DNA of 64,000 nt from Escherichia phage HMD-P3, in the sequence record PQ462667.1; one strand, given 5' to 3'. How positions within the stretch are numbered: position 1 is the stretch's first letter; every line of letters starts with the position of its first letter. This document shows, in pieces, positions 1 to 64,000 of this stretch. The notes below the pieces were generated by a model, which made no database searches, was not told the DNA's origin, and saw only the letters and a program-made list of their open reading frames with translations. Both the position numbers and the translations under genes were made by a program.

Positions 1-225
1 TACAGCCAGGCGCCGTCGCCACTGAGCCAATCCCCCATATTTGAATGAAAAGTAAGTCGGTTAAACTCAAGGTGGAATATTTCAGGATTTCCTGACTTTA
101 CCCCTAAAGGCAACTCGCCTAATTACTTCTCATTCAGATATGTTTCCAAATTAGATAAATATTATATCAAGTTTTATAGTATTGGGCAAGTCAAATTTTA
201 AAGAACTTGCCCAATGCTGTATTAG

Positions 226-501
226 TTAGTCGAACTTAGGAGTGACAGTTAAGGAGAACGGAAGTTCAAAAACTTCTTCGCCCTCATCACTAACAGTGAT
301 TACACGACCTTTAAGTTCAGACATTGAAATATCAATATCAGCTTTTGCATCTGGAGCCATGCCAGCTTCAACACATTTAGCTTTAATTTCCGGCAGAAGT
401 TCTACATCGTAGAAATAAAGCCATTCAATCTCACCTTCCCAGCCTTCCCAGGATTTACAGATTGCACTTTCAATACCAGCTGCTATAACACGATTTTGCA
501 T
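226..501 (-). CDS. hypothetical protein (91 aa)
   Basis: Intact ORF in the minus-strand early block; no recognisable motif. Confidence 0.45.
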   Translation of the reverse strand: MQNRVIAAGIESAICKSWEGWEGEIEWLYFYDVELLPEIKAKCVEAGMAPDAKADIDISMSELKGRVITVSDEGEEVFELPFSLTVTPKFD

Positions 502-591
502 TCGTTAACTCCTTCATCAATTTATACAACTATTATACCAGAAATTTAAAGCAAAAGGCAAGTACATTTTTAAAAATTCTGTTTGGAGGAG

Positions 592-798
592 CTAAACTCC
601 AGATTCTTCAGCCAAGTCTAGACTAATAAGAGATATAGCCATAATTGCCGCTCCATGTTCTTTTTCTCCAGTCTCTTTAGCTAGAGTTATAATGTCAAGA
701 AATTGCTTATGAAAATCTGCAACCTCTTGAGTTATACCTGCCTCAGCAATCATGCCTTTAAGCATGAAACGTTGTGCTGTAATTTCAGGATTAGCCAT
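592..798 (-). CDS. hypothetical protein (68 aa)
   Basis: ORF co-oriented with neighbours; start overlaps the stop of a possible small upstream ORF (TAATG-type coupling). Confidence 0.4.
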   Translation of the reverse strand: MANPEITAQRFMLKGMIAEAGITQEVADFHKQFLDIITLAKETGEKEHGAAIMAISLISLDLAEESGV

Positions 799-973
799 GT
801 TGTTTCTCCAGTTTCATCTTTAATAATCTACAAATAAAATCAATGTCTTCATCCGTGCCTAGATCTCTGTCTTCAAGAGTTGCCTTGAAGTTTTTAGTCA
901 ATTCCATGAGGATAACTTCCCTAGAACGACGTGTTGGCGGAGGTGGATGTCTATACATCTTATTTCCTTAATT

Positions 974-1050
974 TGGTAGGGGTGGTGGGATTCGAACCCA
1001 CAAAACCTGAATTTTAAGTCCAGTACCTATGCCAATTCGATTACACCCCC
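974..1050 (-). tRNA. tRNA, anticodon loop CUUAAAA (anticodon possibly UAA, isotype uncertain)
   Basis: Minus-strand sense GGGGGTG...GTGGGTTCGAATCCCAC...CACCCCTACCA: acceptor stem, T-arm with GGTTCGAATCC, encoded CCA, 5-bp anticodon stem CTGGA/TTCAG. Confidence 0.7.
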
Positions 1051-1151
1051 ATGTAATCAGTTTATTAGTTGATACATATTATAGCCTAGTGAAAATCCTA
1101 CTACTAGTCCTACAAACCAACCAATATAATAATCTTTTAGTTTCACAGGTA

Positions 1152-1337
1152 TTATCCTCGTTCAATATCTAGGGAAATACCGCAGTTAGGATTAATACCT
1201 GTACCCTTGCAATTTGGGCAAACCCAGATATTGCAAAAAGTATCTCCTGCTTCTGCATCAGAACTTTCACCAATTCCCCTACACTCAGGGCAGGCACATT
1301 CTTCTAGCTCTTGCTTGAGTTCTTGAAACTTAGACAT
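1152..1337 (-). CDS. small DnaJ-type zinc-finger protein (61 aa)
   Basis: Two CxxCxGxG motifs (CPECRGIG, CPNCKGTG) plus further Cys pairs. Confidence 0.45.
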   Translation of the reverse strand: MSKFQELKQELEECACPECRGIGESSDAEAGDTFCNIWVCPNCKGTGINPNCGISLDIERG

Positions 1338-1346
1338 AAAGTCTCC

Positions 1347-1535
1347 TTAGTCAATTACTTTTGAGGCTTCAAGGTAGTCGATATAGTGTACGTTTTCTAC
1401 CGTAATCATATAATCAGCCACTTTATCCATAGCTTGGGCTTCAGAGGTAGCTCTGGCTAACCTATATCCTTTTTTATATTCATCCGGGTATTCTCTATCT
1501 TGAATAAACACAACATAAACTATATATAGATCCAT
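1347..1535 (-). CDS. hypothetical protein (62 aa)
   Basis: ORF between tRNA genes, co-oriented; no motif. Confidence 0.35.
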   Translation of the reverse strand: MDLYIVYVVFIQDREYPDEYKKGYRLARATSEAQAMDKVADYMITVENVHYIDYLEASKVID

Positions 1536-1553
1536 TTGTGACCTCTATTTAAT

Positions 1554-1631
1554 TGGTGGCTCCCCGAGGATTCGAACCTACGTACCTTCCGGTTATGAGC
1601 CGGGTGCTCATACCATATGAGCTTGAGAACC
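1554..1631 (-). tRNA. tRNA-Met/Ile2-like (anticodon CAT)
   Basis: Sense GGTTCTC...CCGG-CTCATAA-CCGG...GGTTCGAATCC...GGGAGCC-A-CCA; anticodon loop CUCAUAA; acceptor pairs with two G-U wobbles; T-stem has one bulge. Confidence 0.7.
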
Positions 1632-1637
1632 AAAATC

Positions 1638-1726
1638 TGGCGGAAGAAGTGGGAATCGAACCCACAAGGCTATATTTCAAACCGACAGATTAGCAATCTG
1701 CTGCAATACCGTTATGCTATTCTTCC
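1638..1726 (-). tRNA. tRNA-Ser (anticodon GCT), type II with long variable arm
   Basis: Sense GGAAGAA...GCAGA-TTGCTAA-TCTGT, long variable arm GGTTTGAAATATAGCC, T-arm GTGGGTTCGATTCCCAC, acceptor TTCTTCC-G-CCA. Confidence 0.8.
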
Positions 1727-1747
1727 GAATTTATAAGATATATTATA

Positions 1748-2317
1748 TTAGAAATTTAGCTTCATAGCAAGAAAATTTTTCAAGTTTTCGGTAGACATCT
1801 CATCCACATCTACAGGAGAAACAAATCCATTTAATTGTCTAGCAAACTTTTCACCAGCAGGATCGTTGTCCCCAACAGCTACTAATTTGAAAGGTAATAA
1901 TTTCAGTTGCTTTAATAACGCTTTTCCTGGAGAAGAACCCAGCATTGCCAGGGCTGGATAACCAGCATTATGTAATGCAACTGCCTTAAATACAGATTCA
2001 GCAATCAATACTACTTTTTCATCTCCATTGAGAGTTTCTAGTCCCCATACACACTGTGTAGTGGAGTAGGTAAAATATTTAGCCTCAAAGGGGCACTTAC
2101 CATGCCCTTTTGGAGCAGAAGGATTATACGTCTGATAGCCCCGCAACATCCCAGAGAAGTCATACAATGGGACTGTTAGCCACCCTTCCGGGCTTAACCA
2201 GCAATGATATTTATCTGTATCAAATCCTCTAGATAAGAGGTGCTGTGTTAGCTCATCAACATTCATATTTGGTTCCTCTCTCAAATTTATAGATATATTA
2301 TACAGAGAATTTAGCAT
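1748..2317 (-). CDS. Toprim-domain protein (189 aa)
   Basis: C-terminal half VVLIAESVFKAVALHNAGYPALAMLGSSPG...KLVAVGDNDPAGEKFA matches the Toprim E...DxD pattern of DnaG-type primases; no zinc-binding or helicase-interaction region. Confidence 0.55.
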   Translation of the reverse strand: MLNSLYNISINLREEPNMNVDELTQHLLSRGFDTDKYHCWLSPEGWLTVPLYDFSGMLRGYQTYNPSAPKGHGKCPFEAKYFTYSTTQCVWGLETLNGDEKVVLIAESVFKAVALHNAGYPALAMLGSSPGKALLKQLKLLPFKLVAVGDNDPAGEKFARQLNGFVSPVDVDEMSTENLKNFLAMKLNF

Positions 2318-2340
2318 TCAAGCAATCAAATTTTTTAACT
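2283..2340 (-). promoter_or_regulatory. T5-type early promoter (minus strand)
   Basis: Reverse complement carries the recurring ...tttgattgcttgaatgctaaattctctgtataatatatctataaattt... architecture shared with about 10 other intergenic copies. Confidence 0.55.
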
Positions 2341-2441
2341 TTTTAGAGGAAAATCATAGGGCACTTAAGGGTAGCAGATAAGTGGTGAGGACCAAAATTT
2401 GTGACTCCACTAAAAATCCGGGGGCAATTTTTAAAGACCCC

Positions 2442-2470
2442 TTGACATTTTTGTTGGGGTAGTGTAAAGT
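2442..2470 (+). promoter_or_regulatory. sigma70-type promoter (TTGACA, 17-bp spacer, TG-extended TAAAGT)
   Basis: cTTGACAtttttgttggggtagTGTAAAGTat directly upstream of the plus-strand cassette; differs from the T5 early promoter family used elsewhere. Confidence 0.55.
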
Positions 2471-2532
2471 ATATGTTATGGATGAGTGATCAAAGAGACA
2501 CACATTTTCTATATACTAGGAGGTGTCAAAAA

Positions 2533-3525
2533 ATGACAGAAGAAGTAGCTAAGAGTCCTGAGACCGTCGCTAGCGTTGCAGCAGAACTGCACCGTCACGA
2601 GGAATCAGATAAGAAAAAGTGGGAGAAGGTCAGAGCCTACGAAGAAAAACATCGTGAACACGATGAAGATGATGAAGAAGATGACGATGATGAACATTGT
2701 CATAAATATGGAAAACATAAAATGCAAGAACCAGTAAACGTATTCACTAGTGGCTTCCCTGGCCTAATGGGCGGTTACCCAGCAAACGCAGGTGCTTTTG
2801 GTGGTGAAGGTATGGGTCTATTCGGAGCTATCCTAATCGGTGCTCTATTAACAGGCGGATTCGGTGGTTTCGGTGGATTCGGTGGACGTGGTGTAGTTGG
2901 TGATGGTAGCGCAGTTGATGCAGTGCTTCAGAATCAAGATACCGCTAGTATTCTAGCAGCTATTAACACTACTCGTACAGAAGCTAATCAGGGTACTGGA
3001 GCTGTTTTAAGCGCAGTTAATAATGGTTTTAGCCAGACATCCCAAAACCAGAGCCGTGATACTCAGTCTGTACTAACTACGATCTATGGTACGGGTGCTA
3101 ATCTGTCTAATCAAATCTGCCAGGAAACTCGCAACGTTATTCAGGGTCAGTTCGATCTTTCTCGCCAGATTGATCAATCTTTCGCAGCTAACCAGATAGC
3201 TCGTGCACAAGATAAGTTTGATTCTGCACAGATCGCTTTCCAGCAGACTTTACAAACTAATAACCAGTTTGCAGCTGTTCAGGCTCAGATGTGTGCTAAC
3301 CAGAACTCTCTGGAACGTCAGATCGCTGAATGTTGCTGTGAACTTCAGACTGCGATCGCTGGTGTAACTACTGCACGTATCCAGGACGAGTTAGACGCAT
3401 GTCGCCTACGTGAAGCAATCGCTGCGGGTAGTGGTGCTAACGGTCAGGTAATTAATCAAATCGCTTTAAGTCTTGGTGCTATCACTCAGACTCTGGCTGG
3501 TCTGCAGGCTAAACTGCCGGCTTAA
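2533..3525 (+). CDS. low-complexity protein: acidic/His-rich N-terminus, glycine-zipper hydrophobic segment, Q/N/A-rich C-terminal domain (about 330 aa from the RBS-supported start)
   Basis: Strong RBS (AGGAGG) 7 nt before ATG at 2533 (the track ORF begins at 2473 without an RBS); segment GLFGAILIGALLTGGFGGFGGFGGRG; CCC and further Cys in the C-terminal part. Confidence 0.55.
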   Translation: MTEEVAKSPETVASVAAELHRHEESDKKKWEKVRAYEEKHREHDEDDEEDDDDEHCHKYGKHKMQEPVNVFTSGFPGLMGGYPANAGAFGGEGMGLFGAILIGALLTGGFGGFGGFGGRGVVGDGSAVDAVLQNQDTASILAAINTTRTEANQGTGAVLSAVNNGFSQTSQNQSRDTQSVLTTIYGTGANLSNQICQETRNVIQGQFDLSRQIDQSFAANQIARAQDKFDSAQIAFQQTLQTNNQFAAVQAQMCANQNSLERQIAECCCELQTAIAGVTTARIQDELDACRLREAIAAGSGANGQVINQIALSLGAITQTLAGLQAKLPA

Positions 3526-3546
3526 TATTAAGGGGAGGAGCCCATT

Positions 3547-3963
3547 ATGAGTAAATATGGTTTTGTAAATAACGGACTTAATCAAAGTATGGGCTCCCAG
3601 CAGCCCATTCCAGGTCTGGATAACCCCTACTTACAACAGTTGCAACAGCGTTTAGCAGAAGCGCAACAGATGCAGCAACAACTCCAGCAAAATCCTAGAA
3701 GTGTGAGTCCTATACAAATGATGCAGCAAATGAGCGGGCAGTCGCAAATGCCTCAACAAATGCAGCAACAGATGCCGCAGCAGCAAGTTCAGCAACAAAC
3801 CCAACAACCGCAGGTTTCTGCGGAAGGACAGGCAGTACTAGCCCTTTTCGAAGACTTCGCAAAGACAGAGGATGGGAAGCAGCTTGTATCACTTATGGGT
3901 AAGTTTAATAGCTTCTGCCAAAGCCAAATTGCAAAAGCTCAAAATAGCGGTGATAACTCCTAA
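3547..3963 (+). CDS. glutamine-rich low-complexity protein (138 aa)
   Basis: RBS GGGGAGG upstream; about 35% Q in the central region (QQMQQQLQQ..., PQQMQQQMPQQQVQQQTQQPQ). Confidence 0.5.
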   Translation: MSKYGFVNNGLNQSMGSQQPIPGLDNPYLQQLQQRLAEAQQMQQQLQQNPRSVSPIQMMQQMSGQSQMPQQMQQQMPQQQVQQQTQQPQVSAEGQAVLALFEDFAKTEDGKQLVSLMGKFNSFCQSQIAKAQNSGDNS

Positions 3964-3972
3964 GGAGGAATT

Positions 3973-4167
3973 ATGTGTTGCAGAAAATCTGTTTCGTGCT
4001 GCCCAATGCCTGTAGCACGTTGTTGCTCTCCAGCAATGTTTACGCAAATACCGGCGTTCAATCCGTTTGCCTTTAAGCCTACTCTTATCCTGCCCCCTAG
4101 AGTAGATTTTCAGTCAAGATTGGCCTCCCGTATGGGTGGTTGCTGTACACCGAGAGTGTGGTTCTAA
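3973..4167 (+). CDS. small cysteine-pair-rich protein (64 aa)
   Basis: RBS AAGGAGG upstream; four CC dipeptides (MCC, SCC, RCC, GCC). Confidence 0.4.
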   Translation: MCCRKSVSCCPMPVARCCSPAMFTQIPAFNPFAFKPTLILPPRVDFQSRLASRMGGCCTPRVWF

Positions 4168-4180
4168 ACCAAAAAACAAA

Positions 4181-4215
4181 AGCCCCTGCCGAAAGGTAAG
4201 GGGCTTTTTCTTTTG
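4181..4215 (+). terminator. rho-independent terminator
   Basis: Stem agcccct/aggggct with 11-nt loop followed by tttttctttt. Confidence 0.65.
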
Positions 4216-4219
4216 CCTT

Positions 4220-4259
4220 AAATACAGAAAAGCCCGCGCTCTCAGAGGAAACGCGGGCT
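4220..4259 (-). terminator. rho-independent terminator for the SPFH gene
   Basis: Perfect 8-bp stem agcccgcg/cgcgggct; on the minus strand it is followed by a U-run (revcomp of acagaaa). Confidence 0.6.
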
Positions 4260-4283
4260 TGGTTAGAAGATTACGTGTAACTA

Positions 4284-5231
4284 TTACTTGTTACGCATAT
4301 CCATGATCATTTGACCATCGTAGCCAGTACCTACCACAGTCTGAGGCACACCACCTTGATACTTCTGAGCACGAATCATTTCAACTTCCAGTTGCTTCCA
4401 GCGAATCATCTCAGGAGTAATGGTACGTTGCAATGCGGCGTTAGCTTCAGCTTCTTTTTTAGCTGCGTACAGTTTAGCATCTGCGTCACGTTCATTAGCA
4501 ATAGCTTGGTTGTTGCGAGCTTCACGATCTGCTTCTGCTTGTTTAACTTTTTGCTGTGCTTCCTGTTCAACGCGGGCAAGTTCAGCTTTCGCAGCGTTAA
4601 CTTGCTCTTCACGAACTTTGGTATTCTGTACCTGTTCCATGATTACCGGTGGCAAAGTAATATCCTGAAGAAACACCTGCTTAACTGTGTAACCATATGG
4701 GCGTGCATACTCTTCAACTTCCTGTTGAATTGCAGTTTGCAATTGAGCCTGAATTTTAGCATCAAACAAATCTTGTGCTTTAGGTACAGACTTACCAAAC
4801 TCACGAATAGTAGACAGTAATTTTTCAGTTACATATTTGTCTAATGCTTGATCCTGGGTACCTGCATTAATACGGTTAATCGGTGCCTTAGAACCATCAA
4901 ACTGCAACATAACAGTCAGGTCAACAGTGGATTTAAACTTATCCTGACTAGGAACCTGAAGTTTATCTAATTTTAGAGCAATATCTTTAGTACTAAAAGT
5001 ATCGAAAGAAGCAAAAGGATTTACAATATGAAAGCCGGGTAATACTGGGCTAGGGTCAACTTTACCCAGGAAAGTCTGGGTTTTAACAGTACCGTCTTGG
5101 ACAACAGTATAAGAGTTAAGAGCCAGAACTAAACCTACCAAACCAACTGCAGCACCAATACCCCAACGTTTGATATTACGCATTAATTTTTGCTCATAAG
5201 TCAGTTCTTTAGTGTTTTTAGTAGCAAACAT
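4284..5231 (-). CDS. SPFH/band-7 (prohibitin/HflK/C-like) membrane protein
   Basis: N-terminal TM helix (WGIGAAVGLVGLVLAL), central SPFH-like region, C-terminal charged coiled coil (EQVNAAKAELARVEQEAQQKVKQAEADREARN...). Confidence 0.65.
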   Translation of the reverse strand: MFATKNTKELTYEQKLMRNIKRWGIGAAVGLVGLVLALNSYTVVQDGTVKTQTFLGKVDPSPVLPGFHIVNPFASFDTFSTKDIALKLDKLQVPSQDKFKSTVDLTVMLQFDGSKAPINRINAGTQDQALDKYVTEKLLSTIREFGKSVPKAQDLFDAKIQAQLQTAIQQEVEEYARPYGYTVKQVFLQDITLPPVIMEQVQNTKVREEQVNAAKAELARVEQEAQQKVKQAEADREARNNQAIANERDADAKLYAAKKEAEANAALQRTITPEMIRWKQLEVEMIRAQKYQGGVPQTVVGTGYDGQMIMDMRNK

Positions 5232-5265
5232 ATATTTCCTTTGTTTTAGTTACAGTTAATAAAAT

Positions 5266-5340
5266 TGGCCGAGGTGACAGGATTCGAACCTGCATAAAGG
5301 AATTTAGAAGACTCCTGCCTCTCCCTTAGACTACACCTCG
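5266..5340 (-). tRNA. tRNA-Arg (anticodon TCT)
   Basis: Sense CGAGGTG...GGAGT-CTTCTAA-ATTCC...GCAGGTTCGAATCCTGT-CACCTCG-G-CCA; anticodon loop CUUCUAA. Confidence 0.8.
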
Positions 5341-5832
5341 TTTAAGTATTTTTAAGAACTCTCGTAAAAACTCTTAAAAATACAGACGATACCGGGAGAG
5401 TCATAAGTCTCACTCATTAAGTATTTCAAGACAAAATACGGTAACGTCTACTATTTTCCAGTTTAAGTCAGGGTGACTTAGTGGTTATGTCCTGCGGTAT
5501 ATTGAGGACTCGGTTAGGCTCGGGGTCATGACTTCCCGCCTTTTGCTGCTACTCAACAGGAGTTATCGCGAATTACCTGTGCTATTGTGCACCATTAGTG
5601 ACATCTCTCATGCCAGCATTTCCCACTTTGTGGATAGCTTGAAAAACTACTCCGATATGGAGAAAGAACTTCACTATCCTAGAATACCTTCTAAAGTTCT
5701 TCTTTAGCCTGGACATAGTTAAATCGTAATAAAACTATTCAGCAGACTGGTTGGTTAGTCTGGAACCAACTACCGCGTGGTTTAGGCAGTGCGCAACTAA
5801 CCTCGGAAGCTTTTACTTTAAAAGCATCAGTT

Positions 5833-5914
5833 ATCCAGTTCTTACCGACCATAGGATTCGAACCTACATCTTCCACCAGTTACGGCTTGATAATACCAAT
5901 TATACTAGGACGGC
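5833..5914 (-). tRNA. tRNA-like element (perfect T-arm, imperfect acceptor, anticodon arm not resolved)
   Basis: Sense contains GTAGGTTCGAATCCTAT and acceptor-like GCCGTCC/GGTCGGT with one mismatch; no clean cloverleaf by eye. Could be a divergent or degenerate tRNA. Confidence 0.4.
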
Positions 5915-6129
5915 AGTGTTACTACATAAGTGATTTCCACACCCCACTATTTATAAATTAGAGAAGAGTTTAGGGGAGAGGTTTCAGACGCCTCATTTTA
6001 CACGTTCTAGCCACTAACCGGGATTGCCGCCCCCTGTGTACTAGTTTTACAACTAACCCACCGACTCTATTCAATGCGCTTCGGTTGGGATTATGCATTC
6101 AGCGTAATCGGCTCGCTGTTCCCTAATTT

Positions 6130-6178
6130 ATGAATATATTATACAGAATTTAAAGGCATTTAGCAAATAAATTTTTAA
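6130..6178 (-). promoter_or_regulatory. T5-type early promoter (minus strand) upstream of the tRNA-containing transcription unit
   Basis: Reverse complement aaaatttatttgctaaatgcctttaaattctgtataatatattcataaatt closely resembles T5 PN25 (-35 TTGCTa, -10 TATAAT, A/T-rich upstream). Confidence 0.6.
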
Positions 6179-6618
6179 TTAAATTCGCCAGCAATCTGAG
6201 CAGCAGTACCACCATCATAACGCCCAGGAAATTCTTCCTTAATCGCTTTCATCAGCATACCTTTTGTAATTCCAGGGTTTAGCTTAACTAATTCTGCAAA
6301 GTATTTACGAATCTCAGTATCAGATAACTGAGGAGGCAGATACTCCTGCAACCACTTATTTAGAATGTATTCATACTGAGCAGACTGCAAGCTATAGCTA
6401 TCAAGATCTTGACCATGAAGTTTAGCTTTCATCTGGTTAATGCTTTTTAGTTGAGCTTTGAGATAAGACACAAATTGTTCAGAAGTGATGAAATCTTTAT
6501 CAATACGCTGAAGATCCCCGATTATGGTCTGATAACTTTTAGCGACTTCTTTATCAGAACCATTAAACTTAGAATCCTGCAAAGCTCTACGCAAAACATC
6601 TAAAATATTCTCTTCCAT
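6175..6618 (-). CDS. GatB/YqeY-domain protein
   Basis: C-terminal YLPPQLSDTEIRKYFAELVKLNPGITKGMLMKAIKEEFPGRYDGGTAAQIAGEF matches the GatB/YqeY pattern. Confidence 0.6.
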   Translation of the reverse strand: MEENILDVLRRALQDSKFNGSDKEVAKSYQTIIGDLQRIDKDFITSEQFVSYLKAQLKSINQMKAKLHGQDLDSYSLQSAQYEYILNKWLQEYLPPQLSDTEIRKYFAELVKLNPGITKGMLMKAIKEEFPGRYDGGTAAQIAGEFN

Positions 6619-6788
6619 TATTTCATTCCTAGCGCTTGGTTAAAAGATTGTTCTGTCATAACTGCTGAGACTTTGGCGAAATCAAACTTTTTAGGGTTCG
6701 TAGTGATTTCAGCAACGTTAGAAGTTTTAACAGTTTTCGTAGTACGAATACCGCGAGTGTTAACACCAATAATTACAACTGATTTCAT
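6618..6788 (-). CDS. possible small ORF (56 aa), translationally coupled to the GatB/YqeY gene
   Basis: ATG preceded by GAGAGG; stop overlaps the downstream start (ATGAAATAATG); below the 60-aa track cutoff. Confidence 0.3.
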   Translation of the reverse strand: MKSVVIIGVNTRGIRTTKTVKTSNVAEITTNPKKFDFAKVSAVMTEQSFNQALGMK

Positions 6789-6807
6789 ACTTCGCTTCCT
6801 CTCATTA

Positions 6808-6862
6808 ATTTATGGAAGTATTATACGGAAATTTAAGTAGTTAAGCAAGTAAATTTTTAAGT
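6808..6862 (-). promoter_or_regulatory. T5-type early promoter (minus strand)
   Basis: Reverse complement cttaaaaatttacttgcttaactacttaaatttccgtataatacttccataa. Confidence 0.55.
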
Positions 6863-7324
6863 TTTAGTGACAACAGGTTTATAGAATGTATGTCCCTTAA
6901 TTTTAGTTGTTTTCTTAAATTTCTTTGTCCAGTAAGGTTTATCTTTACCACTATGGAAGTATAGTGCTCCATGTGTAGGATCTTGTGGTAAATCAACGTA
7001 GTATATCACTCTAGCTAAATTCTTAGCGGTTTGCCAAGCCTCATCAGTTTTATCAACTTTTGGTCTCTTAGATACCCAAGAGAACTGGTTAGACTGATAT
7101 ACTACTTTACAGTAGGAATCTGGGAATTTACCGGAGTTTACACGGTTTTTAGTAACATGTGCAATCGCCGTCATTCCCTTTATGCCCTCACCACGACTTT
7201 CGAAATAGATATTTTTAGCAATGCAATCTATTTCTTTTGCATCGTGCGATGCCTGACTACTAAAGCTGAAGGTAAGGGCAGCTACTAAAAGCAAAGCTGC
7301 CTTCATTCTTTTTACTCCTGCCAA
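6857..7324 (-). CDS. secreted cell-wall hydrolase, SleB-like
   Basis: N-terminal signal peptide (MKAALLLVAALTFSFSSQA); core IAKNIYFESRGEGIKGMTAIAHVTKNRV...VVYQSNQFSW matches the SleB-type cell-wall hydrolase signature. Confidence 0.65.
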   Translation of the reverse strand: MAGVKRMKAALLLVAALTFSFSSQASHDAKEIDCIAKNIYFESRGEGIKGMTAIAHVTKNRVNSGKFPDSYCKVVYQSNQFSWVSKRPKVDKTDEAWQTAKNLARVIYYVDLPQDPTHGALYFHSGKDKPYWTKKFKKTTKIKGHTFYKPVVTKT

Positions 7325-7629
7325 TCATATTCAACACGATTGGGATTTTCTTTATACCCTAAGTCAAGCAAATCATTACGCATATTTTGCTTAGCTACTG
7401 GGTTCGAGGTTACTAGTACCACTTTCTTTGGTCTCTGCCCAAATTCTAATAGTAAACGAAGAATTTGATAACCTTCCATACCATCTACAGCCAAGTCATT
7501 ATCCATATAAACGAAATGGCCTGTGGTATCAGTTTTATTCAGAAACTCTACAGCGGCTTCTGGGGTTCGAATGATAATGTCCATTCCGTGAAGATTACGC
7601 ACATCATCAATCAAAATATGAAAAGTCAT
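7312..7629 (-). CDS. hypothetical protein, possibly receiver (REC)-like fold (105 aa)
   Basis: Acidic motifs in REC-like spacing (ILIDDVR, VYMDNDL, VLVTSNP); weak, by eye only. Confidence 0.35.
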   Translation of the reverse strand: MTFHILIDDVRNLHGMDIIIRTPEAAVEFLNKTDTTGHFVYMDNDLAVDGMEGYQILRLLLEFGQRPKKVVLVTSNPVAKQNMRNDLLDLGYKENPNRVEYDWQE

Positions 7630-7647
7630 AATAGCCTCGTTTCATCA

Positions 7648-7705
7648 ATTTAAAAATATATTATACATATAATTTAGTAGATTAGCAAATACATTTTTAA
7701 ATTGT
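7648..7705 (-). promoter_or_regulatory. T5-type early promoter (minus strand)
   Basis: Reverse complement aaaaatgtatttgctaatctactaaattatatgtataatatattttt. Confidence 0.55.
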
Positions 7706-8071
7706 GAAACTAGTAAACCGATAAACAGCCTAGAGGCGCCACAGGCCATACCTTATGAGCCATGTACCTTTGATCTAGGGTTTTAATCATCAACGAATAC
7801 TTTGCATCTTTTAGCTTTAGAAGTTTAGAAGTTTGAGTTCTTTAAACTTTTCAGCTTTCATACTTAAATGTTGATCTTTGAAGTTGTGTCGGTAATATCA
7901 ACGACGCTTTGTTTTTACGTGTCAGCTTAAAAGGCTGGTGTAATAAACATAATCTCCAATAGATTATACTTTATAGTATGGTCAGCGGTCCTATTTAACC
8001 TCGTATTTCAACCGCTGCTGCGAGGTAAGATGCTTGGGCTTTCGTCTACCGATTTACTAGCTTTTAAATTA

Positions 8072-8710
8072 TTACTCTACTTCAATGAAGGTAGAGGCGT
8101 TAGACTCGGACAGAACAAAGTCAACATTTGTTGCAAAGTCCTGATATTCCTCGTCATGCTGCTTAATCAGCTTTTCCAGTTCCAGCGGATCAATCAAGAA
8201 TGGAGTATTCTTGAGTTCCAGCAGGTTGAGCTGCATTTTAACTTCATCTTCGGAAGTTTTCTTATCGCGAGTAGCCATGCTATCCTGCAAACGCTCATAT
8301 TTAGCATCAAACTGTGCTTTCTGCGTATTAAACTTAACCGTAGCGGCATGGAACTGCTTACGCATGTTAGCAAGCAGTTGAGCTTTAAGTTCCATAGAAC
8401 GCTTAGCTTCAATTGCTTCCGCAACAGTCATCTTACGAGAGCCAATCTCAACGATTGTTTCTGCATTGCTCTTAATCAGAGCAGATTTGATACTATCACG
8501 CTTAGACATCATATCCAGCAGAGACTGGAAATCAGTCTTAATACGAGTAGACAGATCGGCTACTTCGATTGCAGCGCCAACTACAACCTGGTTTTTATCC
8601 TTACCTTCACCAACAGCGATCAGAAGCTGCTGTTCAGTAGCTTTACGGATTTTAGCTTCCAGAGATTTGATAGTTGCCAGAGCACGAGTTTTAGAAATAC
8701 GAGTAGTCAT
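8072..8710 (-). CDS. hypothetical protein (212 aa)
   Basis: ORF with RBS; overlapping plus-strand ORFs are shadow frames; followed by a roughly 440-bp non-coding tail. Confidence 0.55.
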   Translation of the reverse strand: MTTRISKTRALATIKSLEAKIRKATEQQLLIAVGEGKDKNQVVVGAAIEVADLSTRIKTDFQSLLDMMSKRDSIKSALIKSNAETIVEIGSRKMTVAEAIEAKRSMELKAQLLANMRKQFHAATVKFNTQKAQFDAKYERLQDSMATRDKKTSEDEVKMQLNLLELKNTPFLIDPLELEKLIKQHDEEYQDFATNVDFVLSESNASTFIEVE

Positions 8711-8763
8711 TATTTGCTTCCTTATATGAAGTTTGAGATTTGAATTTGTTTGAATTTGGTCTA

Positions 8764-8946
8764 TTACAGACCAATTGCCAGCAGAGTGCGCAGAACAGTA
8801 TCGTTACTGTTATCAATTTTAGGATTAGCACGATTTAGTAGATTAAAGATTTTCTGGATACCTGATTGACGTTCAGCCATACGACGGATACCCAGATTAC
8901 GAGTAGCTTTCTTACCATTTTTACGAACATTTTTAGATACTGGCAT
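8764..8946 (-). CDS. small basic protein (60 aa)
   Basis: Lys/Arg-rich N-terminus; T5-type promoter immediately upstream (8962-9018). Confidence 0.4.
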   Translation of the reverse strand: MPVSKNVRKNGKKATRNLGIRRMAERQSGIQKIFNLLNRANPKIDNSNDTVLRTLLAIGL

Positions 8947-9016
8947 ATTTGTTTTCCTTTTATTGTTTTCTCAAATTTATGAATATATTATACAGAATTT
9001 TGGAGCCGGAAGCAAA

Positions 9017-9718
9017 TCAAATTTTCATTTTTTCGATCATAGCTGCAACACAATAGCTCTCAACTAAGGCATCAAATGCAGGATCATGCTTAACCGGATA
9101 AATCCCATAACGAATAGTGTCCATCTTCTCCATTTTAGCTATTGCCCAGCTAATACCTTCGGTCTCTAGAGCTTTATAACTGTATCCAGCTTGCATCCAG
9201 AGATTACGAAGAGATCGAACATTGCCCAAATTCCAGAATTTCCACGGAACTACTTCTTCATTGGTTCCAGCATGGAACGTGTTTGCAGAGTAGATAGTCA
9301 TATCAAACTCTGGGCCATTGCCATAATACAAAGCATTTTCGCCTAGAGCCAACTCCATAATATTTTTAGCCATAGAGAAGGCAGCATAGTTTGAGCCAAG
9401 TTTATTAGTGCAATGATGTTTACCATTTTGGAAGGCAATCAGTTTTGGATTACGCTCGTTCATAGCTTCCATAATGTGGATAGCAGACGGGCTATTTTTA
9501 GCTTGATCCATCCAGAATGCTAGAGTAGATGCTGTAACTTTGGCACCAGAATTAAGTTGATCTTGCACATCCAAAGTAACAAATACTAGATCAGGGTCTT
9601 TATCAATCCCATGCATAGCTACAAAAGCGAAAGAAGGCATTGCGATATGAGTAGTACCACAATCTCCTGGAGTTCCTAGAGATTCAATATCTAGCATACC
9701 AAATGGTTTTACTTTCAT
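9017..9718 (-). CDS. putative DnaQ-like (DEDDh) 3'-5' exonuclease
   Basis: N-terminal Exo I-like GMLDIESLGT and C-terminal Exo III-like HDPAFDAL (H-x4-D-A); middle motif not clearly seen. Confidence 0.45.
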   Translation of the reverse strand: MKVKPFGMLDIESLGTPGDCGTTHIAMPSFAFVAMHGIDKDPDLVFVTLDVQDQLNSGAKVTASTLAFWMDQAKNSPSAIHIMEAMNERNPKLIAFQNGKHHCTNKLGSNYAAFSMAKNIMELALGENALYYGNGPEFDMTIYSANTFHAGTNEEVVPWKFWNLGNVRSLRNLWMQAGYSYKALETEGISWAIAKMEKMDTIRYGIYPVKHDPAFDALVESYCVAAMIEKMKI

Positions 9719-9746
9719 AAGTTATCCTTTATTGTGTAGAAAACTA

Positions 9747-9968
9747 TTAAAGAGCTGTCTCTTTAATAGACTCCCACTTCTTGGGGTCTTTAAAACCAGG
9801 GAGCATATCCTCACTGACATCCCAGTTCTCCTCCATATAGAGGTCATCTAAGTCTAACTCACCCACTGCTAAATCCATTACCTCATGACTAGAAAGTCGT
9901 GTATAATCCCTAGCGGACTTATGAGTGCTAGCACGGTTAAAATCATTCTTTGCTACAAAATTACGCAT
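9747..9968 (-). CDS. hypothetical protein (73 aa)
   Basis: ORF co-oriented in the operon; no motif. Confidence 0.4.
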   Translation of the reverse strand: MRNFVAKNDFNRASTHKSARDYTRLSSHEVMDLAVGELDLDDLYMEENWDVSEDMLPGFKDPKKWESIKETAL

Positions 9969-10009
9969 AGTTTCTCCGATTAAGAGGGGCTTTCGCCCCT
10001 ATTTATCTA

Positions 10010-10525
10010 TTACTTCGCTTTACGCTTGCGAGCTGGTTTAGCAGATTTACGAGCAGAATCACCCGTGAACTTAATGCCTACACCGTAACACAGAGCACGA
10101 ACATTATCTTTACTATACTCTACACCAAAGATATTTGGCTTAACAGAACCAAACTGTCCACGAGTATCACGCAATACATCTGCTGTTGGTTTACGCTTCT
10201 GGTTAACTGCCTTCTCATAGTCTTTCATAGACATACCATTACGAGAGAACAATTCAGCCCCAGCGTTGAAGCTCAGGGAAACTGGGACAGATTTGTGGCC
10301 GTAATTTTCTACATACATAACCATTTTGTAGGATTTACGGGTGGCATTTTTAGCTTTAGGCTTCTGACGAATCGGAGCCGGATTATTCAGTGCTTGCGCA
10401 GCCTGAGCATCGGTAGGATGCTTACGCAGGTGACGTTCCAGACGAGCTTTGCGATTAGCCTCAGTCTTCGGGAAAGTTTTAACTGCCGGAGCTGCTTGAG
10501 TTTTTGCGTTTTTCTGCTTAGCCAT
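10010..10525 (-). CDS. hypothetical basic protein (171 aa)
   Basis: Lys/Arg-rich termini; T5-type promoter upstream (about 10548-10606). Confidence 0.5.
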   Translation of the reverse strand: MAKQKNAKTQAAPAVKTFPKTEANRKARLERHLRKHPTDAQAAQALNNPAPIRQKPKAKNATRKSYKMVMYVENYGHKSVPVSLSFNAGAELFSRNGMSMKDYEKAVNQKRKPTADVLRDTRGQFGSVKPNIFGVEYSKDNVRALCYGVGIKFTGDSARKSAKPARKRKAK

Positions 10526-10608
10526 TATTTGTTTTCCTTTTTGTTTATCAATTTATGAAGTATATTATACGAGAATTTGAAGCGTTTAGCAAATGAATTT
10601 TTTAAAAA

Positions 10609-10887
10609 TTATCTACCAACCATCTTAGCTTGTTCGGCATCTGAGACATATTGATACGCCCCTTTATTATACGCTGGAGCAGTACACATTTTCTTACGCT
10701 CAATCTCTTCTTGAGCTTTTCTTTCGCGTTCAGCTAACTCTTCGTCCAGATAAACTAAACGTTGCTCTGGAGGAGGTGGAAGACGTGTTTCTGGCTCACC
10801 AATATTAGCCTTTCTTATTTGACGAGGTGATTGTGCACGTTTTCTCAATGGCTTAAATCCTAATGAATTTGAGTTATAAATCCGCAT
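10609..10887 (-). CDS. hypothetical protein (92 aa)
   Basis: ORF with T5-type promoter upstream (about 10900-10960). Confidence 0.45.
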   Translation of the reverse strand: MRIYNSNSLGFKPLRKRAQSPRQIRKANIGEPETRLPPPPEQRLVYLDEELAERERKAQEEIERKKMCTAPAYNKGAYQYVSDAEQAKMVGR

Positions 10888-10963
10888 AAAGCCCTCCTCA
10901 CTTTCAATATGAATATTATACTAAATTAGAGGGCTTTAAGCAAGTGAATTTTTAATTTATTTA

Positions 10964-11440
10964 TTACATCTCAGCCATTTCAGCTTCAGTAATAACTGTA
11001 TTACACAATGCATCTACAGCTTCATTACCACTAATACCAGAATGTCCTTTGACCTTAATAAAGGTAGGGTTAGTGTTATGAAAGTTGATATACTGCTGTG
11101 TTAATTTAAATGCTTCCTGCCAAAGTTCTAGATTAAGAGGAACTTCACCATCTGCTTTCTTCCATCCTTTCCTTTGCCAAGAAAACATCCAACTTTCCAT
11201 GCCATTTTTGCAATAAGCAGAGTCAGTATAGATAGCAATTGGTCTATTATCTTTTTTAACAGACCAACGTAGAGCTTCTACAATAGCTGTGAGTTCCATC
11301 TCATTATTTGTAGTTTTAGGATTATAACCAGATTTAGAACCTAAACGATCGTCGTTATCATCATAGACAATAAAACCCCAAGCACCTGGACCTGGATTAG
11401 ACTTACAAGCACCATCTGTGTAAATGTGGAAAACGCTCAC
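10964..11440 (-). CDS. rnhA: ribonuclease HI
   Basis: N-terminal IYTDGACKSNPGPGAWG and downstream TNNEMELTAI...IYTDSAY...GHSGISGNEAVDAL match the RNase H fold motifs. Confidence 0.85.
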   Translation of the reverse strand: MSVFHIYTDGACKSNPGPGAWGFIVYDDNDDRLGSKSGYNPKTTNNEMELTAIVEALRWSVKKDNRPIAIYTDSAYCKNGMESWMFSWQRKGWKKADGEVPLNLELWQEAFKLTQQYINFHNTNPTFIKVKGHSGISGNEAVDALCNTVITEAEMAEM

Positions 11441-11985
11441 TTATTAAGTTCCTCTACTGGTGGGTAATAGTTGGTATAGAAATCTTCTATAACTGCTTCG
11501 CTACCATGAAGTGTTTTTCTTAGTTCATTAGCCTTTATGACCGCACTTTCTAGATCTAAGTAGTCAAAAACACCCCCGTAAATATTTTTACCATTATTAT
11601 CAATTACCTGTACTTGCCATTTCTGTAGTTGTTTGTTCCAGTGTACACCTAGATATCCAGATTTACTCGATGCGGTACAATTTCTATTATTAGACTGGCT
11701 TGTAGCTTCTCTTAGATTTATCCACCTATTATCTGACCTAATTCTATTTTTGTGGTCTATTAAATCAGGTATTGATCCTGTCATGTATAGAAAGGCTAAC
11801 CTATGTGCTAAATAATCTATTTTATCTATCTTAATAGTTATATAGCCATCTTTTCTTAGGTATCCAGCGGGCGAACCTGCTTTTCCTCCCCTACCACGAC
11901 TCACCTTATTAGTAAATATACCAGTATCTGGATCATAGATTAGTATTTCTTTTAATCTTTCTTGGCTAGGTAGCTTTTTACTCAT
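11437..11985 (-). CDS. HNH homing endonuclease with AP2-type DNA-binding domain
   Basis: HNH motif DHKNRIRSDNRWINLREATSQSNNRN; C-terminal GYLGVHWNKQLQKWQVQV...GGVFDYLDLESAVIKANE resembles an AP2 domain; free-standing between rnhA and the next gene. Confidence 0.75.
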   Translation of the reverse strand: MSKKLPSQERLKEILIYDPDTGIFTNKVSRGRGGKAGSPAGYLRKDGYITIKIDKIDYLAHRLAFLYMTGSIPDLIDHKNRIRSDNRWINLREATSQSNNRNCTASSKSGYLGVHWNKQLQKWQVQVIDNNGKNIYGGVFDYLDLESAVIKANELRKTLHGSEAVIEDFYTNYYPPVEELNK

Positions 11986-12361
11986 CTAACCATCCTATGT
12001 CTATACTAAGTAGTGCTTTTATTCCTGTAATACCTGTACCATAAGTATTATATCGAATAGCACTTCTGCTCTTTACTTCAAGTATATTTTCATGCTCTGT
12101 ATTTTCTAGAATTTCTGTAGATATACCTAAATATCCTAATTGATCTTCCTCGTCCCAACCCATATCTTCTAGAAGATTTAGACGTAACTCTACCTTCTCA
12201 TCTCCATTTCCTACAGAGTAGTGGTCTTCTAAAGTCCTGAATTTAGAAGTGATAGAATCTAGTATTAATAATACCTGTTCCTTAGTAATAGTTTCTTTAT
12301 CACCCTGTAAGTAATTGGAGTAATTCAGAAGGGCTTGTTCTAATTCAATTTCTTTACTCAT
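11978..12361 (-). CDS. hypothetical acidic protein (127 aa)
   Basis: ORF overlapping the HNH gene start by 8 nt; promoter with a palindrome upstream. Confidence 0.5.
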   Translation of the reverse strand: MSKEIELEQALLNYSNYLQGDKETITKEQVLLILDSITSKFRTLEDHYSVGNGDEKVELRLNLLEDMGWDEEDQLGYLGISTEILENTEHENILEVKSRSAIRYNTYGTGITGIKALLSIDIGWLDE

Positions 12362-12387
12362 TTTATTATCCTTTTGTACTTATTGAG

Positions 12388-12440
12388 TATATTATATTTG
12401 AAATTGTACTCAATAAGCGAGTACAATTTCAAATATAATA
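12388..12440. promoter_or_regulatory. perfect 17-bp inverted repeat (7-bp spacer) overlapping a promoter
   Basis: tatttgaaattgtactc-aataagc-gagtacaatttcaaata; the right arm runs into a TATAAT element on the minus strand. Confidence 0.5.
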
Positions 12441-12460
12441 GCCCCGAAGGGCTACTTAAG

Positions 12461-13300
12461 TTAAGAGGACATCTTAGCTTTAAGAGCTGGATGTGGATCA
12501 TATCCTTCCAGCTTGAAAGACCAGGCCGCAGTATTATTCTCTAATAAATCATAAAGATCTACAAATTCTGGCATTACTAGAGCTGGCAAAGGACGTGGTT
12601 TACGTTTCAATTGCTCCTCTACTTGCCCTATATGATCACTATAAATATGTGTATCTCCACCACTAAAGATGAGATAACGAGGTTTTAATCCAGTCAGTTT
12701 TGCTAGGATATGTGTTAGTAAAGCATAACTAGCAATATTGAAAGGTAGACCTAGAAAACAGTCTACAGAACGTTGTGTCCATTTAAGATCTAAGTATCCA
12801 TCATTACTTACGTAACATTGGAAACCATAGTGACACGGTGGTAATGCCATCTTATCCAGTTCAGCTACGTTCCATGCAGATACTAGGTGTCTACGACCAT
12901 GTGGATTATTCTTGAGACCCTCAATGAGTTCTAGGATCTGATCTCGTCCACCAAAGTTGCGCCATTGTTTACCATATACTGGCCCCAGATTACCTCTGTC
13001 ATAACCCATGCTTATGGCTTGGTCTTCATAATTTGGAGTCCAGATAGTCCACTGTCCTTCGTCACGCCCAAATGTGAATACTCGTAGATCATGGAGATTT
13101 GTAGATCCAGATAAAAACCATAGGAGTTCTCCAACTACCGATTTCCAAGCTAGACGTTTAGTGGTTACAGCTGGAAATCCTTCACGTAGATCGAACTTAG
13201 CATAGGAATCGAAAATCGAAACTGTGCCTGTCCCCGTACGATCGTTACGTGGTTCACCTAGTAAAATTACATCTGTTAGAATTTTTAAATATTGTTGCAT
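12461..13300 (-). CDS. thyA: thymidylate synthase
   Basis: Catalytic region ALPPCHYGFQCYV plus conserved TGTGT and WxxW motifs; 279 aa. Confidence 0.9.
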   Translation of the reverse strand: MQQYLKILTDVILLGEPRNDRTGTGTVSIFDSYAKFDLREGFPAVTTKRLAWKSVVGELLWFLSGSTNLHDLRVFTFGRDEGQWTIWTPNYEDQAISMGYDRGNLGPVYGKQWRNFGGRDQILELIEGLKNNPHGRRHLVSAWNVAELDKMALPPCHYGFQCYVSNDGYLDLKWTQRSVDCFLGLPFNIASYALLTHILAKLTGLKPRYLIFSGGDTHIYSDHIGQVEEQLKRKPRPLPALVMPEFVDLYDLLENNTAAWSFKLEGYDPHPALKAKMSS

Positions 13301-13833
13301 TAATAAGTAACCAATTCCTGTACAAATCGCAGGCTGTTATCACTGTTTGCGCCAGTTGCGTAAACTAAACGAGTAGATTCATAGTTGTAATCTAGAATCG
13401 TATTATCCAGATGTACATCTGCCTCTAGTTTTTGATTACTAAAGATTGTGGATACGAAAGCACTTTCAATATGACCATGAATATACATTTCGTACAGTAA
13501 TGTTGCGCCACCTAAAACCACTGTCTGTTGATCTTTTAAGAATGTAGGTAATGTATCCCCAATCTTAGAAATTGGAGTGTAAATACCATGTTTAATATCA
13601 TCAGGCAGAGGACGATCCGCACGAATAAAGAGGTCAGATTCTCCAATCATACGTTGCCGAACAACTTCTGGAAGTGCTAAATAAGTACCCGCACCAATGA
13701 TGATGTTATCTGGGTTCAACACGTCCAGTTGAGAGTAGAAAGCATCTAGTTCTTCTTTGAAGGAACCCCATGGAAGTTTACCTCGGAGGCCGAACTCCCC
13801 ATTCGGCCCAACTGCATATAATGCCGTTATCAT
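13300..13833 (-). CDS. frd: dihydrofolate reductase
   Basis: N-terminal MITALYAVGPNGEFGLRGKLPW and VVLGGATLLYEM fit the DHFR pattern; ATGA overlap with thyA. Confidence 0.8.
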   Translation of the reverse strand: MITALYAVGPNGEFGLRGKLPWGSFKEELDAFYSQLDVLNPDNIIIGAGTYLALPEVVRQRMIGESDLFIRADRPLPDDIKHGIYTPISKIGDTLPTFLKDQQTVVLGGATLLYEMYIHGHIESAFVSTIFSNQKLEADVHLDNTILDYNYESTRLVYATGANSDNSLRFVQELVTY

Positions 13834-14975
13834 AAGAAATCTCCAAATTCATTGCCCAGATCTTTCAGAGTATCAGTAGAGGTCTCAGTTACCTGACCTA
13901 CACGGTATGCTGCACCAATCTGGATTTCTTGTGGAGCAGGCTGTAGAGAAGTAGTATCCAACCAGTTCATGATCCACGGAATAGGGTTTTTGGTAATTAC
14001 TGGTAAGTGACTAGGCCATTCTACACCAATGTGCATAAATGCGTTACGTCCCACAAAGTACAAATACTCTTCTAGAAGTTCTGCGTTCAAACCAATCAGG
14101 CTACGACCTTTGAAAATGAAATGACCCCATTCAATTTCAGTTTTCAGAGTTTTCAGGAGCTGTGCTGGTGCTTTAGCCACTGCTTCATCTACCAGATCTT
14201 TGTCAAATTGCTGAAACATAATCTGGATGATTGCTTTGGACATCTGAGTATGCAGAGCTTCATCTTTAGCGATTAATTGCAGATTTTTAGCAATACCTTG
14301 CAGAATATCGTTCTCTGCTAATGCAAAGGTACATGCAAAGGATGCGTAAAACTGCATTGCTTCCAGACCATAGATCGCAAAGTAAGCGTCTAATAGTTTA
14401 GCCTGAGTTTCACGTTTAACTTCAGGGAACTCAGTTTCTGGGTATGTATTGTCGCCACGATGATCGCGTACTGCGATGAAATACTGACCTAACTGGTACA
14501 GTTCATCGAATAGTTCAACAGAATCAGCGATGCGTGCGAATGCTTCTTGGTTTTTGGTTACAGAATCAATAAATTCTGCTGGATCAGTTAACACATTACG
14601 AATAATATTGCTATAAGCACGACTATGCAGATCTTCAAAATAGCTCCACTGCTTGAGCATACCTTCCAATTCTGGACGACTTACAAGCGGCATAATAGCT
14701 GCTTCAGGAGCACGACTGATAAAGGAGTCGGTTTGGGTTTGCCATGCTAAGTTCAGGAGTGTAATTTCCTGAATTTCACGCGGAAGGTTAGGCCATTGTT
14801 TCTTATCTGCTTCCAGACTGATTTCAGTTTCAGTCCAAAATTGAGAGCGTTGCAGTAGTGCCAGACGTTCTAGTTCTGGATGTGCTACACGTACGTAATC
14901 TGCGATACCGAGAGAATCTCCCAGGAAAAGGTCAGCGTTAGTATGATCCCAATTCAGGTTTAGTAAAGTAGTCAT
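13830..14975 (-). CDS. nrdB: ribonucleotide reductase class Ia, small (beta) subunit
   Basis: 381-aa ORF immediately downstream of nrdA, acidic/aromatic C-terminal tail; call rests mainly on context and length. Confidence 0.8.
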   Translation of the reverse strand: MTTLLNLNWDHTNADLFLGDSLGIADYVRVAHPELERLALLQRSQFWTETEISLEADKKQWPNLPREIQEITLLNLAWQTQTDSFISRAPEAAIMPLVSRPELEGMLKQWSYFEDLHSRAYSNIIRNVLTDPAEFIDSVTKNQEAFARIADSVELFDELYQLGQYFIAVRDHRGDNTYPETEFPEVKRETQAKLLDAYFAIYGLEAMQFYASFACTFALAENDILQGIAKNLQLIAKDEALHTQMSKAIIQIMFQQFDKDLVDEAVAKAPAQLLKTLKTEIEWGHFIFKGRSLIGLNAELLEEYLYFVGRNAFMHIGVEWPSHLPVITKNPIPWIMNWLDTTSLQPAPQEIQIGAAYRVGQVTETSTDTLKDLGNEFGDFL

Positions 14976-14989
14976 TGATTTTCCTCTTT

Positions 14990-15050
14990 CTCACTATTTC
15001 AGGAATATTATAGCAAATCTGGTAGAGATTAGCAAGTAAAATTTCAAAGA
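14990..15050 (-). promoter_or_regulatory. T5-type early promoter for nrdB
   Basis: Reverse complement ...ttttacTTGCTAatctctaccagatttgcTATAATattcc (17-bp spacer). Confidence 0.55.
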
Positions 15051-15081
15051 AAAAGGAGACCCGAAGATCTCCTTGTTTTTA
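15041..15081 (-). terminator. hairpin terminator downstream of nrdA
   Basis: Stem aaggaga/tctcctt with 8-nt loop, flanked by A/T runs on both sides. Confidence 0.5.
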
Positions 15082-17517
15082 TTAAATAGTACAACCACCG
15101 GATGCACAACCGGCTGCTTCTTCTCCAGCACCTCCACCATTTGCGGTATTGAAGTTAGCATAATACCAAGTTTTCCACCCATACTTAACAGCAGTCATGA
15201 AATCACGAACTACTACTGGGCCAGGAATGATTTCATTCTCAAACTTGGTGTAGTCATAGTACATATTCGTACTGATAGACTGACTGAAGAATTTCTGCAT
15301 AGTTGCTACCCATTTGATCCACTCGATACGATCTACATCATAAGCCAGTTTATAGCTCATTAACGTTTCCCAATCGGTTGCGCCTGGAGCAATTGCAATT
15401 ACTTTATTTACTGCACTACCTTTAATAGATACAATCTTACGGGGTGGTTCGATAGAGTTAGTAACACCTAACAGAACAGAAGAACTTTCCCCTGGCATCT
15501 GAGCAGTCAGAACAGAGTTACGCATACCATATTTCAGAATATCTGCACGCAGAGACTCCCAATCCATTTCTAGACCTACGGATACCAGTTCATCAACAGT
15601 TTTCTTGTACGTGTCGATTACCAGAATTCCTTTAGATGGTTTAGTACGATCAAACCACTCACATGCACCCTGTTCTTTAGCTAGGCGTACAGAGGCTTTA
15701 TGCAGGAAGTAAGACAGTTTTTCAGCTTCACGGTGAATCCAGTTACGGGCTTCAATACCTTCATAAGCCAGACCTTCTGCCGCCATTGCACCTGCTGCGT
15801 TCATCAGGCCAATACCAACATTACGACGTTTCTTAGCCGTATATTCCATAGTTGGGAACGGATAATCCTGAATTTCAATAATTGTATCAACGAATTTCAG
15901 GAGGATGTAGCAAGTTTTTTCCCACTCAGCCAAAGATTCCATGCGCCCAAGTACAACACCACCTAAGTTACACAGAGATACTTCACCAATATCCTCCGGC
16001 TTCATTTGATCAAGCTGCTCTTTTGTCTTGTACAGCTCTGTAATGTGATGGAACGGGCGTGTAGGCTGAGTAATTTCAACACAAAGGTTTGTCATACGGA
16101 TCGGATCAAGGAAGTTACCGTGACGATTAGATTCCCCGATGTGATGAGCATACATACGTCCTGTTTCCATTCGGATACGTAGCCAAGTATCTAGGATTTC
16201 TTTTGCAGAGACTTTAGGAGCTGCTGGAACTGTTTTTCCTTCGTGGTCGATCTTTGTAAGAGATGCCACACGTTTCTCCGCTGCCACGTAGATTTCTTCA
16301 AATTTAGCCTCGTCATCACTATAAAACGCTTCATGAACTTCTGGAGCATAGAAGTATGACATTAGCGTAATATCTTCGTTTTTCAGATAACGTTTTAACA
16401 AAAGATTGTTGAAGCTCAGAGAGTAATCCATCTTATCGATTTTATTCTCATCTGTAGCACGTTGTTGCTTAACCTGCATCAATTGAATGATTTCAGGGTC
16501 GAAGTATGGATAAGACACTGTAGCAGAACCACCACGAGTTTGCTGAGTATTGGCCTTTACTGAGCGGTCAATGTGTCGATAATATGGCAGTTTTCCGGAA
16601 TGCGGGAATGCCCCATTTCGCACCGGATCAGCAATTGATCGGCTTTCAAGATGATACCCGATTCCCGCTCTGGCTGCGACCATTTTGAAGACGATGTGCT
16701 CGGCGGTGTCGATTGAATCCAACGTGTCAGTGGAATCCACGAGGCAGCAACTAGCAAATCCACGGTCACTAGAGCGCAGACCAACCAGTGGCGGCGTAGG
16801 AACGTTAATTTTGTGGAGCGACATTGCGTTGTAGAGGTCGATTGCATCTAGAATTGTCCAGTTAGGTTGAGATAGCATCGCCATTGCCATACCCATGTAG
16901 GCAAACTGCGGAGTTTCATAAATTTCACCAGTGGCTATGTTACGGCGGGAATACTTATCAAAGAACTGCTTCAGCCCACCACTAGTAAAAAGACGGTCAC
17001 GATCATGGTCGATAACCTGATTCAGAGCTTCAAATTGCTCATCGGTAATCCATGCACTCATGTCTTCCCATGCACCTACGCTAACCATATGGTCATGGAA
17101 GAAACGCAGAGAAGGCGGTTCGAAGGAATCATAAAGGCGTTTACGCATTTGCGCAAGACGTAATTCCTTTGCTGGCACATCATATGCTGGATTATCTTTG
17201 ATAAGACTTTCAGCAGCTTTAATTAATGCATCCATCAGAGTGTCGGAATCTACAACCCCTTTAGGCAGAGTTTTTTGAGCAGCCATAGTAATGGCTGACC
17301 AACTTACATCAACTGTTTTGCAACCATACTCTGCCCAACCATTGATTTTTTCAGGAGCAAAGTCTTCTACAGTACCGTCACGTTTAATTACTTTTTCAAT
17401 GCGATGGCTCATTTGGCTTTCCTTTTTATAGTTATCAGGATTTAAGGAATATTCTACTTTATTATCGGTCATTAGGCAAATAAAATTTTCTGATAGAAAA
17501 GGCCCGAGTATTTTCAT
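15082..17517 (-). CDS. nrdA: ribonucleotide reductase class Ia, large (alpha) subunit
   Basis: 811 aa; N-terminal ATP-cone-like region (VIKRDGTVEDFAPEKI), C-terminal redox Cys pair (CASGGCTI). Confidence 0.9.
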   Translation of the reverse strand: MKILGPFLSENFICLMTDNKVEYSLNPDNYKKESQMSHRIEKVIKRDGTVEDFAPEKINGWAEYGCKTVDVSWSAITMAAQKTLPKGVVDSDTLMDALIKAAESLIKDNPAYDVPAKELRLAQMRKRLYDSFEPPSLRFFHDHMVSVGAWEDMSAWITDEQFEALNQVIDHDRDRLFTSGGLKQFFDKYSRRNIATGEIYETPQFAYMGMAMAMLSQPNWTILDAIDLYNAMSLHKINVPTPPLVGLRSSDRGFASCCLVDSTDTLDSIDTAEHIVFKMVAARAGIGYHLESRSIADPVRNGAFPHSGKLPYYRHIDRSVKANTQQTRGGSATVSYPYFDPEIIQLMQVKQQRATDENKIDKMDYSLSFNNLLLKRYLKNEDITLMSYFYAPEVHEAFYSDDEAKFEEIYVAAEKRVASLTKIDHEGKTVPAAPKVSAKEILDTWLRIRMETGRMYAHHIGESNRHGNFLDPIRMTNLCVEITQPTRPFHHITELYKTKEQLDQMKPEDIGEVSLCNLGGVVLGRMESLAEWEKTCYILLKFVDTIIEIQDYPFPTMEYTAKKRRNVGIGLMNAAGAMAAEGLAYEGIEARNWIHREAEKLSYFLHKASVRLAKEQGACEWFDRTKPSKGILVIDTYKKTVDELVSVGLEMDWESLRADILKYGMRNSVLTAQMPGESSSVLLGVTNSIEPPRKIVSIKGSAVNKVIAIAPGATDWETLMSYKLAYDVDRIEWIKWVATMQKFFSQSISTNMYYDYTKFENEIIPGPVVVRDFMTAVKYGWKTWYYANFNTANGGGAGEEAAGCASGGCTI

Positions 17518-17562
17518 ACCCAGGCCCTATATATTACCAGTCTAGCTTTTTAGCTTATTCAA

Positions 17563-17778
17563 TTACTTTAGCTCTCTAGCTACTTCTTTTAATAGAATAT
17601 CTATGGAGGTGCTCAGCTCGTTATAATTGAATGGTTTATTTGGATTTGAGGTTACAATTTTCCACGCTAGGGTTGTCTTAGGACTTTCTTCCCCTTCCTT
17701 ACGTGTAATCATATTAGCAGCACTCAGTGAAGTACGATGTATTTTAGTTTTACGGCTCAGATGAACGACGTTTCCCAT
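17563..17778 (-). CDS. hypothetical protein (about 71 aa from the internal ATG)
   Basis: Track ORF 17563-17847 overlaps the phoH 3' end; an in-frame ATG in a TAATATG arrangement with RBS GGGGAAGG gives a coupled start. Confidence 0.35.
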   Translation of the reverse strand: MGNVVHLSRKTKIHRTSLSAANMITRKEGEESPKTTLAWKIVTSNPNKPFNYNELSTSIDILLKEVARELK

Positions 17779-17779
17779 A

Positions 17780-18541
17780 TTACACCTTCCCCATGTCTTT
17801 AAAAATATCATAGAATGCTTTAGACTCAACAGAACGAACGTTATCAATCAATTCGATCATTGAGAATGGGGCATTTTCGTATTTCTCATAGACTTCCATA
17901 AGGAGCGCTAGACCTGAGTCACCTTTAATGTCTTTCTGAGCTATATCTCCGCAGATAATTAAACGGCAGTCTTGCCCTACACGAGTTAGGAGACAAATCA
18001 TTGCCTCAACGGAAATATTCTGAGCTTCATCGACAATTACATAGGAGTTGTTGAAAGTTCTGCCACGAGCATGTTCGATAGCCAAAAATTTAATTTTCTG
18101 ACGTTCGACATATCCTTTATATGCATGATCGCCGATGGCCCATTTCATACCATCAGCTATTGGCTCCAACCAAGGCTCTAGCTTTTCCGCTAGATCACCA
18201 GGAAGCATACCAAGAGACTTACCTAGAGGTTCATTAGGACGTACGAGGATCACTTGCTCAATATCTGAGTGAATGTCTACGAGTTCCTGAGCTGCAAGAA
18301 CGGACGGAATAAAGGTTTTACCAGTACCTGGCTCACCTATACCTACAGTCACTGTGTTGTTCTTGATCATATTGATATATGATTTTTGCTCGCGGTTTTT
18401 ACCTACTAGGGATTTAGCAACTGGGTTAGCGTAATCAGTAGAAAAATCAGCCTGAATTACGTTATTCTCATATTTGTTGCCACGCTTTCTTGAACCATTG
18501 CGGTTCTCTCTTTTTTGACGTGCTTTTCCCATAAATAACAC
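17780..18541 (-). CDS. phoH: PhoH-like ATPase
   Basis: Walker A GEPGTGKTF and Walker B-like VIVDEAQN; track start is GTG. Confidence 0.85.
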   Translation of the reverse strand: MLFMGKARQKRENRNGSRKRGNKYENNVIQADFSTDYANPVAKSLVGKNREQKSYINMIKNNTVTVGIGEPGTGKTFIPSVLAAQELVDIHSDIEQVILVRPNEPLGKSLGMLPGDLAEKLEPWLEPIADGMKWAIGDHAYKGYVERQKIKFLAIEHARGRTFNNSYVIVDEAQNISVEAMICLLTRVGQDCRLIICGDIAQKDIKGDSGLALLMEVYEKYENAPFSMIELIDNVRSVESKAFYDIFKDMGKV

Positions 18542-18826
18542 TCCTATAGTGTACTTCGCTAACAGAGGATCAACAAAAAGATCTTGTTTATCAACTTACA
18601 AATATATTATACCAATATATACAGTAAAAAGCAACTACAATTTTAAATAAGCCTATGATATTGCATTTAAATAAAAAATTTGCTTGCTTTTAACGTGAGA
18701 TGTGTGATACTAGATAATCATTTTATATCGCGTGCACGAGTGCGTGATTATACAATTTTTAATAGAGATTGGCAAATAAAATTTTTTGACTCAGATCATG
18801 TTACAGAACTTTATAGTAAAATATTG

Positions 18827-18855
18827 TTGACATCCGCCCTCGAATGAGTTATAAT
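18827..18855 (+). promoter_or_regulatory. consensus sigma70 promoter (TTGACA-17-TATAAT) for nrdD
   Basis: TTGACAtccgccctcgaatgagtTATAAT, then RBS GAAGGAGAG and ATG at 18885; lies in a divergent promoter region with further candidate -10 elements. Confidence 0.65.
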
Positions 18856-18884
18856 AGTAGTCTTAGTTAGAGAAGGAGAGTATA

Positions 18885-20759
18885 ATGAATCGCAATGAAG
18901 AACTAAAGTATAAAGAAATGCAGGCGTTAATTAGAAACTGCAAAGAGATTATCGAAGGGTCAGCAGATGAAGAGCTGCTGTTTAATAATGCTAATAAACC
19001 CTCAGAACGTTTCCCTACACAAAGGGATATGCTTGCAGGTGAATTGAGTAAGTATCTGATTCTAGAAGAAATGCCAATTCAGATTCGAAATGCTCATATG
19101 ATTGGGGATATTCATTTCCATGATGCTGATTATGCTGCATTAGGCATGACTAACTGTTGTCTGGTAGCTCTGGAAGATATGCTGAAGAATGGTATGAAGG
19201 TTGGTAATGCTGAAATTAGCACTCCAAACTCTATCACTACTGCGGCGGCTATTACTGCTCAGATTATCACTCAGGTTAGCTCTCATCAGTATGGTGGTAC
19301 TTCTGTAGATCGCCTTGATGAAGTATTAGCCCCTTATGTTCGTAAATCCTATGACAAAAATCATGCGTTTGCAAAACGTTGGACTAAGGATGAAGCCAAA
19401 GCATCAGTAATGGCTACGGAGATGACTGAAAAGGAAGTCTATGATGCCTGTCAGGGTCTAGAGTATGAAATCAATACGATGTTCAACTCTAACGGTCAGA
19501 GTCCATTTATTACCTTTGGTTTTGGTCTAGGAACTTCTTGGGAAGCACGTCTAGTACAGAAAGCAATACTGAAAGTACGCATGGATGGTTTAGGTATCAA
19601 TAAACGTACAGCTATCTTCCCGAAACTGGTATTTGTACTTCGTGATGGAGTAAATATGAAACCAGGAGATGTTAATTATGACATCAAGAAGTTAGCTATG
19701 AAATGTACTGCTGAACGTATGTATCCAGACTATATCAGCTATGATAAGGTTGTGGAAGTTACTGGGGACTACAAAGTTTCTATGGGTTGTCGTTCATTCC
19801 TAGCTGCTACAGAAGATGGTGAAACTGCCGGTCGTAATAACTTAGGTGTTGTTTCTGTAAACTTGCCTAGAATTGCTATCGAAGCTGAAGGAAATATTGA
19901 CCTATTCTTTGATTTGCTTGAGCTACGTGTAGATACAGCGTTAAAAGCGTTGGAGTGGAGAGTTGATCGCTTAAAATACATTCAAGCTAAAGCTGCACCC
20001 ATCCTGTATATGTCAGGAGCCTTTGGACTGCGCTTGGAGCCTGATGAATATGTATTCGATCATTTCTATAACCGTGCTTCTGTATCTCTAGGGTATATTG
20101 GTTGCCATGAAATGCTACAGTTTATGTTTGGCAAAGATGTAGACACAATGTCCGAGACCTGCATCAAGTTTGTTCAGCGTGTATTGCAGTACATGCGGGA
20201 TAGAGTCGATCAGAAGAAGGAAGAAACTAAATTAGGTTATAGCCTGTATGCTACACCATCAGAATCCCTATGTGACCGTTTTTGTCGTCTAGACCGTGAA
20301 TATTTCCCAGAGCATGAAGATATTCTGTCCAAAGGATACTACACTAACTCGCACCACCTTGATGTAGAACGTAAAGTTGCTCCCAATGTGAAATTTGATT
20401 ATGAATCTAACTTTACTCCGATTGCTTCTGGTGGGTGCATTTCCTATGTAGAACTACCGGATATGAAACGATTCCCAGATGCACTGGAATGGGTTATTAA
20501 TTATGCTGCTAGTAAGGTTCATTACTTCGGTATTAATACCCCAGTGGATTCTTGTGGTAAATGTGGATTCTTAGGTGAAACAATAGCATCCGAAGATGGA
20601 TTTAAGTGCCCTATCTGTGGTAATCATGACCCCGAAACTCTTGAAGTAACTCGTCGAGTTTGTGGGTATCTTGGAAATCCGGGTGCTCGTCCATTTAACC
20701 CCGGCAAACAGCACGAGGTGATGGGCAGAGTGAAGCATCAGGATATTCGAGCTAAGTAA
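18885..20759 (+). CDS. nrdD: anaerobic ribonucleoside-triphosphate reductase (class III)
   Basis: C-terminal glycyl-radical motif TRRVCGYLG; C-terminal Zn-ribbon Cys pairs (CGKC...CPIC); 624 aa. Confidence 0.9.
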   Translation: MNRNEELKYKEMQALIRNCKEIIEGSADEELLFNNANKPSERFPTQRDMLAGELSKYLILEEMPIQIRNAHMIGDIHFHDADYAALGMTNCCLVALEDMLKNGMKVGNAEISTPNSITTAAAITAQIITQVSSHQYGGTSVDRLDEVLAPYVRKSYDKNHAFAKRWTKDEAKASVMATEMTEKEVYDACQGLEYEINTMFNSNGQSPFITFGFGLGTSWEARLVQKAILKVRMDGLGINKRTAIFPKLVFVLRDGVNMKPGDVNYDIKKLAMKCTAERMYPDYISYDKVVEVTGDYKVSMGCRSFLAATEDGETAGRNNLGVVSVNLPRIAIEAEGNIDLFFDLLELRVDTALKALEWRVDRLKYIQAKAAPILYMSGAFGLRLEPDEYVFDHFYNRASVSLGYIGCHEMLQFMFGKDVDTMSETCIKFVQRVLQYMRDRVDQKKEETKLGYSLYATPSESLCDRFCRLDREYFPEHEDILSKGYYTNSHHLDVERKVAPNVKFDYESNFTPIASGGCISYVELPDMKRFPDALEWVINYAASKVHYFGINTPVDSCGKCGFLGETIASEDGFKCPICGNHDPETLEVTRRVCGYLGNPGARPFNPGKQHEVMGRVKHQDIRAK

Positions 20760-20794
20760 GCTAATCAGCCGGGTTGCTAGTCGACCTGGCTTTT

Positions 20795-20858
20795 ATTTTA
20801 TTTGCTTTCAGCCAAAAATTTATATATAATAGATTTATAAATTTGAGAGGAGAAAGAT
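20795..20858 (+). promoter_or_regulatory. T5-type early promoter
   Basis: tttatttgctttcagccaaaaatttatatataatagatttataaatttgagaggag, PN25-like. Confidence 0.6.
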
Positions 20859-21239
20859 ATGGAATTAAAGCCCTATATAGTTGAATCTACATGTGGTAGT
20901 TTCCATCTGGGTGTGGATAATATTGCTGAGGCTGTCTTTGCTGCTACAGGTGATTACTCGCATATAGAGGGTGTTGCATACCCTACCATTATTGGCGATT
21001 GGGTGGGAACAAATCTAGATGTATCGCCTTATAACCCATATTGCTTGTTTGATGAAGACAGAGATGAAGTAAAATGTAATCTTGAATTTGTGTATAATAG
21101 AGTGTTAAAAGTGTACCAACGTAGCCCCAATGGGTACGAAGATATTACTTGGAGTATTAAACAGTATCTTAAAGATATATACTCTAGTTTTTCTGACGAA
21201 GACCTAGAAACAGTTGCAGTGGAGTTTAATAATGACTAA
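20859..21239 (+). CDS. hypothetical protein (126 aa)
   Basis: First gene of the operon after the promoter; no CxxxCxxC, so not NrdG. Confidence 0.5.
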   Translation: MELKPYIVESTCGSFHLGVDNIAEAVFAATGDYSHIEGVAYPTIIGDWVGTNLDVSPYNPYCLFDEDRDEVKCNLEFVYNRVLKVYQRSPNGYEDITWSIKQYLKDIYSSFSDEDLETVAVEFNND

Positions 21240-21438
21240 GAATGTGAAACACCTTAAATATCGCTTAATTTACAACGGACGTATGGAAACAGAAGATCTG
21301 GCCCAGTTAGCTATTAATTCTAATGAGGTTACAGTACGCGCGCTGGCAATTGAAAAGTTGCGTGCCTCTTATGAAAATCGTGTTATGGAACTAGAGGAGA
21401 AACTTTATGGCATTCTCGAAGCCGATGCTACCAGATAA
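21214..21438 (+). CDS. hypothetical protein (74 aa)
   Basis: Overlapping start/stop with neighbours. Confidence 0.4.
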   Translation: MQWSLIMTKNVKHLKYRLIYNGRMETEDLAQLAINSNEVTVRALAIEKLRASYENRVMELEEKLYGILEADATR

Positions 21439-21628
21439 GGGTTTAAACGCCGCTTTGGAAAACGCATTAATGCAGCGCTGGGAAACTGGCTATAAGGATG
21501 GTGTTGAATCCTGCGCTACTATGCTAGAAGTTATTGCTAATACCTTAATGGAGAAAGGCAATAAAGAATTAGCTGAGCTATTAGACAGTATTGGGCAAAA
21601 CTTCAGAGAACAGGTGAAAAATGCGTAG
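21407..21628 (+). CDS. hypothetical protein (73 aa)
   Basis: Overlapping start/stop with neighbours. Confidence 0.4.
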   Translation: MAFSKPMLPDKGLNAALENALMQRWETGYKDGVESCATMLEVIANTLMEKGNKELAELLDSIGQNFREQVKNA

Positions 21629-22436
21629 ATTAATTATTATTAGTGGTGCAGGTTTGAGTGTTGAAAGTGGTGTACGAGCTTTTCGTACTGATACTGCTAG
21701 CGGTAAAGCATTGTGGGATGATTATGATCTAGAAGAAGTATGTAATATTCATGCCTTTCGCGGTAATTTTTATCATAAAACCCATATGTTTTACAACAAG
21801 CGTCGTGAAGAACTAAAAACTGTTGAACCCAATCTTGCGCATTTGCGTATTGGTGAATGGTATAAACAATATCCAGGTCAAATAGTAAACTTGACTACCA
21901 ATGTTGATGACCTTATTGAGCGTGCTGGCGTTCCACATAGTGACATTCTGCACATTCACGGATATTTAAAAGAGGTTGTTGTAGCTGATAACTACAATAG
22001 TAGCAATAAACGGATTATTGATGTAGGATACAATTCTATTGATCCAGATGATTATAAATGGGTTAAACCTAATGTAATCTTCTTTGGAGAGCATGCTCCA
22101 GCATATGCGGAGATGTACAATGTTTTTGATGGTATTACCAGTCAAGATATGATCATTGTGGTTGGTTGCTCCAACCAAGTAATTAACTTCTACTGGGAAT
22201 TATTTCCTGTTCTTAATTTGACTGCTGCTAAGCTAATGGTTGTTAACTACTATGATAGTGCCCTAGCGGTGGAACCGGGCTATCAAGGTATGACTCGTAG
22301 TGAGATGTATCAACTGGAAGAACGTGGTATCCCTTACTGGAGTAAAGGTGCGGTAGATGCTTTCAGTGATCCTGATTTTATTGCTCGTGTAGAAGCTCAT
22401 TTAGGGGGTAGACCTTATGTATCAGGAACTAAGTAA
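21621..22436 (+). CDS. Sir2-family NAD-dependent deacylase/ADP-ribosyltransferase-like protein lacking the zinc ribbon
   Basis: Sirtuin motifs in order: GAGLSVESGVRAFR, TTNVDDLIERAG, HIHG, VIFFGE, IIVVGCSNQV; the CxxC...CxxC zinc motif is absent. Confidence 0.8.
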   Translation: MRRLIIISGAGLSVESGVRAFRTDTASGKALWDDYDLEEVCNIHAFRGNFYHKTHMFYNKRREELKTVEPNLAHLRIGEWYKQYPGQIVNLTTNVDDLIERAGVPHSDILHIHGYLKEVVVADNYNSSNKRIIDVGYNSIDPDDYKWVKPNVIFFGEHAPAYAEMYNVFDGITSQDMIIVVGCSNQVINFYWELFPVLNLTAAKLMVVNYYDSALAVEPGYQGMTRSEMYQLEERGIPYWSKGAVDAFSDPDFIARVEAHLGGRPYVSGTK

Positions 22437-22929
22437 TACTCCAATTATTTTTCTAGACATTGATGGGGTGCTCAATTCGAGCATCTCCCACCATCATGCA
22501 CCTGATAATGAAAAGATTTTCTTTGGAAGTGACTGGGTTTTCAAACCGCTTCTCAAGGCTTTTCAGGACTTTATTCGTCCTTCTCCAATAATGATTGTTG
22601 GAGTATCATCTTGGTTCTCTGTCAGAAATGAGATGGAGAACGTTCAGATTATGACCGGATTAGGTCTTATCGATCGCTTTCTTGGTACAACGGATTTTAC
22701 TGGTGGTGGATTATCTAGGGGTAATTCTGTTCTTCGTTTCGTCGAAAAGCATAAGCTCAAACATTGGTGTGTACTTGATGATGCGGGTGCTATGATGTAT
22801 CAGTATCCAACGGTTATAGTCAACGGTAGAACTGGGATAAATCTTCAAGATTTAAAAGCTGTTAGCTATATGCTAGAATTTAGCCCAGATCTTGAAATGT
22901 GTAAATCCTTACAACAATTTAAGGTGTAA
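22417..22929 (+). CDS. HAD-superfamily phosphatase-like protein
   Basis: HAD motif I FLDIDGVLN near the N-terminus and a late acidic motif WCVLDDAG. Confidence 0.5.
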   Translation: MYQELSNTPIIFLDIDGVLNSSISHHHAPDNEKIFFGSDWVFKPLLKAFQDFIRPSPIMIVGVSSWFSVRNEMENVQIMTGLGLIDRFLGTTDFTGGGLSRGNSVLRFVEKHKLKHWCVLDDAGAMMYQYPTVIVNGRTGINLQDLKAVSYMLEFSPDLEMCKSLQQFKV

Positions 22930-22931
22930 AT

Positions 22932-23360
22932 ATGTTCAATAATGTATTCTCTAAAGAAGCTAACCCAATTTTGGTTAACTTTTGGCGTACTCTCCCGGCT
23001 AGCCTGTATAATGAGGCTATTAACTCCTTGAAAATATGGTGTGAGAATAACGAAATCTCTTTTGCTTTTAAAGATGATGTTGATGAGGCCCCTTGTATTG
23101 GTTTAAGTGTGCAGGTAGAGGAGGGTCTTGAAGAGATTGTCGGCTGGAAAGAGTTAGATGAAATGGGCTTAGTTTTTGCGTTAAACTATAAGCTGTTTAT
23201 GCCTGCTAAGCATCGCCTCGTTGTTAACTATAAAACTAGTGAATCTCCTGGTTTTCAGGTTAATGAACGTTATGGTTGGTCTTACTCACCGGAAGAAGTA
23301 AATGAGGGGATTCAGAAACTTCGACGTTTCGGGTATATAATCCCAGGTTTAACTGCTTAA
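22932..23360 (+). CDS. hypothetical protein, paralog A of a tandem pair
   Basis: Shares ...SF-F...D-PCIG...W-EL...GL--ALN...F-P...W-Y-P...L-R-G...PGL with the next ORF. Confidence 0.5.
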   Translation: MFNNVFSKEANPILVNFWRTLPASLYNEAINSLKIWCENNEISFAFKDDVDEAPCIGLSVQVEEGLEEIVGWKELDEMGLVFALNYKLFMPAKHRLVVNYKTSESPGFQVNERYGWSYSPEEVNEGIQKLRRFGYIIPGLTA

Positions 23361-23369
23361 GGAGGCAGA

Positions 23370-23759
23370 ATGGAACAAGTATATTGGCGTCAGATTGACC
23401 CTAGTTTGGTGAAACGTGCGGAGAAGCTGCTACAACGTTGGTTGGGGGTAAGACAAGCCTCCTTTACTTTTCCGGAACAGCAAATAGATGACCCCTGCAT
23501 TGGTGTTTTCCTGTCTGGATATGCCGGGGAATGGGAATTGGATTGGAATGAATTGTCTGCTATGGGCTTGATTGTTGCCCTAAACTTCTCTATATTCCAT
23601 CCACGTGGTTTGGCCATATGTCGTGTGCCGGATGATGGTTGTTCGCCCCATCTTTTACAGGTGGAAGATGATATTTGGGAGTACACTCCAGATATTCTCA
23701 AAGAAGCTAAAGAACAATTAAACCGTGTTGGGATCTATGTTCCGGGGTTAAGTGACTAA
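23370..23759 (+). CDS. hypothetical protein, paralog B of a tandem pair
   Basis: Paralogous to 22932-23360 (conserved PCIG, MGL-ALN, VPGL motifs); hairpin plus T-run downstream. Confidence 0.5.
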   Translation: MEQVYWRQIDPSLVKRAEKLLQRWLGVRQASFTFPEQQIDDPCIGVFLSGYAGEWELDWNELSAMGLIVALNFSIFHPRGLAICRVPDDGCSPHLLQVEDDIWEYTPDILKEAKEQLNRVGIYVPGLSD

Positions 23760-24380
23760 TGATTTTTATTAGCTGAACTCTGATTACCGAGTCATTTTGG
23801 CTCGGTTTTCTCTATGCTCAAGGACACTGATAGCACCTTTGGGAAAATTTTACTTGCAGGATGCCCAAAATCTTGATATAATATTTATATTGAATTGAGA
23901 GACATTAGTAAAAATTGATTTTGCTAATTTTTCTTGTTTACAATCCGCGATACGGAACAGTTAGGCTGCCCCATTAAGGGTTGTTTTAACTGTTACGTGT
24001 TAGTTTTTAAACAAATAATTAATAGAATACTTAGCGATCTACATCCCGTAGGAACCCTGGTAAGGCCTCGAAGCAACCTAGTGTGAGGTGGTTGTGAAGT
24101 GAGACGGGAAGAGTGAAAAACTCTGAGAAGTGATGACGTAAGGTATACTGCATCTAGTATGAGCTAGTATATGAAGCATTAGGTGAGCAAATCTGGCTTA
24201 GCGGCCATCCTCAAGGATTTGTGCGGTATAGTGAAGCGGCAGTGTAGCGTGAAAGGGGAAGTTGCCACCCCCCTTCAGTATTTGCGATTAATTGTTGAGA
24301 AATTGACAGTAACAGTTGTTCTATTCTTTCTGAATAGTCCTAAAGAAAACTTATTTCATTTCCAACACAGGAGTATTGTT

Positions 24381-27170
24381 GTGTTCTCAATCCTACAAGG
24401 TCATGCAGGATTTCATCGCGATTTAGCCACAGGCAATTGGCGGGAAGTTAAAGCAGAAAACTATCTTTTTGCTAAAAGATTTTCCTCAAAGCATCCTGAA
24501 GGTAAACCAGCTTCAATGCCCTTCAAGTTTGATGTAATTGATGAAGTTGATCCTCAAACCCTAGTAGAAATGCTCCCTCTTATGAGACGTTTAACGTCTG
24601 ACCCTCATATCGTTGCGGTACGAGGTCGATGTCTTGCACCTAAAAATAATGTGCGACGTAAGAAGGGCAACTTTAATGTATCTAACCCAAGTCATATAAT
24701 TGCAATGGACGTGGATGGTATTGTAGATACAGGTGGTTGTAACAAGTTTGATCTTGTTGGCATGGCTCGACATATTATTAGAATGTTAAATAGTATTAGT
24801 GAGGATATGTTTCCTCTTGATGCAGGGTTTATCGCTCATGCATCGTCTTCGGCTGGGCTAAAACCAGGTATCCGAATGCACTTAATACTAGAATCTAATG
24901 TTAAAGTAACTCAGGGTCAAATCAAATTCTTATTTACATCTATCAACGAAAGTAGTAGACAAAAGTATGGCTTTGATATTGCCGACTTAGCTTATTACTC
25001 TTCCGTACAGCTCCATTATTTTGCAGATCCGTTATTTACTGATGGTATAGTAGATCCGTTTAAAGCGGAGGGTGCTTCACGTCTGGTATTTGTTAAGGGT
25101 TCTAAGGTAAACTTACCCAATAATCTGGTTGATTATGAAACAACTAGAGGTGAGTTTAAAGAGGAGTTTTACTCTTTACTCGACCAAATTAAGGGTAAAA
25201 AAGCTGCCTCTGATAAAGTAGAGGAAACTATCAGCGAACTAGAAGAAGCTGAGGATGGAGTGTACCTACGTATCATACCTAAACTCTATCACAGAGCTTT
25301 AGAGGATGGTGTTGATTTTGCGTGGCTAGAAAAAGAAATCCGTCCAGCCTTATCAGAATATATTGCAACTAAAGATAATAGTCGTAATATTCAAGATTAC
25401 TTTAATAACGGTCGTAAACAGGCTCTGAAAGCGTTTGTTAATAATTCTAAACGCGATATACCTGATGTTTTAAAAGGTATTCCACTTAAAAAGCTAGAAA
25501 CTAATTCTTTAGAAACTGATAACTTCTTGAAATTAAATACTGTACCACCAGAAGGTTATATGACTTTTGTAAAAGCAAGTCTAGGTACAGGTAAAACTAC
25601 GGCGGTTGTGCGTTGGTTAGATTCAGGAGTTATTAAGGGTAATTTCTTAGCAATTACCAATACTCGAGCACTGGTATCTTCAAATGCTAAGAAATTTAGT
25701 GCAGGACAATATGATAAGTCTGTAGATATGCTTAATTTTAAGCGTGGCGCTATTGACCGTATGTCCACAACTATTCACTCTTTGCATAAGTTCAAGAGTT
25801 TTATTGGTCAAATCGATGCAATCTTTATCGATGAATGTGATGCTGTAATGAATGACCTATTATTCGCCCCGGTTGTTAAACAACGTCGTGAATGTATTCA
25901 GGTTCTTCGGGATATTCTTGCAACTGCAAAAATCATTATATTATCTGATGGGGATATTAGTGCTGAAACAATTGAAGCATATGGTTCTTTGATTGAGTTT
26001 GATAAACCGGTTGCATTTTATAATCACCACCGTAAGATGCTGTCAAAAGCTCATGCTTATGAATTCCCTGATGAATCCAGTATTTGGGTTGCACTTCAGA
26101 CTTCTCTAGAGATGGGTGAGAAGTCTATCCTAGTATCTGACTGTGGTCCAGATGAACTGAATGAGAAGGGTATGGCATTGCGTCGTAATACGGGTGCGTT
26201 AGTTAAGGAAATCCACTCAAACTCTACGTCTGATGTAGATATTCGACGTATTCTGGATTACACAACTAATGAGCTAATTGACCAACAAATTGATTGCTTA
26301 TTATGTAGTCCATCCGTAACGAGTGGTGTTGACTTTAACTATTTTGATAACGTATTCGTTATCACTAGAACCTCAAACCAAGCGCCAAACATGCGTTTTC
26401 AAGCAATCAGGCGCGACCGTGGCGCTCAGAACATTTATTATTTTATTGATAAATCTACGAGTGGATTCTCCGCAGGTTCTGAACAATATAACATTGATGA
26501 AGGTTGGCTGGAGTTAGCACAGCAATTATACGCACGTCGTAGGGAGCTGGAATCTAGGAACTATACTAGTACTTTACGTTATTACTTGCTTGATCAGGGT
26601 GCAACTATTGATATTTTCAGTGAAAGCTGGGGAACTATCGAAGGTGCAGGAAAAGAGTATACGGAAGAGCGAATCAAAGCTATTTTGTATTCAACTCCTG
26701 ATTATTGTGCTCCACGCCATGCAGATGCGTATGAGGCTAAACTACTTCTTGTTCGCTATTATCATCTTGAGTCTATTAAAGATGTAACAGTTGAGCACGT
26801 TGAACAATATATCAAGGATAAACCGAATGATCGAGCTGCATTCTTCCATAAGATGCACGAGATGTTCTGGGAAGATATTAAGAAGTGTTCAAATGTCACT
26901 ATCAAACCATTCATAGAAGCTCTGAAAGGTAAGAAGAAAGATTTCTTCCTTAAAACAGGTCAGAGTGCTAACCCAAAATATGCAAGAATGTATCTTGGTA
27001 TGATGGGTATTGGTAAGGATATGAACACTGAAAATATTGTAGACTGGTACAGAACCTATTGTAAAATCGAGTGTATGCCAATCCCGTATAAGTTTATGAC
27101 TGATGAGGAGAAACATATGCATGATGAAGCAATGGCAGAGCTAGGTGCTAGAAATGACAGTGAAGAATAA
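24381..27170 (+). CDS. putative replication initiator / origin-binding P-loop NTPase (helicase-like), about 929 aa
   Basis: Walker A FVKASLGTGKTTAV and Walker B IFIDECDAV in the central region. The track ORF begins at 24183, but the first 66 codons have atypical codon usage and no RBS; an in-frame GTG at 24381 follows ACAGGAG by 8 nt. Start is uncertain. Confidence 0.55.
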   Translation: MFSILQGHAGFHRDLATGNWREVKAENYLFAKRFSSKHPEGKPASMPFKFDVIDEVDPQTLVEMLPLMRRLTSDPHIVAVRGRCLAPKNNVRRKKGNFNVSNPSHIIAMDVDGIVDTGGCNKFDLVGMARHIIRMLNSISEDMFPLDAGFIAHASSSAGLKPGIRMHLILESNVKVTQGQIKFLFTSINESSRQKYGFDIADLAYYSSVQLHYFADPLFTDGIVDPFKAEGASRLVFVKGSKVNLPNNLVDYETTRGEFKEEFYSLLDQIKGKKAASDKVEETISELEEAEDGVYLRIIPKLYHRALEDGVDFAWLEKEIRPALSEYIATKDNSRNIQDYFNNGRKQALKAFVNNSKRDIPDVLKGIPLKKLETNSLETDNFLKLNTVPPEGYMTFVKASLGTGKTTAVVRWLDSGVIKGNFLAITNTRALVSSNAKKFSAGQYDKSVDMLNFKRGAIDRMSTTIHSLHKFKSFIGQIDAIFIDECDAVMNDLLFAPVVKQRRECIQVLRDILATAKIIILSDGDISAETIEAYGSLIEFDKPVAFYNHHRKMLSKAHAYEFPDESSIWVALQTSLEMGEKSILVSDCGPDELNEKGMALRRNTGALVKEIHSNSTSDVDIRRILDYTTNELIDQQIDCLLCSPSVTSGVDFNYFDNVFVITRTSNQAPNMRFQAIRRDRGAQNIYYFIDKSTSGFSAGSEQYNIDEGWLELAQQLYARRRELESRNYTSTLRYYLLDQGATIDIFSESWGTIEGAGKEYTEERIKAILYSTPDYCAPRHADAYEAKLLLVRYYHLESIKDVTVEHVEQYIKDKPNDRAAFFHKMHEMFWEDIKKCSNVTIKPFIEALKGKKKDFFLKTGQSANPKYARMYLGMMGIGKDMNTENIVDWYRTYCKIECMPIPYKFMTDEEKHMHDEAMAELGARNDSEE

Positions 27171-27387
27171 AAAATGGGAAACAAGGAAGTTCCCAGTAAA
27201 AGAACGTAAAGTTCCTGTTTACGACACTTCGGAAAAGCTATGTAGGGTGGTACCGCATAGATTAGTTGGCATCCCTAACATATCCGAGTGGTTACTTAAA
27301 CAACGGAAAACAAACGTGTCTCTTCGCATCGGCTTTGAGTTAGATAAAGTCTATGCTGAACTTGCTTCTTTGCTCAAGGAATCGTAA
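27145..27387 (+). CDS. hypothetical small protein (80 aa)
   Basis: ORF overlapping the end of the preceding gene; weak. Confidence 0.3.
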   Translation: MLEMTVKNKKWETRKFPVKERKVPVYDTSEKLCRVVPHRLVGIPNISEWLLKQRKTNVSLRIGFELDKVYAELASLLKES

Positions 27388-27452
27388 AAATTTATTTGCT
27401 TTCAGGAAAATTTTTCTGTATAATAGATTTATAAATTTGAGAGAGGAGTTTA
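27383..27452 (+). promoter_or_regulatory. T5 early promoter, near-identical to PN25
   Basis: aaaatttatttgctttcaggaaaatttttctgtataatagatttataaatttgagagaggagtt matches my recollection of T5 PN25 with very few differences. Confidence 0.75.
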
Positions 27453-27455
27453 AAT

Positions 27456-28160
27456 ATGGCTGGTTCTCGTAGAAAGAAACACATTCATGAAATCCCGGAT
27501 GAAGTCTTTAAAAAGGTTATAGAGCATCTGGAGAACGGTGGTACTAAGAAAGCAGCATGTGAAATGCTCGGCGTATCGTCCAATCCAACTATGGAAAGGA
27601 TGATTGAAGAATGGCAAGACCGCCAGATCCAAGTTGCCGAAATGAAGAAAAAGAAACGTGGCACACTTATTGAAGGCATCGAGTTAGCTAACGTTATTGA
27701 GCAGTATTTATCTGGTGATTCTTTTGAAGAAATTGCCGATCGTAATTATCGCTCTGTAGCAATGGTTAAATCTGTTCTGGAACGATACGGTGCTCTACTT
27801 CGTTTGAATGATATTGTAGATCCATTGAATCCTCCGATTATTCCTGATGATGCTGTAGCAGAAGAATTTGCAGTTGGTGAACTTGTTTGGGTTCCTGGAT
27901 ACCAGTGTATCGGTGAAATCAAAAAAGCAATGGATAATCCTGTTGGTTGCTACCGTGTATGGCTTCTATCAGAAGGCAAACAACAGAACGTCCATTATAT
28001 GAATTACGAGCTGGCTTCTGTTAAACATCTGGAAAAGTTAGGGGTAGACGTAAAATCTCTGGGGTATAAATGGACTCGTGAAGAAATTATTACGTTGATT
28101 AACGAAGCTGTTAAGGCTGCCCTGAAACTTGATAAAGAAAAAGGAAAACGCCGTGAGTAA
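27456..28160 (+). CDS. DNA-binding protein with N-terminal HTH (possibly T5 D5-like)
   Basis: N-terminal IEHLENGGTKKAACEMLGVSSNPTMERMIEEW resembles an HTH; downstream of the PN25-like promoter. Confidence 0.5.
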   Translation: MAGSRRKKHIHEIPDEVFKKVIEHLENGGTKKAACEMLGVSSNPTMERMIEEWQDRQIQVAEMKKKKRGTLIEGIELANVIEQYLSGDSFEEIADRNYRSVAMVKSVLERYGALLRLNDIVDPLNPPIIPDDAVAEEFAVGELVWVPGYQCIGEIKKAMDNPVGCYRVWLLSEGKQQNVHYMNYELASVKHLEKLGVDVKSLGYKWTREEIITLINEAVKAALKLDKEKGKRRE

Positions 28161-28383
28161 ACTAACAGATTTGCTTAAAGATGGAGATGTAAAATATCTC
28201 CAGCGTGATAGTTGGGAAAATAATAAATACTTTACAGTGGTTTTAGAATTTAACGTAGGGCAGGGTACAGTGACCGAACATGTGTGGGAGAACGGTATGG
28301 AATCCCCACTTATCCGTCAAGTAAACCTTACCCTAGACGAGGCTCTGGCCGACGATTGGGAGATCATTGAGCTAGATGTGTAG
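28129..28383 (+). CDS. hypothetical protein (84 aa)
   Basis: ORF overlapping the previous stop. Confidence 0.4.
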   Translation: MIKKKENAVSKLTDLLKDGDVKYLQRDSWENNKYFTVVLEFNVGQGTVTEHVWENGMESPLIRQVNLTLDEALADDWEIIELDV

Positions 28384-28489
28384 CAATTACAGAAAAATTT
28401 CAGTTGCTTAATCCTATAATTCTTGATATAATATTCTCATAGTTTGAAAGAACTATTCTGTTTAATTCTTAATTAAGGAAATATAAAAT

Positions 28490-28900
28490 ATGACTACTCC
28501 AACTCAGTGGACTGATGAACTGTTCGAAAAAATGTCTTCCGAATACGTTGCTCGTATGGAGCAATTCCCAGAGGATGAACGTCCGGGTGTTAGCATGGAA
28601 ATTGTTAGCGAAATTGCCCAGGAAAATGGTGTAACTCCGAACGGTTTTCGTATGAAGCTGACTAAAGCAGGTTTGTATATCAAGAAAGCTGCTGGCTCTG
28701 CTTCTAAATCTAGCGCATCTACTGGAGAAAAAGCTTCTGGTGGTTCTCGTACTTCCAAAGCCCAGGCGCATGCAGATCTTCGTTCAGCGTTCTCTGATGC
28801 TGGCCTAGCACCAGATTTTCTGGATGATGCAATTATCGACAAACTGACCGGTAAAGCGGCTGCTCATCTGGCAGAAGCAATCCGAGCTATCACTAAGTAA
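28490..28900 (+). CDS. hypothetical protein (136 aa)
   Basis: ORF with RBS (AAGGAAA) and its own promoter-like element (cttgatataatattctcat) upstream. Confidence 0.5.
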   Translation: MTTPTQWTDELFEKMSSEYVARMEQFPEDERPGVSMEIVSEIAQENGVTPNGFRMKLTKAGLYIKKAAGSASKSSASTGEKASGGSRTSKAQAHADLRSAFSDAGLAPDFLDDAIIDKLTGKAAAHLAEAIRAITK

Positions 28901-28936
28901 TTTTTAGATAAATCCACCAACAAAAGGAACACAGTT

Positions 28937-29233
28937 ATGACCAAAGCTGAAATTATCGCACAATGTGAAAAATTTGGTGAGTTTTATCTTCATTACGAGA
29001 AACTTCGTCAGAAAGGAACCACGTACCTTCAGGGTACGATGGAATTTGATCCAGCCCAAGATAAATATCTGGCTGAGCGTATTAAACGTGAACGTATTCG
29101 TAAAGCGAAAGATGATGAAATCCTTGTCTTCTCTCGTACTAATGATAGCTTCCGTTTTATTCCTGTCGAGAAAGTCCGTCGTGTGACTAGCCTCCAATCA
29201 GAGTTAGATCGTGCTTCTCCAGTAGGCCGATAA
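28937..29233 (+). CDS. hypothetical protein (98 aa)
   Basis: ORF with RBS AAGGAAC. Confidence 0.45.
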   Translation: MTKAEIIAQCEKFGEFYLHYEKLRQKGTTYLQGTMEFDPAQDKYLAERIKRERIRKAKDDEILVFSRTNDSFRFIPVEKVRRVTSLQSELDRASPVGR

Positions 29234-29283
29234 GAAACCAATTAGCCCCTATATGGGGCTTTTTGTGTATTTGGGATATGTAA

Positions 29284-29592
29284 ATGAGCGAACAGGTAAA
29301 TCAAAACTATGAAGGACACGTTGATGACCAGTCCATCATACTTTGGGAGAAGGAGGGAGAACAAGTAAGATTAACAGTATCTGAATTTCGTGGGAATCTA
29401 TACATGGGTATTCGTTACTGGCTTCTTGATATTAATGATGAATGGTTTCCAACGAAATCTGGCTTCTCTTTTCCTTACACCCTAGAAACAACATCACAGC
29501 TTTTCTATGCGTTTACACAGATTCTTAGCGAATCTGAGGTTTTACATGAAGTACAGAAACGAGCTGAAGAACTCAAAGCCAAGAATGCCTAG
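29284..29592 (+). CDS. PC4/Sub1-like ssDNA-binding protein
   Basis: VRLTVSEFRGNLYMGIRYW fits the PC4 C-terminal domain signature; a PC4-like protein is documented for T5. Confidence 0.55.
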   Translation: MSEQVNQNYEGHVDDQSIILWEKEGEQVRLTVSEFRGNLYMGIRYWLLDINDEWFPTKSGFSFPYTLETTSQLFYAFTQILSESEVLHEVQKRAEELKAKNA

Positions 29593-29604
29593 TTCTTGGC
29601 TTTT

Positions 29605-29676
29605 TCTTTATAAATGTATTTGCTTTCAACTCAGTTTTGTTATATAATATTTATATAAATTGATGAGAGGATCAAT
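29605..29676 (+). promoter_or_regulatory. T5-type early promoter
   Basis: tgtatttgctttcaactcagttttgttatataatatttatataaattgatgagagg. Confidence 0.55.
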
Positions 29677-29866
29677 TATGAACATAACACTTCCAAAAAT
29701 TCAAGCAAAGTTAAACCTAGTATCAACTGCTAGAAATAACTATCTAGATAACTTTGGTGGAATCAACGATAAAGCGTACAAAGATGCGTGGTTGAAAGAA
29801 GCGCAAGAGTTAGCCGATCTCACTACTCAGTATAGTAAAGAACTACAGGTAGAAATGAATGACTAA
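29660..29866 (+). CDS. hypothetical protein (68 aa)
   Basis: ORF immediately upstream of, and overlapping, the ligase N-fragment. Confidence 0.4.
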   Translation: MMRGSIMNITLPKIQAKLNLVSTARNNYLDNFGGINDKAYKDAWLKEAQELADLTTQYSKELQVEMND

Positions 29867-30830
29867 TGTAAAAGACTTTATTAAACGTTGTCAAGAAGCA
29901 TATTACCAGGGAATGTCTTTAATCTCTGACGAAGAATATGATCGTCTGATTAAAAGATTTCCGTTAGAAGAAGAGATCGGGCCTAAGGGTGATATTCCAC
30001 ATCTGTATCGTATGTATTCTTTACAGAAAGTTTATTATAATCGTGGAGATAAACCTCCGTTTAACCCATTAGGTCAGGTAGAAACTGATAAGTTAGATGG
30101 TTGTGCGATTTCTCTGTTATATATTAATGGCGAATTTGTTCAAGCACTAACTCGTGGTAATGGTATTCTAGGGAACGATGTCACAAGCAACGTAAGATTG
30201 CTGAACATTCCTAAAAAGATTTCCCAAAAAGTACCTACTCAAATCACTGGTGAAGTTCTAATTACAAAAGAAGTAGAAAATAAACGTAACTTTGCCTCTG
30301 GTGCTATTAACCTCAAAGATAGTGATGATTTCGTACAGCGTATCGGAGAAGGTGGTTTAATCTTCGTTGCATACGGTATCCAGTGTTCTGGTGAATCTGT
30401 AGGTATTACAGAAACGTATTTAAAAGATATGCTTTGGCTAGAGAATGAGAACTTCTTAACAGTTGTTAATGTGCGTTCCTTCTTTAAGTGGATTCCAACG
30501 GATGGTAAAGTTGTTCGTATTAATGACAACAACAAATTCTTCCGAGAAGGCTGGACTAATAAATTTCCTCGTGGAGCATTCGCTATTAAAGAGGATGAAG
30601 AAGGTGAGATTACTACTCTTACTAAAGTTGAATGGCAGGTAGGGGCTTCTGGTAAAGTAACTCCAGTTGGTTATTTCGAACCGGTAATTATTGATGATGC
30701 TACAATTGTTAAGGCGACTCTTAATAACGTTGATTATATTAACTCTCTCGATCTAGAGATCGGTTGCCAGATTCGAGTAATTCGTGCTGGTGGTGTAATC
30801 CCGTGCATAGTAGAGCGAGTATACGATTAA
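29859..30830 (+). CDS. ligA: NAD-dependent DNA ligase, N-terminal fragment (adenylation + OB domains)
   Basis: EEYDRLIKRF, adenylation lysine motif KLDGCAISLLY, TRGNGILGNDVTSNV and an OB-domain tail align to bacterial LigA. Confidence 0.85.
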   Translation: MTNVKDFIKRCQEAYYQGMSLISDEEYDRLIKRFPLEEEIGPKGDIPHLYRMYSLQKVYYNRGDKPPFNPLGQVETDKLDGCAISLLYINGEFVQALTRGNGILGNDVTSNVRLLNIPKKISQKVPTQITGEVLITKEVENKRNFASGAINLKDSDDFVQRIGEGGLIFVAYGIQCSGESVGITETYLKDMLWLENENFLTVVNVRSFFKWIPTDGKVVRINDNNKFFREGWTNKFPRGAFAIKEDEEGEITTLTKVEWQVGASGKVTPVGYFEPVIIDDATIVKATLNNVDYINSLDLEIGCQIRVIRAGGVIPCIVERVYD

Positions 30831-31029
30831 TACATAACCCTTTGCTACCCATCTACCATATCGGAATTATAAAGTGGTTATTGACATTTTCGCCGCTTAG
30901 GTATATACTATTATCATTCAGTTGAGGGATAGAAAGTTATGGCGAGGGTAAGCAAAGTTAGTTAAAATTGTAGTTGCTAAATGCTTAAATACTTGCTATA
31001 ATATTTATATAAATTGATAAGGAAGAAAT

Positions 31030-31812
31030 TTGATGAAAATCGAAATTCCAATACAATGTCCCTCTTGTGGTTCTAAGCTAGATCTTGTCAACGGACAATT
31101 ATTCTGTCGGAATAAGTCCAACTGTCCAGCGCAATCAAGTAAGTTAATTGAGAACTTCTGTACAAAAATGAAGTTAAAGGGCTTTGGCCCAAAAACTATT
31201 GAGAAGCTGGAGCTGACGAAGATTTCAGAACTATTCTACCTAACCGAAGAAGATTTGGTTAGAGCCGTGGGTAGCAAGGTTGCCGCTAAATTAATTAGCG
31301 AATTAAATACTAAAGTTCGCGGAGACATTGACTTTGGTTCAGTTCTCGGTTCTTTAGGAATCCCTCTAATTGGAGAGGTTGCAGCAAAGAAATTATCCCA
31401 AAATTGCACTAGCTTCCACGATGTGAAGGCTGACGGCAAGGCTGGAGAAAACTATAAAACCTGGCTAAATTCCCCACAAGGCAAGGATGTTATTGAATTA
31501 CCGTGGAAATTCTCAACTGGTATCAGAGGTGCAAAAGCTAATATTATCATTACAGATGAATTAGTTGCCCAGCCAAACGGAATCGCGGTATGTATTACCG
31601 GATCTTTGCAAGATTTTGCAAATCGAACGGATGCAACAAACTATTTAGAAAGTCTAGGATATACGGTTAAGAAATCCGTTACCAAAGACGTCAAATACCT
31701 AATCTGTGAGGATGAATCAAAACGTTCTTCCTCATCTTATAAGAAAGCCGAAACGAATGGGATAGAAATCCTGTCGATTAAAGAACTATTGGAGAAAAAT
31801 AATAATGTCTAA
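31030..31812 (+). CDS. ligB: NAD-dependent DNA ligase, C-terminal fragment (Zn finger, HhH, BRCT)
   Basis: CPSCGSKLDLVNGQLFCRNKSNCPAQ (LigA Cys4 zinc finger), helix-hairpin-helix segment, BRCT-like ICITGSL...; separated from the N-fragment by a 199-bp gap carrying promoters. Confidence 0.85.
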   Translation: MMKIEIPIQCPSCGSKLDLVNGQLFCRNKSNCPAQSSKLIENFCTKMKLKGFGPKTIEKLELTKISELFYLTEEDLVRAVGSKVAAKLISELNTKVRGDIDFGSVLGSLGIPLIGEVAAKKLSQNCTSFHDVKADGKAGENYKTWLNSPQGKDVIELPWKFSTGIRGAKANIIITDELVAQPNGIAVCITGSLQDFANRTDATNYLESLGYTVKKSVTKDVKYLICEDESKRSSSSYKKAETNGIEILSIKELLEKNNNV

Positions 31813-32572
31813 ACTGAACTGGAACGTAGAAGGTGTAACCGAGTCTCTGAAAGCAAAAGCCACTGCTCTGGGTGTTGCTGTAATCTCTCAAGAACAAGTA
31901 GCTGCTATCGCTGCTGAACTGGCTGCTGAAACTGGCAAAGACGTTACAGCTCGCTCTGTCGGCTCTAAACTGCGTAAAGAAGGTTTTGAAGTACAGAAAG
32001 CTAACGAAGTACAGAAATCCCCGTGGACTCCTGAGCAGGAAGCTGAACTGGTTGATTTCCTGAACGCTCATGCTGGTCAGTACACCTATGCTGAAATCGC
32101 TGCTGCTGTAGCTGGTGGTCAGTTCGGTGCTAAACAGGTACAGGGTAAGATCCTGAGTCTGGAAATGACCGCTTCTGTTAAGCCAACCGAAAAAGCTGCT
32201 GCTGTTCGTTCCTTTACTCCAGATGAAGAAACTGATTTTGTTAATCAGGTTGTTGCTGGTGCTACTATTGAAGCTATCGCTGCTCACTTCGGTCGTAATA
32301 TCAAGCAGATCCGTGGTAAAGCTCTGAGCCTGCTTCGTGAAGGTCGTATCGCTGCTATGCCGGTACAGGAAACTTCAAGTGCTAAAACTCGTGAAGATCT
32401 GTTAGAAGGTCTGGATCTGGTTAACATGACTGTTGCTGAGATCGCTGAGAAAACTGGTAAGTCTGAGCGCGGTGTTAAATCTATGCTGTCTCGTCGTGGT
32501 CTGGTTGCTAAGGACTATGATGGTGCCGCTAAGCGTGCTAAACTGGATGCAAAAGCTGCGGCTGCTGAATAA
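31805..32572 (+). CDS. protein with three tandem ~50-aa alpha-helical repeats
   Basis: Three repeats of the form (T)PE/DE..E.V.F.N...G.T..EIAA..G.....V.GK.LSL...; the third continues ...MTVAEIAEKTGKSERGVKSMLSRRGL (HTH/SAP-like); terminator downstream. Confidence 0.55.
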   Translation: MSKLNWNVEGVTESLKAKATALGVAVISQEQVAAIAAELAAETGKDVTARSVGSKLRKEGFEVQKANEVQKSPWTPEQEAELVDFLNAHAGQYTYAEIAAAVAGGQFGAKQVQGKILSLEMTASVKPTEKAAAVRSFTPDEETDFVNQVVAGATIEAIAAHFGRNIKQIRGKALSLLREGRIAAMPVQETSSAKTREDLLEGLDLVNMTVAEIAEKTGKSERGVKSMLSRRGLVAKDYDGAAKRAKLDAKAAAAE

Positions 32573-32588
32573 TCTGGTAAATTAAACC

Positions 32589-32622
32589 TAAGGGGAGGGG
32601 GCTATGCTCCTTCCCCTTTTTG
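32589..32622 (+). terminator. rho-independent terminator
   Basis: aaggggagggggctatgctccttcccctttttg: G/C-rich stem with T-run; the track ORF start at 32604 lies inside it. Confidence 0.6.
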
Positions 32623-32654
32623 CATTTAGAAGGCACGAAAGCGTGCAAAGGAGA

Positions 32655-34127
32655 ATGACCTTGTTTAACGTGCAAGCTGTAGTGTTGAAGATGCTTCTCG
32701 CTTCTGAACAGAAGCAAATAGCATTGGAAACATTCTCAAAACTGCATAAAGATCATTTTAATGACGCTTTCTCCTCAATTTACCAAGCCGTCCAGAATTA
32801 TTATAAAAAATATAACACAATGCCGTCCATTGACGCACTTATGCTTGAAGCTAATAGGAACGCCCGCCTTTCTCAAGCTCTAGTCGTCTTAGCTAACACT
32901 CAAATTCCAGAAGTGAGCATGGAACAGGCACTTGAAGTCCTAGAGGCTGAATATACACAGGATTTATTCCTGAAGCTTCTAGAAACAGACGTGCTTCAAG
33001 ATTTAACAATGCTGGATCAGGGAGAAATTCTCAACCGAGTTGCCTCCCTTCACTTAAAATTAGAAGAGAAAGTAACGAATACTGGAAAAGTATTCAACGC
33101 AGATAACATGCGTATTTTCCAGAGAGAAGAAGATACCAAACTGAACTTAATCGCTCTTGGTATTTGTAATGAGTTCGACGCTCAAATTGGTTTAGCTCGC
33201 ACAGAAACGTTACTGCTTGGTGGTTGGCGTGGTACTGGTAAATCCATTATCTGTTCAAACATACAGGTTCAGCAATATTTGAATGGAGATATTGCTCCAT
33301 ACTTCTCAATTGAGATGAAAGAACATGAAGTATTTAGACGTAATCTAGCCATGTTAGCAGGTGTATCAGCACTAGCAATGCGTAATAATACTCTAGAAGG
33401 TGCAGCTCTGTTGAGATTAGCCAGAACTAGAGCTAGAATGTTTAATGGTGGTGAAGAGCTTTTTGATAACTTCGTTAAACAGTACACAATGGCTAAGATG
33501 AGTGATTTCTACGATATGGAGAGTAAGCTAATAGAAGGATATGAGCTACATACTCCTATGATTATTGTTTATGACCCTGAGCTGTCTATTACAACAGTTG
33601 ACGTAGAACTAAATAAATTAGTTGCTAGATATGGAGATAAAGTTACAGTAGCTTTACTGGACTATATTAACCAAACCCGACTTCCAGATTCTAAAACCAT
33701 TGATATGTATGACTGGAAAGAACAGATGGTTGTTAGCTCGTCTTTCAAATCTATCTGCCAGAAACATAACGTGGCTGGTGTAGCTCCTTACCAGATCGAT
33801 CAAGATGGTAGAACACGTATGTCAAAGGGGATTCTTGATTCCGCGGATATGGCTGCTAATCTTAATGCTGCAAAAGCTGATAATGGTCAAGGTGCTATTA
33901 TGTTTGACTTCGTTAAGACTCGTTCTTCTGATAGCGTGAAGTTTATGCCTAAGATGAACTGGGAAACTCTGCGAATGGATAACACTACCAACCTAGCAAT
34001 GGAAGACATATCTCAAATGGAAGCTGAGTTCGTTATCCCTATTGAGAAGGATAAGCCGGCTCAACCTAAACGTGCTAAGAAAGACAAAGCTGAAAATTCA
34101 ACAGGTGAACAGGCCAGCGATATATGA
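32655..34127 (+). CDS. DnaB-like / RecA-fold replicative helicase
   Basis: Walker A LLGGWRGTGKS and Walker B-like VALLDYINQ; start set to ATG 32655 (RBS AAGGAGA; a TTG at 32661 is an alternative) rather than the track start inside the terminator. Confidence 0.6.
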   Translation: MTLFNVQAVVLKMLLASEQKQIALETFSKLHKDHFNDAFSSIYQAVQNYYKKYNTMPSIDALMLEANRNARLSQALVVLANTQIPEVSMEQALEVLEAEYTQDLFLKLLETDVLQDLTMLDQGEILNRVASLHLKLEEKVTNTGKVFNADNMRIFQREEDTKLNLIALGICNEFDAQIGLARTETLLLGGWRGTGKSIICSNIQVQQYLNGDIAPYFSIEMKEHEVFRRNLAMLAGVSALAMRNNTLEGAALLRLARTRARMFNGGEELFDNFVKQYTMAKMSDFYDMESKLIEGYELHTPMIIVYDPELSITTVDVELNKLVARYGDKVTVALLDYINQTRLPDSKTIDMYDWKEQMVVSSSFKSICQKHNVAGVAPYQIDQDGRTRMSKGILDSADMAANLNAAKADNGQGAIMFDFVKTRSSDSVKFMPKMNWETLRMDNTTNLAMEDISQMEAEFVIPIEKDKPAQPKRAKKDKAENSTGEQASDI

Positions 34128-35014
34128 GTAGAATAACAGAACTACTTGATCTGAAAGGCATTGAATATAAAGACACAGGTGGGGACATCCTCATCTGTTG
34201 TCTCAATCCAGATCATGACGATAAACACCCAAGTTTGCGTATTGATCCTGAAACAGGTATTATGCACTGCTTGAGTTGTGGCTTCGGTAAAGGTATACCG
34301 AGCATTTACCATTATTTTAATGAGACTCAGTACCGACAGTCCCCAAGGCTATCGCAAGTACGCAAAAAGATTTCAGAGATTAGGAATGGATCAACGAATC
34401 TTGCAATTCCTGAATCTGCTTACCTTTTCGAAGGTGATTTCCGAGGTATAAGTTCTAAGACCTTGAAGAAATATTTTGCTTTCCAACACCAAGCAGACTG
34501 GGAAGGCAGAATTGTATTCCCAATCACAGATGCTGTTGGACGCAATATCCTATTTTTGGGTCGTTCTATAAACAGTTCTGCCCCTCCTAAATACTTAGTA
34601 AAACCAAAACAAGTTTCACCACCGATTTTCCCTGTACGATATAATACTCCAGTTCTTATTCTAGTTGAAGGTATCTTTGATATGCTGAACCTAGAGGATA
34701 ATGGTATAGACTATGCTTCTTGCTGCTTTGGTACACATCAGTTTACTTCGGATAACATTGCAGATAAGTTCAGTCCTTATATTATTGCGGGTGTAAAAGT
34801 TGTTGTTATCTTACTAGATAATGATGCTTCTGGTAATAAGGCTGCACAAGCATTGGCCAAATTAATTCGTACAAAAACGCGTTTAACACCTGTAGTGGCT
34901 AACTTTCTTCTGCCTGAGGGTAAAGATCCTGGTGAGTTAAACAAAGATGAAATTGATATGTTAGCAAAACGTATTGAAATTTTAGTTGCTGAATCGCTTA
35001 AAGATTTGGTATAA
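34124..35014 (+). CDS. DnaG-type DNA primase
   Basis: N-terminal zinc-binding CCLNPDHDDKHPSLRIDPETGIMHCLSCG; Toprim VLILVEG...VVILLDNDASGNKAA. Confidence 0.8.
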   Translation: MSRITELLDLKGIEYKDTGGDILICCLNPDHDDKHPSLRIDPETGIMHCLSCGFGKGIPSIYHYFNETQYRQSPRLSQVRKKISEIRNGSTNLAIPESAYLFEGDFRGISSKTLKKYFAFQHQADWEGRIVFPITDAVGRNILFLGRSINSSAPPKYLVKPKQVSPPIFPVRYNTPVLILVEGIFDMLNLEDNGIDYASCCFGTHQFTSDNIADKFSPYIIAGVKVVVILLDNDASGNKAAQALAKLIRTKTRLTPVVANFLLPEGKDPGELNKDEIDMLAKRIEILVAESLKDLV

Positions 35015-35076
35015 TATATTGGTAAGTTAGAGAAGAAACACTGAAGTTATACTTACTTACCAAGAGGAGATTAAAT

Positions 35077-37644
35077 TTGAAAATCGCAGTAGTTGATAAA
35101 GCTCTAAATAACACTCGTTACGATAAACATTTCCAGCTATACGGCGAGGAAGTTGATGTATTCCATATGTGTAACGAGAAGTTATCTGGTCGTTTGCTTA
35201 AAAAGCATATTACTATTGGAACACCAGAAAACCCATTCGATCCGAATGATTATGATTTTGTTATACTAGTAGGTGCTGAACCTTTCCTGTACTTTGCAGG
35301 TAAGAAAGGTATTGGTGACTATACTGGTAAACGTGTAGAGTATAATGGATATGCTAACTGGATTGCGAGTATCAGCCCAGCCCAGTTACACTTTAAGCCC
35401 GAAATGAAACCAGTTTTTGATGCAACAGTAGATAATATCCACGATATTATCAATGGTCGTGAGAAGATTGCAAAAGCTGGTGATTACCGTCCTATTACTG
35501 ACCCTGACGAGGCGGAAGAATATATCAAGATGGTGTATAATATGGTTATCGGACCTGTCGCATTCGACTCCGAAACCTCAGCACTATACTGTCGAGATGG
35601 TTATCTGCTTGGTGTTTCTATGTCTCACCAAGAGTATCAGGGTGTATATATCGATTCTGATTGTCTCACAGAGGTTGCAGTATATTATCTCCAGAAAATT
35701 CTGGATAGTGAAAACCACACTATTGTTTTTCACAACCTGAAGTTTGATATGCACTTTTATAAGTACCATCTGGGACTTACTTTTGATAAAGCACATAAAG
35801 AACGCAGGCTCCATGATACTATGTTGCAGCATTATGTCCTAGATGAGCGTCGTGGTACTCATGGCTTGAAATCTCTAGCAATGAAGTATACCGATATGGG
35901 TGACTATGACTTTGAACTAGATAAGTTCAAGGAGGATTACTGCAAAGCACATAAAATCAAGAAAGAAGATTTCACCTATGATTTAATTCCGTTTGATATT
36001 ATGTGGCCTTACGCTGCAAAAGATACCGATGCCACCATACGTTTACACAACTTCTTCTTACCAAAAATTGAGAAGAACGAAAAGCTTTGCAGTCTGTATT
36101 ATGATGTTTTGATGCCTGGTTGTGTATTTCTCCAGCGTGTTGAGGATCGTGGTGTACCTATTTCTATTGATCGTTTAAAAGAAGCTCAGTACCAGTTAAC
36201 TCATAATCTGAATAAAGCTCGTGAAAAGCTGTATACTTATCCAGAAGTAGTTCAGCTAGAGAAAGATCAGAATGAAGCGTTTAACCCAAACTCTGTTAAA
36301 CAACTCCGTGTTCTTCTGTTTGACTATGTTGGCTTAACTCCAACAGGTAAATTGACGGATACTGGAGCAGACTCTACAGATGCAGAAGCTCTGAACGAAT
36401 TGTCTACGCAGCATCCAATTGCTAAGACTCTACTAGAGATTCGTAAGCTGACTAAGCTGATCTCTACTTACGTTGAAAAAATTCTTCTGAGTATTGATGC
36501 AGATGGTTGCATTCGTACTGGTTTCCACGAACATATGACTACTTCTGGTCGTCTGAGTTCTTCTGGTAAACTGAACCTGCAACAGTTACCTCGTGATGAA
36601 TCTATTATCAAGGGCTGTGTAGTAGCTCCTCCTGGGTATCGTGTAATTGCTTGGGACTTAACAACTGCGGAAGTTTATTATGCTGCTGTTCTATCTGGGG
36701 ATAGAAATATGCAACAAGTATTTATCAACATGAGAAATGAACCTGATAAATACCCTGACTTCCACTCTAACATCGCACACATGGTATTTAAGCTCCAATG
36801 CGAGCCTCGTGATGTTAAAAAGTTATTCCCAGCTCTGCGTCAAGCAGCTAAAGCAATCACCTTTGGTATTCTGTATGGTTCTGGCCCAGCTAAAGTAGCT
36901 CATTCTGTTAACGAAGCTCTTCTGGAACAGGCTGGTAAGACAGGCGAACCGTTTGTAGAGTGTACTGTTGCAGATGCTAAAGAGTACATTGAAACTTACT
37001 TCGGTCAGTTCCCACAGCTTAAGCGTTGGATTGATAAGTGTCACGACCAGATCAAGAACCATGGATTTATCTATAGTCACTTTGGTCGTAAACGTCGTCT
37101 GCATAATATCCACTCCGAAGACCGTGGTGTTCAGGGTGAAGAAATCCGTTCTGGATTTAACGCAATCATTCAGTCTGCTTCTTCTGATAGTCTCCTTTTA
37201 GGTGCTGTAGATGCAGATAATGAGATCATTTCTCTTGGCCTAGAACAAGAGATGAAGATTGTTATGCTGGTTCATGACTCCGTAGTTGCTATTGTTCGTG
37301 AAGACTTGATCGACCAATACAATGAAATCCTGATTCGTAATATCCAAAAAGACCGTGGTATCAGTATTCCTGGCTGTCCGATTGGTATTGATTCTGATTC
37401 TGAAGCTGGAGGTTCTCGTGACTACTCTTGTGGTAAGATGAAGAAGCAACATCCATCAATCGCTTGTATTGATGATGATGAATATACTCGTTATGTTAAG
37501 GGTGTATTACTTGACGCAGAGTTCGAGTATAAGAAACTAGCTGCAATGGATAAAGAGCATCCAGATCATAGCAAATACAAGGATGATAAGTTTATTGCTG
37601 TATGTAAAGATTTGGATAACGTGAAAAGGATTCTCGGTGCTTGA
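35077..37644 (+). CDS. DNA polymerase, family A, with 3'-5' exonuclease domain
   Basis: 855 aa, matching the T5 DNA polymerase length; exonuclease motif VAFDSETSALY; C-terminal polymerase region with RQAAKAITFGILYGSG (motif B-like) and VMLVHDSVV (motif C). Confidence 0.9.
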   Translation: MKIAVVDKALNNTRYDKHFQLYGEEVDVFHMCNEKLSGRLLKKHITIGTPENPFDPNDYDFVILVGAEPFLYFAGKKGIGDYTGKRVEYNGYANWIASISPAQLHFKPEMKPVFDATVDNIHDIINGREKIAKAGDYRPITDPDEAEEYIKMVYNMVIGPVAFDSETSALYCRDGYLLGVSMSHQEYQGVYIDSDCLTEVAVYYLQKILDSENHTIVFHNLKFDMHFYKYHLGLTFDKAHKERRLHDTMLQHYVLDERRGTHGLKSLAMKYTDMGDYDFELDKFKEDYCKAHKIKKEDFTYDLIPFDIMWPYAAKDTDATIRLHNFFLPKIEKNEKLCSLYYDVLMPGCVFLQRVEDRGVPISIDRLKEAQYQLTHNLNKAREKLYTYPEVVQLEKDQNEAFNPNSVKQLRVLLFDYVGLTPTGKLTDTGADSTDAEALNELSTQHPIAKTLLEIRKLTKLISTYVEKILLSIDADGCIRTGFHEHMTTSGRLSSSGKLNLQQLPRDESIIKGCVVAPPGYRVIAWDLTTAEVYYAAVLSGDRNMQQVFINMRNEPDKYPDFHSNIAHMVFKLQCEPRDVKKLFPALRQAAKAITFGILYGSGPAKVAHSVNEALLEQAGKTGEPFVECTVADAKEYIETYFGQFPQLKRWIDKCHDQIKNHGFIYSHFGRKRRLHNIHSEDRGVQGEEIRSGFNAIIQSASSDSLLLGAVDADNEIISLGLEQEMKIVMLVHDSVVAIVREDLIDQYNEILIRNIQKDRGISIPGCPIGIDSDSEAGGSRDYSCGKMKKQHPSIACIDDDEYTRYVKGVLLDAEFEYKKLAAMDKEHPDHSKYKDDKFIAVCKDLDNVKRILGA

Positions 37645-38134
37645 TTTCAAATTGCCCGTATATGCTTTACGGGCGTTTGTATCAATTGAGCAGGAAGGTG
37701 ATTATTCCGTAATTACAACAAGATATAATAAATATGTGCTAGATAACAGGAAGTTGCCTGGCACTTTTTCTCAACGTAGACTTATTCTATTTGAGAAACG
37801 GAAAGAATTACCGTACAAGCTCTACCCTATTAGAGGTAGAATATCAATGTTGTCTCAATTAGTTGGGTCAAAGCGTAGCCAATTTATAGATTCTGATGGA
37901 AATCTTATTAACTGGAAGAAAACTACGTTCTATGATGTTGTCACCTCTAAAGTTTTGCATTCAGCTAGAATTTATAACGGAAAATACCAATGCTATGTAG
38001 CTAAAGTTCCATATCCATTTGTATTATCCTATGTTCCAGCTTATATAAGCTATATTCTGGTAAATAATAGCCCTGTTATTTATCAAGTCCATCAAGAGGA
38101 GCCTGAAATTCCTAGACTTAGAATAAAATTATGA
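37637..38134 (+). CDS. hypothetical protein with atypical codon usage (165 aa)
   Basis: Sits between polymerase and helicase with ATGA-type overlaps at both ends; rich in AGA/AGG/ATA/CTA codons that are rare in flanking genes. Confidence 0.45.
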   Translation: MLDFKLPVYALRAFVSIEQEGDYSVITTRYNKYVLDNRKLPGTFSQRRLILFEKRKELPYKLYPIRGRISMLSQLVGSKRSQFIDSDGNLINWKKTTFYDVVTSKVLHSARIYNGKYQCYVAKVPYPFVLSYVPAYISYILVNNSPVIYQVHQEEPEIPRLRIKL

Positions 38135-39483
38135 AGGTTGTTATATCTAATAAAGCCTATTTCAAGCCCGATGATGAACTTTGGGATTATTGTAGTAAAC
38201 AAACCACTTATCACATAGAGACAATGACTAGTAAATACCCTATTATGTATAAGAATAGTGGTGTTGTTGCCAAAGAGATTAAGTGGATTCCTATTACGCG
38301 TCTGGATTTACTAGATGCTAAAGGAGTAAAATACGAATTAGTCGATAAACGTACATTAGCTCCTGTAGATATACCAAAACCTAAGTTCAAGCTGCGTGAA
38401 GAAGATCAGCTTCCAATATACGAAGAATGCGATGATACCTGTATTATTAATGGTAAGCCTGGATTTGGTAAAACTATCCTAGCCCTTGCACTTGCGTATA
38501 AATTTGGCCAGAAAACTTTGGTAATTTGTACCAACACATCTATTCGTGAAATGTGGGCTGCAGAAGTTCGTAAATGGTTTGGGTTTGAACCGGGTATCAT
38601 AGGTTCTGGGAAATACAATATTGATCCACCAATTGTGGTCAGTAATATTCAAACAGTGAATAAACATGCGAATAATCTGTCTAAAGTATTCGGTACTGTT
38701 ATAGTTGATGAAGTTCACCATTGTGTGGCCACAACTTTCACTAACTTCCTAGAAATATCATGTGCTCGCTATAAGATTGGACTATCTGGAACATTAAAAC
38801 GTAAAGATGGTCTACAAGTTATGTTCAAAGATTTCTTTGGATATAAGGTCTTTAGCCCACCGGTTAATAATACTGTTGCACCTACAATCCATAGGTACTC
38901 CGTGCCTGTTGAGTTATCAGGAAACCAAAACGTACCGTGGGCATTACGTGCTAATGATGTGTACAACCATCCTGAATATCGAGAGACTATTATAAATCTA
39001 GCACATTTATACGTGAACATGGGACATAAAGTACTCATTGTAAGTGACAGAACAGAGTTAATCCAAACAGTACTAGAAGCTCTTGCACAGCGTGGTGTTA
39101 CAACATATGAAATTATAGGGGCAACCCACTTAGATGACCGATTAAAAATTCAGGAAGATATAGCAAAAGGTGGACCTTGTGTACTTGCAGCAGCTCAAAG
39201 TATCTTCTCTGAGGGTATTTCTCTAAATGAGTTGTCTTGTTTAATAATGGGAAGTCTCATTAATAATGAATCTCTCATTGAACAGCTTGCAGGACGTGTT
39301 CAACGTATTGTCGATGGTAAACTCGACCCTATTGTTGTAGATTTAATTATGAAAGGCGGCACTGGACTAAGACAGGCTTCTGGACGTATGGCAGTATATC
39401 GTAATAACGGGTGGAAAACTATTACTATGACTCCGGAGAAAGCAGTTCAATTAGCTAAAATTGCATTTGGCAACAGCTCATAA
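38131..39483 (+). CDS. SF2 DEAD/DEAH-box helicase (T5 D10-like)
   Basis: Walker A GKPGFGKT, DEVH box VIVDEVHHC, helicase C-terminal domain; 450 aa. Confidence 0.8.
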   Translation: MKVVISNKAYFKPDDELWDYCSKQTTYHIETMTSKYPIMYKNSGVVAKEIKWIPITRLDLLDAKGVKYELVDKRTLAPVDIPKPKFKLREEDQLPIYEECDDTCIINGKPGFGKTILALALAYKFGQKTLVICTNTSIREMWAAEVRKWFGFEPGIIGSGKYNIDPPIVVSNIQTVNKHANNLSKVFGTVIVDEVHHCVATTFTNFLEISCARYKIGLSGTLKRKDGLQVMFKDFFGYKVFSPPVNNTVAPTIHRYSVPVELSGNQNVPWALRANDVYNHPEYRETIINLAHLYVNMGHKVLIVSDRTELIQTVLEALAQRGVTTYEIIGATHLDDRLKIQEDIAKGGPCVLAAAQSIFSEGISLNELSCLIMGSLINNESLIEQLAGRVQRIVDGKLDPIVVDLIMKGGTGLRQASGRMAVYRNNGWKTITMTPEKAVQLAKIAFGNSS

Positions 39484-39489
39484 ATGATG

Positions 39490-39625
39490 TATAATATATA
39501 CATAAATTTGAGAGAGAAAGTTTCGGATTGATAAGAAAGTCCGAAGCAGAAAAATAAAAATTTTAGTTGCTAAATTCTCTCGAAATCTAGTATAATATAT
39601 ACATAAATTCGAGGAGAAAACAAAA
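39490..39625 (+). promoter_or_regulatory. two tandem T5-type early promoters
   Basis: tataatatatacataaatttgagagag and tagtataatatatacataaattcgaggag about 100 bp apart, separated by a small hairpin. Confidence 0.5.
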
Positions 39626-39703
39626 ATTAAATTCTTCGATTATGAAAAGCTATACTTACTAGCTAGAGGAAATTCCGACCTAATTATTAAGCTATTCAAA
39701 AGA

Positions 39704-39988
39704 ATGCTTACAGAGCCTGATGCTCACCAATTATTGGTCGGTTCCTCATTCATTTTGAATGAATCAACAATAGTTGATAATCCAAATAAATTGTCTAATA
39801 GACAACTGGCAGAATATCTAGGAATTTTAAGTCTACGAAATTATGCCGAATACAAGTTTACAAACGATCCTAGTTTGGACATACAATATGTTCCAGTATG
39901 GATACCACGTTTAGTAATCGACACTAACCCACTAATCGCAATTAACAAATCGAAATTAATCTTTAAAGAGGAAATAAAATATGGCTAA
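39704..39988 (+). CDS. hypothetical protein (94 aa)
   Basis: ORF overlapping the next start. Confidence 0.4.
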   Translation: MLTEPDAHQLLVGSSFILNESTIVDNPNKLSNRQLAEYLGILSLRNYAEYKFTNDPSLDIQYVPVWIPRLVIDTNPLIAINKSKLIFKEEIKYG

Positions 39989-40754
39989 GTCTTGGGGCGA
40001 AACTACTGGCGGTTCTAACGATAAAATCGAATTCCTGAAGTTCAACAACGGTATCACTCGTGTTCGTATCGTTTCTGGTGTTCTTCCACGTTATGTCTAT
40101 TGGCTGACTAATAAAGATGGTAACGCAGCTCCTTTCGAATGTCTCCGTTTTAACCGTGACAAAGAGAGTTTTGTTCGTGGTAAAGCTGATCCGGTTCATG
40201 AGATGGGCTTCTTCGAGAAAGAGCTGGATAAAGATGGTAATCGTGTTCCGCTGAAACCGAAGAAAAACTATATAGCTTTTGTTATCGACCGTTCTGATAA
40301 CAAACTGAAAGTAATGGAAGTCAAGGCTACTATTCTGAAAGGCATCCAGTCTATCATGAAGCAGTTGAATCTGGCAACTCCGTTTGATATTGATATTTCT
40401 ATCGAGAAAAAAGGTAAAGGTTTCGATACTGAGTATGATGTACAGCAGATTGCTGCTATGCAGTTCCAGATTAAGCTGCAAGATCCTAACAGTGCGGAAT
40501 CTAAGCAATATGCTGCGGATGTAGATCTGATCGGTGAAGCTATGTGTGACGAAGATGGCGACATCATTAAGTTCGAAAAAGTTCCTTCTCTGGAACAAAC
40601 CTATCCGGTTCCTACCTATGAAGAGCAGAAAGAAGCAATTCAAGCCTTCATGGAGGGGCGTGAGAATAAAGATGATGATGCCAAATCTGGTAATAGCAAT
40701 GCAGGTTCCCAGAAAGGTATTGACTCAGAAGCTGCAAGCGATCTGGACGACTAA
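39981..40754 (+). CDS. putative ssDNA-binding protein
   Basis: Position in the replication module; Gly/Ser-rich linker and acidic C-terminal tail (SEAASDLDD) typical of phage SSBs; codon usage of a highly expressed gene. By analogy only. Confidence 0.5.
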   Translation: MAKSWGETTGGSNDKIEFLKFNNGITRVRIVSGVLPRYVYWLTNKDGNAAPFECLRFNRDKESFVRGKADPVHEMGFFEKELDKDGNRVPLKPKKNYIAFVIDRSDNKLKVMEVKATILKGIQSIMKQLNLATPFDIDISIEKKGKGFDTEYDVQQIAAMQFQIKLQDPNSAESKQYAADVDLIGEAMCDEDGDIIKFEKVPSLEQTYPVPTYEEQKEAIQAFMEGRENKDDDAKSGNSNAGSQKGIDSEAASDLDD

Positions 40755-40790
40755 TAAATAGAGGGGCTTCGGCCCCTTTCTTTTTAACCA

Positions 40791-41768
40791 ATGAGAATAT
40801 TATTTAGTGCTGATCATCATATCAAACTAGGACAAGATAAGGTTCCAAAGGAATGGCAGAAGCGTCGCTTCCTGATGCTAGGAGAACGGTTAAATGATAT
40901 ATTCCATAATCATAACTGTGATCTTCATATTGCTGGTGGTGATATACTTGATATTGCCGACCCGTCGTCAGAAGAAATAGAACTGCTTGAACAGTTCATG
41001 TCAAGACTTGACCATCCAGGCAAAATCTTTACTGGAAATCATGAAATGTTAACTAAAACCATTTCATGCCTATATCATTATGCAGGAGTTATTAATAAAG
41101 TAACGAGCGGGAAGTGGGAAGTAATTACCAAACCATATCGTTCCCCTGAATTTGATATTGTTCCGTATGATGAGATCCATAAGTCTAAGTGGAAACCATC
41201 TGAATCAAAACTATGTTTCACGCATGTTCGTGGTGAAATCCCTCCACATGTAAAACCAGAAATTGATCTAACTAAGTACAACTGTTATGATACTGTAATT
41301 GCTGGCGATTTACATTCTTATACTAATAGCCAGACTATCGGATCTACTAGACTCCTCTACCCAGGCTCTCCATTAACTACATCGTTCCATAGAGAACGCA
41401 CAAAAGGTACAAATGGTTGCTTTATCATTGATACCGATACATTAAAAGTAGAATGGATTGAACTTGGTGATTTGCCACAACTGATTCGTAAAACAATCGG
41501 AGCTGGTGAAGAGATGGAACCTAGCGATTATGATCGTGTAGTCTATGAAGTTACTGGTGACGTTGTTCAATTAAAGTCTATCAAAGACTCTGATTTATTA
41601 GATAAGAAGATTAACCATCGAGTTACTAAAGACGCTAAGTTAAATCTTGTTGATCTTGATATGTTAGGTGAACTTGAACTTTACTTCCGTGAAGTCGAGA
41701 AGCTATCTCAAGGCGACATTGATAGAATCTTGGCTAGAGCTGCGAAATATGTCAAAGATTACAATTAA
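40791..41768 (+). CDS. SbcD/Mre11-like nuclease (calcineurin-like phosphoesterase)
   Basis: N-terminal ILFSADHH and later GGDILD, GNHE phosphoesterase motifs; paired with the downstream SbcC-like ATPase. Confidence 0.75.
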   Translation: MRILFSADHHIKLGQDKVPKEWQKRRFLMLGERLNDIFHNHNCDLHIAGGDILDIADPSSEEIELLEQFMSRLDHPGKIFTGNHEMLTKTISCLYHYAGVINKVTSGKWEVITKPYRSPEFDIVPYDEIHKSKWKPSESKLCFTHVRGEIPPHVKPEIDLTKYNCYDTVIAGDLHSYTNSQTIGSTRLLYPGSPLTTSFHRERTKGTNGCFIIDTDTLKVEWIELGDLPQLIRKTIGAGEEMEPSDYDRVVYEVTGDVVQLKSIKDSDLLDKKINHRVTKDAKLNLVDLDMLGELELYFREVEKLSQGDIDRILARAAKYVKDYN

Positions 41769-43587
41769 GACACTAAAATTTAGTAACGTTATGTCTTACG
41801 GTAAGGACATCGTAATTCATTTCGATAAGAATCCAGTTACTCAACTAATTGGTGGCAATGGGCTAGGGAAATCCACTATTGCTACTGTTATTGAAGAACT
41901 ATTCTATAATAAGAACTCACGCGGTATTAAGAAGGATGCCCTGTTCTCTTGGTCTTCTCCGAAGAAAGAGTATGATATGCATGCTTACTTCTCAAAAGAT
42001 GAAGATGAGTATGAATTGCATAAAGTAGTTAAATCAACTGCTAAAGTAACTCTTATTAAGAATGGAGAAGATATTAGTGGCCACACGGCAACTCAAACAT
42101 ACAAGATGATTGAAGAGATTATGGGTGGTGACTTCCAAACATTCACCAAACTGATTTATCAATCAGTGGGTTCCAATCTAGACTTTCTAAAAGCAACAGA
42201 CGCAACACGTAAGGCTTTTCTTGTTAACTTGTTCAATCAAGAACAGTACAAAGAAATGTCAGAAACTATTAAGGCTGACCGTAAAGAAATAGCAAATACC
42301 TTAAATAATTTGCAGGGCCAAATGGCTGTAATTACGAAAATCCTTAATGGAAAGAATAACCTGGGAACTTTGCAAGAACCAGTCGAAGTGCCTGAGTTTG
42401 ATGAAGAGCCATTAGCACAAGAACTTACTGAATCGAAAATTAAGGCGGCATTAGCCAAGTCTCAAGAGGCTAATATTACTAAATTGCGTAATTTGGACAA
42501 AGCTGTACAAGTTGCCGAACAATCTTTCGAGCCTTTCAAAAATTTACCCGCGCCCACTGACCAAAATGAAGAGATCTCGAGTGTTACGCGTGACCTAACG
42601 ATTGTGACCTCACGTGCGGGCGAAGTCAAGAAACGTTATCAGAAGTTCAAGCAAGAAGCTTCAAATACTAAATGTCCTACTTGTGGTACTCATCTGGATA
42701 CAACTGCTGCTCAAAAAGCAATGGATATGGCCAGAATAGAATATGACCCACTGTTCAAAGAGAAGCAATCTCTTGAAGCTAAGCTAGAACAGTTGAAGAA
42801 AGAACAACTTGAGTACGTTGCGTATACTAGAGCAAAGGATGCTTTGGATAAAGCAGTAGCAGCTAGAGATGAGTTCAAAAACTCAATGAGTGATGCTTCT
42901 TTTGAAGAACTCAATGTGCAAATCCTACAGGTGCAAATCCGACAATTAGAACAGGAAATCGCTGATGGCCGTTCTAAAGTTGCAATTGCCAAAGAGCATA
43001 ATGCAAATGTCGAATTAGCCAATGCAAAATATAAAGCGAAACTAGAACAGATTGAGAAAGCTGAGGCAGAAATGTCTGAGATTACTTCCAAACTGGATGG
43101 AGTATCAGAAGCTGTTGCTGATCTCGATATTCTGATCGCCGCATTGAAAAATCTGGTAGGGTATAAACTAGAACATAGTGTGAAAGTATTTGAAGAACTA
43201 ATTAATAAATACCTTTCTATTATGACTGGTGGTAAGTTCGCACTTGGATTTGAACTTGATGAAACGAAATTACAAGTAGTAATCTTCAATGATGGAAACC
43301 GTACTAGTATGGAGAACTGCTCTACTGGTCAGCAAAGTCGAATTAATCTAGCAACTCTGTTAGCTATTCGGATGCTACTAACATCTATTAGTAAAGTTAA
43401 TATTAATCTTCTATTCCTTGATGAAGTAATTAGCTTTATTGATACGAAAGGACTTGACACTCTTGTTGAATTATTAAATGAGGAAGAAAGTCTAAATTCT
43501 ATCATTGTTTCTCATGGGCATACGCATCCATTGGCCCATAAGATTACTGTCAAAAAAGATGCAGAAGGATTTTCCTACTTAGAATAA
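41749..43587 (+). CDS. SbcC/Rad50-like recombination ATPase
   Basis: Walker A GGNGLGKST, long coiled coil with zinc-hook CPTCG, Walker B LLFLDEV; start set at the RBS-proximal ATG 41749 (track start 41668). Confidence 0.8.
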   Translation: MSKITIKTLKFSNVMSYGKDIVIHFDKNPVTQLIGGNGLGKSTIATVIEELFYNKNSRGIKKDALFSWSSPKKEYDMHAYFSKDEDEYELHKVVKSTAKVTLIKNGEDISGHTATQTYKMIEEIMGGDFQTFTKLIYQSVGSNLDFLKATDATRKAFLVNLFNQEQYKEMSETIKADRKEIANTLNNLQGQMAVITKILNGKNNLGTLQEPVEVPEFDEEPLAQELTESKIKAALAKSQEANITKLRNLDKAVQVAEQSFEPFKNLPAPTDQNEEISSVTRDLTIVTSRAGEVKKRYQKFKQEASNTKCPTCGTHLDTTAAQKAMDMARIEYDPLFKEKQSLEAKLEQLKKEQLEYVAYTRAKDALDKAVAARDEFKNSMSDASFEELNVQILQVQIRQLEQEIADGRSKVAIAKEHNANVELANAKYKAKLEQIEKAEAEMSEITSKLDGVSEAVADLDILIAALKNLVGYKLEHSVKVFEELINKYLSIMTGGKFALGFELDETKLQVVIFNDGNRTSMENCSTGQQSRINLATLLAIRMLLTSISKVNINLLFLDEVISFIDTKGLDTLVELLNEEESLNSIIVSHGHTHPLAHKITVKKDAEGFSYLE

Positions 43588-43590
43588 AAC

Positions 43591-44073
43591 ATGGCTGTAG
43601 ATAGTAGAGAGAAAGGTAAACGCGGTGAATATCAGGTAAGAGATATTCTACGTGAGCGTACAGGTCTTGAGTGGGAACGTGTTCCTGGCTCTGGTGCTTT
43701 TGGCCAGAGCCACGGACTGAAAGGTGACATCTACCTTCCACCACAAAGCGGACACATTAGTAAATACTGCTTCGAAGTTAAGTGGTATAAAGATGATAAT
43801 ATATCAAGTAATTTATTTAATGTTGGTGAATCCACTCTAGAGAAGTGGTGGCAGCAGTGCTCACGTGAAGGTGAGCAGATGAACTCCAAACCTGCATTAA
43901 TATTCAAAAAAGACAGAGGACAGTGGTTAATAGCTTTGGATAGCTCAGACCCGATGGTTGACAACTTAATGAGTCGTACCCATATGGTGTTAAATAAGAA
44001 AGACATGGAAATCGTAATTGGTTTATTTGAGCCGTGGCTACATCATGCATCTGTTGAGGACTTAATTAAATAA
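43591..44073 (+). CDS. putative PD-(D/E)xK-type nuclease / resolvase-like protein
   Basis: Motif arrangement E...GDIY...FEVKWYK compatible with a PD-(D/E)xK core; weak. Confidence 0.4.
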   Translation: MAVDSREKGKRGEYQVRDILRERTGLEWERVPGSGAFGQSHGLKGDIYLPPQSGHISKYCFEVKWYKDDNISSNLFNVGESTLEKWWQQCSREGEQMNSKPALIFKKDRGQWLIALDSSDPMVDNLMSRTHMVLNKKDMEIVIGLFEPWLHHASVEDLIK

Positions 44074-44948
44074 TGAGTAAATCCTGGGGAAAATTTATTG
44101 AAGAAGAGGAAGCTGAAATGGCTTCCCGTCGTAACCTAATGATTGTTGATGGAACTAACTTAGGCTTTCGCTTCAAGCATAATAACAGTAAAAAACCATT
44201 TGCCTCAAGTTATGTTTCCACTATTCAGTCTCTAGCAAAATCTTATTCCGCTAGAACTACAATAGTTTTAGGAGATAAAGGGAAGTCTGCATTCCGCTTA
44301 GAGCATCTCCCTGAGTATAAAGGGAATCGAGATGAGAAATACTCGCAGCGTACGGAAGAGGAGAAAGCGTTAGATGAGCAGTTCTTCGAGTATTTGAAAG
44401 ATGCTTTCGAACTATGTGAAACTACATTCCCAACATTCACTATTCGTGGTGTAGAAGCAGATGATATGGCGGCTTATATCGTTAAACTCATTGGACATCT
44501 TTATGATCATGTTTGGCTAATTTCTACCGATGGTGACTGGGATACTTTATTAACTGATAAAGTTTCTCGCTTCTCTTTCACAACACGTCGTGAATATCAT
44601 CTTCGTGATATGTATGAGCATCATAATGTTGACGATGTAGAGCAGTTTATCTCTCTGAAAGCAATTATGGGTGATTTAGGAGATAATATCCGAGGTGTTG
44701 AAGGTATTGGGGCAAAACGCGGATATAATATTATTCGTGAATTTGGTAATGTTCTGGATATTATTGATCAGCTTCCATTGCCTGGAAAACAGAAATATAT
44801 ACAGAATTTAAATGCTTCGGAAGAATTGCTTTATCGAAACCTAATTCTGGTTGATTTACCTACCTACTGTGTGGATGCTATTGCTGCTGTAGGTCAAGAT
44901 GTATTAGATAAGTTTACAAAAGATATTTTGGAGATTGCAGAACAATGA
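44073..44948 (+). CDS. flap endonuclease / 5'-3' exonuclease (T5 D15-like)
   Basis: N-terminal NLMIVDGTNLGFRF and downstream acidic clusters typical of the 5' nuclease family; 291 aa matches T5 D15. Confidence 0.9.
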   Translation: MSKSWGKFIEEEEAEMASRRNLMIVDGTNLGFRFKHNNSKKPFASSYVSTIQSLAKSYSARTTIVLGDKGKSAFRLEHLPEYKGNRDEKYSQRTEEEKALDEQFFEYLKDAFELCETTFPTFTIRGVEADDMAAYIVKLIGHLYDHVWLISTDGDWDTLLTDKVSRFSFTTRREYHLRDMYEHHNVDDVEQFISLKAIMGDLGDNIRGVEGIGAKRGYNIIREFGNVLDIIDQLPLPGKQKYIQNLNASEELLYRNLILVDLPTYCVDAIAAVGQDVLDKFTKDILEIAEQ

Positions 44949-45391
44949 TTAAAATTAAATTAACTCATCCAGATTGTATGCCTAAGATTGGTTCCGAAGA
45001 CGCCGCAGGTATGGATCTGCGTGCATTCTTTGGTACTAACCCTGCTGCAGATTTACGTGCTATTGCACCAGGTAAATCCCTAATGATTGACACCGGTGTC
45101 GCGGTGGAAATTCCGCGAGGTTGGTTCGGTTTGGTAGTTCCTCGCAGCTCTCTAGGTAAGCGTCATCTGATGATCGCAAATACCGCAGGAGTGATCGACT
45201 CAGACTATCGTGGAACTATTAAGATGAACCTTTATAACTACGGTTCTGAAATTCAAACTCTGGAAAATTTTGAAAGACTTTGCCAGTTGGTAGTAGTACC
45301 ACACTACTCAACACATAATTTTGAAATTGTTGATGAACTAGGAGAAACTGATCGTGGAGAAGGTGGATTTGGAAGTTCAGGAAGTAAATAA
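44945..45391 (+). CDS. dut: dUTP diphosphatase
   Basis: dUTPase motifs AAGMDLRA, PRSSLG, GVIDSDYRG, GDRGEGGFGSSG. Confidence 0.9.
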   Translation: MIKIKLTHPDCMPKIGSEDAAGMDLRAFFGTNPAADLRAIAPGKSLMIDTGVAVEIPRGWFGLVVPRSSLGKRHLMIANTAGVIDSDYRGTIKMNLYNYGSEIQTLENFERLCQLVVVPHYSTHNFEIVDELGETDRGEGGFGSSGSK

Positions 45392-45412
45392 TCTACATAT
45401 CAAATAAATAAT

Positions 45413-45450
45413 AAACCCCAATGGACAAAATCCATTGGGGTTTTCTTTTA
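45413..45450. terminator. bidirectional rho-independent terminator between convergent dut and tail-fibre genes
   Basis: Perfect 10-bp stem ccccaatgga/tccattgggg, 5-nt loop, T-run on plus and A-run upstream. Confidence 0.75.
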
Positions 45451-47604
45451 TTGTGATACTAGTTGTACCTTTAATTGCTCAAGCTCTTTCTCCAGATCTT
45501 CAATCCTTTTAATAAGATCTTGCACAACATGCATAGTGTCAAGAAGCATTGGAGTTGTATCTAATTCCTTTTGTTCCTGCTCTACTCCGTCATCATTATA
45601 GAATCTTCTGGTCTTTACATAGAGGGGCTCTATAGTCTCTACTTGCTGCGCAATAACCCCACGTCGGATACGAGATTTTTCATCGTTATTATATATAAAG
45701 GACTGGAATTCTAATCCTTTTAATACCTCGATGGACTTAGTTGCATCTATAGCTTTAATATCATGCTTTAAACGAGAATCAGATATAGCATTTAACTGCA
45801 GAGTATACGTTGCTGCGCCATTGGGCCACCAAGAATAGAAATAAATACTATTATTGTTTGGCTGAATTTTTAAACGTACACCATATTTGTTATCCGCGTC
45901 TCCCGATACGTGCCAGCAAGAATCAGCAAAGGAACCCAAGTCATTATGAATTAATCCAAAATGTGCAGATGTTTTATACCCCGCAGTAGAATACTGGGAA
46001 CCACTCAAAATACTATTAAAATTAAATGTACTGCCTATATTCGCTTCGCTCTGAGAAAAAGTACCTTGTACCCAGCCTGTCTGAGACCACGCCATACCAG
46101 TTACTAGTCTAGCTTCAAAACGATCCGCTACAAAATTCCCAGTATCTACAAGCTGGGCGGAACTCGATTTACCAGTAGATTTATTTTCTATTAGTAGCTC
46201 AGTAGAGTAGTTGCCATCAATAGTAGCTTTAGCACGTAATGTACTTACAGCTTCACTACTAGTACCTACTTTATACTCAGATAGTACACTCCCGCCATAA
46301 ACAGTAGTACTAGCAGAAGGTTTGACAGCATCGCCATTAATGACACTCCACGAGGTATTCGCAGCCACGAATCCACCAGAAGCACGGATTACCCATACAC
46401 CGACAAAGTTTCGTGTAAGGATTTCGTCCTGTGCTGCACCGTAGATAGGGCTTGAGTGTGAGGCGTCAAAATTTAATGTATTATAGCGCCCAGTTAATGC
46501 AATATTTCCTGTACTGGGGATCGCATCCCCATCCCCATTAGGAAAAATCCCATTATTAACAAAGAATGCACCGGCAGCAGCAGACCCAAATACCTGAGCG
46601 TAGCTAGTACTTGAGTAGCTAGGAACAGTACCTGTTATATTAGGCGCAGCTGATTCAAATAGCTGACCATTTGCACTACTATTCCCACCATCACCACGAC
46701 CGTAAAGAGCACGTATTGATCCTTGTTGCACACCGTTCCGATCTGGCACACGGAAAGTAGTTGTGCCATCACCCAAGGAGTATCTGCCACGCTGAAATTT
46801 ATCTGCTAACCAAACTGAATCATCTATGGCCCCAACCATTTGTGCATATGCCCAAAGTTCAGGCCAATCAGCCCTATTAAGGAGCTGTCCGTCAGAAACG
46901 ACTTCGTATGGCTGAATATACGCACGACTATCTCGGAGGTGAAAATCACCAACACCGTAGTTCATAACACCATTCATGGTAGGTCCAACTGTACCAGTGT
47001 TAATCTTATTCTCTACCCAACGCTTAGTAACAGCATCATAATCATTAACGGGATCTCCAGCAAGTGGAGTAGACCCAATAGGGCGTACATTTAGCCACGC
47101 AGCGGCTCGGTCTGCTAAATCTGATAAATTATTTTCAGATAATAGACTTTCGTCTTTTGTTGGCACATTATAACTTTGTCTAAAAGCTTCTTTTGATACT
47201 ACTCCAGTACCTCCTTGTTCTATAGAAAGTGCAGTGGTTAAACCTGTTAAAGATTTAATAGTTGAGTTGGCACCATCCATGTCTATACTAGCAAATCTTG
47301 ACCATGCAGTCCATGAATTGTAAAAAGATCTACTATATATCTCATTACTATTATAAGGTAAGTAAATTTGAGTACAAGAAGTTGATAAACTGCTTGCATT
47401 ATTTTTTAAGACTAGTAATGTACCTGCAGCTGCAACAGGATAGTTAAGAGAAGTAGGAGAGTTAGCATTTCCAGATTGCCAGTACTTTCCATACACCCTT
47501 CCATCAAGTGTATTTAAATCTGTTCCTGCAGTAATTAAACCATATACAGGTAATGCGGCTACATCAGTAGCCTTTAAGTTAATTTTATCAATTCTAAGAG
47601 CCAT
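45448..47604 (-). CDS. tail fibre protein with C-terminal intramolecular chaperone (S74-type autoproteolytic) domain
   Basis: C-terminal SDSRLKHDIKAI...GVIAQQVETIEP...LEKELEQLK is the hallmark of the tail-fibre/endosialidase intramolecular chaperone; the upstream part is Gly/Ser/Thr/Asn-rich. Confidence 0.75.
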   Translation of the reverse strand: MALRIDKINLKATDVAALPVYGLITAGTDLNTLDGRVYGKYWQSGNANSPTSLNYPVAAAGTLLVLKNNASSLSTSCTQIYLPYNSNEIYSRSFYNSWTAWSRFASIDMDGANSTIKSLTGLTTALSIEQGGTGVVSKEAFRQSYNVPTKDESLLSENNLSDLADRAAAWLNVRPIGSTPLAGDPVNDYDAVTKRWVENKINTGTVGPTMNGVMNYGVGDFHLRDSRAYIQPYEVVSDGQLLNRADWPELWAYAQMVGAIDDSVWLADKFQRGRYSLGDGTTTFRVPDRNGVQQGSIRALYGRGDGGNSSANGQLFESAAPNITGTVPSYSSTSYAQVFGSAAAGAFFVNNGIFPNGDGDAIPSTGNIALTGRYNTLNFDASHSSPIYGAAQDEILTRNFVGVWVIRASGGFVAANTSWSVINGDAVKPSASTTVYGGSVLSEYKVGTSSEAVSTLRAKATIDGNYSTELLIENKSTGKSSSAQLVDTGNFVADRFEARLVTGMAWSQTGWVQGTFSQSEANIGSTFNFNSILSGSQYSTAGYKTSAHFGLIHNDLGSFADSCWHVSGDADNKYGVRLKIQPNNNSIYFYSWWPNGAATYTLQLNAISDSRLKHDIKAIDATKSIEVLKGLEFQSFIYNNDEKSRIRRGVIAQQVETIEPLYVKTRRFYNDDGVEQEQKELDTTPMLLDTMHVVQDLIKRIEDLEKELEQLKVQLVSQ
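45451..45795 (-). other. intramolecular chaperone domain (predicted autocleavage near SDSRLK)
   Basis: Domain limits estimated from the last ~115 residues of the fibre ORF. Confidence 0.6.
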
Positions 47605-47613
47605 TTTAATTCC

Positions 47614-47919
47614 TCATGCCCACATGCGAACAGGTGTTTCTGGGTTTACTATAAACTTATCTAGTATAGAGAGATCAAAATCATCAATATTCATAATACG
47701 CAGATTAACGTGATATCCTTCTTGCACTACATACTCAATATCTTCTATATTTTGATACTCTGTTAAGGGTTTTACAGGCTGACTAATAATACCTATAAAA
47801 TCAATACTAACATTTTCACAGTATAAACTACCTGTTTCTTCATCTAAACTAAAGCCAAATTTTATCAAATTAATTTTCATTTCATCAGCATTAGTAAATT
47901 TTAGATATAAATCTTTCAT
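47614..47919 (-). CDS. hypothetical protein (101 aa) between the two fibre genes
   Basis: Stop lies 9 nt upstream of the next start; AT-rich. Confidence 0.45.
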   Translation of the reverse strand: MKDLYLKFTNADEMKINLIKFGFSLDEETGSLYCENVSIDFIGIISQPVKPLTEYQNIEDIEYVVQEGYHVNLRIMNIDDFDLSILDKFIVNPETPVRMWA

Positions 47920-47964
47920 TATAGGATCCTTAATTTATGGGAGCATTATATAATGCTCCTGTAC

Positions 47965-50060
47965 TTACCGTAAGCCATTAATCTGATCATTATTTAAGGC
48001 CCTATACCATACTCGGAAATTCTTAATATGATATACAAATTTAGAAACGGTATAAGGTGGTGGTGTACCTAACCTAGACGGAGTACCTGTCAAACTCACG
48101 GGAGTACTAGTAGATTTAGCAGTTTTACCATTAAAATAGTTGCTTATTTCATCTCCAACTATTTTTTGGACATAGGTCATAGGAGGTAAACTTTCTATAT
48201 CTGGAATAGATAAGGTTGGCCCACCACTAGATCTATATGTTATTATAGTGGCACTATCACTGCTATTACAGCGGCAGATAATGTCATTCCTAGAGCCTCT
48301 TACTTGCATAACTTCTACATAACTAGTATAAGGCCGTACTTTACAATTAAATTCAAAAGATACTGTACGCTCAAAGTAGTCCGCTAGGGTTCTATAGCCG
48401 GCATTATCTGGTATACACCACCATTCATCTGCTGTTCTAGTAGTAGTGGTATCAGTGCTATTACGGATGTAAGAAGTTGGAGCTATGCCTTCCTCAACCT
48501 GTATACCCCAGATGTAGAAACCAGAAACACCATCCCCCGGATAGACGGTAACACCAGTAGTTTTAGCCATCTGGAGTCTAAATATAGTATCTTTACTTGT
48601 AGTGGCAGCAAAAGAAAGCCAAATTCTATATATACCTCCAGTTAGTCTCTCATATCCCCCTCTAATATTACTAGCAGAACCACTTGTAGTAACAGTTTCA
48701 TTTTTAATATCAAAAAACATGCCCGCTGTTGTACCGGAAGCTACACGTAGGTATACTAAACGATTTGCAGTATCATCTTTAACATAAGCAGAATAGCAAT
48801 AAAAAGTATCAGCAGTCAAAGATATAAATTTATCTTTGGAATAATGCTCGCTGTCATTGGTATTCTCGGTAAACTTAGTCATTAACATTTCGCCAGTCGG
48901 ACAAGCCGAAGCATTAGGAGTTGTAATAACTGTACTACTTCCAGTAATTTCTTCTGAATTAGTATATAAATTAGTGCACTGGGACTCCATTAATAAACCT
49001 TGCTTTTCAAATCTAGGTTCATTAATATCTGCAAAACACATTTTACCACTTTTATCTATATAACTGGCGGTAGTTGAGCGAGTAAAATTTGCAGATTTTG
49101 TTGGTAATTCCAGAGTTACATCATTAATTGTTGCTAAATCGTAAGGGGCCATACCAGATAATAATCTCATATCATCAGTTAAAGGTACCCAAACATCCGG
49201 ATAGGGGACAGGTTCATATATAATAATACTAGCAGCAGAGGCAGCAGCAGCGGCTTCAGAAGCTTTAGCATTAATTTCAGAAGCTTTAGCATTAGTCTCT
49301 GAAGCTTTAGCATTAGTCTCAGAAGTTTTTGCTGCTGTTTGTGAAGCTGCTGCTGCATTTTTACTTGCTAATGCATCAGCGGCACTTCAATTTAATGATA
49401 CGGCGACCACCGAGATCTACACCTGAGGAAACACTCTTTCCCTACACGACGCTCTTCCGATCTAGCTGCCGCTAATTCGGAAGCTTTAGCATTAGTTTCA
49501 GAAGTCTTAGCATTAGTCTCAGAAGTTTTTGCTGCTGTTTGTGAAGCTGCTGCTGCATTTTTACTTGCTAATGCATTAGTCTCACTAGTTTTAGCATTAG
49601 TCTCGGAGGCTTTAGCTTTTGTTTCACTAGTCTTAGCATTAGTTTCTGATACTTTTGCATTAGTCTCTGAGGTTTTAGCCTTAGTTTCACTAGCTTTCGC
49701 ATTAGTCTCAGATACTTTAGCTGCTGCGGCTGATTCTGCAGATCTATCCGCTGATGCAGCAGATTGAGTAGCAGATGTAGCGGACTGAGTAGCAGAAGTT
49801 TCAGAAGCTCCAGCAGAAATAGCTGCTTCCTGTTCAGAGTTCTTAGCGTTAAGCTCCGAAGTTTTAGCCGCTATCTCAGAATCTTTTGCAGCTGCAGCAG
49901 ACTTAGCTGCTGCTTCAATAGAAGATACTAACTCACTTGCAGTAATAGAGCTAATAGAATTACCTAGAGTTACTGTATATCTAGGAAACTTACTAGCAGT
50001 AGCTTTAGTATCATCAATATTTAATATTTGTTGTACAATAATTTTAGTAGTTACTGCCAT
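47965..50060 (-). CDS. L-shaped tail fibre protein (LtfA/pb1-like), frame interrupted in this assembly by an adapter-derived insertion
   Basis: N-terminal part (49392-50060) has SETNAK-type fibre repeats. The frame of the 401-aa ORF 47965-49170 is open upstream through 49171-49380 and encodes the same repeat sequence, so the two track ORFs are fragments of one gene split by the artefact at about 49377-49463. Confidence 0.55.
49394..49463. other. Illumina TruSeq-type universal (P5/i5) adapter sequence (contamination / assembly artefact)
   Basis: AATGATACGGCGACCACCGAGATCTACAC + 8-nt index CTGAGGAA + ACACTCTTTCCCTACACGACGCTCTTCCGATCT; its translation gives the ORF tail ...RVGKECFLRCRSRWSPYH; flanked by duplicated sequence. 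Confidence 0.95.
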
Positions 50061-50482
50061 TATTTAGTTACCCCATCACTGATAAATACTTTACCCTCCA
50101 TTATACGAAAGGAGCTAATTGCAGATCCTATAATATCTCTAGTCATAATTATATCATAGTATCCCGCAAATCTCTGACGAGGATTATATTTATCTCTATC
50201 TTTAGATGCCTTAGCTCCTATATTTTCCACAGATTCTACTGGCAAACTTATAGCTACAGCCCCCTGAGCAGCATCAATAATATTAGTAGTAAAGGATGCT
50301 AATATCTCCGCATTCTCATCTAGGCTATTTTTTATAGTACCCCTTAGAGAGTACCCAGTTAAGTTAACAGGGGTATTTGTAGGTGGATAAGTACTATCAT
50401 CAACATCTAAGAACTGCATCATTAAACCATAAGGTACTTTTTCATCTATTACTAAGTCTATAACTCTATTTTCAGTACTCAT
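50060..50482 (-). CDS. putative collar protein (T5 p132-like, 140 aa)
   Basis: 140-aa ORF directly upstream of the fibre gene, the position and size of T5 p132; call by synteny. Confidence 0.5.
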
Positions 50483-50485
50483 TAT

Positions 50486-52558
50486 TTACCTTATATGAAT
50501 GTACCCGTTTTGCAGGTCTATCTTCATTCTGTAATAGGCTTCCGGGTTAGATGATAGTGCGGCCGCACGATCATATATAATATTCACACCAATTTGAGAT
50601 AAGAAAGCATTACCAGCAACTATTTTACTAGCGGTTACAGTACCATTAACTATCATATCTCCGTGTAAGACCATAGCAGGACTAACCCATGCCGAACCAT
50701 TCCATTGTCTAGTAAATGCTGTTTGCGGAGCATTACTATTAAACTCAGTTAATACATCGTATTTAACAGGTGGGGAACCAAAATTACTTTGGAAGAAGGA
50801 GTTAGCACGACTATCGTCCCATCCTCCTAATCCGGCCACTCCAAGAGAATACATGCCCGGGCCTCTCTGGCCATCCGCACCAATAGTACCTTCAGTACCA
50901 CTCCACTGAACAACGTCTGCCCAGCTAGTACCTTCTAGTAACTTATTAGTAACAGGGTCTAGAGTACCAGTTGTAGCATAAATATTCTGAGTCATATCAG
51001 TACGGTTAGGCGGTGTTTTAGACCAGCCAGGTGGTGGGTAATCCTGCTCCAATGGTTTTGCTGGTAAACTTTTACCAAGTTTATAAACAAATACTGTTTG
51101 TTTACCTTGCATACCAGTTCCAATATCTACGTCACCATTAGGAGTTCCAATAACAACCCCGCTAGAAATACGAAGAGTATCCCCATCATAACGTATCCAC
51201 TGAGTAGCATTACCTATATCTAACTTTGGCTTAGCAGAAGTGTTATCCATTCCCATCCAGATACCAGATTTTGTATCTCCCCAAGTTTTACCTTGAGTAT
51301 AGATTGCCGGATTATCTTGGCCAGTTAGATTAGTCATTACAAAGTTAGCAGCATTGATAGTTTTAGTTATAACACTACCATCAACGTTAACTATCTTTTT
51401 AATAGGATCGAAAGATATTGGTGCTTTTCCTTCGGCATCTAGGAGGCCTATATTAATAGCACCAGTAGTAGCATCGATTAAAAATGTTTGCTTCCACGTG
51501 GAGCCATCTTTAATCTTACCTTTAATATACGCATAGTTTACTTCTATACCAGTTTCATTAACAAAACTATTGTCAAGAGGGGTATCCTCATTTAGTATAA
51601 AAGTCTGTACTACAGAATCTGTTACATCTTGAGCATTTGGCCCCCACGCTATAGAGGAGACTTTAAATTTATGCTCAATTTTCCACGGGAACGATATAAT
51701 AGTTGCCGCTTGTGCAGCACCTACGTTAATTTTTTGGGCCTTAGTCCATCCAGTTCTTGCAAATTCTGCGGAGTCTATATAAGACACGACAAATTCACGA
51801 ACATTTGCTCCAGATCCCTTATTCCAATCCCATTGCACACGTAAATCATAACGTTCTTTACCATCTGCAATTCTTGCAGCCTTGAAGGTAATATTGCTAG
51901 GAGCAGTGGGTGGTACAAAGTTATATTCTACAGTAAGAAATTTAGAAAACTCAAAGTATCCAGAGGAATCTACAGTTACACCATCAGGCATAGTAACTTG
52001 CCCTGATATACGTACTTTATAATCTCCAATAGGAACACCACCAAATCTAATAGTCGGAGATAGTGGGCCTATATAATACTTTATCCATGGGCTATTTGAA
52101 GGTTGAGTACTTTTTAACTCAATAGTACAATAACTAGCTTCTCCTGTAGTTTCTATAACTACTATAGGAGCACCTACGCCCACATCTACTGGATCAGCTT
52201 CTGATCTAGCGGCAGTAATAATAGGTTTTCTCTTAGTACTAAAGGTAGTTTTATTGGATAAGTTTATACCAATTTTAGCCTCTAGTAATTCAGAATCTAT
52301 AATAGAATCATAAAAAGCCCCTTGAACTTCATAAGAGGTTGAAGGGGTTAGATTATTAATCATTACGAAGAAAGTATCTATACCAGTATAATCACGTCTA
52401 TCTATACTTTCTCCTAACTTTAGCCAAAAAGATCTACCAATAACATCATAGTCAGTATATATAGAGTGCTGGACATACGCCATTGTATATCCAGTCATTA
52501 TACTATTTAAGACCATTTTGGCTGGTGCATTATTCGAAATCATTAAATGGATGCCCAC
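50486..52558 (-). CDS. tail/baseplate protein (T5 pb4-like, 690 aa)
   Basis: Large beta-rich Gly/Thr/Ser-rich protein between the hub-like protein and the collar; by synteny and length. Confidence 0.55.
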   Translation of the reverse strand: MGIHLMISNNAPAKMVLNSIMTGYTMAYVQHSIYTDYDVIGRSFWLKLGESIDRRDYTGIDTFFVMINNLTPSTSYEVQGAFYDSIIDSELLEAKIGINLSNKTTFSTKRKPIITAARSEADPVDVGVGAPIVVIETTGEASYCTIELKSTQPSNSPWIKYYIGPLSPTIRFGGVPIGDYKVRISGQVTMPDGVTVDSSGYFEFSKFLTVEYNFVPPTAPSNITFKAARIADGKERYDLRVQWDWNKGSGANVREFVVSYIDSAEFARTGWTKAQKINVGAAQAATIISFPWKIEHKFKVSSIAWGPNAQDVTDSVVQTFILNEDTPLDNSFVNETGIEVNYAYIKGKIKDGSTWKQTFLIDATTGAINIGLLDAEGKAPISFDPIKKIVNVDGSVITKTINAANFVMTNLTGQDNPAIYTQGKTWGDTKSGIWMGMDNTSAKPKLDIGNATQWIRYDGDTLRISSGVVIGTPNGDVDIGTGMQGKQTVFVYKLGKSLPAKPLEQDYPPPGWSKTPPNRTDMTQNIYATTGTLDPVTNKLLEGTSWADVVQWSGTEGTIGADGQRGPGMYSLGVAGLGGWDDSRANSFFQSNFGSPPVKYDVLTEFNSNAPQTAFTRQWNGSAWVSPAMVLHGDMIVNGTVTASKIVAGNAFLSQIGVNIIYDRAAALSSNPEAYYRMKIDLQNGYIHIR

Positions 52559-55392
52559 TCCACAGACTGTTCTCCATCATCTCCTTCTGCTCTAATACGA
52601 AAATATAGTTTTCTATTGATCCCTAGAGCACCACTGTTATGAAGAGCAAAATCTGCCTTATTATACATTAATAAATAGTCATAAGTATACTGATTTTCAA
52701 TACGTACACTTCTTAGCATTCTATTCTGAGAATCATAGATCTCCAGAGTATAGAATATACTTTCTATTATATCTTCTTCTGGTATCCTATCCCAAGCTAG
52801 TCTTACATCTGGGCCTACAAACTCAGTTACATCCCCAGAAGCCATATTAGTTACCCTAAAATTAGATACTACACTTAGGTTTTTAGCAGAGTTAAGTTCT
52901 ATAGATAATGTTACTGGAGAACTTCTTCTACCGTTTATATCCACGGCCCTTATTTCAAATATTGCTAAACCTGCAGGCTCTCCAATTATCTCTTGGACCA
53001 TGCGTTCATTGGGATTTGTTTCTAGTTGCTGCACGATATAGGGTTCAGCATGACCTGAATGCACGATAGAGTAATAAACTACGTTATTAGTTAAACTTGG
53101 AAGCCAAGATAGCTCACCATTTTTTCCTATAGAGCCAACTAAACCACCGGGTGTAGGGGTATATTTAAAATCTCTAGGAGGAAGAACATTGTTACTAATA
53201 TCTGGTATATCATTACCACTATTATCTACTTGATCAGAGTTGATAAATACATCTTCCCCATACTCTTGTAGAGTAACATTTATCTTTCCTTCCCTAGAGT
53301 TTTCGACTTCATCTACTAAAAAGTATTTCTTATCCCATCCGTAACGGTCGTATGTAAATGCAATGGCATCGTTAGGTTCAATACCAATGAATTGATATGG
53401 TAAAGAAAAAGAAAGGGTTCTAGAATACCTAGATTTCTTAAGTTCTCTGTCTGCAAAACTTCTAGCAGTATAGTAGTTAGTTATATTTGCAAAAGATAAT
53501 TGTAATTTTTTGTCTAAATTTTTATCTTGCTCTTTATATCTAGAGTTATAAAAGGTAATAGAGTTAGTTTTCCAGCTAAGAGCTGGGTCTACGATGGATG
53601 CTTGAACTGAGTTGAACTTATTTCTACCAGTAGTATCTGATAGCTCTAAATCACCATAAGTATCCAGAAAATTAATCTCTAATGGAGTATTAGAATACTT
53701 TTCCACAGTAATTCTATACTGACCAGATAAGTTGTTAATAGCTCCACCATAGGACTCTAGCAAACCTTGCACATTTTTGAATACTGATTCAGATGTATCT
53801 AGAATAGTATTCATTTGTACTATTTGTCTATTTTCTGCTAATGGATCAGTCCACCCAATGTACCTCCAGTACGGCTGCCAGGATACTTGGTAAGATTCAT
53901 CTATAATATCTAGGATAGCAGCTTCCTGTATCAATTGTTGAAGAGGGAATTGATCAATAGTAATATTAGCACCGTATCTATCTGAAGTTAAGTAATCAAG
54001 TGTTTGCCAGATACCATTTAAACTAGTGCTATTAGCAGTTACTCTACCATCAGAGTGGTAGATTTTTACCTTCTTACCCTGAATCTCAGCACTAACTTCT
54101 GGAATCTCAGTTCTATTTTCATTAATAGTAAAGCGCACTACCGCATAAGCAGTATCTAATAGTTTATATCTAGCATCCCAGTACTCAGGCCCATTACCGT
54201 TCATACTTTGAAGATAGAACCCACGCTCCTTCGCTATATTTACTAATACTTCAGAAGCCGTTTGATCGGCTTTTCCATGATAAGTCCAAATCCTTATATC
54301 ACCATTACCATCGTTATATTTATATTCCTGGCCATGCACAGAAGGACTACTAGAAGATATTCCTGATGCTATTCTTTGCATGGTGTCTCCTGCTACTTTT
54401 TTAACACCGAAGCAGGTTCTAGCAGAGCTATCATTAGAGTCCATACAAATCATAGGATTATCACCAAAGGAAAAGTCAAGAAAACCGTCTATCTCTCCTT
54501 CAGCAAAAGCATATACTACATAAACTATATTAGGATTGTGTAATTCCGTATCCGCAAAAATAGGTATTCCCGGTATTTTCTGTACACCATAAACTACTGG
54601 TATATACTTAGCAGCAAGGTTAAAATCTATATCTACTTCTTTAGTAACAGTCTCATAATACTTTTTAAGACTATAACTTCTAGATAGTCCAAATAGCTTT
54701 TTCTTAGATTTTAGCTTGTATCTTTCTTCCTGTACCTGATACTTTGCTAGAATAGAGATACTTTTATTGGCATGAAAGAAACCGTAATCTTCTTGGTACT
54801 CAAGTCTTTTAGCCCCGTTAGATGGAAGTAATTGCCCTGCTACAACTTCAAGCCCTCTATGAGAAGCATCATCAGTAAATCTACCATTAACCCTATCAAA
54901 ATCATAGAATTGGTTAGAACAATTCCAAGTAATTGTGGAGGTTCCAACTCCCGAAGTACTAATATTATCCTTAATACCTCCACCAGTAATTCTACCTCTA
55001 AAGTATAATAAAGGCCCGTTTGTGTCTGGGTCTACAGGTAAAATAGAACCATCCTCTGTAATAATTGCTTGGTGGATTGATACTGTTCTATCTAAAAAGG
55101 ACACACCATTCTGCACTAATTTCAGTACTTCATCCTGCGCTGTACCCGTAATAGTAAAAGATAGACTGCCAATAGATAAATCTCTGTTTTGTTTATGTGC
55201 GCTAATAGATTTAACTTTACCAGCCTGATACAAAATACCATTATATAGTACATCTCTAAAATAATCAGTTAAATAAATAAAAGCAGTACTAGTACCAGTA
55301 GAGCTAGGCAACTCTAGAGAAATTAGACTAGCAGTTTTTATTCTGCTATTATTTTTTAAGTAGTTTCTAGCACTATCTAATATTTTTTTCAT
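52543..55392 (-). CDS. baseplate hub / tail tip protein (T5 pb3-like, 949 aa)
   Basis: 949-aa ORF immediately downstream of the Dit-like gene; by synteny and length. Confidence 0.6.
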   Translation of the reverse strand: MKKILDSARNYLKNNSRIKTASLISLELPSSTGTSTAFIYLTDYFRDVLYNGILYQAGKVKSISAHKQNRDLSIGSLSFTITGTAQDEVLKLVQNGVSFLDRTVSIHQAIITEDGSILPVDPDTNGPLLYFRGRITGGGIKDNISTSGVGTSTITWNCSNQFYDFDRVNGRFTDDASHRGLEVVAGQLLPSNGAKRLEYQEDYGFFHANKSISILAKYQVQEERYKLKSKKKLFGLSRSYSLKKYYETVTKEVDIDFNLAAKYIPVVYGVQKIPGIPIFADTELHNPNIVYVVYAFAEGEIDGFLDFSFGDNPMICMDSNDSSARTCFGVKKVAGDTMQRIASGISSSSPSVHGQEYKYNDGNGDIRIWTYHGKADQTASEVLVNIAKERGFYLQSMNGNGPEYWDARYKLLDTAYAVVRFTINENRTEIPEVSAEIQGKKVKIYHSDGRVTANSTSLNGIWQTLDYLTSDRYGANITIDQFPLQQLIQEAAILDIIDESYQVSWQPYWRYIGWTDPLAENRQIVQMNTILDTSESVFKNVQGLLESYGGAINNLSGQYRITVEKYSNTPLEINFLDTYGDLELSDTTGRNKFNSVQASIVDPALSWKTNSITFYNSRYKEQDKNLDKKLQLSFANITNYYTARSFADRELKKSRYSRTLSFSLPYQFIGIEPNDAIAFTYDRYGWDKKYFLVDEVENSREGKINVTLQEYGEDVFINSDQVDNSGNDIPDISNNVLPPRDFKYTPTPGGLVGSIGKNGELSWLPSLTNNVVYYSIVHSGHAEPYIVQQLETNPNERMVQEIIGEPAGLAIFEIRAVDINGRRSSPVTLSIELNSAKNLSVVSNFRVTNMASGDVTEFVGPDVRLAWDRIPEEDIIESIFYTLEIYDSQNRMLRSVRIENQYTYDYLLMYNKADFALHNSGALGINRKLYFRIRAEGDDGEQSVEWASI

Positions 55393-56003
55393 AGACTTTC
55401 CCGTAAATTTAATGAGATGTTGGAATATGTTCCGTTATTATTTAGTGTAGACCCAAAAGCATCACCATTCATGAGTTTTGTTCTAAATAGTATTCCATTA
55501 AATACTGGCTTCTCCGCTCCAGTAGTAGTTATAAATAAATCAGGGTATAAGTTTATAGACCATGTATTACCTGATTTGTTAAATGATGTTATTTTATATA
55601 CTTTTGGGTGGTTAGACAGCTTAAATAGATCCCCCGGTTTTGGAGTACCTGTAAGAAGTCCTTTTGTATCCATAGTTATATTAGAACCCTTCTGTCCAGC
55701 GGGTATACTTACTAGACTAGTATTACCTCTAACTCTAAAAGCTTCGTATTGTGGTAGTATAACATCAATATAACCACCAGTCCTTTTGTATTCTAGAATA
55801 AAAGCATCTAGAACACTATATTCATCTGGAAATAATTCTGGATAAGAAATATTTATACCCCAGTATTGAGCAGATACCTTAACTTCGTTAACTTTACCAT
55901 TTGGTAACTCATCACGAATTACTGGGTCATTATCAATCAGGTTAACACTTTCGAATCCTAAGCCTGAAAGTTCTGGATTCGTGTATGGGTCTGGTAATCT
56001 CAT
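55389..56003 (-). CDS. distal tail protein (Dit, T5 pb9-like, 204 aa)
   Basis: 204-aa ORF directly downstream of the tape measure gene. Confidence 0.6.
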   Translation of the reverse strand: MRLPDPYTNPELSGLGFESVNLIDNDPVIRDELPNGKVNEVKVSAQYWGINISYPELFPDEYSVLDAFILEYKRTGGYIDVILPQYEAFRVRGNTSLVSIPAGQKGSNITMDTKGLLTGTPKPGDLFKLSNHPKVYKITSFNKSGNTWSINLYPDLFITTTGAEKPVFNGILFRTKLMNGDAFGSTLNNNGTYSNISLNLRESL

Positions 56004-56070
56004 AGTTAATTTCTCCTCTTTAATAACAATATTATAATAGTATTAGAAAATTTTATCAAGAAATTTTTAT

Positions 56071-56106
56071 TTTTCCATAAAGAAAAGGAGGACTCAAAGT
56101 CCTCCT
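56071..56106 (-). terminator. hairpin terminator/attenuator downstream of the tape measure gene
   Basis: 8-bp stem aggaggac/gtcctcct, 4-nt loop, followed on the minus strand by a U-rich run. Confidence 0.5.
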
Positions 56107-56112
56107 CCAGTT

Positions 56113-59100
56113 TTAAGAATTTCCTAATGTTTTCAGACTAGCACCGTTCTCATTCAGAGCTAATTCTACTGCGTCTCTCAGAGCACCACTATTACTAGAA
56201 GCAAACTCTCTAAAACTTGCAGCATCCATAGCACTAATATTCAGGATGATAGGTCTTCCTGAAGTTGAGTTAGATGAAGTTTTTAGCTCATCATTAGGTG
56301 TAGATTTCATAGGAACCATAGGGGTAACTACTTCTGTACCATGTTCACCCATTTGATAACTAACCCCAGGGTACATATTACCACCCTCAGCACGAGGAAC
56401 GAAAGAATTAGCACCACCTATACCTTTATCGCCTCTGATATAAGATAATTCACCAGCATTAGCAGACATAGACACATCTATATTCTTCTGACGCTCTCCT
56501 AAGGTTAGGTAACTAGTTGTATTTGCTCCAGAATCCACAGAGGGTATAGAGGATGCACCAGAAGCAGCGGCTAAGGATAGTGCGCCTGCAGCAGCCGCAG
56601 TGGCCATCATCGTTAACCCTAATGGTAAGAACGGACGGGTAGCTGCAGCGTTCATCATAGCTACGGCTGTAGATATGATTATTTGCTTTTTAGCTTCTCG
56701 CTGTTGTATCTTAGTCTTTTCTGCCTCCAACTTCTTGATTTTAGCTTTAGATTCCTCAGACTTACCATCACGCTTCTGTTCTGCTGCAATAGCCTGGTCT
56801 ATTGCACTTATTTGCTGGTTAGCGGAATATGCCATCATCTGTCCCACCATCTGCATACCTGCAGATATGGTTGTTATACTATCCAAGCTATCTTGTGCAT
56901 TAGCCACCACTGCTAAGGAGAAATTACCTATGCTGTTAGCCAATGCTGTAGAAGCAGAATCCACTTCTGACATCTTAGCTATAGCCTGATCATACATAGA
57001 CATTCTATTCTCAAAATCAGCAAACTCCTTATCAGCACCAGATAATCCATAGGTAGGAGTGAAGGTACCCCCTAGTGAGGATACGACTGATTTGTACTTT
57101 TGATCCTCTCTTTGCTTTTTAAGCTGTTCTAAGGCTGCTGAAGTTTTATAAATCTCATTACGATATTTAATTTCTTCTTCAGTATTATCTTTAGACAGCT
57201 CCAGCTGCTGCTGCAGAATAGATAACCTTTCAGTGAGAATCTGTGACTGACCAGTGACATTTCTCTGCGTTTGGCTAACCTCTAAGGCATCCATAAGGGC
57301 GGATACATGAGTAGCAGTAGCTTGCTTTTCTGCTTCCCACTTCTCTCTCTCTAGCTGTGCCTGTGCACGTCTAGATTGTTCCAGTTTAACCTGGCTATCA
57401 GCCTGTTTAGCGTATAGCTTAGTTTTTTTCCCCTCTAACTCTAGTTCAAGATCTAACTGTGCTAGACGATACTGAGTATCAGTCATAGTACGGTTATTTA
57501 AAAGGGCTATTTCTTCGTCAATGCCAAGAATTTTATCTGTTTGATCCTTAACCTTTTTAGCGGTTTCAAATCCTTGAGCTTTAGTGTTGAGAATTTCCGT
57601 TTCTATTTTAGCTACTTGTTTTAATGCTTCAGGATCATTTGGATTTATAGCTAATAGTGTTTTTGCTGCACTAAGCTGTTCCTGTTGTTGACGCAGTAAT
57701 ACTTCCCTAGCTGCTGCCTCTGCCTTAGCCTTGTCCTTAGTCTGAGCGTAAACCTCATCCTTACGTTTAGCTACCTCTAGTGCATTCTGCTCAGTTTTAT
57801 CCATAGCAGTTACATATTCTGCTAGGCCTTTCTGAGCATTCTTAATTTGATCTAGGCTTGTGAAACCTAGATTTAGATCCTTAACTAGAGTATCTGCACT
57901 TTGCCCAGTTATTTTAGAAGTATCTTCTATTGCCTTTACAACACTGTTTAGGTCACTAGAGGCTTTCTTAGCGTTAGTAATACTACTTGCCGCCATTTTT
58001 ATGTTATTTGCAGTATCACTAGAACTTTTCTTCAGGAAGTCAAAGTTCTTCTGTATCTCTGCGGCAGCTTTGAGGTTCTTAGGATCAATTTCGAATACTC
58101 CTTTTTCTCCCGGGATAGCAGTGGCAGCATACTTCATTTTAGCTCCTAACTGCTCAGCCAGATTGCCATTACGTAACAGAGCTTCCCCGGTATCCTGTAC
58201 CGCCTGTCTTAGAACCTTCTCGGTTTTGGCTCGTTCTTCTATTTCTTTGTTTTGACGAGCCAACTCATTAGTAAGCTGTACTACTAACAGATTACTCTCA
58301 TCTGTAGGAAGACCACCAAAAGCAGTCAATGCATTGACAAAAGGAGCAGTAAATGATTGTTTTGCTTTAATATCATCCAATTGCTGTTTAATCTCTTGAG
58401 CTTTCTTAATACGTTCTTCACTTTCTTTAAGATATGTATCTAGGTCTTCTTGAGCCCCTACAGCATTCCCTATTAAAGCTGTAACGTTTTCAGATGGAGT
58501 AATTTTAGCGGATGCACTACGTGCCATTGCAGAAACTCTTGATTGAGAAGCCTTAGTTTGGTATAAGAAAGTATTAAGTGTATCCATAACAGGATTTAAG
58601 TATGTAGCAGCACTTTGTTGTAAACTTCTTAGAGCTGAGTTAGCATTGGCAGCAAATTGTTCCCAAGAGGTTGCCTTAAGAGCATCATCCAGGTATCCAA
58701 ATCTACGAGTAGACTCTGCAATAACCTCATTTGCATATGCTTGTTGTCTCTGGTAGGTAGTCAGGCTATCTACAGTATATTTAATGCCGGTACTAGTAGC
58801 ATTTAACTGTTTAACATAATTTGCATACGCATCGTTAAGACGAATAGTAACACCAAGTTCATCCAGAAGTTCAATTTCTTGTTTTGATACACCCTTAATT
58901 ACACGGTTAAGTGCATCAGTCATATCAACACCAAGAACAGCAGCAGCACGACGTGCTACTAAACCAAACTGCTCCAATTGTTCACTGTCAAATCCATAAG
59001 CGGAAGCAGTAGATGCTTGGCGCATAGCTTCTTCAAAGGATATAGCACCATTAGTAGCGTTTTGTAGTGATAAAGCTAGTGTCTGTACAGGTGTACCTGT

Positions 59101-59775
59101 TATGGTACCAACAATAGTGCCAAACTGCTCTAACCTGTTTAGCTGATCACCTACTTTTAGGTTCTCAAAAGCAGTCTGTAGGACGTATACGTTAGAAGCA
59201 AAGGCTGCGTATAGTATAGGTAGACGACCACCGATCTTAGCCATTGCCGCAAAATCACGAGTAGCTCCGCGTGCTGAACCGGAAGTATTACCTAAAGCTC
59301 TAGAAGCCCTACCAGCAGCACCAGCAGTATCATTAAAACCTCTAGATGTACCACCTAAAGCTCTATTAGTATCGTATAGCCTATCTTGAACTTTCTCTGT
59401 TGCAGCTGCAACATCATTACCCATTGCTTTAACAGATCTAGAGACTCCATTAAACCCAACCTCTAGTTTATCCGCTACTTCGATCATTGCAATAGCTAGA
59501 TCATCTAACTTAACACCAATACTATCAATGGATTTAGTGATACCAGCCATACCCCTACTAGCTTGCATTTTAGTAAGACTTTTTGCTGCTCTATCCGCTG
59601 CCCTCTCAATGGAGTAAAGGGTTTTGGGCATTTTACCTAACTGCTCGTTTGTCAGTTCGGAAGCAGCAGCAGCGTTTTCTAACGCATCAGATACGTTTTC
59701 AATAGACTTTGCAGTACGAGTTGCCCCCTTCTGCTTAACGTCTATTAGTAATTCTCGTATTAGCTTATCAGTCAT
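56113..59775 (-). CDS. tail tape measure protein (T5 pb2-like, 1220 aa)
   Basis: Very long Ala/Gln/Lys/Glu-rich coiled-coil protein with C-terminal hydrophobic and Gly-rich segments; located between the chaperone pair and Dit. Confidence 0.85.
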   Translation of the reverse strand: MTDKLIRELLIDVKQKGATRTAKSIENVSDALENAAAASELTNEQLGKMPKTLYSIERAADRAAKSLTKMQASRGMAGITKSIDSIGVKLDDLAIAMIEVADKLEVGFNGVSRSVKAMGNDVAAATEKVQDRLYDTNRALGGTSRGFNDTAGAAGRASRALGNTSGSARGATRDFAAMAKIGGRLPILYAAFASNVYVLQTAFENLKVGDQLNRLEQFGTIVGTITGTPVQTLALSLQNATNGAISFEEAMRQASTASAYGFDSEQLEQFGLVARRAAAVLGVDMTDALNRVIKGVSKQEIELLDELGVTIRLNDAYANYVKQLNATSTGIKYTVDSLTTYQRQQAYANEVIAESTRRFGYLDDALKATSWEQFAANANSALRSLQQSAATYLNPVMDTLNTFLYQTKASQSRVSAMARSASAKITPSENVTALIGNAVGAQEDLDTYLKESEERIKKAQEIKQQLDDIKAKQSFTAPFVNALTAFGGLPTDESNLLVVQLTNELARQNKEIEERAKTEKVLRQAVQDTGEALLRNGNLAEQLGAKMKYAATAIPGEKGVFEIDPKNLKAAAEIQKNFDFLKKSSSDTANNIKMAASSITNAKKASSDLNSVVKAIEDTSKITGQSADTLVKDLNLGFTSLDQIKNAQKGLAEYVTAMDKTEQNALEVAKRKDEVYAQTKDKAKAEAAAREVLLRQQQEQLSAAKTLLAINPNDPEALKQVAKIETEILNTKAQGFETAKKVKDQTDKILGIDEEIALLNNRTMTDTQYRLAQLDLELELEGKKTKLYAKQADSQVKLEQSRRAQAQLEREKWEAEKQATATHVSALMDALEVSQTQRNVTGQSQILTERLSILQQQLELSKDNTEEEIKYRNEIYKTSAALEQLKKQREDQKYKSVVSSLGGTFTPTYGLSGADKEFADFENRMSMYDQAIAKMSEVDSASTALANSIGNFSLAVVANAQDSLDSITTISAGMQMVGQMMAYSANQQISAIDQAIAAEQKRDGKSEESKAKIKKLEAEKTKIQQREAKKQIIISTAVAMMNAAATRPFLPLGLTMMATAAAAGALSLAAASGASSIPSVDSGANTTSYLTLGERQKNIDVSMSANAGELSYIRGDKGIGGANSFVPRAEGGNMYPGVSYQMGEHGTEVVTPMVPMKSTPNDELKTSSNSTSGRPIILNISAMDAASFREFASSNSGALRDAVELALNENGASLKTLGNS

Positions 59776-59787
59776 ATTTTATTTTTC

Positions 59788-59823
59788 CCAATAAAAAAGG
59801 CTCTGGGCAAATCACCCAGAGCC
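59788..59823 (-). terminator. hairpin terminator/attenuator immediately upstream of the tape measure start
   Basis: Perfect 9-bp stem ggctctggg/cccagagcc, 7-nt loop, followed on the minus strand by TTTTTTATT. Confidence 0.55.
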
Positions 59824-59858
59824 AAGCCTCATCGTGGAACGCCCATTGGAGGAAACTT

Positions 59859-60227
59859 TTACCGTGCTCGAGATCTAGCATGTGGCTTAACGTTAGGAAT
59901 CCTTCCGTTTTGCGGTTTATGCTTCTCAGCACGTTTACGTGCAGCATCTACAGCTTTAGCATCAAATATATTGATAATGTGTAGAACAAATTCTTTTTCT
60001 ATAGGATCAGTAATCCCATAAATATCAAATAAAACACCTAATGCAGCCTTATCCTTACCTATAAAAATAGGAAAGTCACCTGGTATAAAGCAGTCAATTA
60101 GACTGTTATAAATATTCATACTAACAGATACAATAGGCGGAAAATCTTCGAGTTCAACGGGCATAGCCTTAGGATCAGGTTCTATACCCATGGACTCGCA
60201 AAGTATTAAATATTGTTGTTTAGTCAT
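59859..60227 (-). CDS. tail assembly chaperone, downstream ORF (T-like)
   Basis: 122-aa ORF just upstream of the tape measure gene; no obvious SD before its ATG; its frame is open for 29 codons upstream, overlapping the end of the preceding ORF. Confidence 0.45.
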   Translation of the reverse strand: MTKQQYLILCESMGIEPDPKAMPVELEDFPPIVSVSMNIYNSLIDCFIPGDFPIFIGKDKAALGVLFDIYGITDPIEKEFVLHIINIFDAKAVDAARKRAEKHKPQNGRIPNVKPHARSRAR

Positions 60228-60288
60228 TTTAGATGCTGAGCTTTTAATGCACTTATCAGCAAAGTCAGCAACAGCATCTAGGAGTTCT

Positions 60289-60693
60289 TTACGCTTTTGG
60301 GCTACGAAAAGTGTCTAAGTGGAACACTGTCTGGTTGATCCAAGAATCAAACGCAGCAGAGTTCTGCATAAGCATTACAGCATTATCACGACTGAATGGA
60401 ACTTCAGTAGCAGGATCAGCATCTGTTTCAATCAGCATCAGTTTTTCAACGTCACCTACAGTCAAACCAGTCCAACCTTTAATAGCTGCATCAACAAAGG
60501 CTTCAATGAACTTATCATCATCCTGTACCTGAACCAAAGTACCGTTAACCCATTCATCGCGTTTAGCAGAAGAAATAACACGTTTAGAGGTAGCACGAGA
60601 CATATAGTTAAGTTCTAGTTTAAAGTTCGGCATACCTGGGTAGGAAAGAGTAATAGTACGAGTATCAAGAGTAATATCTTTTAAATTAATCAT
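60289..60693 (-). CDS. tail assembly chaperone, upstream ORF (G-like)
   Basis: 134-aa ORF at the conserved chaperone position; ATGA-type overlap with the upstream gene. Confidence 0.45.
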   Translation of the reverse strand: MINLKDITLDTRTITLSYPGMPNFKLELNYMSRATSKRVISSAKRDEWVNGTLVQVQDDDKFIEAFVDAAIKGWTGLTVGDVEKLMLIETDADPATEVPFSRDNAVMLMQNSAAFDSWINQTVFHLDTFRSPKA

Positions 60694-61589
60694 TTTTTAA
60701 TTTCTCCAAAGAAATCTATTCTCACTGGGTCTGAAGAAGCAGTAGGTATAATATCCCACTCAACTCTATACACATCTGAGAACTCTAGGCGTTTTGTAAT
60801 ACGTGCTGAAGGAAAATCTATAGAAATATTATTATTTCTTATCGTTAAAGGTACATCTATCTCCGGTTCTATATTATAAACCATATCTCCTGCAAAACGT
60901 TTTAAGTAGTACAGAGAAATGGTTGCCGAAGCATTCATTTCAGTTACATAGGCTCTTTTATTATTATAAATTTTATTTATATCAAAAACACTCTTATCCT
61001 CTCTCCAGGAGCACTGCTGTTGGAAAGATAAAGAGGCAGAAATAAGACCGGGTAAGATGCTGCCATTAGTAGAAGCTATTACTGGGCTGTAAGACATTAC
61101 TTCACCCTGTATAATAGAAGCTGCTTCTCTATACGTAGATACTTCTGAGAATTTCCCAGACTCAATACCAACATTAAGAATTGGTATATTCTTATCTAAA
61201 GAAAAATCTACCGTAGATACATAGCAGTTTTCAAAATATACACAGTTATTATCTTTATTTACTATATAGATATTGAACATAATAGGTTCAATATTACTAC
61301 TATATAGTGGTAGTAAGAAAGTATTACCTTTTCTATCAAAACCTAACCATTCAAAGAAGTTAGCCTCAGTAAGAGTATTACTGAAATTTACTGCTAGAGA
61401 GATAGAAGAGGGGGTTTGAGCATTTATAATAGAGTCTGCATAGTTAGTTCTACGATGAACAGTCCTACGAAGAGTCTTGAATTCCTCGTAGGAAGTCTGT
61501 ATATCATAGTTTGATAGGGCATCAAAATGAAATGCCCTACCATCATACTCAACTATAACTTTTGACTCTCTCATTAGAGAGTAATACAT
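60690..61589 (-). CDS. tail protein (299 aa)
   Basis: ORF between the major tail tube gene and the chaperone pair; by synteny. Confidence 0.5.
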   Translation of the reverse strand: MYYSLMRESKVIVEYDGRAFHFDALSNYDIQTSYEEFKTLRRTVHRRTNYADSIINAQTPSSISLAVNFSNTLTEANFFEWLGFDRKGNTFLLPLYSSNIEPIMFNIYIVNKDNNCVYFENCYVSTVDFSLDKNIPILNVGIESGKFSEVSTYREAASIIQGEVMSYSPVIASTNGSILPGLISASLSFQQQCSWREDKSVFDINKIYNNKRAYVTEMNASATISLYYLKRFAGDMVYNIEPEIDVPLTIRNNNISIDFPSARITKRLEFSDVYRVEWDIIPTASSDPVRIDFFGEIKK

Positions 61590-61593
61590 TTAA

Positions 61594-63003
61594 TTAGCCA
61601 CCAGAACCGGTAACTGTAATGCTCTTAGTACCTTCTACACCAGAACCGTCTTTAGCTACAGCTTTAACAGTAACTTCTCCAGTCTTAGTAGTGTCCGCAG
61701 TTAATAGACCAGATTCTGGATCAATTGTAGCTGCATCACCACTAGAAATAGACCAAGTTACAGCACTATTAGTAGCATCTGAAGGAGTTACTTCAACAGA
61801 CATTTGTAGAGTATTGCTATTCTCCACTGAAGCTGCATCACCAGCAGATTTAACTGTGATTGATTCAACTAGTTTTGGTGGAGTTTTAGCGCCATCTCCT
61901 GTAGCAATCAGATTAGCCACAGTGGTTTTAGTATACTTGTTAGAGAAACCAAGATAACCCTCATCACCAGTATCCAAATCTGTAGGAATAGCTTTAAACT
62001 CTACTGAAGTACCAAGTACATCATCAGTCTCAATAGTAGGAATGTTAACGTGTGCCTGTTTAGCAACCAACACAGCTGCCGGGCGTTCATCATCATACTC
62101 ACCACCAAGGATAAGTGCAATTTCAAACTTGTTAACTACCTTCAAGGTTTTGATAAGATCTTTATACAGTTCCATAGAACCAAGAGATTTATCATTTAGA
62201 TAGGCAGTTAGTGAACCAGTTAATTCAAATGCACCCGTAAATGAACCAATCGGAATATTTACACGGGACATAATATTCGGGGTTAGGTACGTGATGTTGT
62301 TATTAATGGTGAAAGTACCGCCAGTAATAGGGATATCATATGCCTTATCAGAATCCATATCCTTAATCTTCAGGATAGTCAGTTTGTTCTTAATATAAGA
62401 ACTCTGAATAGTCATATAAGTTTCATCATCAATACCTACAGTATCAGGATCAAATGGTTGCTCATCCAGAGGAATAAGCTGAGTACCATTACCAGACCAA
62501 GTTACACGACCAATATCCTCAATATCAACGTTAACTTCTGCCTGATTAATCTGACAGGAATCGATATAACTCCATGCTTTGTCAGTCAGGATGTAGATAT
62601 GCAGCATTGCCAGCTCGTGGTACGCATTATCTTTAAAGTTAACCATAAAATTGGTTTCGTTATTATGTGCTCCTGTATCACCTTCCAGGTTCAGAGCTTT
62701 ACCACTAGAAAGAGCGTGCCATAACATATAGTCAGGAACAATCTGTTTATTAGTAGTTTTATCTTTGTATGGCAGGATATAAGTAGAGAAACTCCACTCA
62801 GCCGCGTTTAAAGAGTCATTAAAACGTTTAGAACCACGAGTTGGACGCGGACCAGCTTCATTAACAGTAATATCTGTTGAGTTACTGTCCTGACCCCAAG
62901 AAATATCATCCTGAACTAGAATCTCTTGCGTGTTGGTCTTATTATGACCAGTCTTAACCGTAGACACGAAGATTCGAGTATTACGTAATAGTTGTAAAGA
63001 CAT
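61594..63003 (-). CDS. major tail tube protein with C-terminal Ig-like (Big_2-type) domain (T5 pb6-like)
   Basis: 469 aa; C-terminal ~90 aa (ITVKSAGDAASVENSNTLQMSVEVTPSDATNSAVTWS...VTVKAVAKDGSG) resembles a bacterial Ig-like decoration domain. Confidence 0.75.
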   Translation of the reverse strand: MSLQLLRNTRIFVSTVKTGHNKTNTQEILVQDDISWGQDSNSTDITVNEAGPRPTRGSKRFNDSLNAAEWSFSTYILPYKDKTTNKQIVPDYMLWHALSSGKALNLEGDTGAHNNETNFMVNFKDNAYHELAMLHIYILTDKAWSYIDSCQINQAEVNVDIEDIGRVTWSGNGTQLIPLDEQPFDPDTVGIDDETYMTIQSSYIKNKLTILKIKDMDSDKAYDIPITGGTFTINNNITYLTPNIMSRVNIPIGSFTGAFELTGSLTAYLNDKSLGSMELYKDLIKTLKVVNKFEIALILGGEYDDERPAAVLVAKQAHVNIPTIETDDVLGTSVEFKAIPTDLDTGDEGYLGFSNKYTKTTVANLIATGDGAKTPPKLVESITVKSAGDAASVENSNTLQMSVEVTPSDATNSAVTWSISSGDAATIDPESGLLTADTTKTGEVTVKAVAKDGSGVEGTKSITVTGSGG

Positions 63004-63029
63004 TTAATTATTTTCTCCTAATCTGTAAC

Positions 63030-63515
63030 TTATCTGCGAAGTGACCTACGTGGAGGCTGATACCTCACTGTTACATTTATTTCTGCTAAACCATATGGGG
63101 CCAGTAGACCCTCATCTGTACTAACTGATGTAATGATCATATCAGTTGCCTCACATGGGAAGGTCGATCCATTAGGTTTACTAACAGTATATTCTAAATT
63201 TCCACCTGTGTCAATAACGGTTTTTATATCCGCTACGAGTTTTTCAAGTTGCTCTTGAATGTCTGTTTTCTCTTTATCGTACACCAGGATTGGAAGTTCT
63301 AAAAACATCCACTGTTGGCCCGAAGGAAGATACTGCCCAGTTTCAGTTCCGATATGAACTGCCACATAAGGAAACTCTCGTATTTCCTCAAATTTATAAG
63401 TTTGACGAGAAACGTTTCCATATAGGTTATTAAAATATTCGTCAGGTTGAGAACCATCCAACTGTTTAGATATACGGTCAACCAGAGCTTGTGCAATACT
63501 TGTTCTATGATCCAT
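63030..63515 (-). CDS. tail completion / head-tail joining protein (161 aa)
   Basis: ORF upstream of the major tail gene; by synteny. Confidence 0.45.
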   Translation of the reverse strand: MDHRTSIAQALVDRISKQLDGSQPDEYFNNLYGNVSRQTYKFEEIREFPYVAVHIGTETGQYLPSGQQWMFLELPILVYDKEKTDIQEQLEKLVADIKTVIDTGGNLEYTVSKPNGSTFPCEATDMIITSVSTDEGLLAPYGLAEINVTVRYQPPRRSLRR

Positions 63516-63518
63516 TTA

Positions 63519-64000
63519 TTATGTTCCTTGATTAACCTTGATTTTATATCTAGAGTGAATCAGGTCTCTTGCAGCTTTTGCTATAGCCTCTCCAATAAGT
63601 TTTTGGGGGTTTCTAGCACCAGGATAAGGTCGTAGAGATAGTCTCCTGTAGGTAGATACTGCAGGGTTGAACACAGAATATGGACGAGTCATATAATTAT
63701 ATGTTACGTTCAATTCAGGGGAGCCTTTACTAGCATCAGAATCGCGGAGCATAACATCCTTAATTTTTAAAGAGTTTGCAAAGCGACCAGTTCTATATTT
63801 TAGTGGTGCTCCTGTCTTCTTCATATCCTTTATTAAGTACTCTTTAGCAACTATCTCTAATATAGCCTTCATATTGCTATTAGACACAAAACGTCCGGAA
63901 GCACCTGTTATTGCACCTGAGTATCCATCCTCTACGTCTCTAGGATCACCAAAGTTTACATCTACTCTGCCTGTAGAACGTTTTTTACCTACCGCAGATT
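63519..64000 (-). CDS. structural protein, partial (runs off the window end)
   Basis: The frame of track ORF 63519-63887 (GTG start) stays open on the minus strand through position 64000, so the true start is probably outside the window. Confidence 0.45.
   Translation of the reverse strand, partial: SAVGKKRSTGRVDVNFGDPRDVEDGYSGAITGASGRFVSNSNMKAILEIVAKEYLIKDMKKTGAPLKYRTGRFANSLKIKDVMLRDSDASKGSPELNVTYNYMTRPYSVFNPAVSTYRRLSLRPYPGARNPQKLIGEAIAKAARDLIHSRYKIKVNQGT

Follow-up and report, generated by a model that had tools for sequence, protein, structure and literature searches.

T5 is a classical model phage in which most genes of the tRNA/early region have no known role. In the T5-like Escherichia phage HMD-P3, this region contains a cassette of three plus-strand genes set among minus-strand features, and we asked what the cassette is and what its products might do. 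The window analysed is a stretch of 64,000 nucleotides (PQ462667.1), in which positions 2426-4208 on the plus strand carry three genes, each preceded by a strong ribosome-binding site, between a promoter and a hairpin terminator. The locus is laid out as follows.

1638-1726, minus strand: tRNA-Ser, flanking feature.
1748-2317, minus strand: toprim/primase-like gene, flank of the cassette.
2426-2470, plus strand: putative promoter ("P12" in T5 and phage 5), with an A/T tract TTTTTAAAG, a −35 element TTGACA at 2442-2447, a 17-nt spacer, and a −10 element TAAAGT at 2465-2470.
2476-2532, plus strand: 5' untranslated leader with the Shine-Dalgarno sequence AGGAGG at 2518-2523, nearly invariant in close relatives.
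2518-2523 (AGGAGG, P1), 3534-3539 (GGAGGA, P2) and 3962-3968 (AAGGAGG, P3), plus strand: ribosome-binding sites, read from the sequence.
2533-3525, plus strand: P1, 330 aa, homologue of T5.077 (ORF listing; PHROG 8119, E 9e-206).
3547-3963, plus strand: P2, 138 aa, homologue of T5.078 (ORF listing; PHROG 7894).
3973-4167, plus strand: P3, 64 aa, homologue of T5.079 (ORF listing).
4178-4208, plus strand: predicted intrinsic terminator of the operon (dG −21 kcal/mol, z −4.2), between an upstream A-tract and a downstream T-tract, bidirectional in the T5 annotation.
4230-4260, minus strand: predicted terminator of the SPFH gene, a scan match (dG −19.9, z −2.9).
4284-5231, minus strand: SPFH gene, convergent flank of the cassette.
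5266-5340, minus strand: tRNA-Arg, flanking feature.

A preliminary description of this DNA had proposed three co-directional genes with strong ribosome-binding sites that oppose the surrounding transcription. This picture holds, in that all flanking features lie on the minus strand and AGGAGG, GGAGGA, and AAGGAGG precede the three genes. Judged from gene order and sequence identity, the cassette is the T5.077-T5.079 locus of Tequintavirus and Epseptimavirus, and its 2-kb region is at most 97.8% identical in nucleotides to many T5-like phages. The operon itself was already known, since promoter P12, three ORFs, and an "efficient bidirectional terminator" are annotated in the records NC_005859 and AJ604531. 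T5.077-T5.079 have been annotated for twenty years, and neither record gives a function. In T5 (NC_005859), three equivalent ORFs are laid out as in the window. The tRNA gene region of bacteriophage 5 (AJ604531), which lists "ORF 327aa / 138aa / 64aa", is 96.8% identical over the 2-kb region. Both records agree with the window in the order of the genes as well as in promoter, terminator, and ribosome-binding sites. P1 of the window differs from its T5 and phage 5 counterparts by small in-frame indels in an acidic/His-rich stretch, with no other structural difference. What is new here is the placement of P1 in a widespread superfamily, described below.

We scrutinized the promoter region for signs of independent transcription. 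The TTGACA-17-TAAAGT sequence matched 10 of 12 positions in a promoter scan. Over the whole region, however, the scan gave 4 promoter-like hits, fewer than the 8.4 found in shuffled sequences, so that the match alone proves nothing and conservation is what counts. The −35 and −10 elements and the upstream TTTTAAAG are positionally kept in two distant loci, L006 and L007, whose P1 proteins are 36-43% identical. The scan, this distant conservation, and the P12 annotation together support, at the sequence level, the promoter first proposed. Its supposed TG extension did not survive: the TG abuts the hexamer (GTG-TAAAGT), which is a non-canonical register, and the scan reports no TG. The promoter had also been called host-type rather than T5-type. 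The hexamer does differ from the −35 element of T5-like promoters, which is TTGCTw, but those promoters are likewise read by the host sigma70 RNA polymerase (PMC3326045). From its sequence, the operon is transcribed from a predicted sigma70-type promoter, opposing the flow of the tRNA/early genes.

The leader that follows is more conserved than the coding parts, with an identity of 0.99 over 2466-2525 among 10 phages, and its predicted fold was not significant (z −0.7). A search with Rfam for an RNA element in the leader or in P3 found nothing near the gathering score except terminator look-alikes, and the folds were not significant. At the other end, the plus-strand hairpin at 4178-4208 shows compensatory stem changes relative to T5. 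Together with the minus-strand hairpin at 4230-4260, it forms the back-to-back terminators that had been described. A GCGC at 4236-4239 within the SPFH terminator aligns with an annotated major nick site of T5.

The ratio dN/dS was 0.15 for P1, 0.20 for P2, and 0.29 for P3, and the variable sites were biased to the third codon position. A trio consisting of a P1-like protein, a P2-like protein, and an MCC peptide, encoded against the direction of the adjacent genes, recurs in contigs where P1 is 36-43% identical. By these measures of sequence evolution, each of the three ORFs encodes a protein and is subject to purifying selection.

The distribution of the cassette among T5-like phages was determined from records matching the locus, and one further feature is needed here.

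2377-4200 (approximate), no strand assigned: presence/absence block; in Epseptimavirus L004, homology extends to window position 2376 and begins again from 4201.

This block was present in 217 of about 420 records, roughly half, and its indel boundaries were clean. Its flanks are conserved, and it is missing from Bas33 and several Epseptimaviruses. The left neighbour varies between the toprim gene and nadR, and the slot of the cassette can hold nadR/pnuC or an HNH endonuclease as alternative cargo. In T5Mos, a deletion of 30661-38625 (PMC11464382), mapped on the T5 annotation, takes out P12 together with the 5' part of T5.077 without loss of viability. These results identify the region as a self-contained accessory operon in phages of the Markadamsvirinae, which comes and goes as one block and is dispensable for lytic growth under laboratory conditions. 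They also bear out its earlier characterization as moron-like, with its own conserved promoter, its own terminator, block-wise indels, a variable left neighbour, and dispensability. Phage morons, first described in lambdoid phages, are independently transcribed accessory units. The cassette resembles them in having its own promoter and terminator, in its insertion between the genes of another unit, in its presence or absence, and in its dispensability. It differs in its carrier, which is strictly virulent, so that no expression from a prophage takes place. No integrase or repressor context was seen in annotated T5-like records, and a scan of GTDB genomes found no prophage copies. Because T5-like phages are virulent, the resemblance to morons is architectural. 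The G+C content was 45-47% in the cassette against 37-39% around it, and the GC3 of P1 was 0.33 against 0.30-0.32 in its neighbours. With GC3 like that of the neighbours, the higher G+C content is explained by amino-acid composition and gives no sign of recent foreign origin. With its own promoter and terminator, three genes, natural phages with and without it, and viability when it is absent, the operon offers a clean experimental handle.

To relate the products to known proteins, we turned to P1, which matches PHROG 8119 end to end. We assign P1, by its sequence, to a broad viral superfamily proposed here and named after its ECCCE motif, which unites PHROGs 8119, 9288, and 16490. Its signature is an invariant CCC within [RK]Q[ILM]A[ED]CCCE[LIV][KQ], with ...R[ILV].D.L further along a long, helical protein rich in N and Q, and P1 carries it as RQIAECCCELQTAIAG...RIQDELD. 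The motif was found in 111 of 140 retrieved relatives. A profile search yielded 109 cluster representatives, and the superfamily spans at least about 100 clusters at 50% identity. Distant relatives match two or three of the PHROGs simultaneously; PHROGs keeps these as separate families of "unknown function", without recording the shared ECCCE motif and architecture. The proteins occur in Demerecviridae, Crassvirales, eiAU-like siphoviruses, myovirus-like contigs, and viruses that have been assigned to Methanomassiliicoccales, and P1 is the member sampled best. When the diverse alignment A2 served as the search profile, the matches were mainly T5-like proteins and gave no names, and the superfamily was described nowhere in the literature and curated databases searched. 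The statement that no family could be recognised thus stands for curated families but not beyond them, as P1 and P2 are PHROGs 8119 and 7894 and P1 belongs to the ECCCE superfamily. Common in gut crassviruses and in other phages, the superfamily merits a name and a structure independently of T5.

Gene neighbourhoods differ among its members. In crassvirus-like contigs the homologue lies in the head-gene module, beside the major and auxiliary capsid genes, a placement that hints at a virion or assembly role in those phages. In phage eiAU it is placed after the tail genes, and in crassvirus cr116_1 it is three genes downstream of the holin and endolysin. No homologue was found by tblastn in crAss001, whose virion atlas mentions no protein of this kind. 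A head-fibre or virion role in crassviruses, considered as a candidate, was rejected on the grounds that crAss001 lacks a homologue and its atlas lists no such protein.

The predicted organisation of P1 is given by four features.

2533-3525, plus strand: P1 as a whole, with helix 12-44, an acidic/His-rich variable stretch, a Gly-rich hydrophobic segment, N/Q-rich long helices, CCC, and an invariant C-terminal helix.
2815-2886, plus strand: residues 95-118, GLFGAILIGALLTGGFGGFGGFGG, predicted to be a membrane segment or to resemble a fusion peptide, with a conserved Arg next to its C-terminal end.
3331-3339, plus strand: Cys267-Cys268-Cys269, the centre of [RK]Q[ILM]A[ED]CCCE[LIV][KQ], invariant in alignments A1, A2, and A4.
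3439-3513, plus strand: residues 303-327, NGQVINQIA(L/V)SLGAITQTLAGLQAK, where conservation in P1 peaks; this helix is a candidate for partner binding.

The order of an acidic/His-rich N-terminus, a Gly-rich segment, and a Q/N-rich domain with CCC had been noticed before and was confirmed by counts: residues 1-90 contain 23 D+E and 7 His, and the C-terminal 205 residues contain 46 Q+N. The acidic/His-rich stretch is the least conserved part and is absent from distant homologues. At the opposite extreme, almost every column of residues 303-327 is invariant even where overall identity is 36-43%. The G and L positions of the hydrophobic segment are invariant in alignment A1, and its mean Kyte-Doolittle value over 15 residues is 2.07. 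The Pfam families Gly-zipper_Omp, Gly-zipper_YMGG, and Rick_17kDa_Anti gave no match, even at E up to 1. From the Gly-rich hydrophobic segment alone, membrane targeting of P1 is plausible. Many members of the superfamily have no hydrophobic segment, and therefore membrane anchoring is not a core property of the superfamily. Across 74 family members, the flanks of the segment contain on average 0.26 K+R on the N-terminal side and 1.05 on the C-terminal side. The acidic N-flank, together with the one conserved Arg that follows the segment, speaks weakly for an N-out/C-in topology. In that case the CCC domain would lie in the reducing cytoplasm, and the 90-residue acidic N-domain of T5-like P1 would have to be exported. 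AlphaFold2 predicted an all-helical P1 from 16 sequences (mean pLDDT 48) and again from 42 sequences (pLDDT 61), the latter with helices at 135-172, 176-302, and 304-327, and the hydrophobic periodicity of P1 is 3.65-3.75, which is hendecad-like.

The two smaller products show the following features.

3547-3963, plus strand: P2, with a conserved N-terminal helix, a P/Q/M-rich linker of variable length, and a conserved C-terminal domain of about 45 aa with one invariant Cys.
3973-4167, plus strand: P3, basic and Pro/Phe-rich, starting with MCC and carrying Cys-Cys at 2-3, 9-10, 17-18, and 57-58.

P2 is 106-142 aa long among relatives, with both ends conserved. Its glutamine content, put at about 35% in the preliminary description, is 27.5% overall and reaches 42-48% only in the central part. 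A search with the C-terminal domain of P2 gave no candidate. P3 is indeed a peptide of 64 aa with four Cys-Cys dipeptides; an ORF of 63-69 aa starting with MCC occupies the equivalent position in L006 and L007, and these distant homologues have two Cys pairs only. Of 223 phage records, 220 contain the complete P3 ORF, mostly without annotating it, and this frequent omission of a 64-aa gene is a practical point for annotation. The suggestion that P3 might be a modified peptide found no support, as a modifying enzyme is absent within and beside the unit in all relatives examined.

We then searched for matches that could indicate function. Pfam and NCBIfam scans of the three proteins and their distant relatives gave noise only, and PADLOC models of defence and anti-defence systems matched none of the three. 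The P1 profile matched no PDB sequence at E up to 1. Foldseek comparison of the P1 models with PDB and BFVD gave a best match no better than E 3, with models of low to moderate confidence (pLDDT 48 and 61). The sequence searches bear out, for curated families, the initial impression that the proteins belong to no recognised one; the structure models and fold comparisons we regard as uninformative. A relationship to PspA/Vipp1/ESCRT-III found no support: there was no Pfam match, Vipp1 appeared in Foldseek only at E 7-9 with the low-confidence model, and the better model gave nothing. Literature searches for T5.077-079, ECCCE, and the protein accessions returned nothing relevant and no experiment or expression data. 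The sole T5-like RNA-seq and proteome set located uses Bas33, which has no cassette and carries in addition a 10-kb deletion of the region (PMC13250531).

On the basis of these features, we tentatively favour, while holding it somewhat short of probable, a role at the envelope of the infected cell: the operon would encode a dispensable helical assembly anchored in the inner membrane, together with two small partner proteins. Its steps are given in order of falling support. P1 would be anchored in, or insert into, the inner membrane through the Gly-rich hydrophobic segment. Its N/Q-rich region of about 200 residues (periodicity about 3.67) would form a long helical oligomer, with the invariant Cys-Cys-Cys as a thiol cluster at the helix interface; in a periplasmic domain this cluster could staple the chains together by disulfides, and in a cytoplasmic one it could serve as a metal-thiolate or redox site. 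P2 may be a flexible adaptor whose conserved C-terminal domain docks onto the invariant C-terminal helix of P1, these two being the most conserved parts. P3, basic and with vicinal cysteines, might pair with the acidic, Cys-bearing P1. The complex would alter the envelope of an already infected cell and so give a conditional advantage. The likeliest roles would be exclusion of superinfecting phages or protection of the envelope, not replication, assembly, or lysis. The superinfection-exclusion membrane proteins Llp of T5 and Imm and Sp of T4 are likewise non-essential products of virulent phages that act at the envelope, and the early-region placement of P1 fits early expression. These, however, are small lipoproteins or membrane proteins with no likeness to P1 in sequence or architecture, and the analogy is functional alone. 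If our reading is true, exclusion or envelope protection would be added to T5 biology beyond the Llp lipoprotein.

An unlikely alternative is that the P1 superfamily forms Asn/Gln-lined alpha-helical tubes that cross the envelope in the manner of phiX174 H. P1 would then be a CCC-stapled, membrane-inserting oligomer, packaged as an ejection protein by crassvirus-like phages and used inside the cell by T5-like phages, with two dedicated partners, as a channel or plug at the envelope. H and P1 are similar in size (328 and 330 aa); each has, near its N-terminus, a hydrophobic segment rich in Gly, after which comes a long N/Q-rich helical region, and both probably oligomerise. The hendecad-like periodicity of P1 and the neighbourhoods beside crassvirus capsid genes and after the eiAU tail genes also speak for it. 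H differs, however, in being a virion protein without the CCC motif, whereas T5-like P1 has an extra N-terminal domain of 90 residues and is encoded in the tRNA/early region, dispensable and behind a sigma70-type promoter; the missing crAss001 homologue and the silence of its atlas weigh in the same direction. Profile comparison by hhalign gave a probability of 0.4-0.9%, and with no Pfam match either, homology between P1 and H was rejected and architectural analogy alone is kept. To our knowledge, P1 is not among the published T5 virion proteins.

We consider it improbable that the operon is a metal or redox module, in which the His/Asp/Glu-rich N-domain and CCC of P1 and the Cys pairs of P3 would bind soft metals or buffer thiols. 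ArsD and the N-terminus of ZntA provide examples of metal binding by vicinal Cys pairs and CCC motifs. All three proteins have conserved cysteines, some homologues have longer His-rich runs (HHYHHHHHEH in P0003 and P0008), and elsewhere the CCC gene precedes a His-rich protein (eiAU gp09) or a protein with a weak ferritin-like match (E 6e-4, which misses the cut-off). The absence of the poorly conserved His-rich stretch from distant P1 homologues, the presence of only two Cys pairs in distant P3 homologues, the lack of any metal-binding family match, and the sub-threshold score of the ferritin-like hit argue otherwise.

Patchy occurrence among close relatives, at a variable locus that also hosts nadR/pnuC, is typical of arms-race genes, and could mean that the operon inhibits or evades an immunity system of some hosts or prophages. 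An immunity system found in only some hosts would explain the patchy distribution, and the early region and sigma70-type promoter suggest early expression. Highly acidic T5 proteins are known triggers of PARIS (PMC11464382), which we counted in favour of this possibility. The proteins nevertheless resemble no known defence or anti-defence protein in PADLOC, a long membrane-linked helical architecture is unusual among known inhibitors, and selection is strong and steadily purifying, not diversifying, which leaves counter-defence or host takeover with a low probability.

Less likely still is an accessory role in lysis, with P1 as an i-spanin-like or holin-regulating protein and P3 as a small Cys-rich analogue of an o-spanin. 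The lambda Rz/Rz1 spanins also pair a membrane-anchored, long-helical Cys protein with a nearby small Pro/Cys-rich product, as P1 with its single hydrophobic segment and the small Pro/Cys-rich P3 would, and the cr116_1 homologue lies three genes past holin and endolysin. P3, however, starts with MCCRKSVSCCP and has no signal peptide or lipobox; the cassette lies in the tRNA/early region, outside the lysis cassette, and is absent from many fully lytic relatives. In MM-1, the annotation places the genes for holin and endolysin and an overlapping pair of Rz-like spanin genes at a distance of about 11-14 kb. With no P3 lipobox and with spanins present elsewhere in T5-like phages, the spanin reading was rejected. 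That the ORFs are chance or decaying low-complexity sequence without function, as their composition, the lack of a curated family match, and the unannotated P3 of most records might suggest, is refuted already by sequence evolution, with dN/dS of 0.15-0.29, third-position bias, in-frame indels, ORFs intact in about 220 records, and a trio and promoter conserved at 36-43% identity.

Besides the peptide that it would contribute to the favoured envelope assembly, the P3 gene contains one further feature.

4078-4123, plus strand: invariant nucleotide stretch inside P3, with the inverted repeat CTACTCT-N13-AGAGTAG.

No site in this stretch varied among 10 phages, while dS of P1, measured between the window and the more distant members of this set, is 0.5-0.7. 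A second, nucleotide-level function of 4078-4123 is possible from this pattern. In MSP1, which has lost the rest of the cassette, 4066-4212 is retained.

Among phage records, 396 matched the 2-kb region carrying the cassette (top match at 97.8% identity). T5-like phages infecting Salmonella and Escherichia account for nearly all of them. By the annotation of relatives, the region belongs to the tRNA/early portion of the genome in Tequintavirus and Epseptimavirus. All features around the cassette (tRNA-Leu, tRNA-Ser, tRNA-Arg, toprim and SPFH genes) lie on the minus strand, and the three plus-strand reading frames were found exactly where the preliminary description had placed them. The features of the locus are as follows.

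1748-2317, minus strand, toprim-only 'primase' gene
2442-2470, plus strand, promoter TTGACA-17-TAAAGT
2533-3525, plus strand, gene for P1 (330 aa; homologue of T5.077)
3547-3963, plus strand, gene for P2 (138 aa; homologue of T5.078)
3973-4167, plus strand, gene for P3 (64 aa; homologue of T5.079)
4178-4208, plus strand, terminator hairpin (dG -21 kcal/mol, z -4.2), with an A-tract before and a T-tract after
4230-4260, minus strand, terminator of the SPFH gene
4284-5231, minus strand, SPFH/Band 7 gene

This anatomy has been known for two decades. The hand-annotated record of the bacteriophage 5 tRNA gene region (AJ604531) lists 'promoter P12', 'ORF 327aa', 'ORF 138aa' and 'ORF 64aa', the ribosome-binding site of each, and a 'bidirectional transcription terminator ter1'. 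The T5 reference annotation likewise gives promoter P12 (37954-38028), T5.077 (38064-39029), T5.078, T5.079 and an 'efficient bidirectional rho-independent transcription terminator'; the layout is therefore not new. All three products are labelled 'hypothetical protein', and the P3 gene is missing from the annotation of most T5-like GenBank records. The label 'cAMP-dependent protein kinase catalytic subunit', occasionally attached to P2, found no support in family scans. What the present analysis contributes is the link between P1 and a large, undescribed superfamily marked by an ECCCE motif. It further provides the case that all three genes are real, a definition of the indel block, and grounds for setting aside lysis and known-family explanations.

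Inspection of the sequence revealed a Shine-Dalgarno element 4-9 nt before each of the three reading frames, bearing out the strong ribosome-binding sites described earlier. The promoter was recovered by a scan, in which promoter-like matches were not enriched across the region; because a single match is weak on its own, the promoter call rests on conservation. The −35 element, the −10 element (GTAAAGT or GTAGAGT) and, further upstream, a TTTTAAAG tract keep their positions in the two divergent contigs L006 and L007, whose P1 is only 36-43% identical and in which the remaining leader has diverged. The proposed TG extension needs correcting: the TG abuts the −10 hexamer instead of standing one base upstream. 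The distinction between a host-type and a T5-type promoter is valid for the hexamer sequences, which differ, but not for the polymerase, since the host RNA polymerase reads T5-like promoters (TTGCTw / TATAATA) too (PMC3326045). A minus-strand 49-aa ORF (2354-2503) that overlaps P12 and is a CDS in some records (for example MM-1 CDS0101) is probably spurious. The 5' leader at 2466-2525 is 99% identical among ten phages, compared with about 80-90% for the coding regions there; no fold predicted for it reached significance, Rfam gave no match, and it may serve as an operator or in the control of translation. At the other end, the plus-strand hairpin stands back-to-back with the SPFH-gene terminator, as claimed, and its stem differs from that of T5 on both sides with pairing kept.

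Whether the three reading frames are coding was assessed by pairwise dN/dS among ten phages. The values were 0.15 for P1, 0.20 for P2 and 0.29 for P3, variable sites clustered at third codon positions in all three genes, and length changes were in frame and affected only two places, the acidic/His-rich part of P1 and the P/Q-rich linker in P2. P3 was full-length in 220 of the 223 matching phage records. The same arrangement, again on the strand opposite to its neighbours, was found in L006 and L007, two contigs of about 110 kb with a very divergent P1-like gene (310 aa). There it is accompanied by a P2-like gene (106-107 aa), with a shorter linker and the same conserved ends, and by an ORF of 63-69 aa that has an MCC start and a second Cys-Cys pair and is otherwise unalignable with P3. 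Taken together, these comparisons show that all three ORFs are genes, and the selection analysis excludes a reading of them as junk ORFs. In Salmonella phage INF11 (L025, PV692321) all three genes are frameshifted and the annotation splits them; sequencing error is the likeliest cause, ahead of decay.

P3 has an odd pattern of evolution and may be constrained at the nucleotide level as well. When the window was compared with its more divergent relatives, dS was 0.5-0.7 for P1 and never above about 0.2 for P3; third positions were variable at 61% in P1 and 22% in P3, where synonymous sites are almost frozen at 4021-4140. Within P3, the 46 nt at 4078-4123 are invariant and contain a 7-bp inverted repeat, CTACTCT-N13-AGAGTAG, and phage MSP1, from which the rest of the cassette is deleted, keeps 4066-4212. 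A second, nucleotide-level function in 4078-4123 is possible, and this stretch and the 2466-2525 leader together hint at such functions.

The cassette is inherited as a block. It was present whole in 217 of about 420 records matching the locus, most of the others having the flanks only. In one block-less Epseptimavirus (L004), homology to the window ends at about 2376 and restarts at about 4201, so that the missing segment begins shortly ahead of the promoter and extends to where the plus-strand terminator ends. The adjacent space is taken by nadR and pnuC there, and other Epseptimaviruses have both these genes and the block. KookSpook carries different small genes on the left, in MSP1 an HNH endonuclease gene has been gained and P1, P2 and the 5' portion of P3 are gone, and the Tequintavirus Bas33 has just 288 nt between ORFs sized like the SPFH and toprim genes. 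The T5Mos variant, deleted for 30661-38625, is viable (PMC11464382); assuming the same coordinate system, its deletion takes the promoter together with over half of T5.077. The toprim-SPFH interval (2317-4284) is a cargo hot-spot in Markadamsvirinae (loci L004, L005, L022, L023 and L029): it may contain the three-gene cassette, nadR and pnuC, the two sets together, a homing endonuclease of the HNH type or other small ORFs, and it can also be empty. The term 'moron-like' is fair as architecture, given block-wise gain and loss and viability without the block, although the carrier here is a virulent phage. The G+C content of the block exceeds that of its surroundings, but P1 and its neighbours have equal GC3; the excess therefore reflects Gly/Ala/Gln-rich proteins and not recent import.

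Composition counts agreed with the earlier account of the three proteins, apart from the figure of about 35% glutamine for P2, which is 27.5% overall and reaches 42-48% only in the middle. P1 can be divided into five parts.

Residues 12-44, conserved helix (pLDDT about 90 in the better model)
Variable acidic/His-rich stretch
KMQEPVNVF motif and Gly-rich hydrophobic segment 95-118, then a conserved Arg
About 200 residues rich in N/Q/A/S/T, with predicted long helices at 135-172, 176-302 and 304-327
Invariant ECCCE at 266-270 and almost invariant final helix 303-327

The hydrophobic periodicity of the long helices (3.65-3.75) is nearer to hendecads than to heptads. P2 begins with a conserved helix and ends in a conserved domain of about 45 residues that includes a single invariant Cys; the P/Q/M-rich linker between the two varies in length. 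In P3, which is basic (8 K+R versus 1 D+E), Pro and Phe are abundant and the cysteines form four vicinal pairs. Signal sequences are absent from P2 and P3 alike.

P1 belongs to PHROG 8119, and its more distant relatives match PHROGs 8119, 9288 and 16490 at once. An exhaustive profile search yielded 109 cluster representatives with E-values of 0.001 or lower. The triple Cys stands in the context [RK]Q[ILM]A[ED]CCCE[LIV][KQ] in 111 of 140 retrieved relatives, usually followed by R-x-x-D-x-L. A large subgroup has the whole plan of P1 minus the T5-specific N-domain, in the order of a short acidic N-tail, GG(I/L)GGLLIGALLFGGG..GGFGGRG, N/Q-rich helices, ECCCE and a C-terminal Q..I(L/I)..L..P; some other members are long soluble repeat-rich proteins without a hydrophobic segment. 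Members occur in crassviruses (C3_41T2LP is one carrier), where they are labelled 'spike protein/glycoprotein' or 'outer capsid protein/viral fiber'; others come from myovirus-like contigs of 50-60 kb, from viruses assigned to Methanomassiliicoccales, and from the Edwardsiella phage eiAU and the Aeromonas phage phiWae15. The ECCCE gene comes first in a conserved string in 25 non-identical IMG/VR loci (for example L046, L050, L055, L063 and L066), where it is followed by genes for a beta-rich protein of about 97 aa (21/25), proteins of about 57 aa (14/25) and 87 aa (14/25), and DUF7841 (10/25). Crassvirus major capsid and auxiliary capsid genes often adjoin the string, which in crassvirus-like contigs is placed between these two; the module is missing from crAss001. 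P2 and P3 accompany only the Demerecviridae version of P1. The curated families, solved structures and literature searched held no description of the motif.

We propose that P1 resides in or on the inner membrane via residues 95-118 and oligomerises by its long helices, with the triple Cys at the interface, and that P2 and P3 are its partners, the complex altering the infected-cell envelope to a conditional benefit. The partnership is suggested by strict co-inheritance of the three genes and by the location of the best-conserved surfaces, which are the final helix in P1 and the C-domain in P2. Among 74 members, K+R averaged 0.26 in the 20 residues before the hydrophobic core and 1.05 in the 25 after it, which weakly favours an N-out/C-in orientation; the CCC domain, P2 and P3 would then all be cytoplasmic, a coherent arrangement that would point to the thiols having a metal or redox role instead of forming disulfides. 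In the reverse orientation, P1 would be a periplasm-spanning, disulfide-stapled rod. The general envelope-module reading is tentative, falling somewhat short of an even chance, and any specific activity, exclusion included, is improbable.

Metal handling is suggested by circumstantial features: the His runs, the vicinal cysteines, and two neighbours downstream of ECCCE genes that are possible hints of a metal link. These are eiAU gp09 (L015, 4346-4711), His-rich with a MazG-like C-terminal motif by inspection, and an L030 gene (6179-6748) with a weak, sub-threshold ferritin-like match. P1 strikingly resembles phiX174 H in architecture, but no sequence relationship was found, and a role like that of H seems quite improbable. 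A counter-defence role, which fits the patchy distribution and nothing beyond it, is slightly more doubtful still. Lysis or spanin function is unlikely, because P3 lacks a lipobox and because holin, endolysin and Rz-like spanins are encoded elsewhere in T5-like phages.

Three further observations concern the flanks. An element of about 80 nt upstream of the toprim gene (about 2262-2343), corresponding to the region where minus-strand promoter P15a is annotated, is found again at several sites in related loci at 76-94% identity and is a repeated early-promoter cassette. On the other side, T5 and phage 5 have 'RNAX, stable RNA with unknown functions' (about 720-785 nt) annotated beside tRNA-Arg, equivalent to about 5341-6100 on the minus strand of the window. 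Finally, a GCGC at 4236-4240, inside the minus-strand terminator hairpin, aligns with the T5 'major DNA single-chain interruption' annotated at 39746-39747 (consensus Pu-pGCGC; about 32.6% of the 121,750-bp record), so that the cassette end adjoins a fixed virion-DNA nick of T5.

Follow-up and report, generated by a model that had tools for sequence, protein, structure and literature searches.

A T5-like phage gene for a single-copy SPFH (band-7) membrane protein predicted to face the periplasm

The window, meaning the whole 64-kb stretch of DNA analysed here (Escherichia phage HMD-P3, PQ462667.1), belongs to a T5-like phage. An open reading frame (ORF) lies at 4284..5231 on the minus strand, with an ATG start, 315 codons and a TAA stop. 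A preliminary description of this DNA had placed a 315-aa protein at exactly these coordinates. The product is 94.9% identical at the amino acid level to T5.080 of phage T5 and matches PHROG 200 (E = 1.5e-85). The dN/dS against the T5 counterpart is 0.056, which rules out a chance reading frame. The features of the locus are as follows.

6138..6166, minus strand: sigma-70-type promoter TTGCTA-17-TATAAT, counterpart of T5 P16-17 (consensus scan, 10/12 matches)
5341..6130 (approximate, by homology), minus strand: RNAX, a stable RNA (misc_RNA rnaX at the equivalent position in AJ604531 and NC_005859)
5266..5340, minus strand: tRNA-Arg, anticodon TCT (ARAGORN; 51.2 bits with the Rfam tRNA model)
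5237..5240, minus strand: ribosome-binding site (RBS) AGGA, 5 nt ahead of the ATG (read from the sequence; an RBS is annotated there in AJ604531)
4284..5231, minus strand: SPFH/Band-7 gene, 315 aa plus stop, orthologue of T5.080 / phage 5 ORF trn 1.1
4220..4260 (hairpin 4260-4230), minus strand: proximal intrinsic terminator with a 12-bp stem, 7 G-C pairs and a T-rich tail (terminator scan)
4171..4210, no single strand: distal hairpin, the bidirectional ter1, flanked by an A-run and a T-run (from the sequence)

The unit runs from promoter P16-17 through RNAX and tRNA-Arg to the SPFH ORF, its last gene, and then to the two terminator hairpins. The order is identical (P16-17, RNAX, tRNA-Arg, CDS, bidirectional terminator) in the curated records AJ604531, where the gene is called 'ORF trn 1.1', and NC_005859, where it is T5.080. 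The promoter counterpart directly follows a YqeY-like ORF, a position that agrees with the annotation in both records. Within RNAX, a tRNA-like element at 5843-5914 reaches 33.7 bits with the Rfam tRNA model (gathering score 29), and the tRNA-Arg(TCT) lies 34 nt upstream of the SPFH ATG. With the promoter, tRNA-Arg, RBS and two hairpins all found around the ORF, the earlier assignment of the gene to a tRNA-region transcription unit stands. The accompanying claim that the gene has its own terminator holds for the proximal hairpin, which is private to the SPFH gene and carries a 'putative terminator' annotation in MK373796, but not for the distal ter1, which is shared with the convergent T5.077-079 operon. 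NC_005859 and AJ604531 both describe ter1, at the same offset, as an 'efficient bidirectional rho-independent terminator'. Early activity has been demonstrated for P15A, a neighbouring promoter of the tRNA region (PMC7472727). P16-17 is presumably early as well, judging from the record annotation and from P15A.

The T5.080-type protein is a genuine SPFH (band-7) membrane protein. Its layout is a basic N-tail, one transmembrane (TM) helix, an alpha-beta core, a 76-residue helix, a second helix and a conserved tail, which correspond to the following parts of the gene.

5166..5231, minus strand: residues 1-22, basic tail, predicted to be cytoplasmic, with 6 K/R; poorly conserved, the alignment consensus being undefined over the first ~25 positions
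5109..5165, minus strand: residues ~23-41, signal-anchor TM helix at the hydropathy maximum (AF2 helix 12-39)
4656..5108, minus strand: residues 42-192, SPFH1 + SPFH2 alpha/beta core, predicted to be periplasmic (AF2 strands and helices; Pfam match 52-225)
4422..4649, minus strand: residues 195-270, CC1 (cage wall), a charged, Ala-rich 76-residue helix (AF2, pLDDT 80-90)
4362..4415, minus strand: residues 273-290, second helix CC2 (AF2 helix H273-290)
4287..4361, minus strand: residues 291-315, C-terminal tail, highly conserved in sequence and disordered in the monomer model (pLDDT <50)

Each structural element proposed in the preliminary description is present. The SPFH-like core matches Pfam Band_7 (PF01145) over residues 52-225 with E = 2.5e-17 and 63.9 bits (cut-off 23.6), so the profile search suggested there as a check gives a significant match. 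The N-terminal TM helix corresponds to the hydrophobic stretch at ~23-41 (Kyte-Doolittle mean 1.8), and AF2 makes residues 12-39 one helix. The long charged coiled coil appears as helix H195-270 followed by H273-290, with 12 K/R, 14 D/E and 18 Ala in residues 206-275. The predicted structure also has the SPFH fold. This fold evidence comes from an AF2 monomer model with a mean pLDDT of 78.5 and from Foldseek alignments over about 270-316 columns, in which SPFH cage subunits account for each of the 37 best PDB matches. The full-length matches are to erlin1/2 (4e-14), PHB1/2 (1e-12), HflK/C (2e-12), stomatin (1e-11) and QmcA (1.6e-10), and the CC1 helix aligns with the CC1 of erlin, prohibitin and HflK/C.

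Most invariant alignment columns fall in the SPFH core, for example V93-P-S-Q-D-K98. The C-terminal tail is near-invariant at Y291, G293, V295, P296, T298, G301, D311 and R313, and is a candidate for an oligomer cap by analogy with the CT regions of erlin and prohibitin (PMC12624060). NCBIfam gives no meaningful match to the protein, and no HflK or HflC model is matched. A PHROG 'protease' match (1.1e-3, residues 185-288) was disregarded; it is weak and falls in the coiled coil. The SPFH identity is already given in several public records and is not a discovery. What is new is the periplasmic orientation, the definition of the clade, its spread across phage families, the purifying selection and the linking of a published CRISPRi-ART score to the gene.

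Judged from sequence, the SPFH body almost certainly faces the periplasm, with the basic tail in the cytoplasm and the TM anchor in the inner membrane. Among 122 distant full-length relatives, 15 (including P0123, at 50% identity) carry a lipoprotein signal in place of the TM anchor, with the lipobox Cys at the identical junction. Lipoproteins are extracytoplasmic, and the replacement of the anchor at this junction thus argues for a periplasmic body. Mean net charge falls from +2.5 before the hydrophobic segment to 0 after it, and 117 of 120 homologues have the higher charge on the N-terminal side. When calibrated on E. coli paralogues whose orientation is known, the charge count is clear for YqiK only and ambiguous for HflK, HflC and QmcA; the lipobox variants are therefore the main basis of the topology call. 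Conservation is lowest over the first ~25 positions and highest in the predicted periplasmic body. The V-L-A/L-N motif of the T5-like copies could be a signal-peptidase I site, and cleavage there would yield a soluble periplasmic protein.

The T5.080 clade is small and distinct, with a single copy and with neither an NfeD partner nor a paralogue. The gene occurs once per genome (724 places in 723 phage records), and the 64-kb window contains no second SPFH gene. A phmmer search of the window with YbbJ and YqiJ, a single-sequence search of limited sensitivity, finds no NfeD partner. Across four phage and two chromosomal contexts, no partner gene (NfeD, second SPFH or protease) adjoins the locus, and the six contexts have no neighbour in common save a SleB-type hydrolase in two of them. 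At ~75% identity, the clade extends over Demerecviridae, Straboviridae, Grimontviridae and the chromosomes of Providencia and Morganella. Between the phage families, synonymous sites are saturated and ~74% of residues are identical. The locus is found in 449 records, versus 443 for a DNA-polymerase control at >=80% identity. The gene is near-universal in close T5 relatives and is under strong purifying selection.

The Providencia and Morganella copies stand alone, lie outside prophages and are also under purifying selection. A prophage origin was rejected for these copies, whose neighbours are decarboxylase, permease, TetR, ADH, racemase, PTS and ABC-exporter genes; each genus has a different set. 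The sequences cluster according to host group rather than phage family in an unbootstrapped NJ tree. Three further items were excluded from the cellular homologues. The 178-kb 'Flagellimonas marina' contig is most simply a T4-like phage filed under a bacterial name, and the same applies to the Klebsiella 'plasmid' and Enterobacter 'chromosomal' proteins, which are on contigs of ~175-178 kb. A blastn search of 5,426 complete E. coli genomes finds no copy of the gene.

Some other phage proteins are true family members and some are not. RB43 ORF139c and the 44RR/phiAS4-type proteins belong to the family of T5.080, with 60-82% identity. The record of T5.080 itself cites 44RR ORF098c and Aeh1 ORF064c. 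The Aeh1 protein (ORF064c) and the Vibrio phage proteins differ in that only the SPFH core matches (33-44% identity). Other viral SPFH proteins, from Vi01-like, RaK2-like, Rhizobium and Streptomyces phages and from Mimiviridae, have fold-level kinship only (13-21% identity).

In a CRISPRi-ART screen, T5.080 is scored 'Not Fit' with 7 guides (PMC11879866 supplement), and the gene is dispensable on the laboratory host on the basis of that score. Two T5 deletion mutants are uninformative on this point because their deletions stop short of T5.080 (39791-40738): T5Mos lacks 30661-38625 and T5-123 lacks 29191-32442. The HIDEN-SEQ transposon maps cover T4, Bas37 and Bas54, with no T5-like phage among them. 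T5.080 is an accessory gene, strongly selected and near-universal in close T5 relatives while dispensable on the laboratory host, and is likely to be conditionally important.

The role of the protein in infection had been described as uncharacterised, and this holds for the searchable literature, where T5.080 goes unmentioned. The roles put forward in the preliminary description (modulation of host membrane proteases, superinfection exclusion, the site of DNA entry) are speculative. Searches of that literature for a functional study of a phage SPFH protein (in the contexts of phage T5, phage-encoded SPFH, FtsH/anti-phage and holin) return gene lists only. In the phiR2-01 proteogenomic paper, nothing is said about g069, the orthologue. 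Lists of phage genes have included SPFH members with no function assigned since 2006 (PMC1524935), and their function has been called 'poorly understood' (PMC7760394).

The favoured reading, with a probability of roughly 0.55, is that T5.080 encodes a periplasm-facing, single-copy, accessory SPFH protein of an early-region operon that acts as a cage controlling access to FtsH or to other clients. Its N-terminal signal anchor would sit in the host inner membrane, with the SPFH-CC1-CC2-CT body outside in the orientation of HflK/C, prohibitin and erlin. Early in infection, the protein would most likely assemble into an HflK/C-like periplasmic ring or dome, since every structurally solved SPFH protein with that layout assembles in this way. 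The assembly would be a homo-oligomer because there is no partner gene. With the conserved C-terminal tails sealing its top, the dome would enclose a patch of inner membrane from the periplasmic side. Its most likely effect, going by the three nearest structural relatives, would be to control the access of inner-membrane proteins to FtsH, the quality-control protease, or to other clients inside the dome, with FtsH as the leading guess for the target. This could give the phage a means of protecting or organising membrane proteins while infection proceeds. Against the dome explanation stand the null fitness effect in the CRISPRi-ART screen and a family profile that is nearer to QmcA than to HflC or HflK.

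Possible but unlikely is a role as a superinfection-exclusion or inter-phage competition factor, in which the periplasmic assembly covers or immobilises host DNA-entry components. The beneficiary would be the infected cell or, in Morganellaceae, the bacterium with the domesticated gene. This would suit an early-region gene with no fitness effect in a single-phage laboratory infection, and a product that is anchored in the inner membrane and faces the periplasm. The stand-alone Providencia and Morganella copies, kept by purifying selection outside prophages, also point this way, and clustering by host group in the unbootstrapped NJ tree is expected for a protein whose partner is a host component. 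However, PADLOC-DB contains no family match at E<=1. The exclusion proteins known so far tend to be short and to evolve fast; the T5.080 protein, by contrast, has 315 aa and is ~75% identical across phage families.

A shade less probable again is a role in envelope integrity or lysis timing. A periplasmic scaffold would keep the cell energised up to the programmed lysis time, either by stabilising the inner membrane or by corralling holin/antiholin-type proteins or a secreted wall hydrolase. In three unrelated lineages, periplasm-acting, lysis-related genes lie near the SPFH gene. The lysis-inhibition gene rI is one gene away in Pseudotevenvirus leB and 3 kb away in phiAS4, a Hydrolase_2 'endolysin' is 1 kb away in Grimontviridae CsaP_009, and a SleB/CwlJ hydrolase that bears a signal peptide and is homologous to the one in CsaP_009 is 1.6 kb away in the window. 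This association with gene neighbours is post hoc and loose, however, and the T4-like positions of the SPFH gene are in a known variable region. The main holin-endolysin cassette of T5 is elsewhere in the genome, and the SPFH gene is in the early and not the late region. The lack of a fitness effect in the knock-down screen also tells against a lysis role.

More doubtful is that the phage builds a periplasmic SPFH compartment that captures a host machine, as a counter-defence or exclusion device that Morganellaceae have domesticated as a chromosomal gene. Candidates for the captured machine are FtsH, a 5:2 motor (Tol/Exb or the Zorya defence motor) and a DNA-entry component; FliL rings are known to encircle stators. 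If true, this would be the first function for a viral SPFH cage and would provide a homo-oligomeric, partner-free model of client selection.

It is very improbable that the protein is a cytoplasm-facing SPFH protein of the stomatin/QmcA type. QmcA is the top match of the family profile among the E. coli paralogues (QmcA 1.2e-11, HflC 9.5e-8, HflK 0.06 and YqiK E=6, the last being no match) and among PDB sequences (1.9e-6). On the other side, an NfeD gene is absent beside the locus and within the window, the N-tail is strongly basic, lipoprotein signals replace the anchor in 15/122 relatives, and the best fold matches (erlin, prohibitin and HflK/C) are non-cytosolic.

The description 'lipoprotein', which PHROG 200 carries and many GenBank/RefSeq records repeat, is practically untenable for the T5.080-type protein: the HMD-P3 copy has zero cysteines and hence no lipobox, which refutes the label for that copy, and a lipobox occurs in only 1 of 120 close homologues (Morganella phage Mm5). 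The label fits only a minority of the distant relatives, whose lipoprotein-signal variants explain how it arose. As an annotation of T5.080 and PHROG 200, 'lipoprotein' is incorrect for the majority of members, and 'SPFH domain membrane protein, periplasmic' would be the better wording.

SPFH cages (HflK/C, prohibitin, erlin, stomatin and flotillin) are universal, and the way in which they select and deal with membrane clients is still debated. As a single-gene, partner-free SPFH protein that is predicted to face the periplasm, T5.080 offers a simple system for the question of client choice. The gene is retained under strong selection by virulent phages of three unrelated families and has been captured by bacteria at least once. 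It has no effect on a laboratory strain, yet it is retained in essentially all close T5 relatives.

Solved SPFH complexes have common assembly principles (PMC12624060; PMC13086221), and the phage protein resembles the known types to different degrees. It is not of the flotillin/YqiK type: it has 315 aa versus about 420-550 aa, has no YqiK profile match, and has flotillin as a weaker fold match (3.5e-8, Foldseek). QmcA of the QmcA-YbbJ system is its best sequence match among both solved structures and E. coli paralogues. QmcA is similar in length (305 aa) and its SPFH subunit is homo-oligomeric. Unlike the phage protein, which has no NfeD and is predicted to face the periplasm, QmcA faces the cytoplasm and has an operon-encoded NfeD protein (PMC13086221); neither the adjacent NfeD gene nor the cytoplasm-facing body of the stomatin/QmcA type is found for the phage protein.

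The best structural matches are erlin1/2 and prohibitin PHB1/2, which have the same N-terminal anchor, TM-SPFH1-SPFH2-CC1-CC2-CT layout and non-cytosolic orientation (PMC12624060). They differ in being eukaryotic hetero-oligomers of two paralogues with 15-20% identity to the phage protein, which has its own conserved C-terminal motif, GGVPQTVVG...MD.R.K.

HflK and HflC form an obligate paralogue pair, whereas the phage protein is the product of a single gene of a virulent phage; no adjacent paralogous pair of the HflK/HflC type is found in the phage records or in the window. Structural alignments with HflK and HflC are at 17-19% identity only. Sequence orthology is not found, the profile scores of both being weaker than that of QmcA. 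Because the profile is nearer to QmcA, the analogy with HflK/C rests on topology and fold and not on orthology. The likeness consists of a single N-terminal TM anchor with a periplasmic body (predicted from sequence on the phage side), the same domain order of SPFH core, long CC1, CC2 and C-terminal tail, a comparable size (315 aa versus 334 aa for HflC) and full-length Foldseek matches to 7vhq, 7wi3 and 9cz2.

The ORF of the SPFH gene occupies 4284..5231 (-), exactly where the preliminary description placed it, and encodes 315 aa from an ATG start. Residues 1-22 of the protein form a basic tail with 6 K/R, followed by a hydrophobic stretch at approximately residues 23-41. Residues 206-275 are charged and alanine-rich (12 K/R, 14 D/E, 18 Ala). 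The protein contains no cysteine. The Pfam Band_7 profile (PF01145) matches residues 52-225 with E=2.5e-17 and 63.9 bits (curated cut-off 23.6 bits). The preliminary description of an N-terminal TM helix, an SPFH-like core and a long charged coiled coil is correct, because the ORF, the N-terminus, the charged segment and the Band_7 match are all present. Its overall interpretation is supported and the finding is real.

The AlphaFold2 model of the monomer, built from alignment A1 (44 diverse homologues), has a mean pLDDT of 78.5 and the following segments.

Residues 12-39: helix, basic tail and TM
Residues 41-192: alpha/beta core
Residues 195-270: single unbroken 76-residue helix
Residues 273-290: second helix
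Residues 291-315: C-terminal tail, low confidence

Helices 12-39 and 195-270 correspond to the proposed TM helix and coiled coil. The SPFH fold is present in the model, whose top Foldseek matches in the PDB are SPFH cage subunits only, aligned near full length: erlin1/2 (4e-14), prohibitin 1/2 (1e-12), HflK/C (2e-12), stomatin (1e-11), QmcA (1.6e-10) and flotillin (3.5e-8). The three best matches are SPFH complexes on the non-cytosolic side of the membrane. Erlin, prohibitin and HflK/C have an N-terminal TM anchor and the order SPFH1-SPFH2-CC1-CC2-CT, where CC1 and CC2 are the coiled-coil helices and CT is the C-terminal region (PMC12624060). The tail of the phage protein is among the best-conserved parts of A1 (Y291, G293, V295, P296, T298, G301, D311 and R313 are near-invariant), yet residues 291-315 are disordered in the monomer model. 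This is to be expected if the tail orders only within an oligomeric cap, as may be the case.

Among close homologues, the mean net charge is +2.5 in the 15 residues ahead of the hydrophobic segment and 0 after it, and 117 of 120 have the greater charge ahead. When calibrated on E. coli paralogues of known orientation, this count is clear for YqiK only and ambiguous for HflK, HflC and QmcA, so independent evidence of topology was sought. A canonical lipoprotein signal peptide replaces the TM anchor in 15 of 122 distant full-length clade members. In these, the lipobox cysteine falls at the very point where the conserved beginning of the SPFH domain follows, as in LLLGSC|SIETVPAGH of P0123, a homologue with 50% identity to the query protein. 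The same substitution is seen in a single close homologue, that of Morganella phage Mm5. Because lipoproteins are exported and the lipobox replaces the TM anchor at the same junction, the SPFH body of the T5.080 family is very probably periplasmic. Either tether, TM anchor or lipid, would appear to suffice. The N-terminal ~25 positions are the least conserved part of A1, which agrees with a periplasmic body. The motif V-L-A|L-N of the T5-like copies may however serve signal peptidase I, in which case the protein would be cleaved there.

The readings as a cytoplasm-facing, QmcA-type protein or as a lipoprotein are disfavoured or refuted. PHROG 200 ('lipoprotein') matches the protein with E=1.5e-85 and many RefSeq records bear the same label, which is explained by the lipoprotein signals of some relatives; the window copy, being cysteine-free, is not a lipoprotein. 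QmcA is the best match in a PDB sequence search (1.9e-6). The family profile matches E. coli QmcA (1.2e-11), HflC (9.5e-8) and HflK (0.06) and does not match YqiK. On these scores, none of the SPFH proteins of E. coli is its orthologue.

Many T5-like phages (Demerecviridae, Markadamsvirinae), e.g. Salmonella phage GSP044 and Escherichia phage HdH2, match this region of the window at 96-98% identity. The SPFH protein is 94.9% identical to T5.080 of phage T5 (YP_006908.1), and its counterpart in Salmonella phage 5 is 'ORF trn 1.1'. The transcription unit contains the following features around the ORF.

6166-6138, minus strand: sigma-70 promoter P16-17 (10/12 consensus matches)
About 5341-6130, minus strand: RNAX, a stable RNA of ~0.8 kb (curated-record annotation)
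5266-5340, minus strand: tRNA-Arg(TCT)
tRNA-Arg to SPFH ATG: 34-nt spacer, with an AGGA ribosome-binding site 5 nt ahead of the ATG
4260-4230, minus strand: private hairpin terminator of the SPFH gene
~4210-4171: bidirectional terminator ter1, common to the SPFH gene and the convergent T5.077-079 operon

Both the tRNA-region transcription unit and the gene's own terminator had been read from the sequence beforehand. The promoter, RNAX, tRNA-Arg and ORF occur in that order, with the private hairpin behind the ORF, and the curated records of T5 and Salmonella phage 5 annotate the same unit. On the T5 map the gene falls within the early region. P15A, a neighbouring promoter of the tRNA region, is early by primer extension (PMC7472727), and P16-17 is presumably early.

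Several further features surround this unit. Within RNAX, 5843-5914 (-) scores 33.7 bits (E=1.2e-4) against the Rfam tRNA model, above the gathering score of 29, and therefore a tRNA-like or degenerate tRNA element seems to be present; ARAGORN calls no tRNA there. At 4236-4240 (-), in the 3' arm of the proximal terminator hairpin (4260-4230), is a match (A|GCGC) to Pu|GCGC, the nick consensus of T5. It lies 44-45 nt past the SPFH CDS, the offset of the 'major DNA single-chain interruption' in NC_005859; a major nick site of the genome and a terminator stem coincide. The T5.077-079 equivalents (2473-3525, 3547-3963 and 3973-4167, all +) have no match in a Pfam search, and all three are 'Not Fit' in the T5 CRISPRi-ART screen. 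The first encodes 350 aa with an acidic/His-rich N-terminus, a Q/N/S-rich C-terminal half and a glycine-zipper hydrophobic stretch, GLFGAILIGALLTGGFGGFGGFGG. The second encodes a glutamine-rich protein of 138 aa and the third a 64-aa peptide with four Cys-Cys doublets. Directly upstream of P16-17 are a YqeY-like gene (6175-6618, -; 25.4 bits against a Pfam threshold of 27; RefSeq label 'tRNA amidotransferase') and a gene for a 56-aa DUF7616 protein (6618-6788, -; 4.7e-33). At 7312-7629 (-), the T5.084 equivalent encodes 105 aa matching Pfam cREC_REC ('cyclic-phosphate processing receiver domain', 3.8e-15), a stand-alone receiver-like domain that is unusual for a virulent phage.

The SPFH protein is TM-anchored, single-copy and without a partner gene. 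Neither an NfeD-like ORF nor a second SPFH ORF occurs within the 64-kb window. In an all-against-all comparison of flanks from four phage and two chromosomal contexts, there is no common neighbour except T4-like synteny (tk, rI) and one SleB/CwlJ-type Hydrolase_2 gene. In the window this gene is at 6857-7324 (-), 1.6 kb from the SPFH gene (Pfam 2.4e-25). Its product is exported, since it has an N-terminal signal peptide, and is distinct from a classical late endolysin. The unrelated Grimontviridae phage CsaP_009 has a homologous hydrolase ('endolysin') 1 kb from its SPFH gene. The distance between rI (lysis inhibition) and the SPFH gene is one gene in Pseudotevenvirus leB and 3 kb in phiAS4. 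Such loose proximity to lysis genes that act in the periplasm, seen in three lineages, is suggestive and post hoc, and it carries little weight.

The gene is common among virulent phages and is present in Morganellaceae chromosomes. A HMMER scan of 1.84 billion representative proteins gives 910 matches at E<=0.001 and 34 at E<=1e-30; the T5.080 family is a small, distinct clade within a very large superfamily. By tblastn, the protein occurs in 723 phage records at 724 places, with one copy per genome.

Identity of phage homologues to the window protein
T5-like siphoviruses: 88-100%
T4-like myoviruses of Klebsiella, Enterobacter, Cronobacter and Citrobacter (Pseudotevenvirus and relatives, including RB43 ORF139c): 75-83%
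~90-kb Grimontviridae and 7-11-like phages of Salmonella, Cronobacter and Proteus: 74-80%
Aeromonas T4-likes: about 63%
Vibrio phages and Aeh1: 33-44%, SPFH core only

The SPFH locus is found in 449 records, and a DNA-polymerase control from the same window in 443 at >=80% identity (both counts include GenBank/RefSeq duplicates), so the gene is essentially universal in close T5 relatives. The protein is real, expressed-looking and under strong selection: dN/dS against T5 is 0.056, which is strongly purifying. Comparisons across phage families show saturated synonymous sites (pS >= 0.75) with ~74% of residues identical. These are therefore old, maintained acquisitions rather than transfers of recent date.

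A scan of prokaryotes at one genome per species gave chromosomal copies of the SPFH clade, 55-60% identical, in five genomes of Providencia and eight of Morganella (loci L011-L023, match at 8001-8934). They stand alone, with the same signal-anchor as the phage protein. Their flanks hold ordinary metabolic, regulatory and transport genes with no sign of a prophage, and these genes differ from one genus to the other. One Providencia and one Morganella copy share 89% protein identity with saturated synonymous sites. These copies are functional cellular genes. Given their contexts and their conservation, the bacteria seem to have domesticated a phage gene, unless the transfer went the other way. 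In a neighbour-joining tree without bootstrap they nest inside the phage radiation. In the same tree, enterobacterial-phage copies of three families group together, apart from the Aeromonas T4-likes, suggesting that the gene may track host and not phage lineage. The gene was not found in 5,426 complete E. coli genomes. Some sequences deposited under bacterial or plasmid names (Flagellimonas, Klebsiella 'plasmid', Enterobacter asburiae) are contigs of ~174-178 kb with the T4-like version of the SPFH gene. They include L010 ('Flagellimonas marina', NZ_JBHSCL010000010.1, 178,077 bp), and the homologues P0025, P0059 and P0061 come from similarly filed contigs. Judged by size and gene content, all of these would seem to be whole genomes of T4-like phages that public databases mislabel.

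The gene is dispensable on a laboratory host. In the genome-wide CRISPRi-ART screen of T5, the only functional datum, T5.080 is 'Not Fit' (7 guides, mean -4.28, p 0.85), as are its neighbours (PMC11879866 supplement). Classical viable T5 tRNA-region deletions end at 38625, short of T5.080 (PMC11464382). A few phages have truncated or split copies ('bastian' among them): in NG_S8 (LC788711) the last 42 codons remain, in KKP 3953 (OR067837) the gene is in two pieces, and in 7-11 (HM997019) it is two annotated ORFs. The damage in these three reflects occasional natural loss or sequencing frameshifts, and fits dispensability.

The SPFH identity of the gene is not new, because public records already read 'SPFH domain / band 7 family protein' or 'PHB domain-containing protein'. 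A 2006 list of phage SPFH genes names 44RR, Aeh1 and RB43 (PMC1524935); the ORFs of Aeh1 and 44RR are cited in the record of T5.080. The role of SPFH proteins in phages is described as poorly understood (PMC7760394); the searchable literature yielded no mention of T5.080, and PADLOC has no model for the protein. The present analysis adds the probable periplasmic orientation and corrects the 'lipoprotein' label. It defines a small, partner-free clade in three phage families, apparently captured by Morganellaceae. It also supplies selection and core-gene statistics and the connection to the published lack of a fitness effect. The gene makes a good candidate for an accessory phage gene that matters under some conditions, and its product for a simple model SPFH cage, with nothing surprising for the specialist.

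Judging by the behaviour of every solved relative, the protein probably assembles into a homo-oligomeric dome enclosing a patch of inner membrane. Superinfection exclusion and control of the envelope or of lysis timing are rival roles that the present data cannot separate from client control. Under client control, the dome might govern the access of membrane proteins to FtsH, or shelter particular clients, by analogy with HflK/C-FtsH, prohibitin-m-AAA and erlin-ERAD.

Follow-up and report, generated by a model that had tools for sequence, protein, structure and literature searches.

The stretch of DNA analysed here (the window), 64,000 nucleotides from Escherichia phage HMD-P3, belongs to a T5-like phage (Tequintavirus) and is 97–99% identical to Tequintaviruses. 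A transcription unit on its minus strand begins with an early promoter corresponding to T5 'P16-17' (TTGCTA, 17-nt spacer, TATAAT; 6138–6166, 10/12 matches in a promoter scan), where a preliminary description of this DNA had placed one at about 6130–6178. This promoter is also annotated in T5 and BF23 and is kept in all of the RNAX homologs described below. It is followed by the RNAX interval (5341–6131), by a tRNA-Arg(UCU) gene with encoded CCA (5266–5340; called by ARAGORN, Rfam 51.2 bits), by an SPFH/band-7 ORF (4284–5231; Pfam Band_7, E = 2.5e-17) and by the terminator that ends the unit (4230–4260), all on the same strand. A terminator scan found no minus-strand terminator between the promoter and 4260, and none between RNAX and tRNA-Arg; the T5 annotation places an efficient bidirectional terminator at the corresponding site after the SPFH ORF. 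Directly upstream of RNAX, also on the minus strand, lies a YqeY-like gene (T5.081; 6175–6618). Its Pfam YqeY match of 25.4 bits is below the 27-bit cut-off, and a profile of six homologs matches the YqeY structure PDB 1ng6 over its full length (E = 0.0025). YqeY-like homologs sit just upstream of RNAX in DU_PP_V and in a Proteus and a Providencia phage, so that this arrangement is seen in four lineages in all. A specific linkage between YqeY and RNAX was nevertheless rejected: the gene is absent from the RNAX loci of Sugarlandvirus, and in two Vibrio Demerecviridae loci it lies among ordinary tRNAs with no RNAX beside it. Its association is thus with the tRNA island and not with RNAX as such.

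The interval from P16-17 to tRNA-Arg is homologous to the rnaX gene of known T5-like phages, and in T5 and BF23 this gene likewise lies between P16-17 and tRNA-Arg on the same strand. It is 97.2% identical over 790 nt to the misc_RNA rnaX of BF23 (AJ604530), 95.7% identical over 80% of its length to rnaX of DT571/2 (NC_047749) and 92.2% identical over 80% to rnaX of T5 (AY543070). On the basis of this homology and the lack of a conserved ORF, the whole of 5341–6131 is assigned to a single non-coding RNA gene of ~790 nt on the minus strand. The probable start, 6131, is set by comparison with the early promoters of T5; the BF23 annotation, projected onto the window, spans 6124–5341. All three GenBank records carry the label "RNAX, stable RNA with unknown functions", and it is on this note that the description as a stable RNA rests. 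The T5 and BF23 annotators give a single RNA of 719–784 nt. In each record the annotation consists of coordinates and the note; the embedded tRNA-shaped domain described below is unmarked, and no structure, family or function is named. The literature searched on RNAX/rnaX, T5 stable RNAs and T5 transcriptomes yielded no relevant publication. More than 500 phage records conserve the interval, and this conservation, with the strong covariation described below, goes far past what chance would give. The locus has thus already been annotated, while its family-wide structure appears to be undescribed.

The most recognisable part of RNAX is a tRNA-shaped domain at 5843–5914, with acceptor, D and T arms. 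The preliminary description had reported a tRNA-like element at 5833–5914; the element is real, its 33.7 bits exceeding the Rfam RF00005 gathering score of 29 bits (orthologs score 26.6–38.3 bits), and its boundary is moved by the present analysis. ARAGORN makes no call in the window, and in orthologs it returns inconsistent anticodons (Ser-ACT, SeC-TCA or Leu-TAG); other annotators have labelled the element 'tRNA-OTHER', pseudo-tRNA or tRNA-Sec. The anatomy given earlier, of a perfect T arm, a mismatched acceptor and no clean anticodon arm, is recovered here. The T arm is canonical (GUAGG/CCUAU, one G.U pair, loop UUCGAAU of the GGUUCGAAUCC type), and the D loop, AAUUGGU, carries the GG of the elbow. 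The acceptor stem contains a G1.U72 pair and a U5.U68 mismatch; in the covariance-model alignment described below, pair 1:72 is unpaired in 14/27 sequences and 5:68 in 17/26. In place of an anticodon arm there are 18 nt left unaligned in the Rfam match, which can be drawn by eye as a 3-bp stem and a 6-nt loop. The element therefore lacks a canonical anticodon arm (5-bp stem, 7-nt loop and the same anticodon in orthologs), and it lacks a fully paired 7-bp acceptor with free ends and an encoded CCA: its 3' side reads A-AGA, unlike that of the neighbouring tRNA-Arg. IME260 has an expanded anticodon arm, and that of phiR2-01 is made up of a stem of 6 bp and a GCGAA loop. GSW6, BSP22A and the Proteus and Providencia phages have replaced the domain altogether, and a plain hairpin substitutes for it in several lineages that keep the rest of RNAX. 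Because the anticodon arm differs from lineage to lineage and is free to vary or disappear, and because the domain is swapped out in some phages, we take it to be a structural module that does no decoding.

The domain is carried by a bracket helix formed between 5921–5934 and 5826–5839 (module 5826–5934), to which it is joined by an invariant internal loop, AACACU/AAGA (5915–5920, 5840–5843). A covariance model of the module matches the window at 5797–5939 on the minus strand with 157.7 bits. In an alignment of 27 sequences from six genera made with this model, the 12 bp of the bracket helix are 99.4% paired, with nine pairs changed on both sides, and the T stem is 97% paired, with four covarying pairs. 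The 12-bp helix with its nine compensatory pairs indicates that the tRNA-shaped domain is an integrated module of a larger fold rather than a decaying gene. Modules of this general kind are found in or near larger RNAs elsewhere, as in tRNA pseudogenes, mascRNA at the 3' end of MALAT1, the tRNA-like domain of the bacterial Y RNA YrlA and the species 1/2 RNAs of the T4 tRNA cluster. Like these, the RNAX domain combines an acceptor/T-arm/D-arm fold capable of an L shape with the lack of a decoding anticodon loop, and is set in or beside a longer non-coding RNA and tRNA genes. It differs from them in that it stands on a covarying stem of 12 bp within an RNA of ~0.8 kb and can be exchanged for a plain hairpin.

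Pairing across the tRNA-like-domain module was assessed in two alignments. In a hand alignment of 17 sequences 91% of cells were paired, against 32–42% in slid controls, and 20 of the 37 pairs were changed on both sides. None of 500 shuffles scored as high on four of the five measures, and 108 of 500 did on the measure 'further standard pair types'; the sequences compared are related and mosaic, so these shuffle counts are not probabilities. The covariance-model alignment, which leans toward the model that it was built from, gave 92.7% paired against 31–42% in slid controls, 30/37 pairs changed on both sides, and 0/500 shuffles as high on all five measures (n = 27). G.U pairs are frequent, one bracket-helix pair being U.G in 17 of 26 sequences, and covarying pairs of this type fit the transcribed (sense) strand only. 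By predicted folding energy RNAX does not stand out from its shuffled versions (z = −1.33 sense, −0.84 antisense), so the case for structure rests on covariation.

The same data bear on whether the conservation might stem from small ORFs, or from an element acting as DNA (an origin, say, or a site bound by protein), rather than from an RNA. The preliminary description had reported roughly 780 bp without a credible ORF between tRNA-Arg and the promoter, and this is borne out: the ORFs there are of 42–60 aa only, and a comparison among homologs found none conserved across lineages. Some records do annotate these as 'hypothetical proteins', and both GTCATGAC and the 3' hairpin form palindromes or inverted repeats in the DNA, to which a dimeric protein might bind. 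Those ORFs that are shared extend no further than close relatives and overlie the conserved RNA modules, some of them in antisense. Indels are frequent in the alignments and do not come in multiples of three, and the many covarying G.U pairs are possible only in sense-strand RNA. We regard an explanation by coding or DNA-level function as very improbable.

A second possibility is that the interval holds decayed tRNA genes, a pseudo-tRNA with junk spacer and no function of its own. The preliminary description had proposed degenerate tRNAs or tRNA-derived small RNAs, and it was right in that one tRNA-shaped element does lie in an RNA gene inside the tRNA transcription unit. The Rfam scan of the interval gave this one borderline tRNA match, of the kind annotated as pseudo or tRNA-OTHER, instead of standard tRNAs throughout. 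The tRNA island is also known to gain and lose genes, and the whole rnaX gene falls within the viable T5 st0 deletion, so that the region is dispensable in this mutant. Only ~72 of the ~790 nt are tRNA-like, however, and no further tRNA remnant was found in the interval even at E ≤ 10. The whole interval is a structured RNAX ortholog, the segments beyond the tRNA-like one being kept across subfamilies with compensatory substitutions, and it has a dedicated conserved promoter. Covariation largely refutes the decay of tRNA genes as an explanation, and we give it scarcely any weight.

Outside the tRNA-shaped module, RNAX consists of conserved sequence islands with covarying helices between them. 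Since modules are inserted, deleted and permuted, a global alignment with RNAalifold of the whole of RNAX was too gappy, and the RNA was analysed module by module; all of the domains are given on the minus strand. The 5' domain (5955–6129, from alignments) is closed by helix P1, in which AAAUUAGGGA (6120–6129) pairs with UCUCUAAUUU (5955–5964), with a compensatory change to GAUG/CAUC in L033. The variable insert within P1 (5965–6119) holds a likely hairpin-loop pseudoknot between GCCGAUU and AGUCGG, which covaries from CCGA/UCGG to CAGA/UCUG in DU_PP_V and the Proteus phage. T5 RNAX is without this 147-nt 5' domain, the insert being gone and P1 reduced to a simple hairpin, and has an 82-nt insertion in its 3' domain; in SE24 and KFSSM a homing-endonuclease ORF stands in place of the 5' domain. 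Domain 2 (5777–5947) encloses the tRNA-shaped module and is closed by pairing of GUGG (5944–5947) with CCAC (5777–5780). This closing helix becomes AUGG/CCAU in YZU-L1, ACGG/CCGU in DU_PP_V and AUGGGU/ACCCAU in Proteus phage VTCCBPA139, the long-range helices thus changing in a compensatory manner in YZU-L1, DU_PP_V and the Proteus phage. Hairpin H2 (5809–5825, GCUUUU...AAAAGC) has 6 bp that are 93% paired, four of them changed on both sides. Two candidate hairpins, AGGU...GCCU (5784–5803) and GUUGGUU...AACCAAC (5750–5770), flank the conserved AAACCACGCGG motif (5750–5803 together); they were read from alignments, in which the compensatory variants GGCAG/CUGCC, GACAG/CUGUC and GUUGAUU/AAUCAAC are seen. 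An H-type pseudoknot at 5743–5770 (CAGACU/AGUCUG) was considered and is not claimed, being confined to Tequintavirus sequences.

Domain 4 (5480–5627) is defined by a conserved motif pair, AGUGG (5623–5627) with CCACU (5480–5484); its closing helix becomes AUGG/CCGU in DU_PP_V, support that is weaker than for the other helices. Within it, the variable hairpin h3 (5489–5509, GUCCU...AGGAC) is 90% paired with 5/5 pairs changed on both sides. Next to domain 4, hairpin h4 (5465–5479, AAGUCA CCC UGACUU) is near-invariant in sequence, 93% paired and without covariation. Further downstream, AGACGUUACC (5440–5449) and GGUAUCGUCU (5384–5393) can be drawn by eye around two hairpins as a three-way-junction domain (5377–5457), with AAAAUA (5452–5457) and UAUUUU (5377–5382) as a candidate closing helix. 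Tequintavirus and Epseptimavirus sequences differ here and cannot be aligned column by column, and the domain is described qualitatively: in each, two hairpins can be placed inside a long closing helix. Within the closing helix a single pair covaries (G-C in seven sequences, A-U in four), while the competing pairing, with a partner in the 3' hairpin, is a mismatch in 8/12 sequences. The RNA ends with an AU-rich hairpin of 17 bp with a UACG loop (5346–5383, 96% paired), followed by a UUAAA linker (5341–5345) that leads to tRNA-Arg. This hairpin is 92–100% identical across three subfamilies while the rest of RNAX diverges; the Proteus and Providencia phages lack it.

The 3' hairpin may have an alternative pairing, through an AAGAUA/UAUCUU helix, that could act as a switch. 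This raises the question of whether RNAX is a long structured 5' leader, acting in cis and without function in trans, that governs how the downstream tRNA-Arg and SPFH mRNA are processed, stabilised or expressed. Co-transcription of tRNA-Arg and the SPFH ORF with RNAX, with no terminator between, would suit such a role. The link to tRNA-Arg is not fixed, however: a 169-aa ORF lies between the two in Epseptimavirus and phiR2-01, and 500–700 nt with ORFs separate them in Sugarlandvirus and PR1. A length of 640–1290 nt with many covarying domains also far exceeds the needs of known leaders, and the T5 annotators describe a stable RNA. A leader acting only in cis is, in our judgement, distinctly unlikely.

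In domain 4, hairpin h2 (5516–5541) presents an invariant palindromic loop, GUCAUGAC (5525–5532), on an outer stem that covaries (5/8 pairs changed on both sides). In five genera, each complete RNAX contains the loop sequence a single time; being invariant, the loop offers no covariation signal itself. By analogy with the kissing loops of other large phage RNAs, the palindrome hints at self-association of RNAX. The h2 tip is absent in Providencia phage PR1, which has a different 8-nt palindrome, ACCUAGGU, at the spacing that GUCAUGAC has in the Proteus phage. We rejected this as covariation of the palindrome, since a more parsimonious alignment, through a shared CCUAGG and the outer stem, indicates that PR1 has lost the tip. 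As hypothetical mutant versions of the loop, GUCAAGAC would be a non-palindrome and GUGAUCAC a different palindrome.

RNAX homologs of 640–1290 nt were found in Tequinta-, Epseptima-, Sugarland-, Hongcheon-, Novosib- and Priunavirus, and those in the last five genera (Epseptimavirus including Yersinia phage phiR2-01) have the same architecture. Several modules are dispensable: the 5' domain (missing in T5), the tRNA-shaped domain, and the h2 tip and 3' hairpin (both missing in PR1). The covariation, the homology to rnaX, the breadth of occurrence and the lack of a conserved ORF lead us, despite this, to identify the interval as the RNAX gene, with a probability of roughly 80%. The gene would encode a non-coding RNA, large, structured and modular, that is characteristic of T5-like phages (Demerecviridae). 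A motif scan of viral contigs recovered almost only known isolates. The same kind of scan in metagenomes gave 67 loci, 12 of which are real RNAX by the covariance model; the others were rejected as chance matches, which are to be expected for 17 specified bases.

How such an RNA would be matured is suggested by its position. A transcript starting at P16-17 would contain RNAX, tRNA-Arg and the SPFH mRNA; RNase P, by cutting where tRNA-Arg begins, would release RNAX and set its 3' end, leaving the conserved 3' hairpin as a probable block to exonucleases. A more radical version would make RNAX mainly a precursor, from which RNase P and 3'-trimming enzymes (e.g. RNase Z) excise the tRNA-shaped element and cut at tRNA-Arg, the functional products being the resulting fragments: ~215 nt from the 5' side, ~75 nt for the tRNA-like small RNA and ~500 nt from the 3' side. 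It is the version closest to the 'tRNA-derived small RNAs' proposed earlier. RNase P recognises the acceptor/T-arm stack, G18G19 and a canonical T loop, all of which the element retains, and further 'tRNA-like stable RNAs', RNA2 and RNA3, are annotated in this island of T5. Against excision, the ends of the domain run into the conserved internal loop and the 12-bp covarying helix, suggesting that the flanks stay attached; CCA is not encoded, several lineages manage with a plain hairpin in place of the domain, and the T5/BF23 annotators describe one RNA of 719–784 nt. Processing into fragments is thus a minority reading, doubtful though not negligible. In an RNAX that stays whole, the tRNA-shaped domain would be a structural or recognition module, offering its acceptor/T-arm 'elbow' to tRNA-binding factors.

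Large structured RNAs are rare in bacteria and phages, chiefly rRNA, group II introns, RNase P RNA, OLE, GOLLD, ROOL, HEARO and raiA, and those of known function carry out sophisticated biochemistry. Rfam scans of the window and 14 homologous loci, run both at gathering thresholds and at permissive E-values, yielded no family other than tRNA at threshold, and the remaining matches fell far short of their gathering scores. With no match at threshold from Rfam or ARAGORN, tmRNA, RNase P RNA, group I/II introns, 6S RNA and known sRNAs were rejected. The GOLLD model gave no match at E ≤ 10 in window positions 500–7000 or at E ≤ 1 in the 14 homologous loci, and the ROOL model none in the window or these loci. 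In context and anatomy, the closest analogues of RNAX nevertheless appear to be these two, large phage and prophage RNAs found near tRNA islands (PMC12286853, PMC5737381). GOLLD resembles RNAX in being a multi-domain RNA of >600 nt, supported by covariation and encoded by phages in or near tRNA islands, and in having a conserved 3' region and a variable 5' region with room for an embedded tRNA (in GOLLD, sometimes tRNAs in the linker), a resemblance in kind and not homology (PMC12286853). Its hosts are Lactobacillales, Mycobacterium and environmental, whereas RNAX is found in phages of Enterobacterales. ROOL (Rumen-Originating, Ornate, Large) is likewise large, ornate, phage- or prophage-borne and near tRNAs; it is abundant yet non-essential, has no known protein partner and carries a conserved symmetric kissing loop that contributes to its nanocage (PMC5737381, PMC12286853). 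RNAX shares the dispensability, as seen in the st0 deletion, and its invariant palindromic loop can be set beside the symmetric kissing loop of ROOL. GOLLD and ROOL oligomerise partly via such loops (PMC12286853; PMC5737381) and have recently been shown to form RNA-only nanocages (PMC12286853).

On this analogy one may speculate that RNAX forms a stable RNA particle or scaffold resembling GOLLD and ROOL, that it may self-associate via GUCAUGAC, that it might act on tRNA-related host or phage machinery within the phage tRNA island, and that it would be dispensable in laboratory hosts. In its fullest form, this reading would add RNAX to the GOLLD/ROOL-type giant RNAs as a third, independent class, belonging to Enterobacterales phages: a stable particle, either RNA-only or assisted by the YqeY-like protein, self-associating through the palindromic loop, displaying the embedded tRNA-shaped domain and acting on host machinery that recognises tRNAs or on tRNA-directed defences. 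We put this forward tentatively and consider it rather unlikely as a whole. Were it true, the function of GOLLD/ROOL-type RNAs would be open to genetics in T5/BF23-type phages of E. coli and Salmonella. The biological role of GOLLD and ROOL is unknown and their hosts are awkward, whereas T5-like phages are classical and genetically tractable and include natural deletion mutants. Should RNAX function like GOLLD and ROOL, E. coli would offer a system for testing why giant structured RNAs are carried by phages beside their tRNAs. An RNAX model would also fill a gap in RNA family databases, and a definition of the family would clear hundreds of spurious annotations in Demerecviridae ('hypothetical protein', 'tRNA-OTHER', 'tRNA-Sec').

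Two further tRNAs that had been singled out elsewhere in the window were found as described. The one with a bulged T stem, at 1557–1631, has an inserted T-stem base and scores 40.3 bits with Rfam, with no ARAGORN call; the UAA anticodon on a short-variable-arm scaffold belongs to a tRNA at 974–1050 that scores 57.4 bits.

Comparative analysis shows that the interval at window 5341-6131(-), ~790 nt between the early promoter P16-17 and tRNA-Arg(UCU), encodes a predicted structured RNA of several domains, promoter-driven, ORF-free and deeply conserved, in which a tRNA-shaped module is embedded. The preliminary description had found no credible ORF here, and the ORFs on either strand are indeed only 42-60 aa. 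Over its first 20 kb the window is 94-98% identical to T5-like phages (Demerecviridae, Tequintavirus), with fp01, HMD-P5, SSP1 and T5_ev219 among the close relatives by this measure, and 580 phage records match the interval and its flanks. In T5 (AY543070) a misc_RNA of 719 nt, rnaX, fills the interval from 'P 16-17' to tRNA-Arg under the label 'RNAX, stable RNA with unknown functions'. The BF23 record (AJ604530) repeats this annotation for 784 nt, which are 97.2% identical to the window interval and map onto window 6124-5341, and the DT571/2 record likewise annotates rnaX. The RNA itself is therefore already known in a narrow sense, being recorded in three GenBank entries, and the T5 ortholog was recorded as stable by workers on that phage. 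A second T5 record (AY587007) marks just a pseudo-tRNA at the locus; newer records call this element 'tRNA-OTHER', 'tRNA-Sec' or pseudo, and the rest of RNAX is strewn with 'hypothetical proteins'. Searches of the literature returned no paper on RNAX, and neither there nor in Rfam 15 did we find it as a defined family, an account of its multi-genus conservation and covariation-supported architecture, or its grouping with the large phage RNAs of tRNA islands. The viable T5 mutant st0 carries a deletion spanning the locus, so RNAX is dispensable in the laboratory.

A promoter scan placed TTGCTA-17-TATAAT at 6166-6138(-), with 10/12 matches; by analogy with well-studied T5 early promoters, RNAX presumably starts at the A of AUAAAUU, window 6131. 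Upstream, 6175-6788(-) holds a DUF7616 gene and a YqeY-like gene; downstream are tRNA-Arg(UCU) (5340-5266(-)) and an SPFH/band-7 ORF (5231-4284(-)). Because the terminator at 4260-4230(-) is the sole minus-strand one that a terminator scan detected downstream of the RNAX promoter, RNAX, tRNA-Arg and the SPFH ORF probably form a single early transcript. RNAX would then be co-transcribed with tRNA-Arg, its 3' end at ~5341 would be made by RNase P cleavage at the tRNA-Arg 5' end, and its terminal 3' hairpin would protect it. RNAX could possibly also be processed into small RNAs, an excised tRNA-like one among them, which is compatible with a large structured RNA. That it is a cis-acting leader of the tRNA-Arg and SPFH mRNA is unlikely, since ORFs intervene in other genera. 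Just past the bidirectional terminator, two small ORFs lie on the opposite strand: 3547-3963(+) encodes 138 aa with a long glutamine-rich tract (QQLQQ..., MQQQMPQQQVQQQTQQ) and 3973-4167(+) a 64-aa cysteine-rich peptide (MCCRKSVSCCPMPVARCCSP...GGCCTPRVWF). Relatives annotate their counterparts as hypothetical only.

The loci compared came from T5, nine Epseptimavirus phages including Yersinia phiR2-01, four Klebsiella Sugarlandvirus phages, Pectobacterium DU_PP_V (Mccorquodalevirinae), Proteus VTCCBPA139 (Novosibvirus) and Providencia PR1 (Priunavirus). In every homologous locus compared, this promoter precedes a stretch devoid of conserved ORFs, and in the 34 homologs having the 3' hairpin RNAX measures 640-1290 nt from inferred start to that hairpin. 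Identity to the window declines to 70-80% in patches and then drops below BLAST detection. The persistent islands are AUAGUGGGGUGUCGAA, AACACUGCC...GGAAAGA, AAACCACG, AAAGUGGGAAA, GGAGUCAUGACC, AUAACCAC, AAGUCACCYUGACUU, UAAACUGGAAGAUA and the 38-nt 3' hairpin, and the segments between them vary in sequence and length. Rfam scans of 14 homologous loci returned nothing but tRNAs.

The thermodynamic z-score of RNAX is unremarkable (-1.33), so the case for structure depends on comparative evidence. For the module around the tRNA-like element, a structure was written by hand on a MAFFT alignment of 17 sequences. In this alignment 91% of cells are paired, and sliding the 3' partners by 1-3 columns lowers this to 32-42%; both sides have changed in 20 of the 37 pairs versus 1-5 in the slid controls, and on four of the five measures all 500 shuffles stay below the observed values. 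The covariance model derived from this alignment gives exactly one strong match per genome (in the window 5797-5939(-), 157.7 bits) and also picks up the homologs in the Yersinia (99.7 bits), Proteus (62.1 bits) and Providencia (58.9 bits) phages. The resulting 27-sequence alignment, which was fitted to the model and hence leans toward its structure, has 92.7% of cells paired (slid controls, 31-42%) and both-side changes in 30 of 37 pairs, and beats every shuffle on all five measures. The most telling helix lies outside the tRNA itself: the bracket helix that carries the tRNA-shaped domain (5921-5934 with 5826-5839) has 12 bp, 99.4% paired, with compensatory changes in nine pairs, and is joined to the acceptor stem by an invariant internal loop, AACACU/AAGA. 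Among the hairpins of the 3' domain, the one with the GGAGUCAUGACC motif has changed on both sides in 5/8 pairs and the one after it in 5/5. Two short long-range helices, each closing a domain, GUGG 5944-5947 with CCAC 5777-5780 and AGUGG 5623-5627 with CCACU 5480-5484 (all (-)), also show compensatory changes. Their variants are AUGG/CCAU in YZU-L1, which settles the assignment of G motifs to C motifs, ACGG/CCGU and AUGG/CCGU in DU_PP_V, and AUGGGU/ACCCAU in the Proteus phage. The 5' domain is closed by a helix between the RNAX 5' end and UCYCUAAUUU, with a compensatory GAUG/CAUC in one isolate; the domain is absent in T5, where a hairpin alone is left, and is swapped for a homing-endonuclease ORF in SE24 and KFSSM.

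In some sequences of the 27-sequence alignment, many covarying pairs take the form G.U and therefore fit the transcribed strand only. These strand-specific pairs, together with the indels and the lack of conserved ORFs, contradict an interval made of small ORFs or DNA-level elements. The proposal that it is tRNA-gene debris is likewise contradicted, by the covariation and by an Rfam search that found no further tRNA remnant. The evidence that RNAX is a real, large structured RNA is strong, and its phage is a tractable model.

ARAGORN calls three tRNAs in the window, none within 5345-6125; the Rfam tRNA model adds two, at 1557-1631 (40.3 bits) and 5843-5914 (33.7 bits; gathering score 29, E=0.003). 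The latter is the atypical element of the preliminary description, which is real but an often mis-annotated part of RNAX. The Rfam alignment gives it good acceptor, D and T arms, flags a U.U acceptor-stem mismatch and one non-standard D-stem pair, and leaves unaligned the 18 nt at the place of the anticodon arm, where by eye there is just a GCC/GGU stem with a 6-nt loop. Across lineages the acceptor stem is kept with covariation (GCCGUCC/GGUCGGU in the window versus CUGAC/GUCAG in phiR2-01), as are a D arm with GG, a canonical T arm and certain oddities: 1:72 is G.U or G.A, and 5:68 is mismatched in 17 of 26 sequences. The 'anticodon arm' varies freely: the window and Sugarlandvirus pzk-kv7 have a 3-4-bp stem with a 6-nt loop, phiR2-01 has a 6-bp stem with the loop GCGAA, IME260 has an extended arm of 30 nt, and in KFSSM the arm is truncated; ARAGORN reads its anticodon as Ser-ACT in T5, SeC-TCA in SE24 and 26175I, and Leu-TAG in DU_PP_V. 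GSW6 and BSP22A have a different hairpin in place of the entire domain, and the Proteus and Providencia phages a plain hairpin on the bracket helix, with a separate T-arm-like hairpin elsewhere. The domain lacks an encoded CCA, which the adjoining tRNA-Arg has. The conserved elbow features, changeable anticodon arm, replacement and missing CCA together indicate that the domain is, as predicted from sequence, a structural or recognition module with a tRNA 'elbow', and neither a decoding tRNA nor a decaying pseudogene.

An 8-nt palindrome, GUCAUGAC (5525-5532), lies within the loop of the hairpin at 5516-5541. It occurs exactly once in each complete RNAX of Tequinta-, Epseptima-, Sugarland-, Hongcheon- and Novosibvirus, staying fixed above a covarying stem; Providencia PR1 appears to have lost the tip of this hairpin. 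The 3' hairpin (5346-5383), 17 bp with a UACG loop, keeps 92-100% identity across three subfamilies. One of its positions, which is C in Epseptimavirus, Sugarlandvirus and DU_PP_V and U in the window, fails to pair within the hairpin in 8 of 12 sequences and covaries instead with the upstream GGAAGAUA motif (5452-5457), as G-C in seven and A-U in four. This suggests an alternative helix with GGAAGAUA that closes a three-way junction. The two pairings may be mutually exclusive, giving two conformations, and possibly act as a conformational switch around RNase P processing.

The nearest analogues for function, speculatively, are GOLLD and ROOL, large ornate phage and prophage RNAs 'often near tRNA islands'. 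In GOLLD the 3' region is conserved and the 5' region variable, and its linker at times carries tRNAs. ROOL is abundant though non-essential, both build homo-oligomeric nanocages, partly via kissing loops, and some of these loops are symmetric, being covarying palindromes or invariant (PMC12286853; PMC5737381). RNAX resembles them in context, size class, 5'-variable/3'-conserved layout, embedded tRNA-like element, dispensability and its own invariant palindromic loop. Rfam scans of the window and 14 loci detected no homology to either, so on these likenesses RNAX is best filed provisionally as a new family of the same kind and a member of neither.

The product of the YqeY-like gene (6175-6618(-)) is a possible protein partner. 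Its Pfam match is sub-threshold, and a profile from six homologs matches YqeY (PDB 1ng6) over the full length; domains of the YqeY and GatB-tail types bind tRNA (PMC1865053, PMC2811023). In four lineages the gene directly precedes RNAX. Since it is absent from the Sugarlandvirus loci examined and occurs among ordinary tRNAs without RNAX in Vibrio phages, it may be linked to the tRNA island in general. This free-standing, GatB-tail-like gene (2719-3162 and 2809-3213 in the Vibrio loci L125 and L126) is a conserved resident of Demerecviridae tRNA islands, Vibrio phages included, publicly labelled 'tRNA amidotransferase' or 'recombination-related exonuclease'. No RNAX is recognisable in these two Vibrio islands; unannotated gaps of 300-335 nt between their tRNA-Pro and tRNA-Leu (L125 1316-1618, L126 765-1100) could hold another non-coding RNA.

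The locus also varies by insertion. T5 RNAX has an ~82-nt insertion (L006 ~1700-1810, corresponding to after window ~5465), seen neither in the window nor in any other lineage and flanked by a ~24-nt direct duplication of the conserved AGUCACCUUGAC(U/A)UAAACUGGAA motif, which looks like a target-site duplication from a small mobile insertion. Mobile-looking ORFs invade the locus in SE24 (L007 674-1200), KFSSM (L014 717-1199) and L051, and in some Epseptimaviruses the homing-endonuclease ORF directly follows the promoter, replacing the 5' domain. In Epseptimavirus and phiR2-01 a 169-aa ORF without a Pfam match lies between the 3' hairpin and tRNA-Arg (L007 1787-2296; L010 1972-2481; L053 ~5713-6233). 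Proteus VTCCBPA139 has a tandem duplication of AAACCCAUUAAUAAUUC, the partner of the 5' AUGGGU motif (L054 6375-6415), and its module order differs from the T5 type, with the palindromic hairpin before the bracket-helix module.

The two other tRNAs for which degeneracy had been suggested show the noted features in the Rfam alignment, a T-stem bulge in 1557-1631 and a UAA anticodon on a short-variable-arm scaffold in 974-1050, and the covariance model recognises both as tRNAs. The first (minus strand; CAU anticodon, one extra T-stem base, missed by ARAGORN) has an ortholog named tRNA-Met in records and tRNA-Ile2(CAU) in T5; that ortholog is functional in translation, since by the T5 record an anticodon change turns it into an amber suppressor. 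The second, also on the minus strand, is a UAA (Leu) tRNA on a 74-77-nt scaffold with discriminator A and a short variable arm, unlike the usual bacterial tRNA-Leu with its long one; near its position T5 has the homing-endonuclease gene hegA instead.
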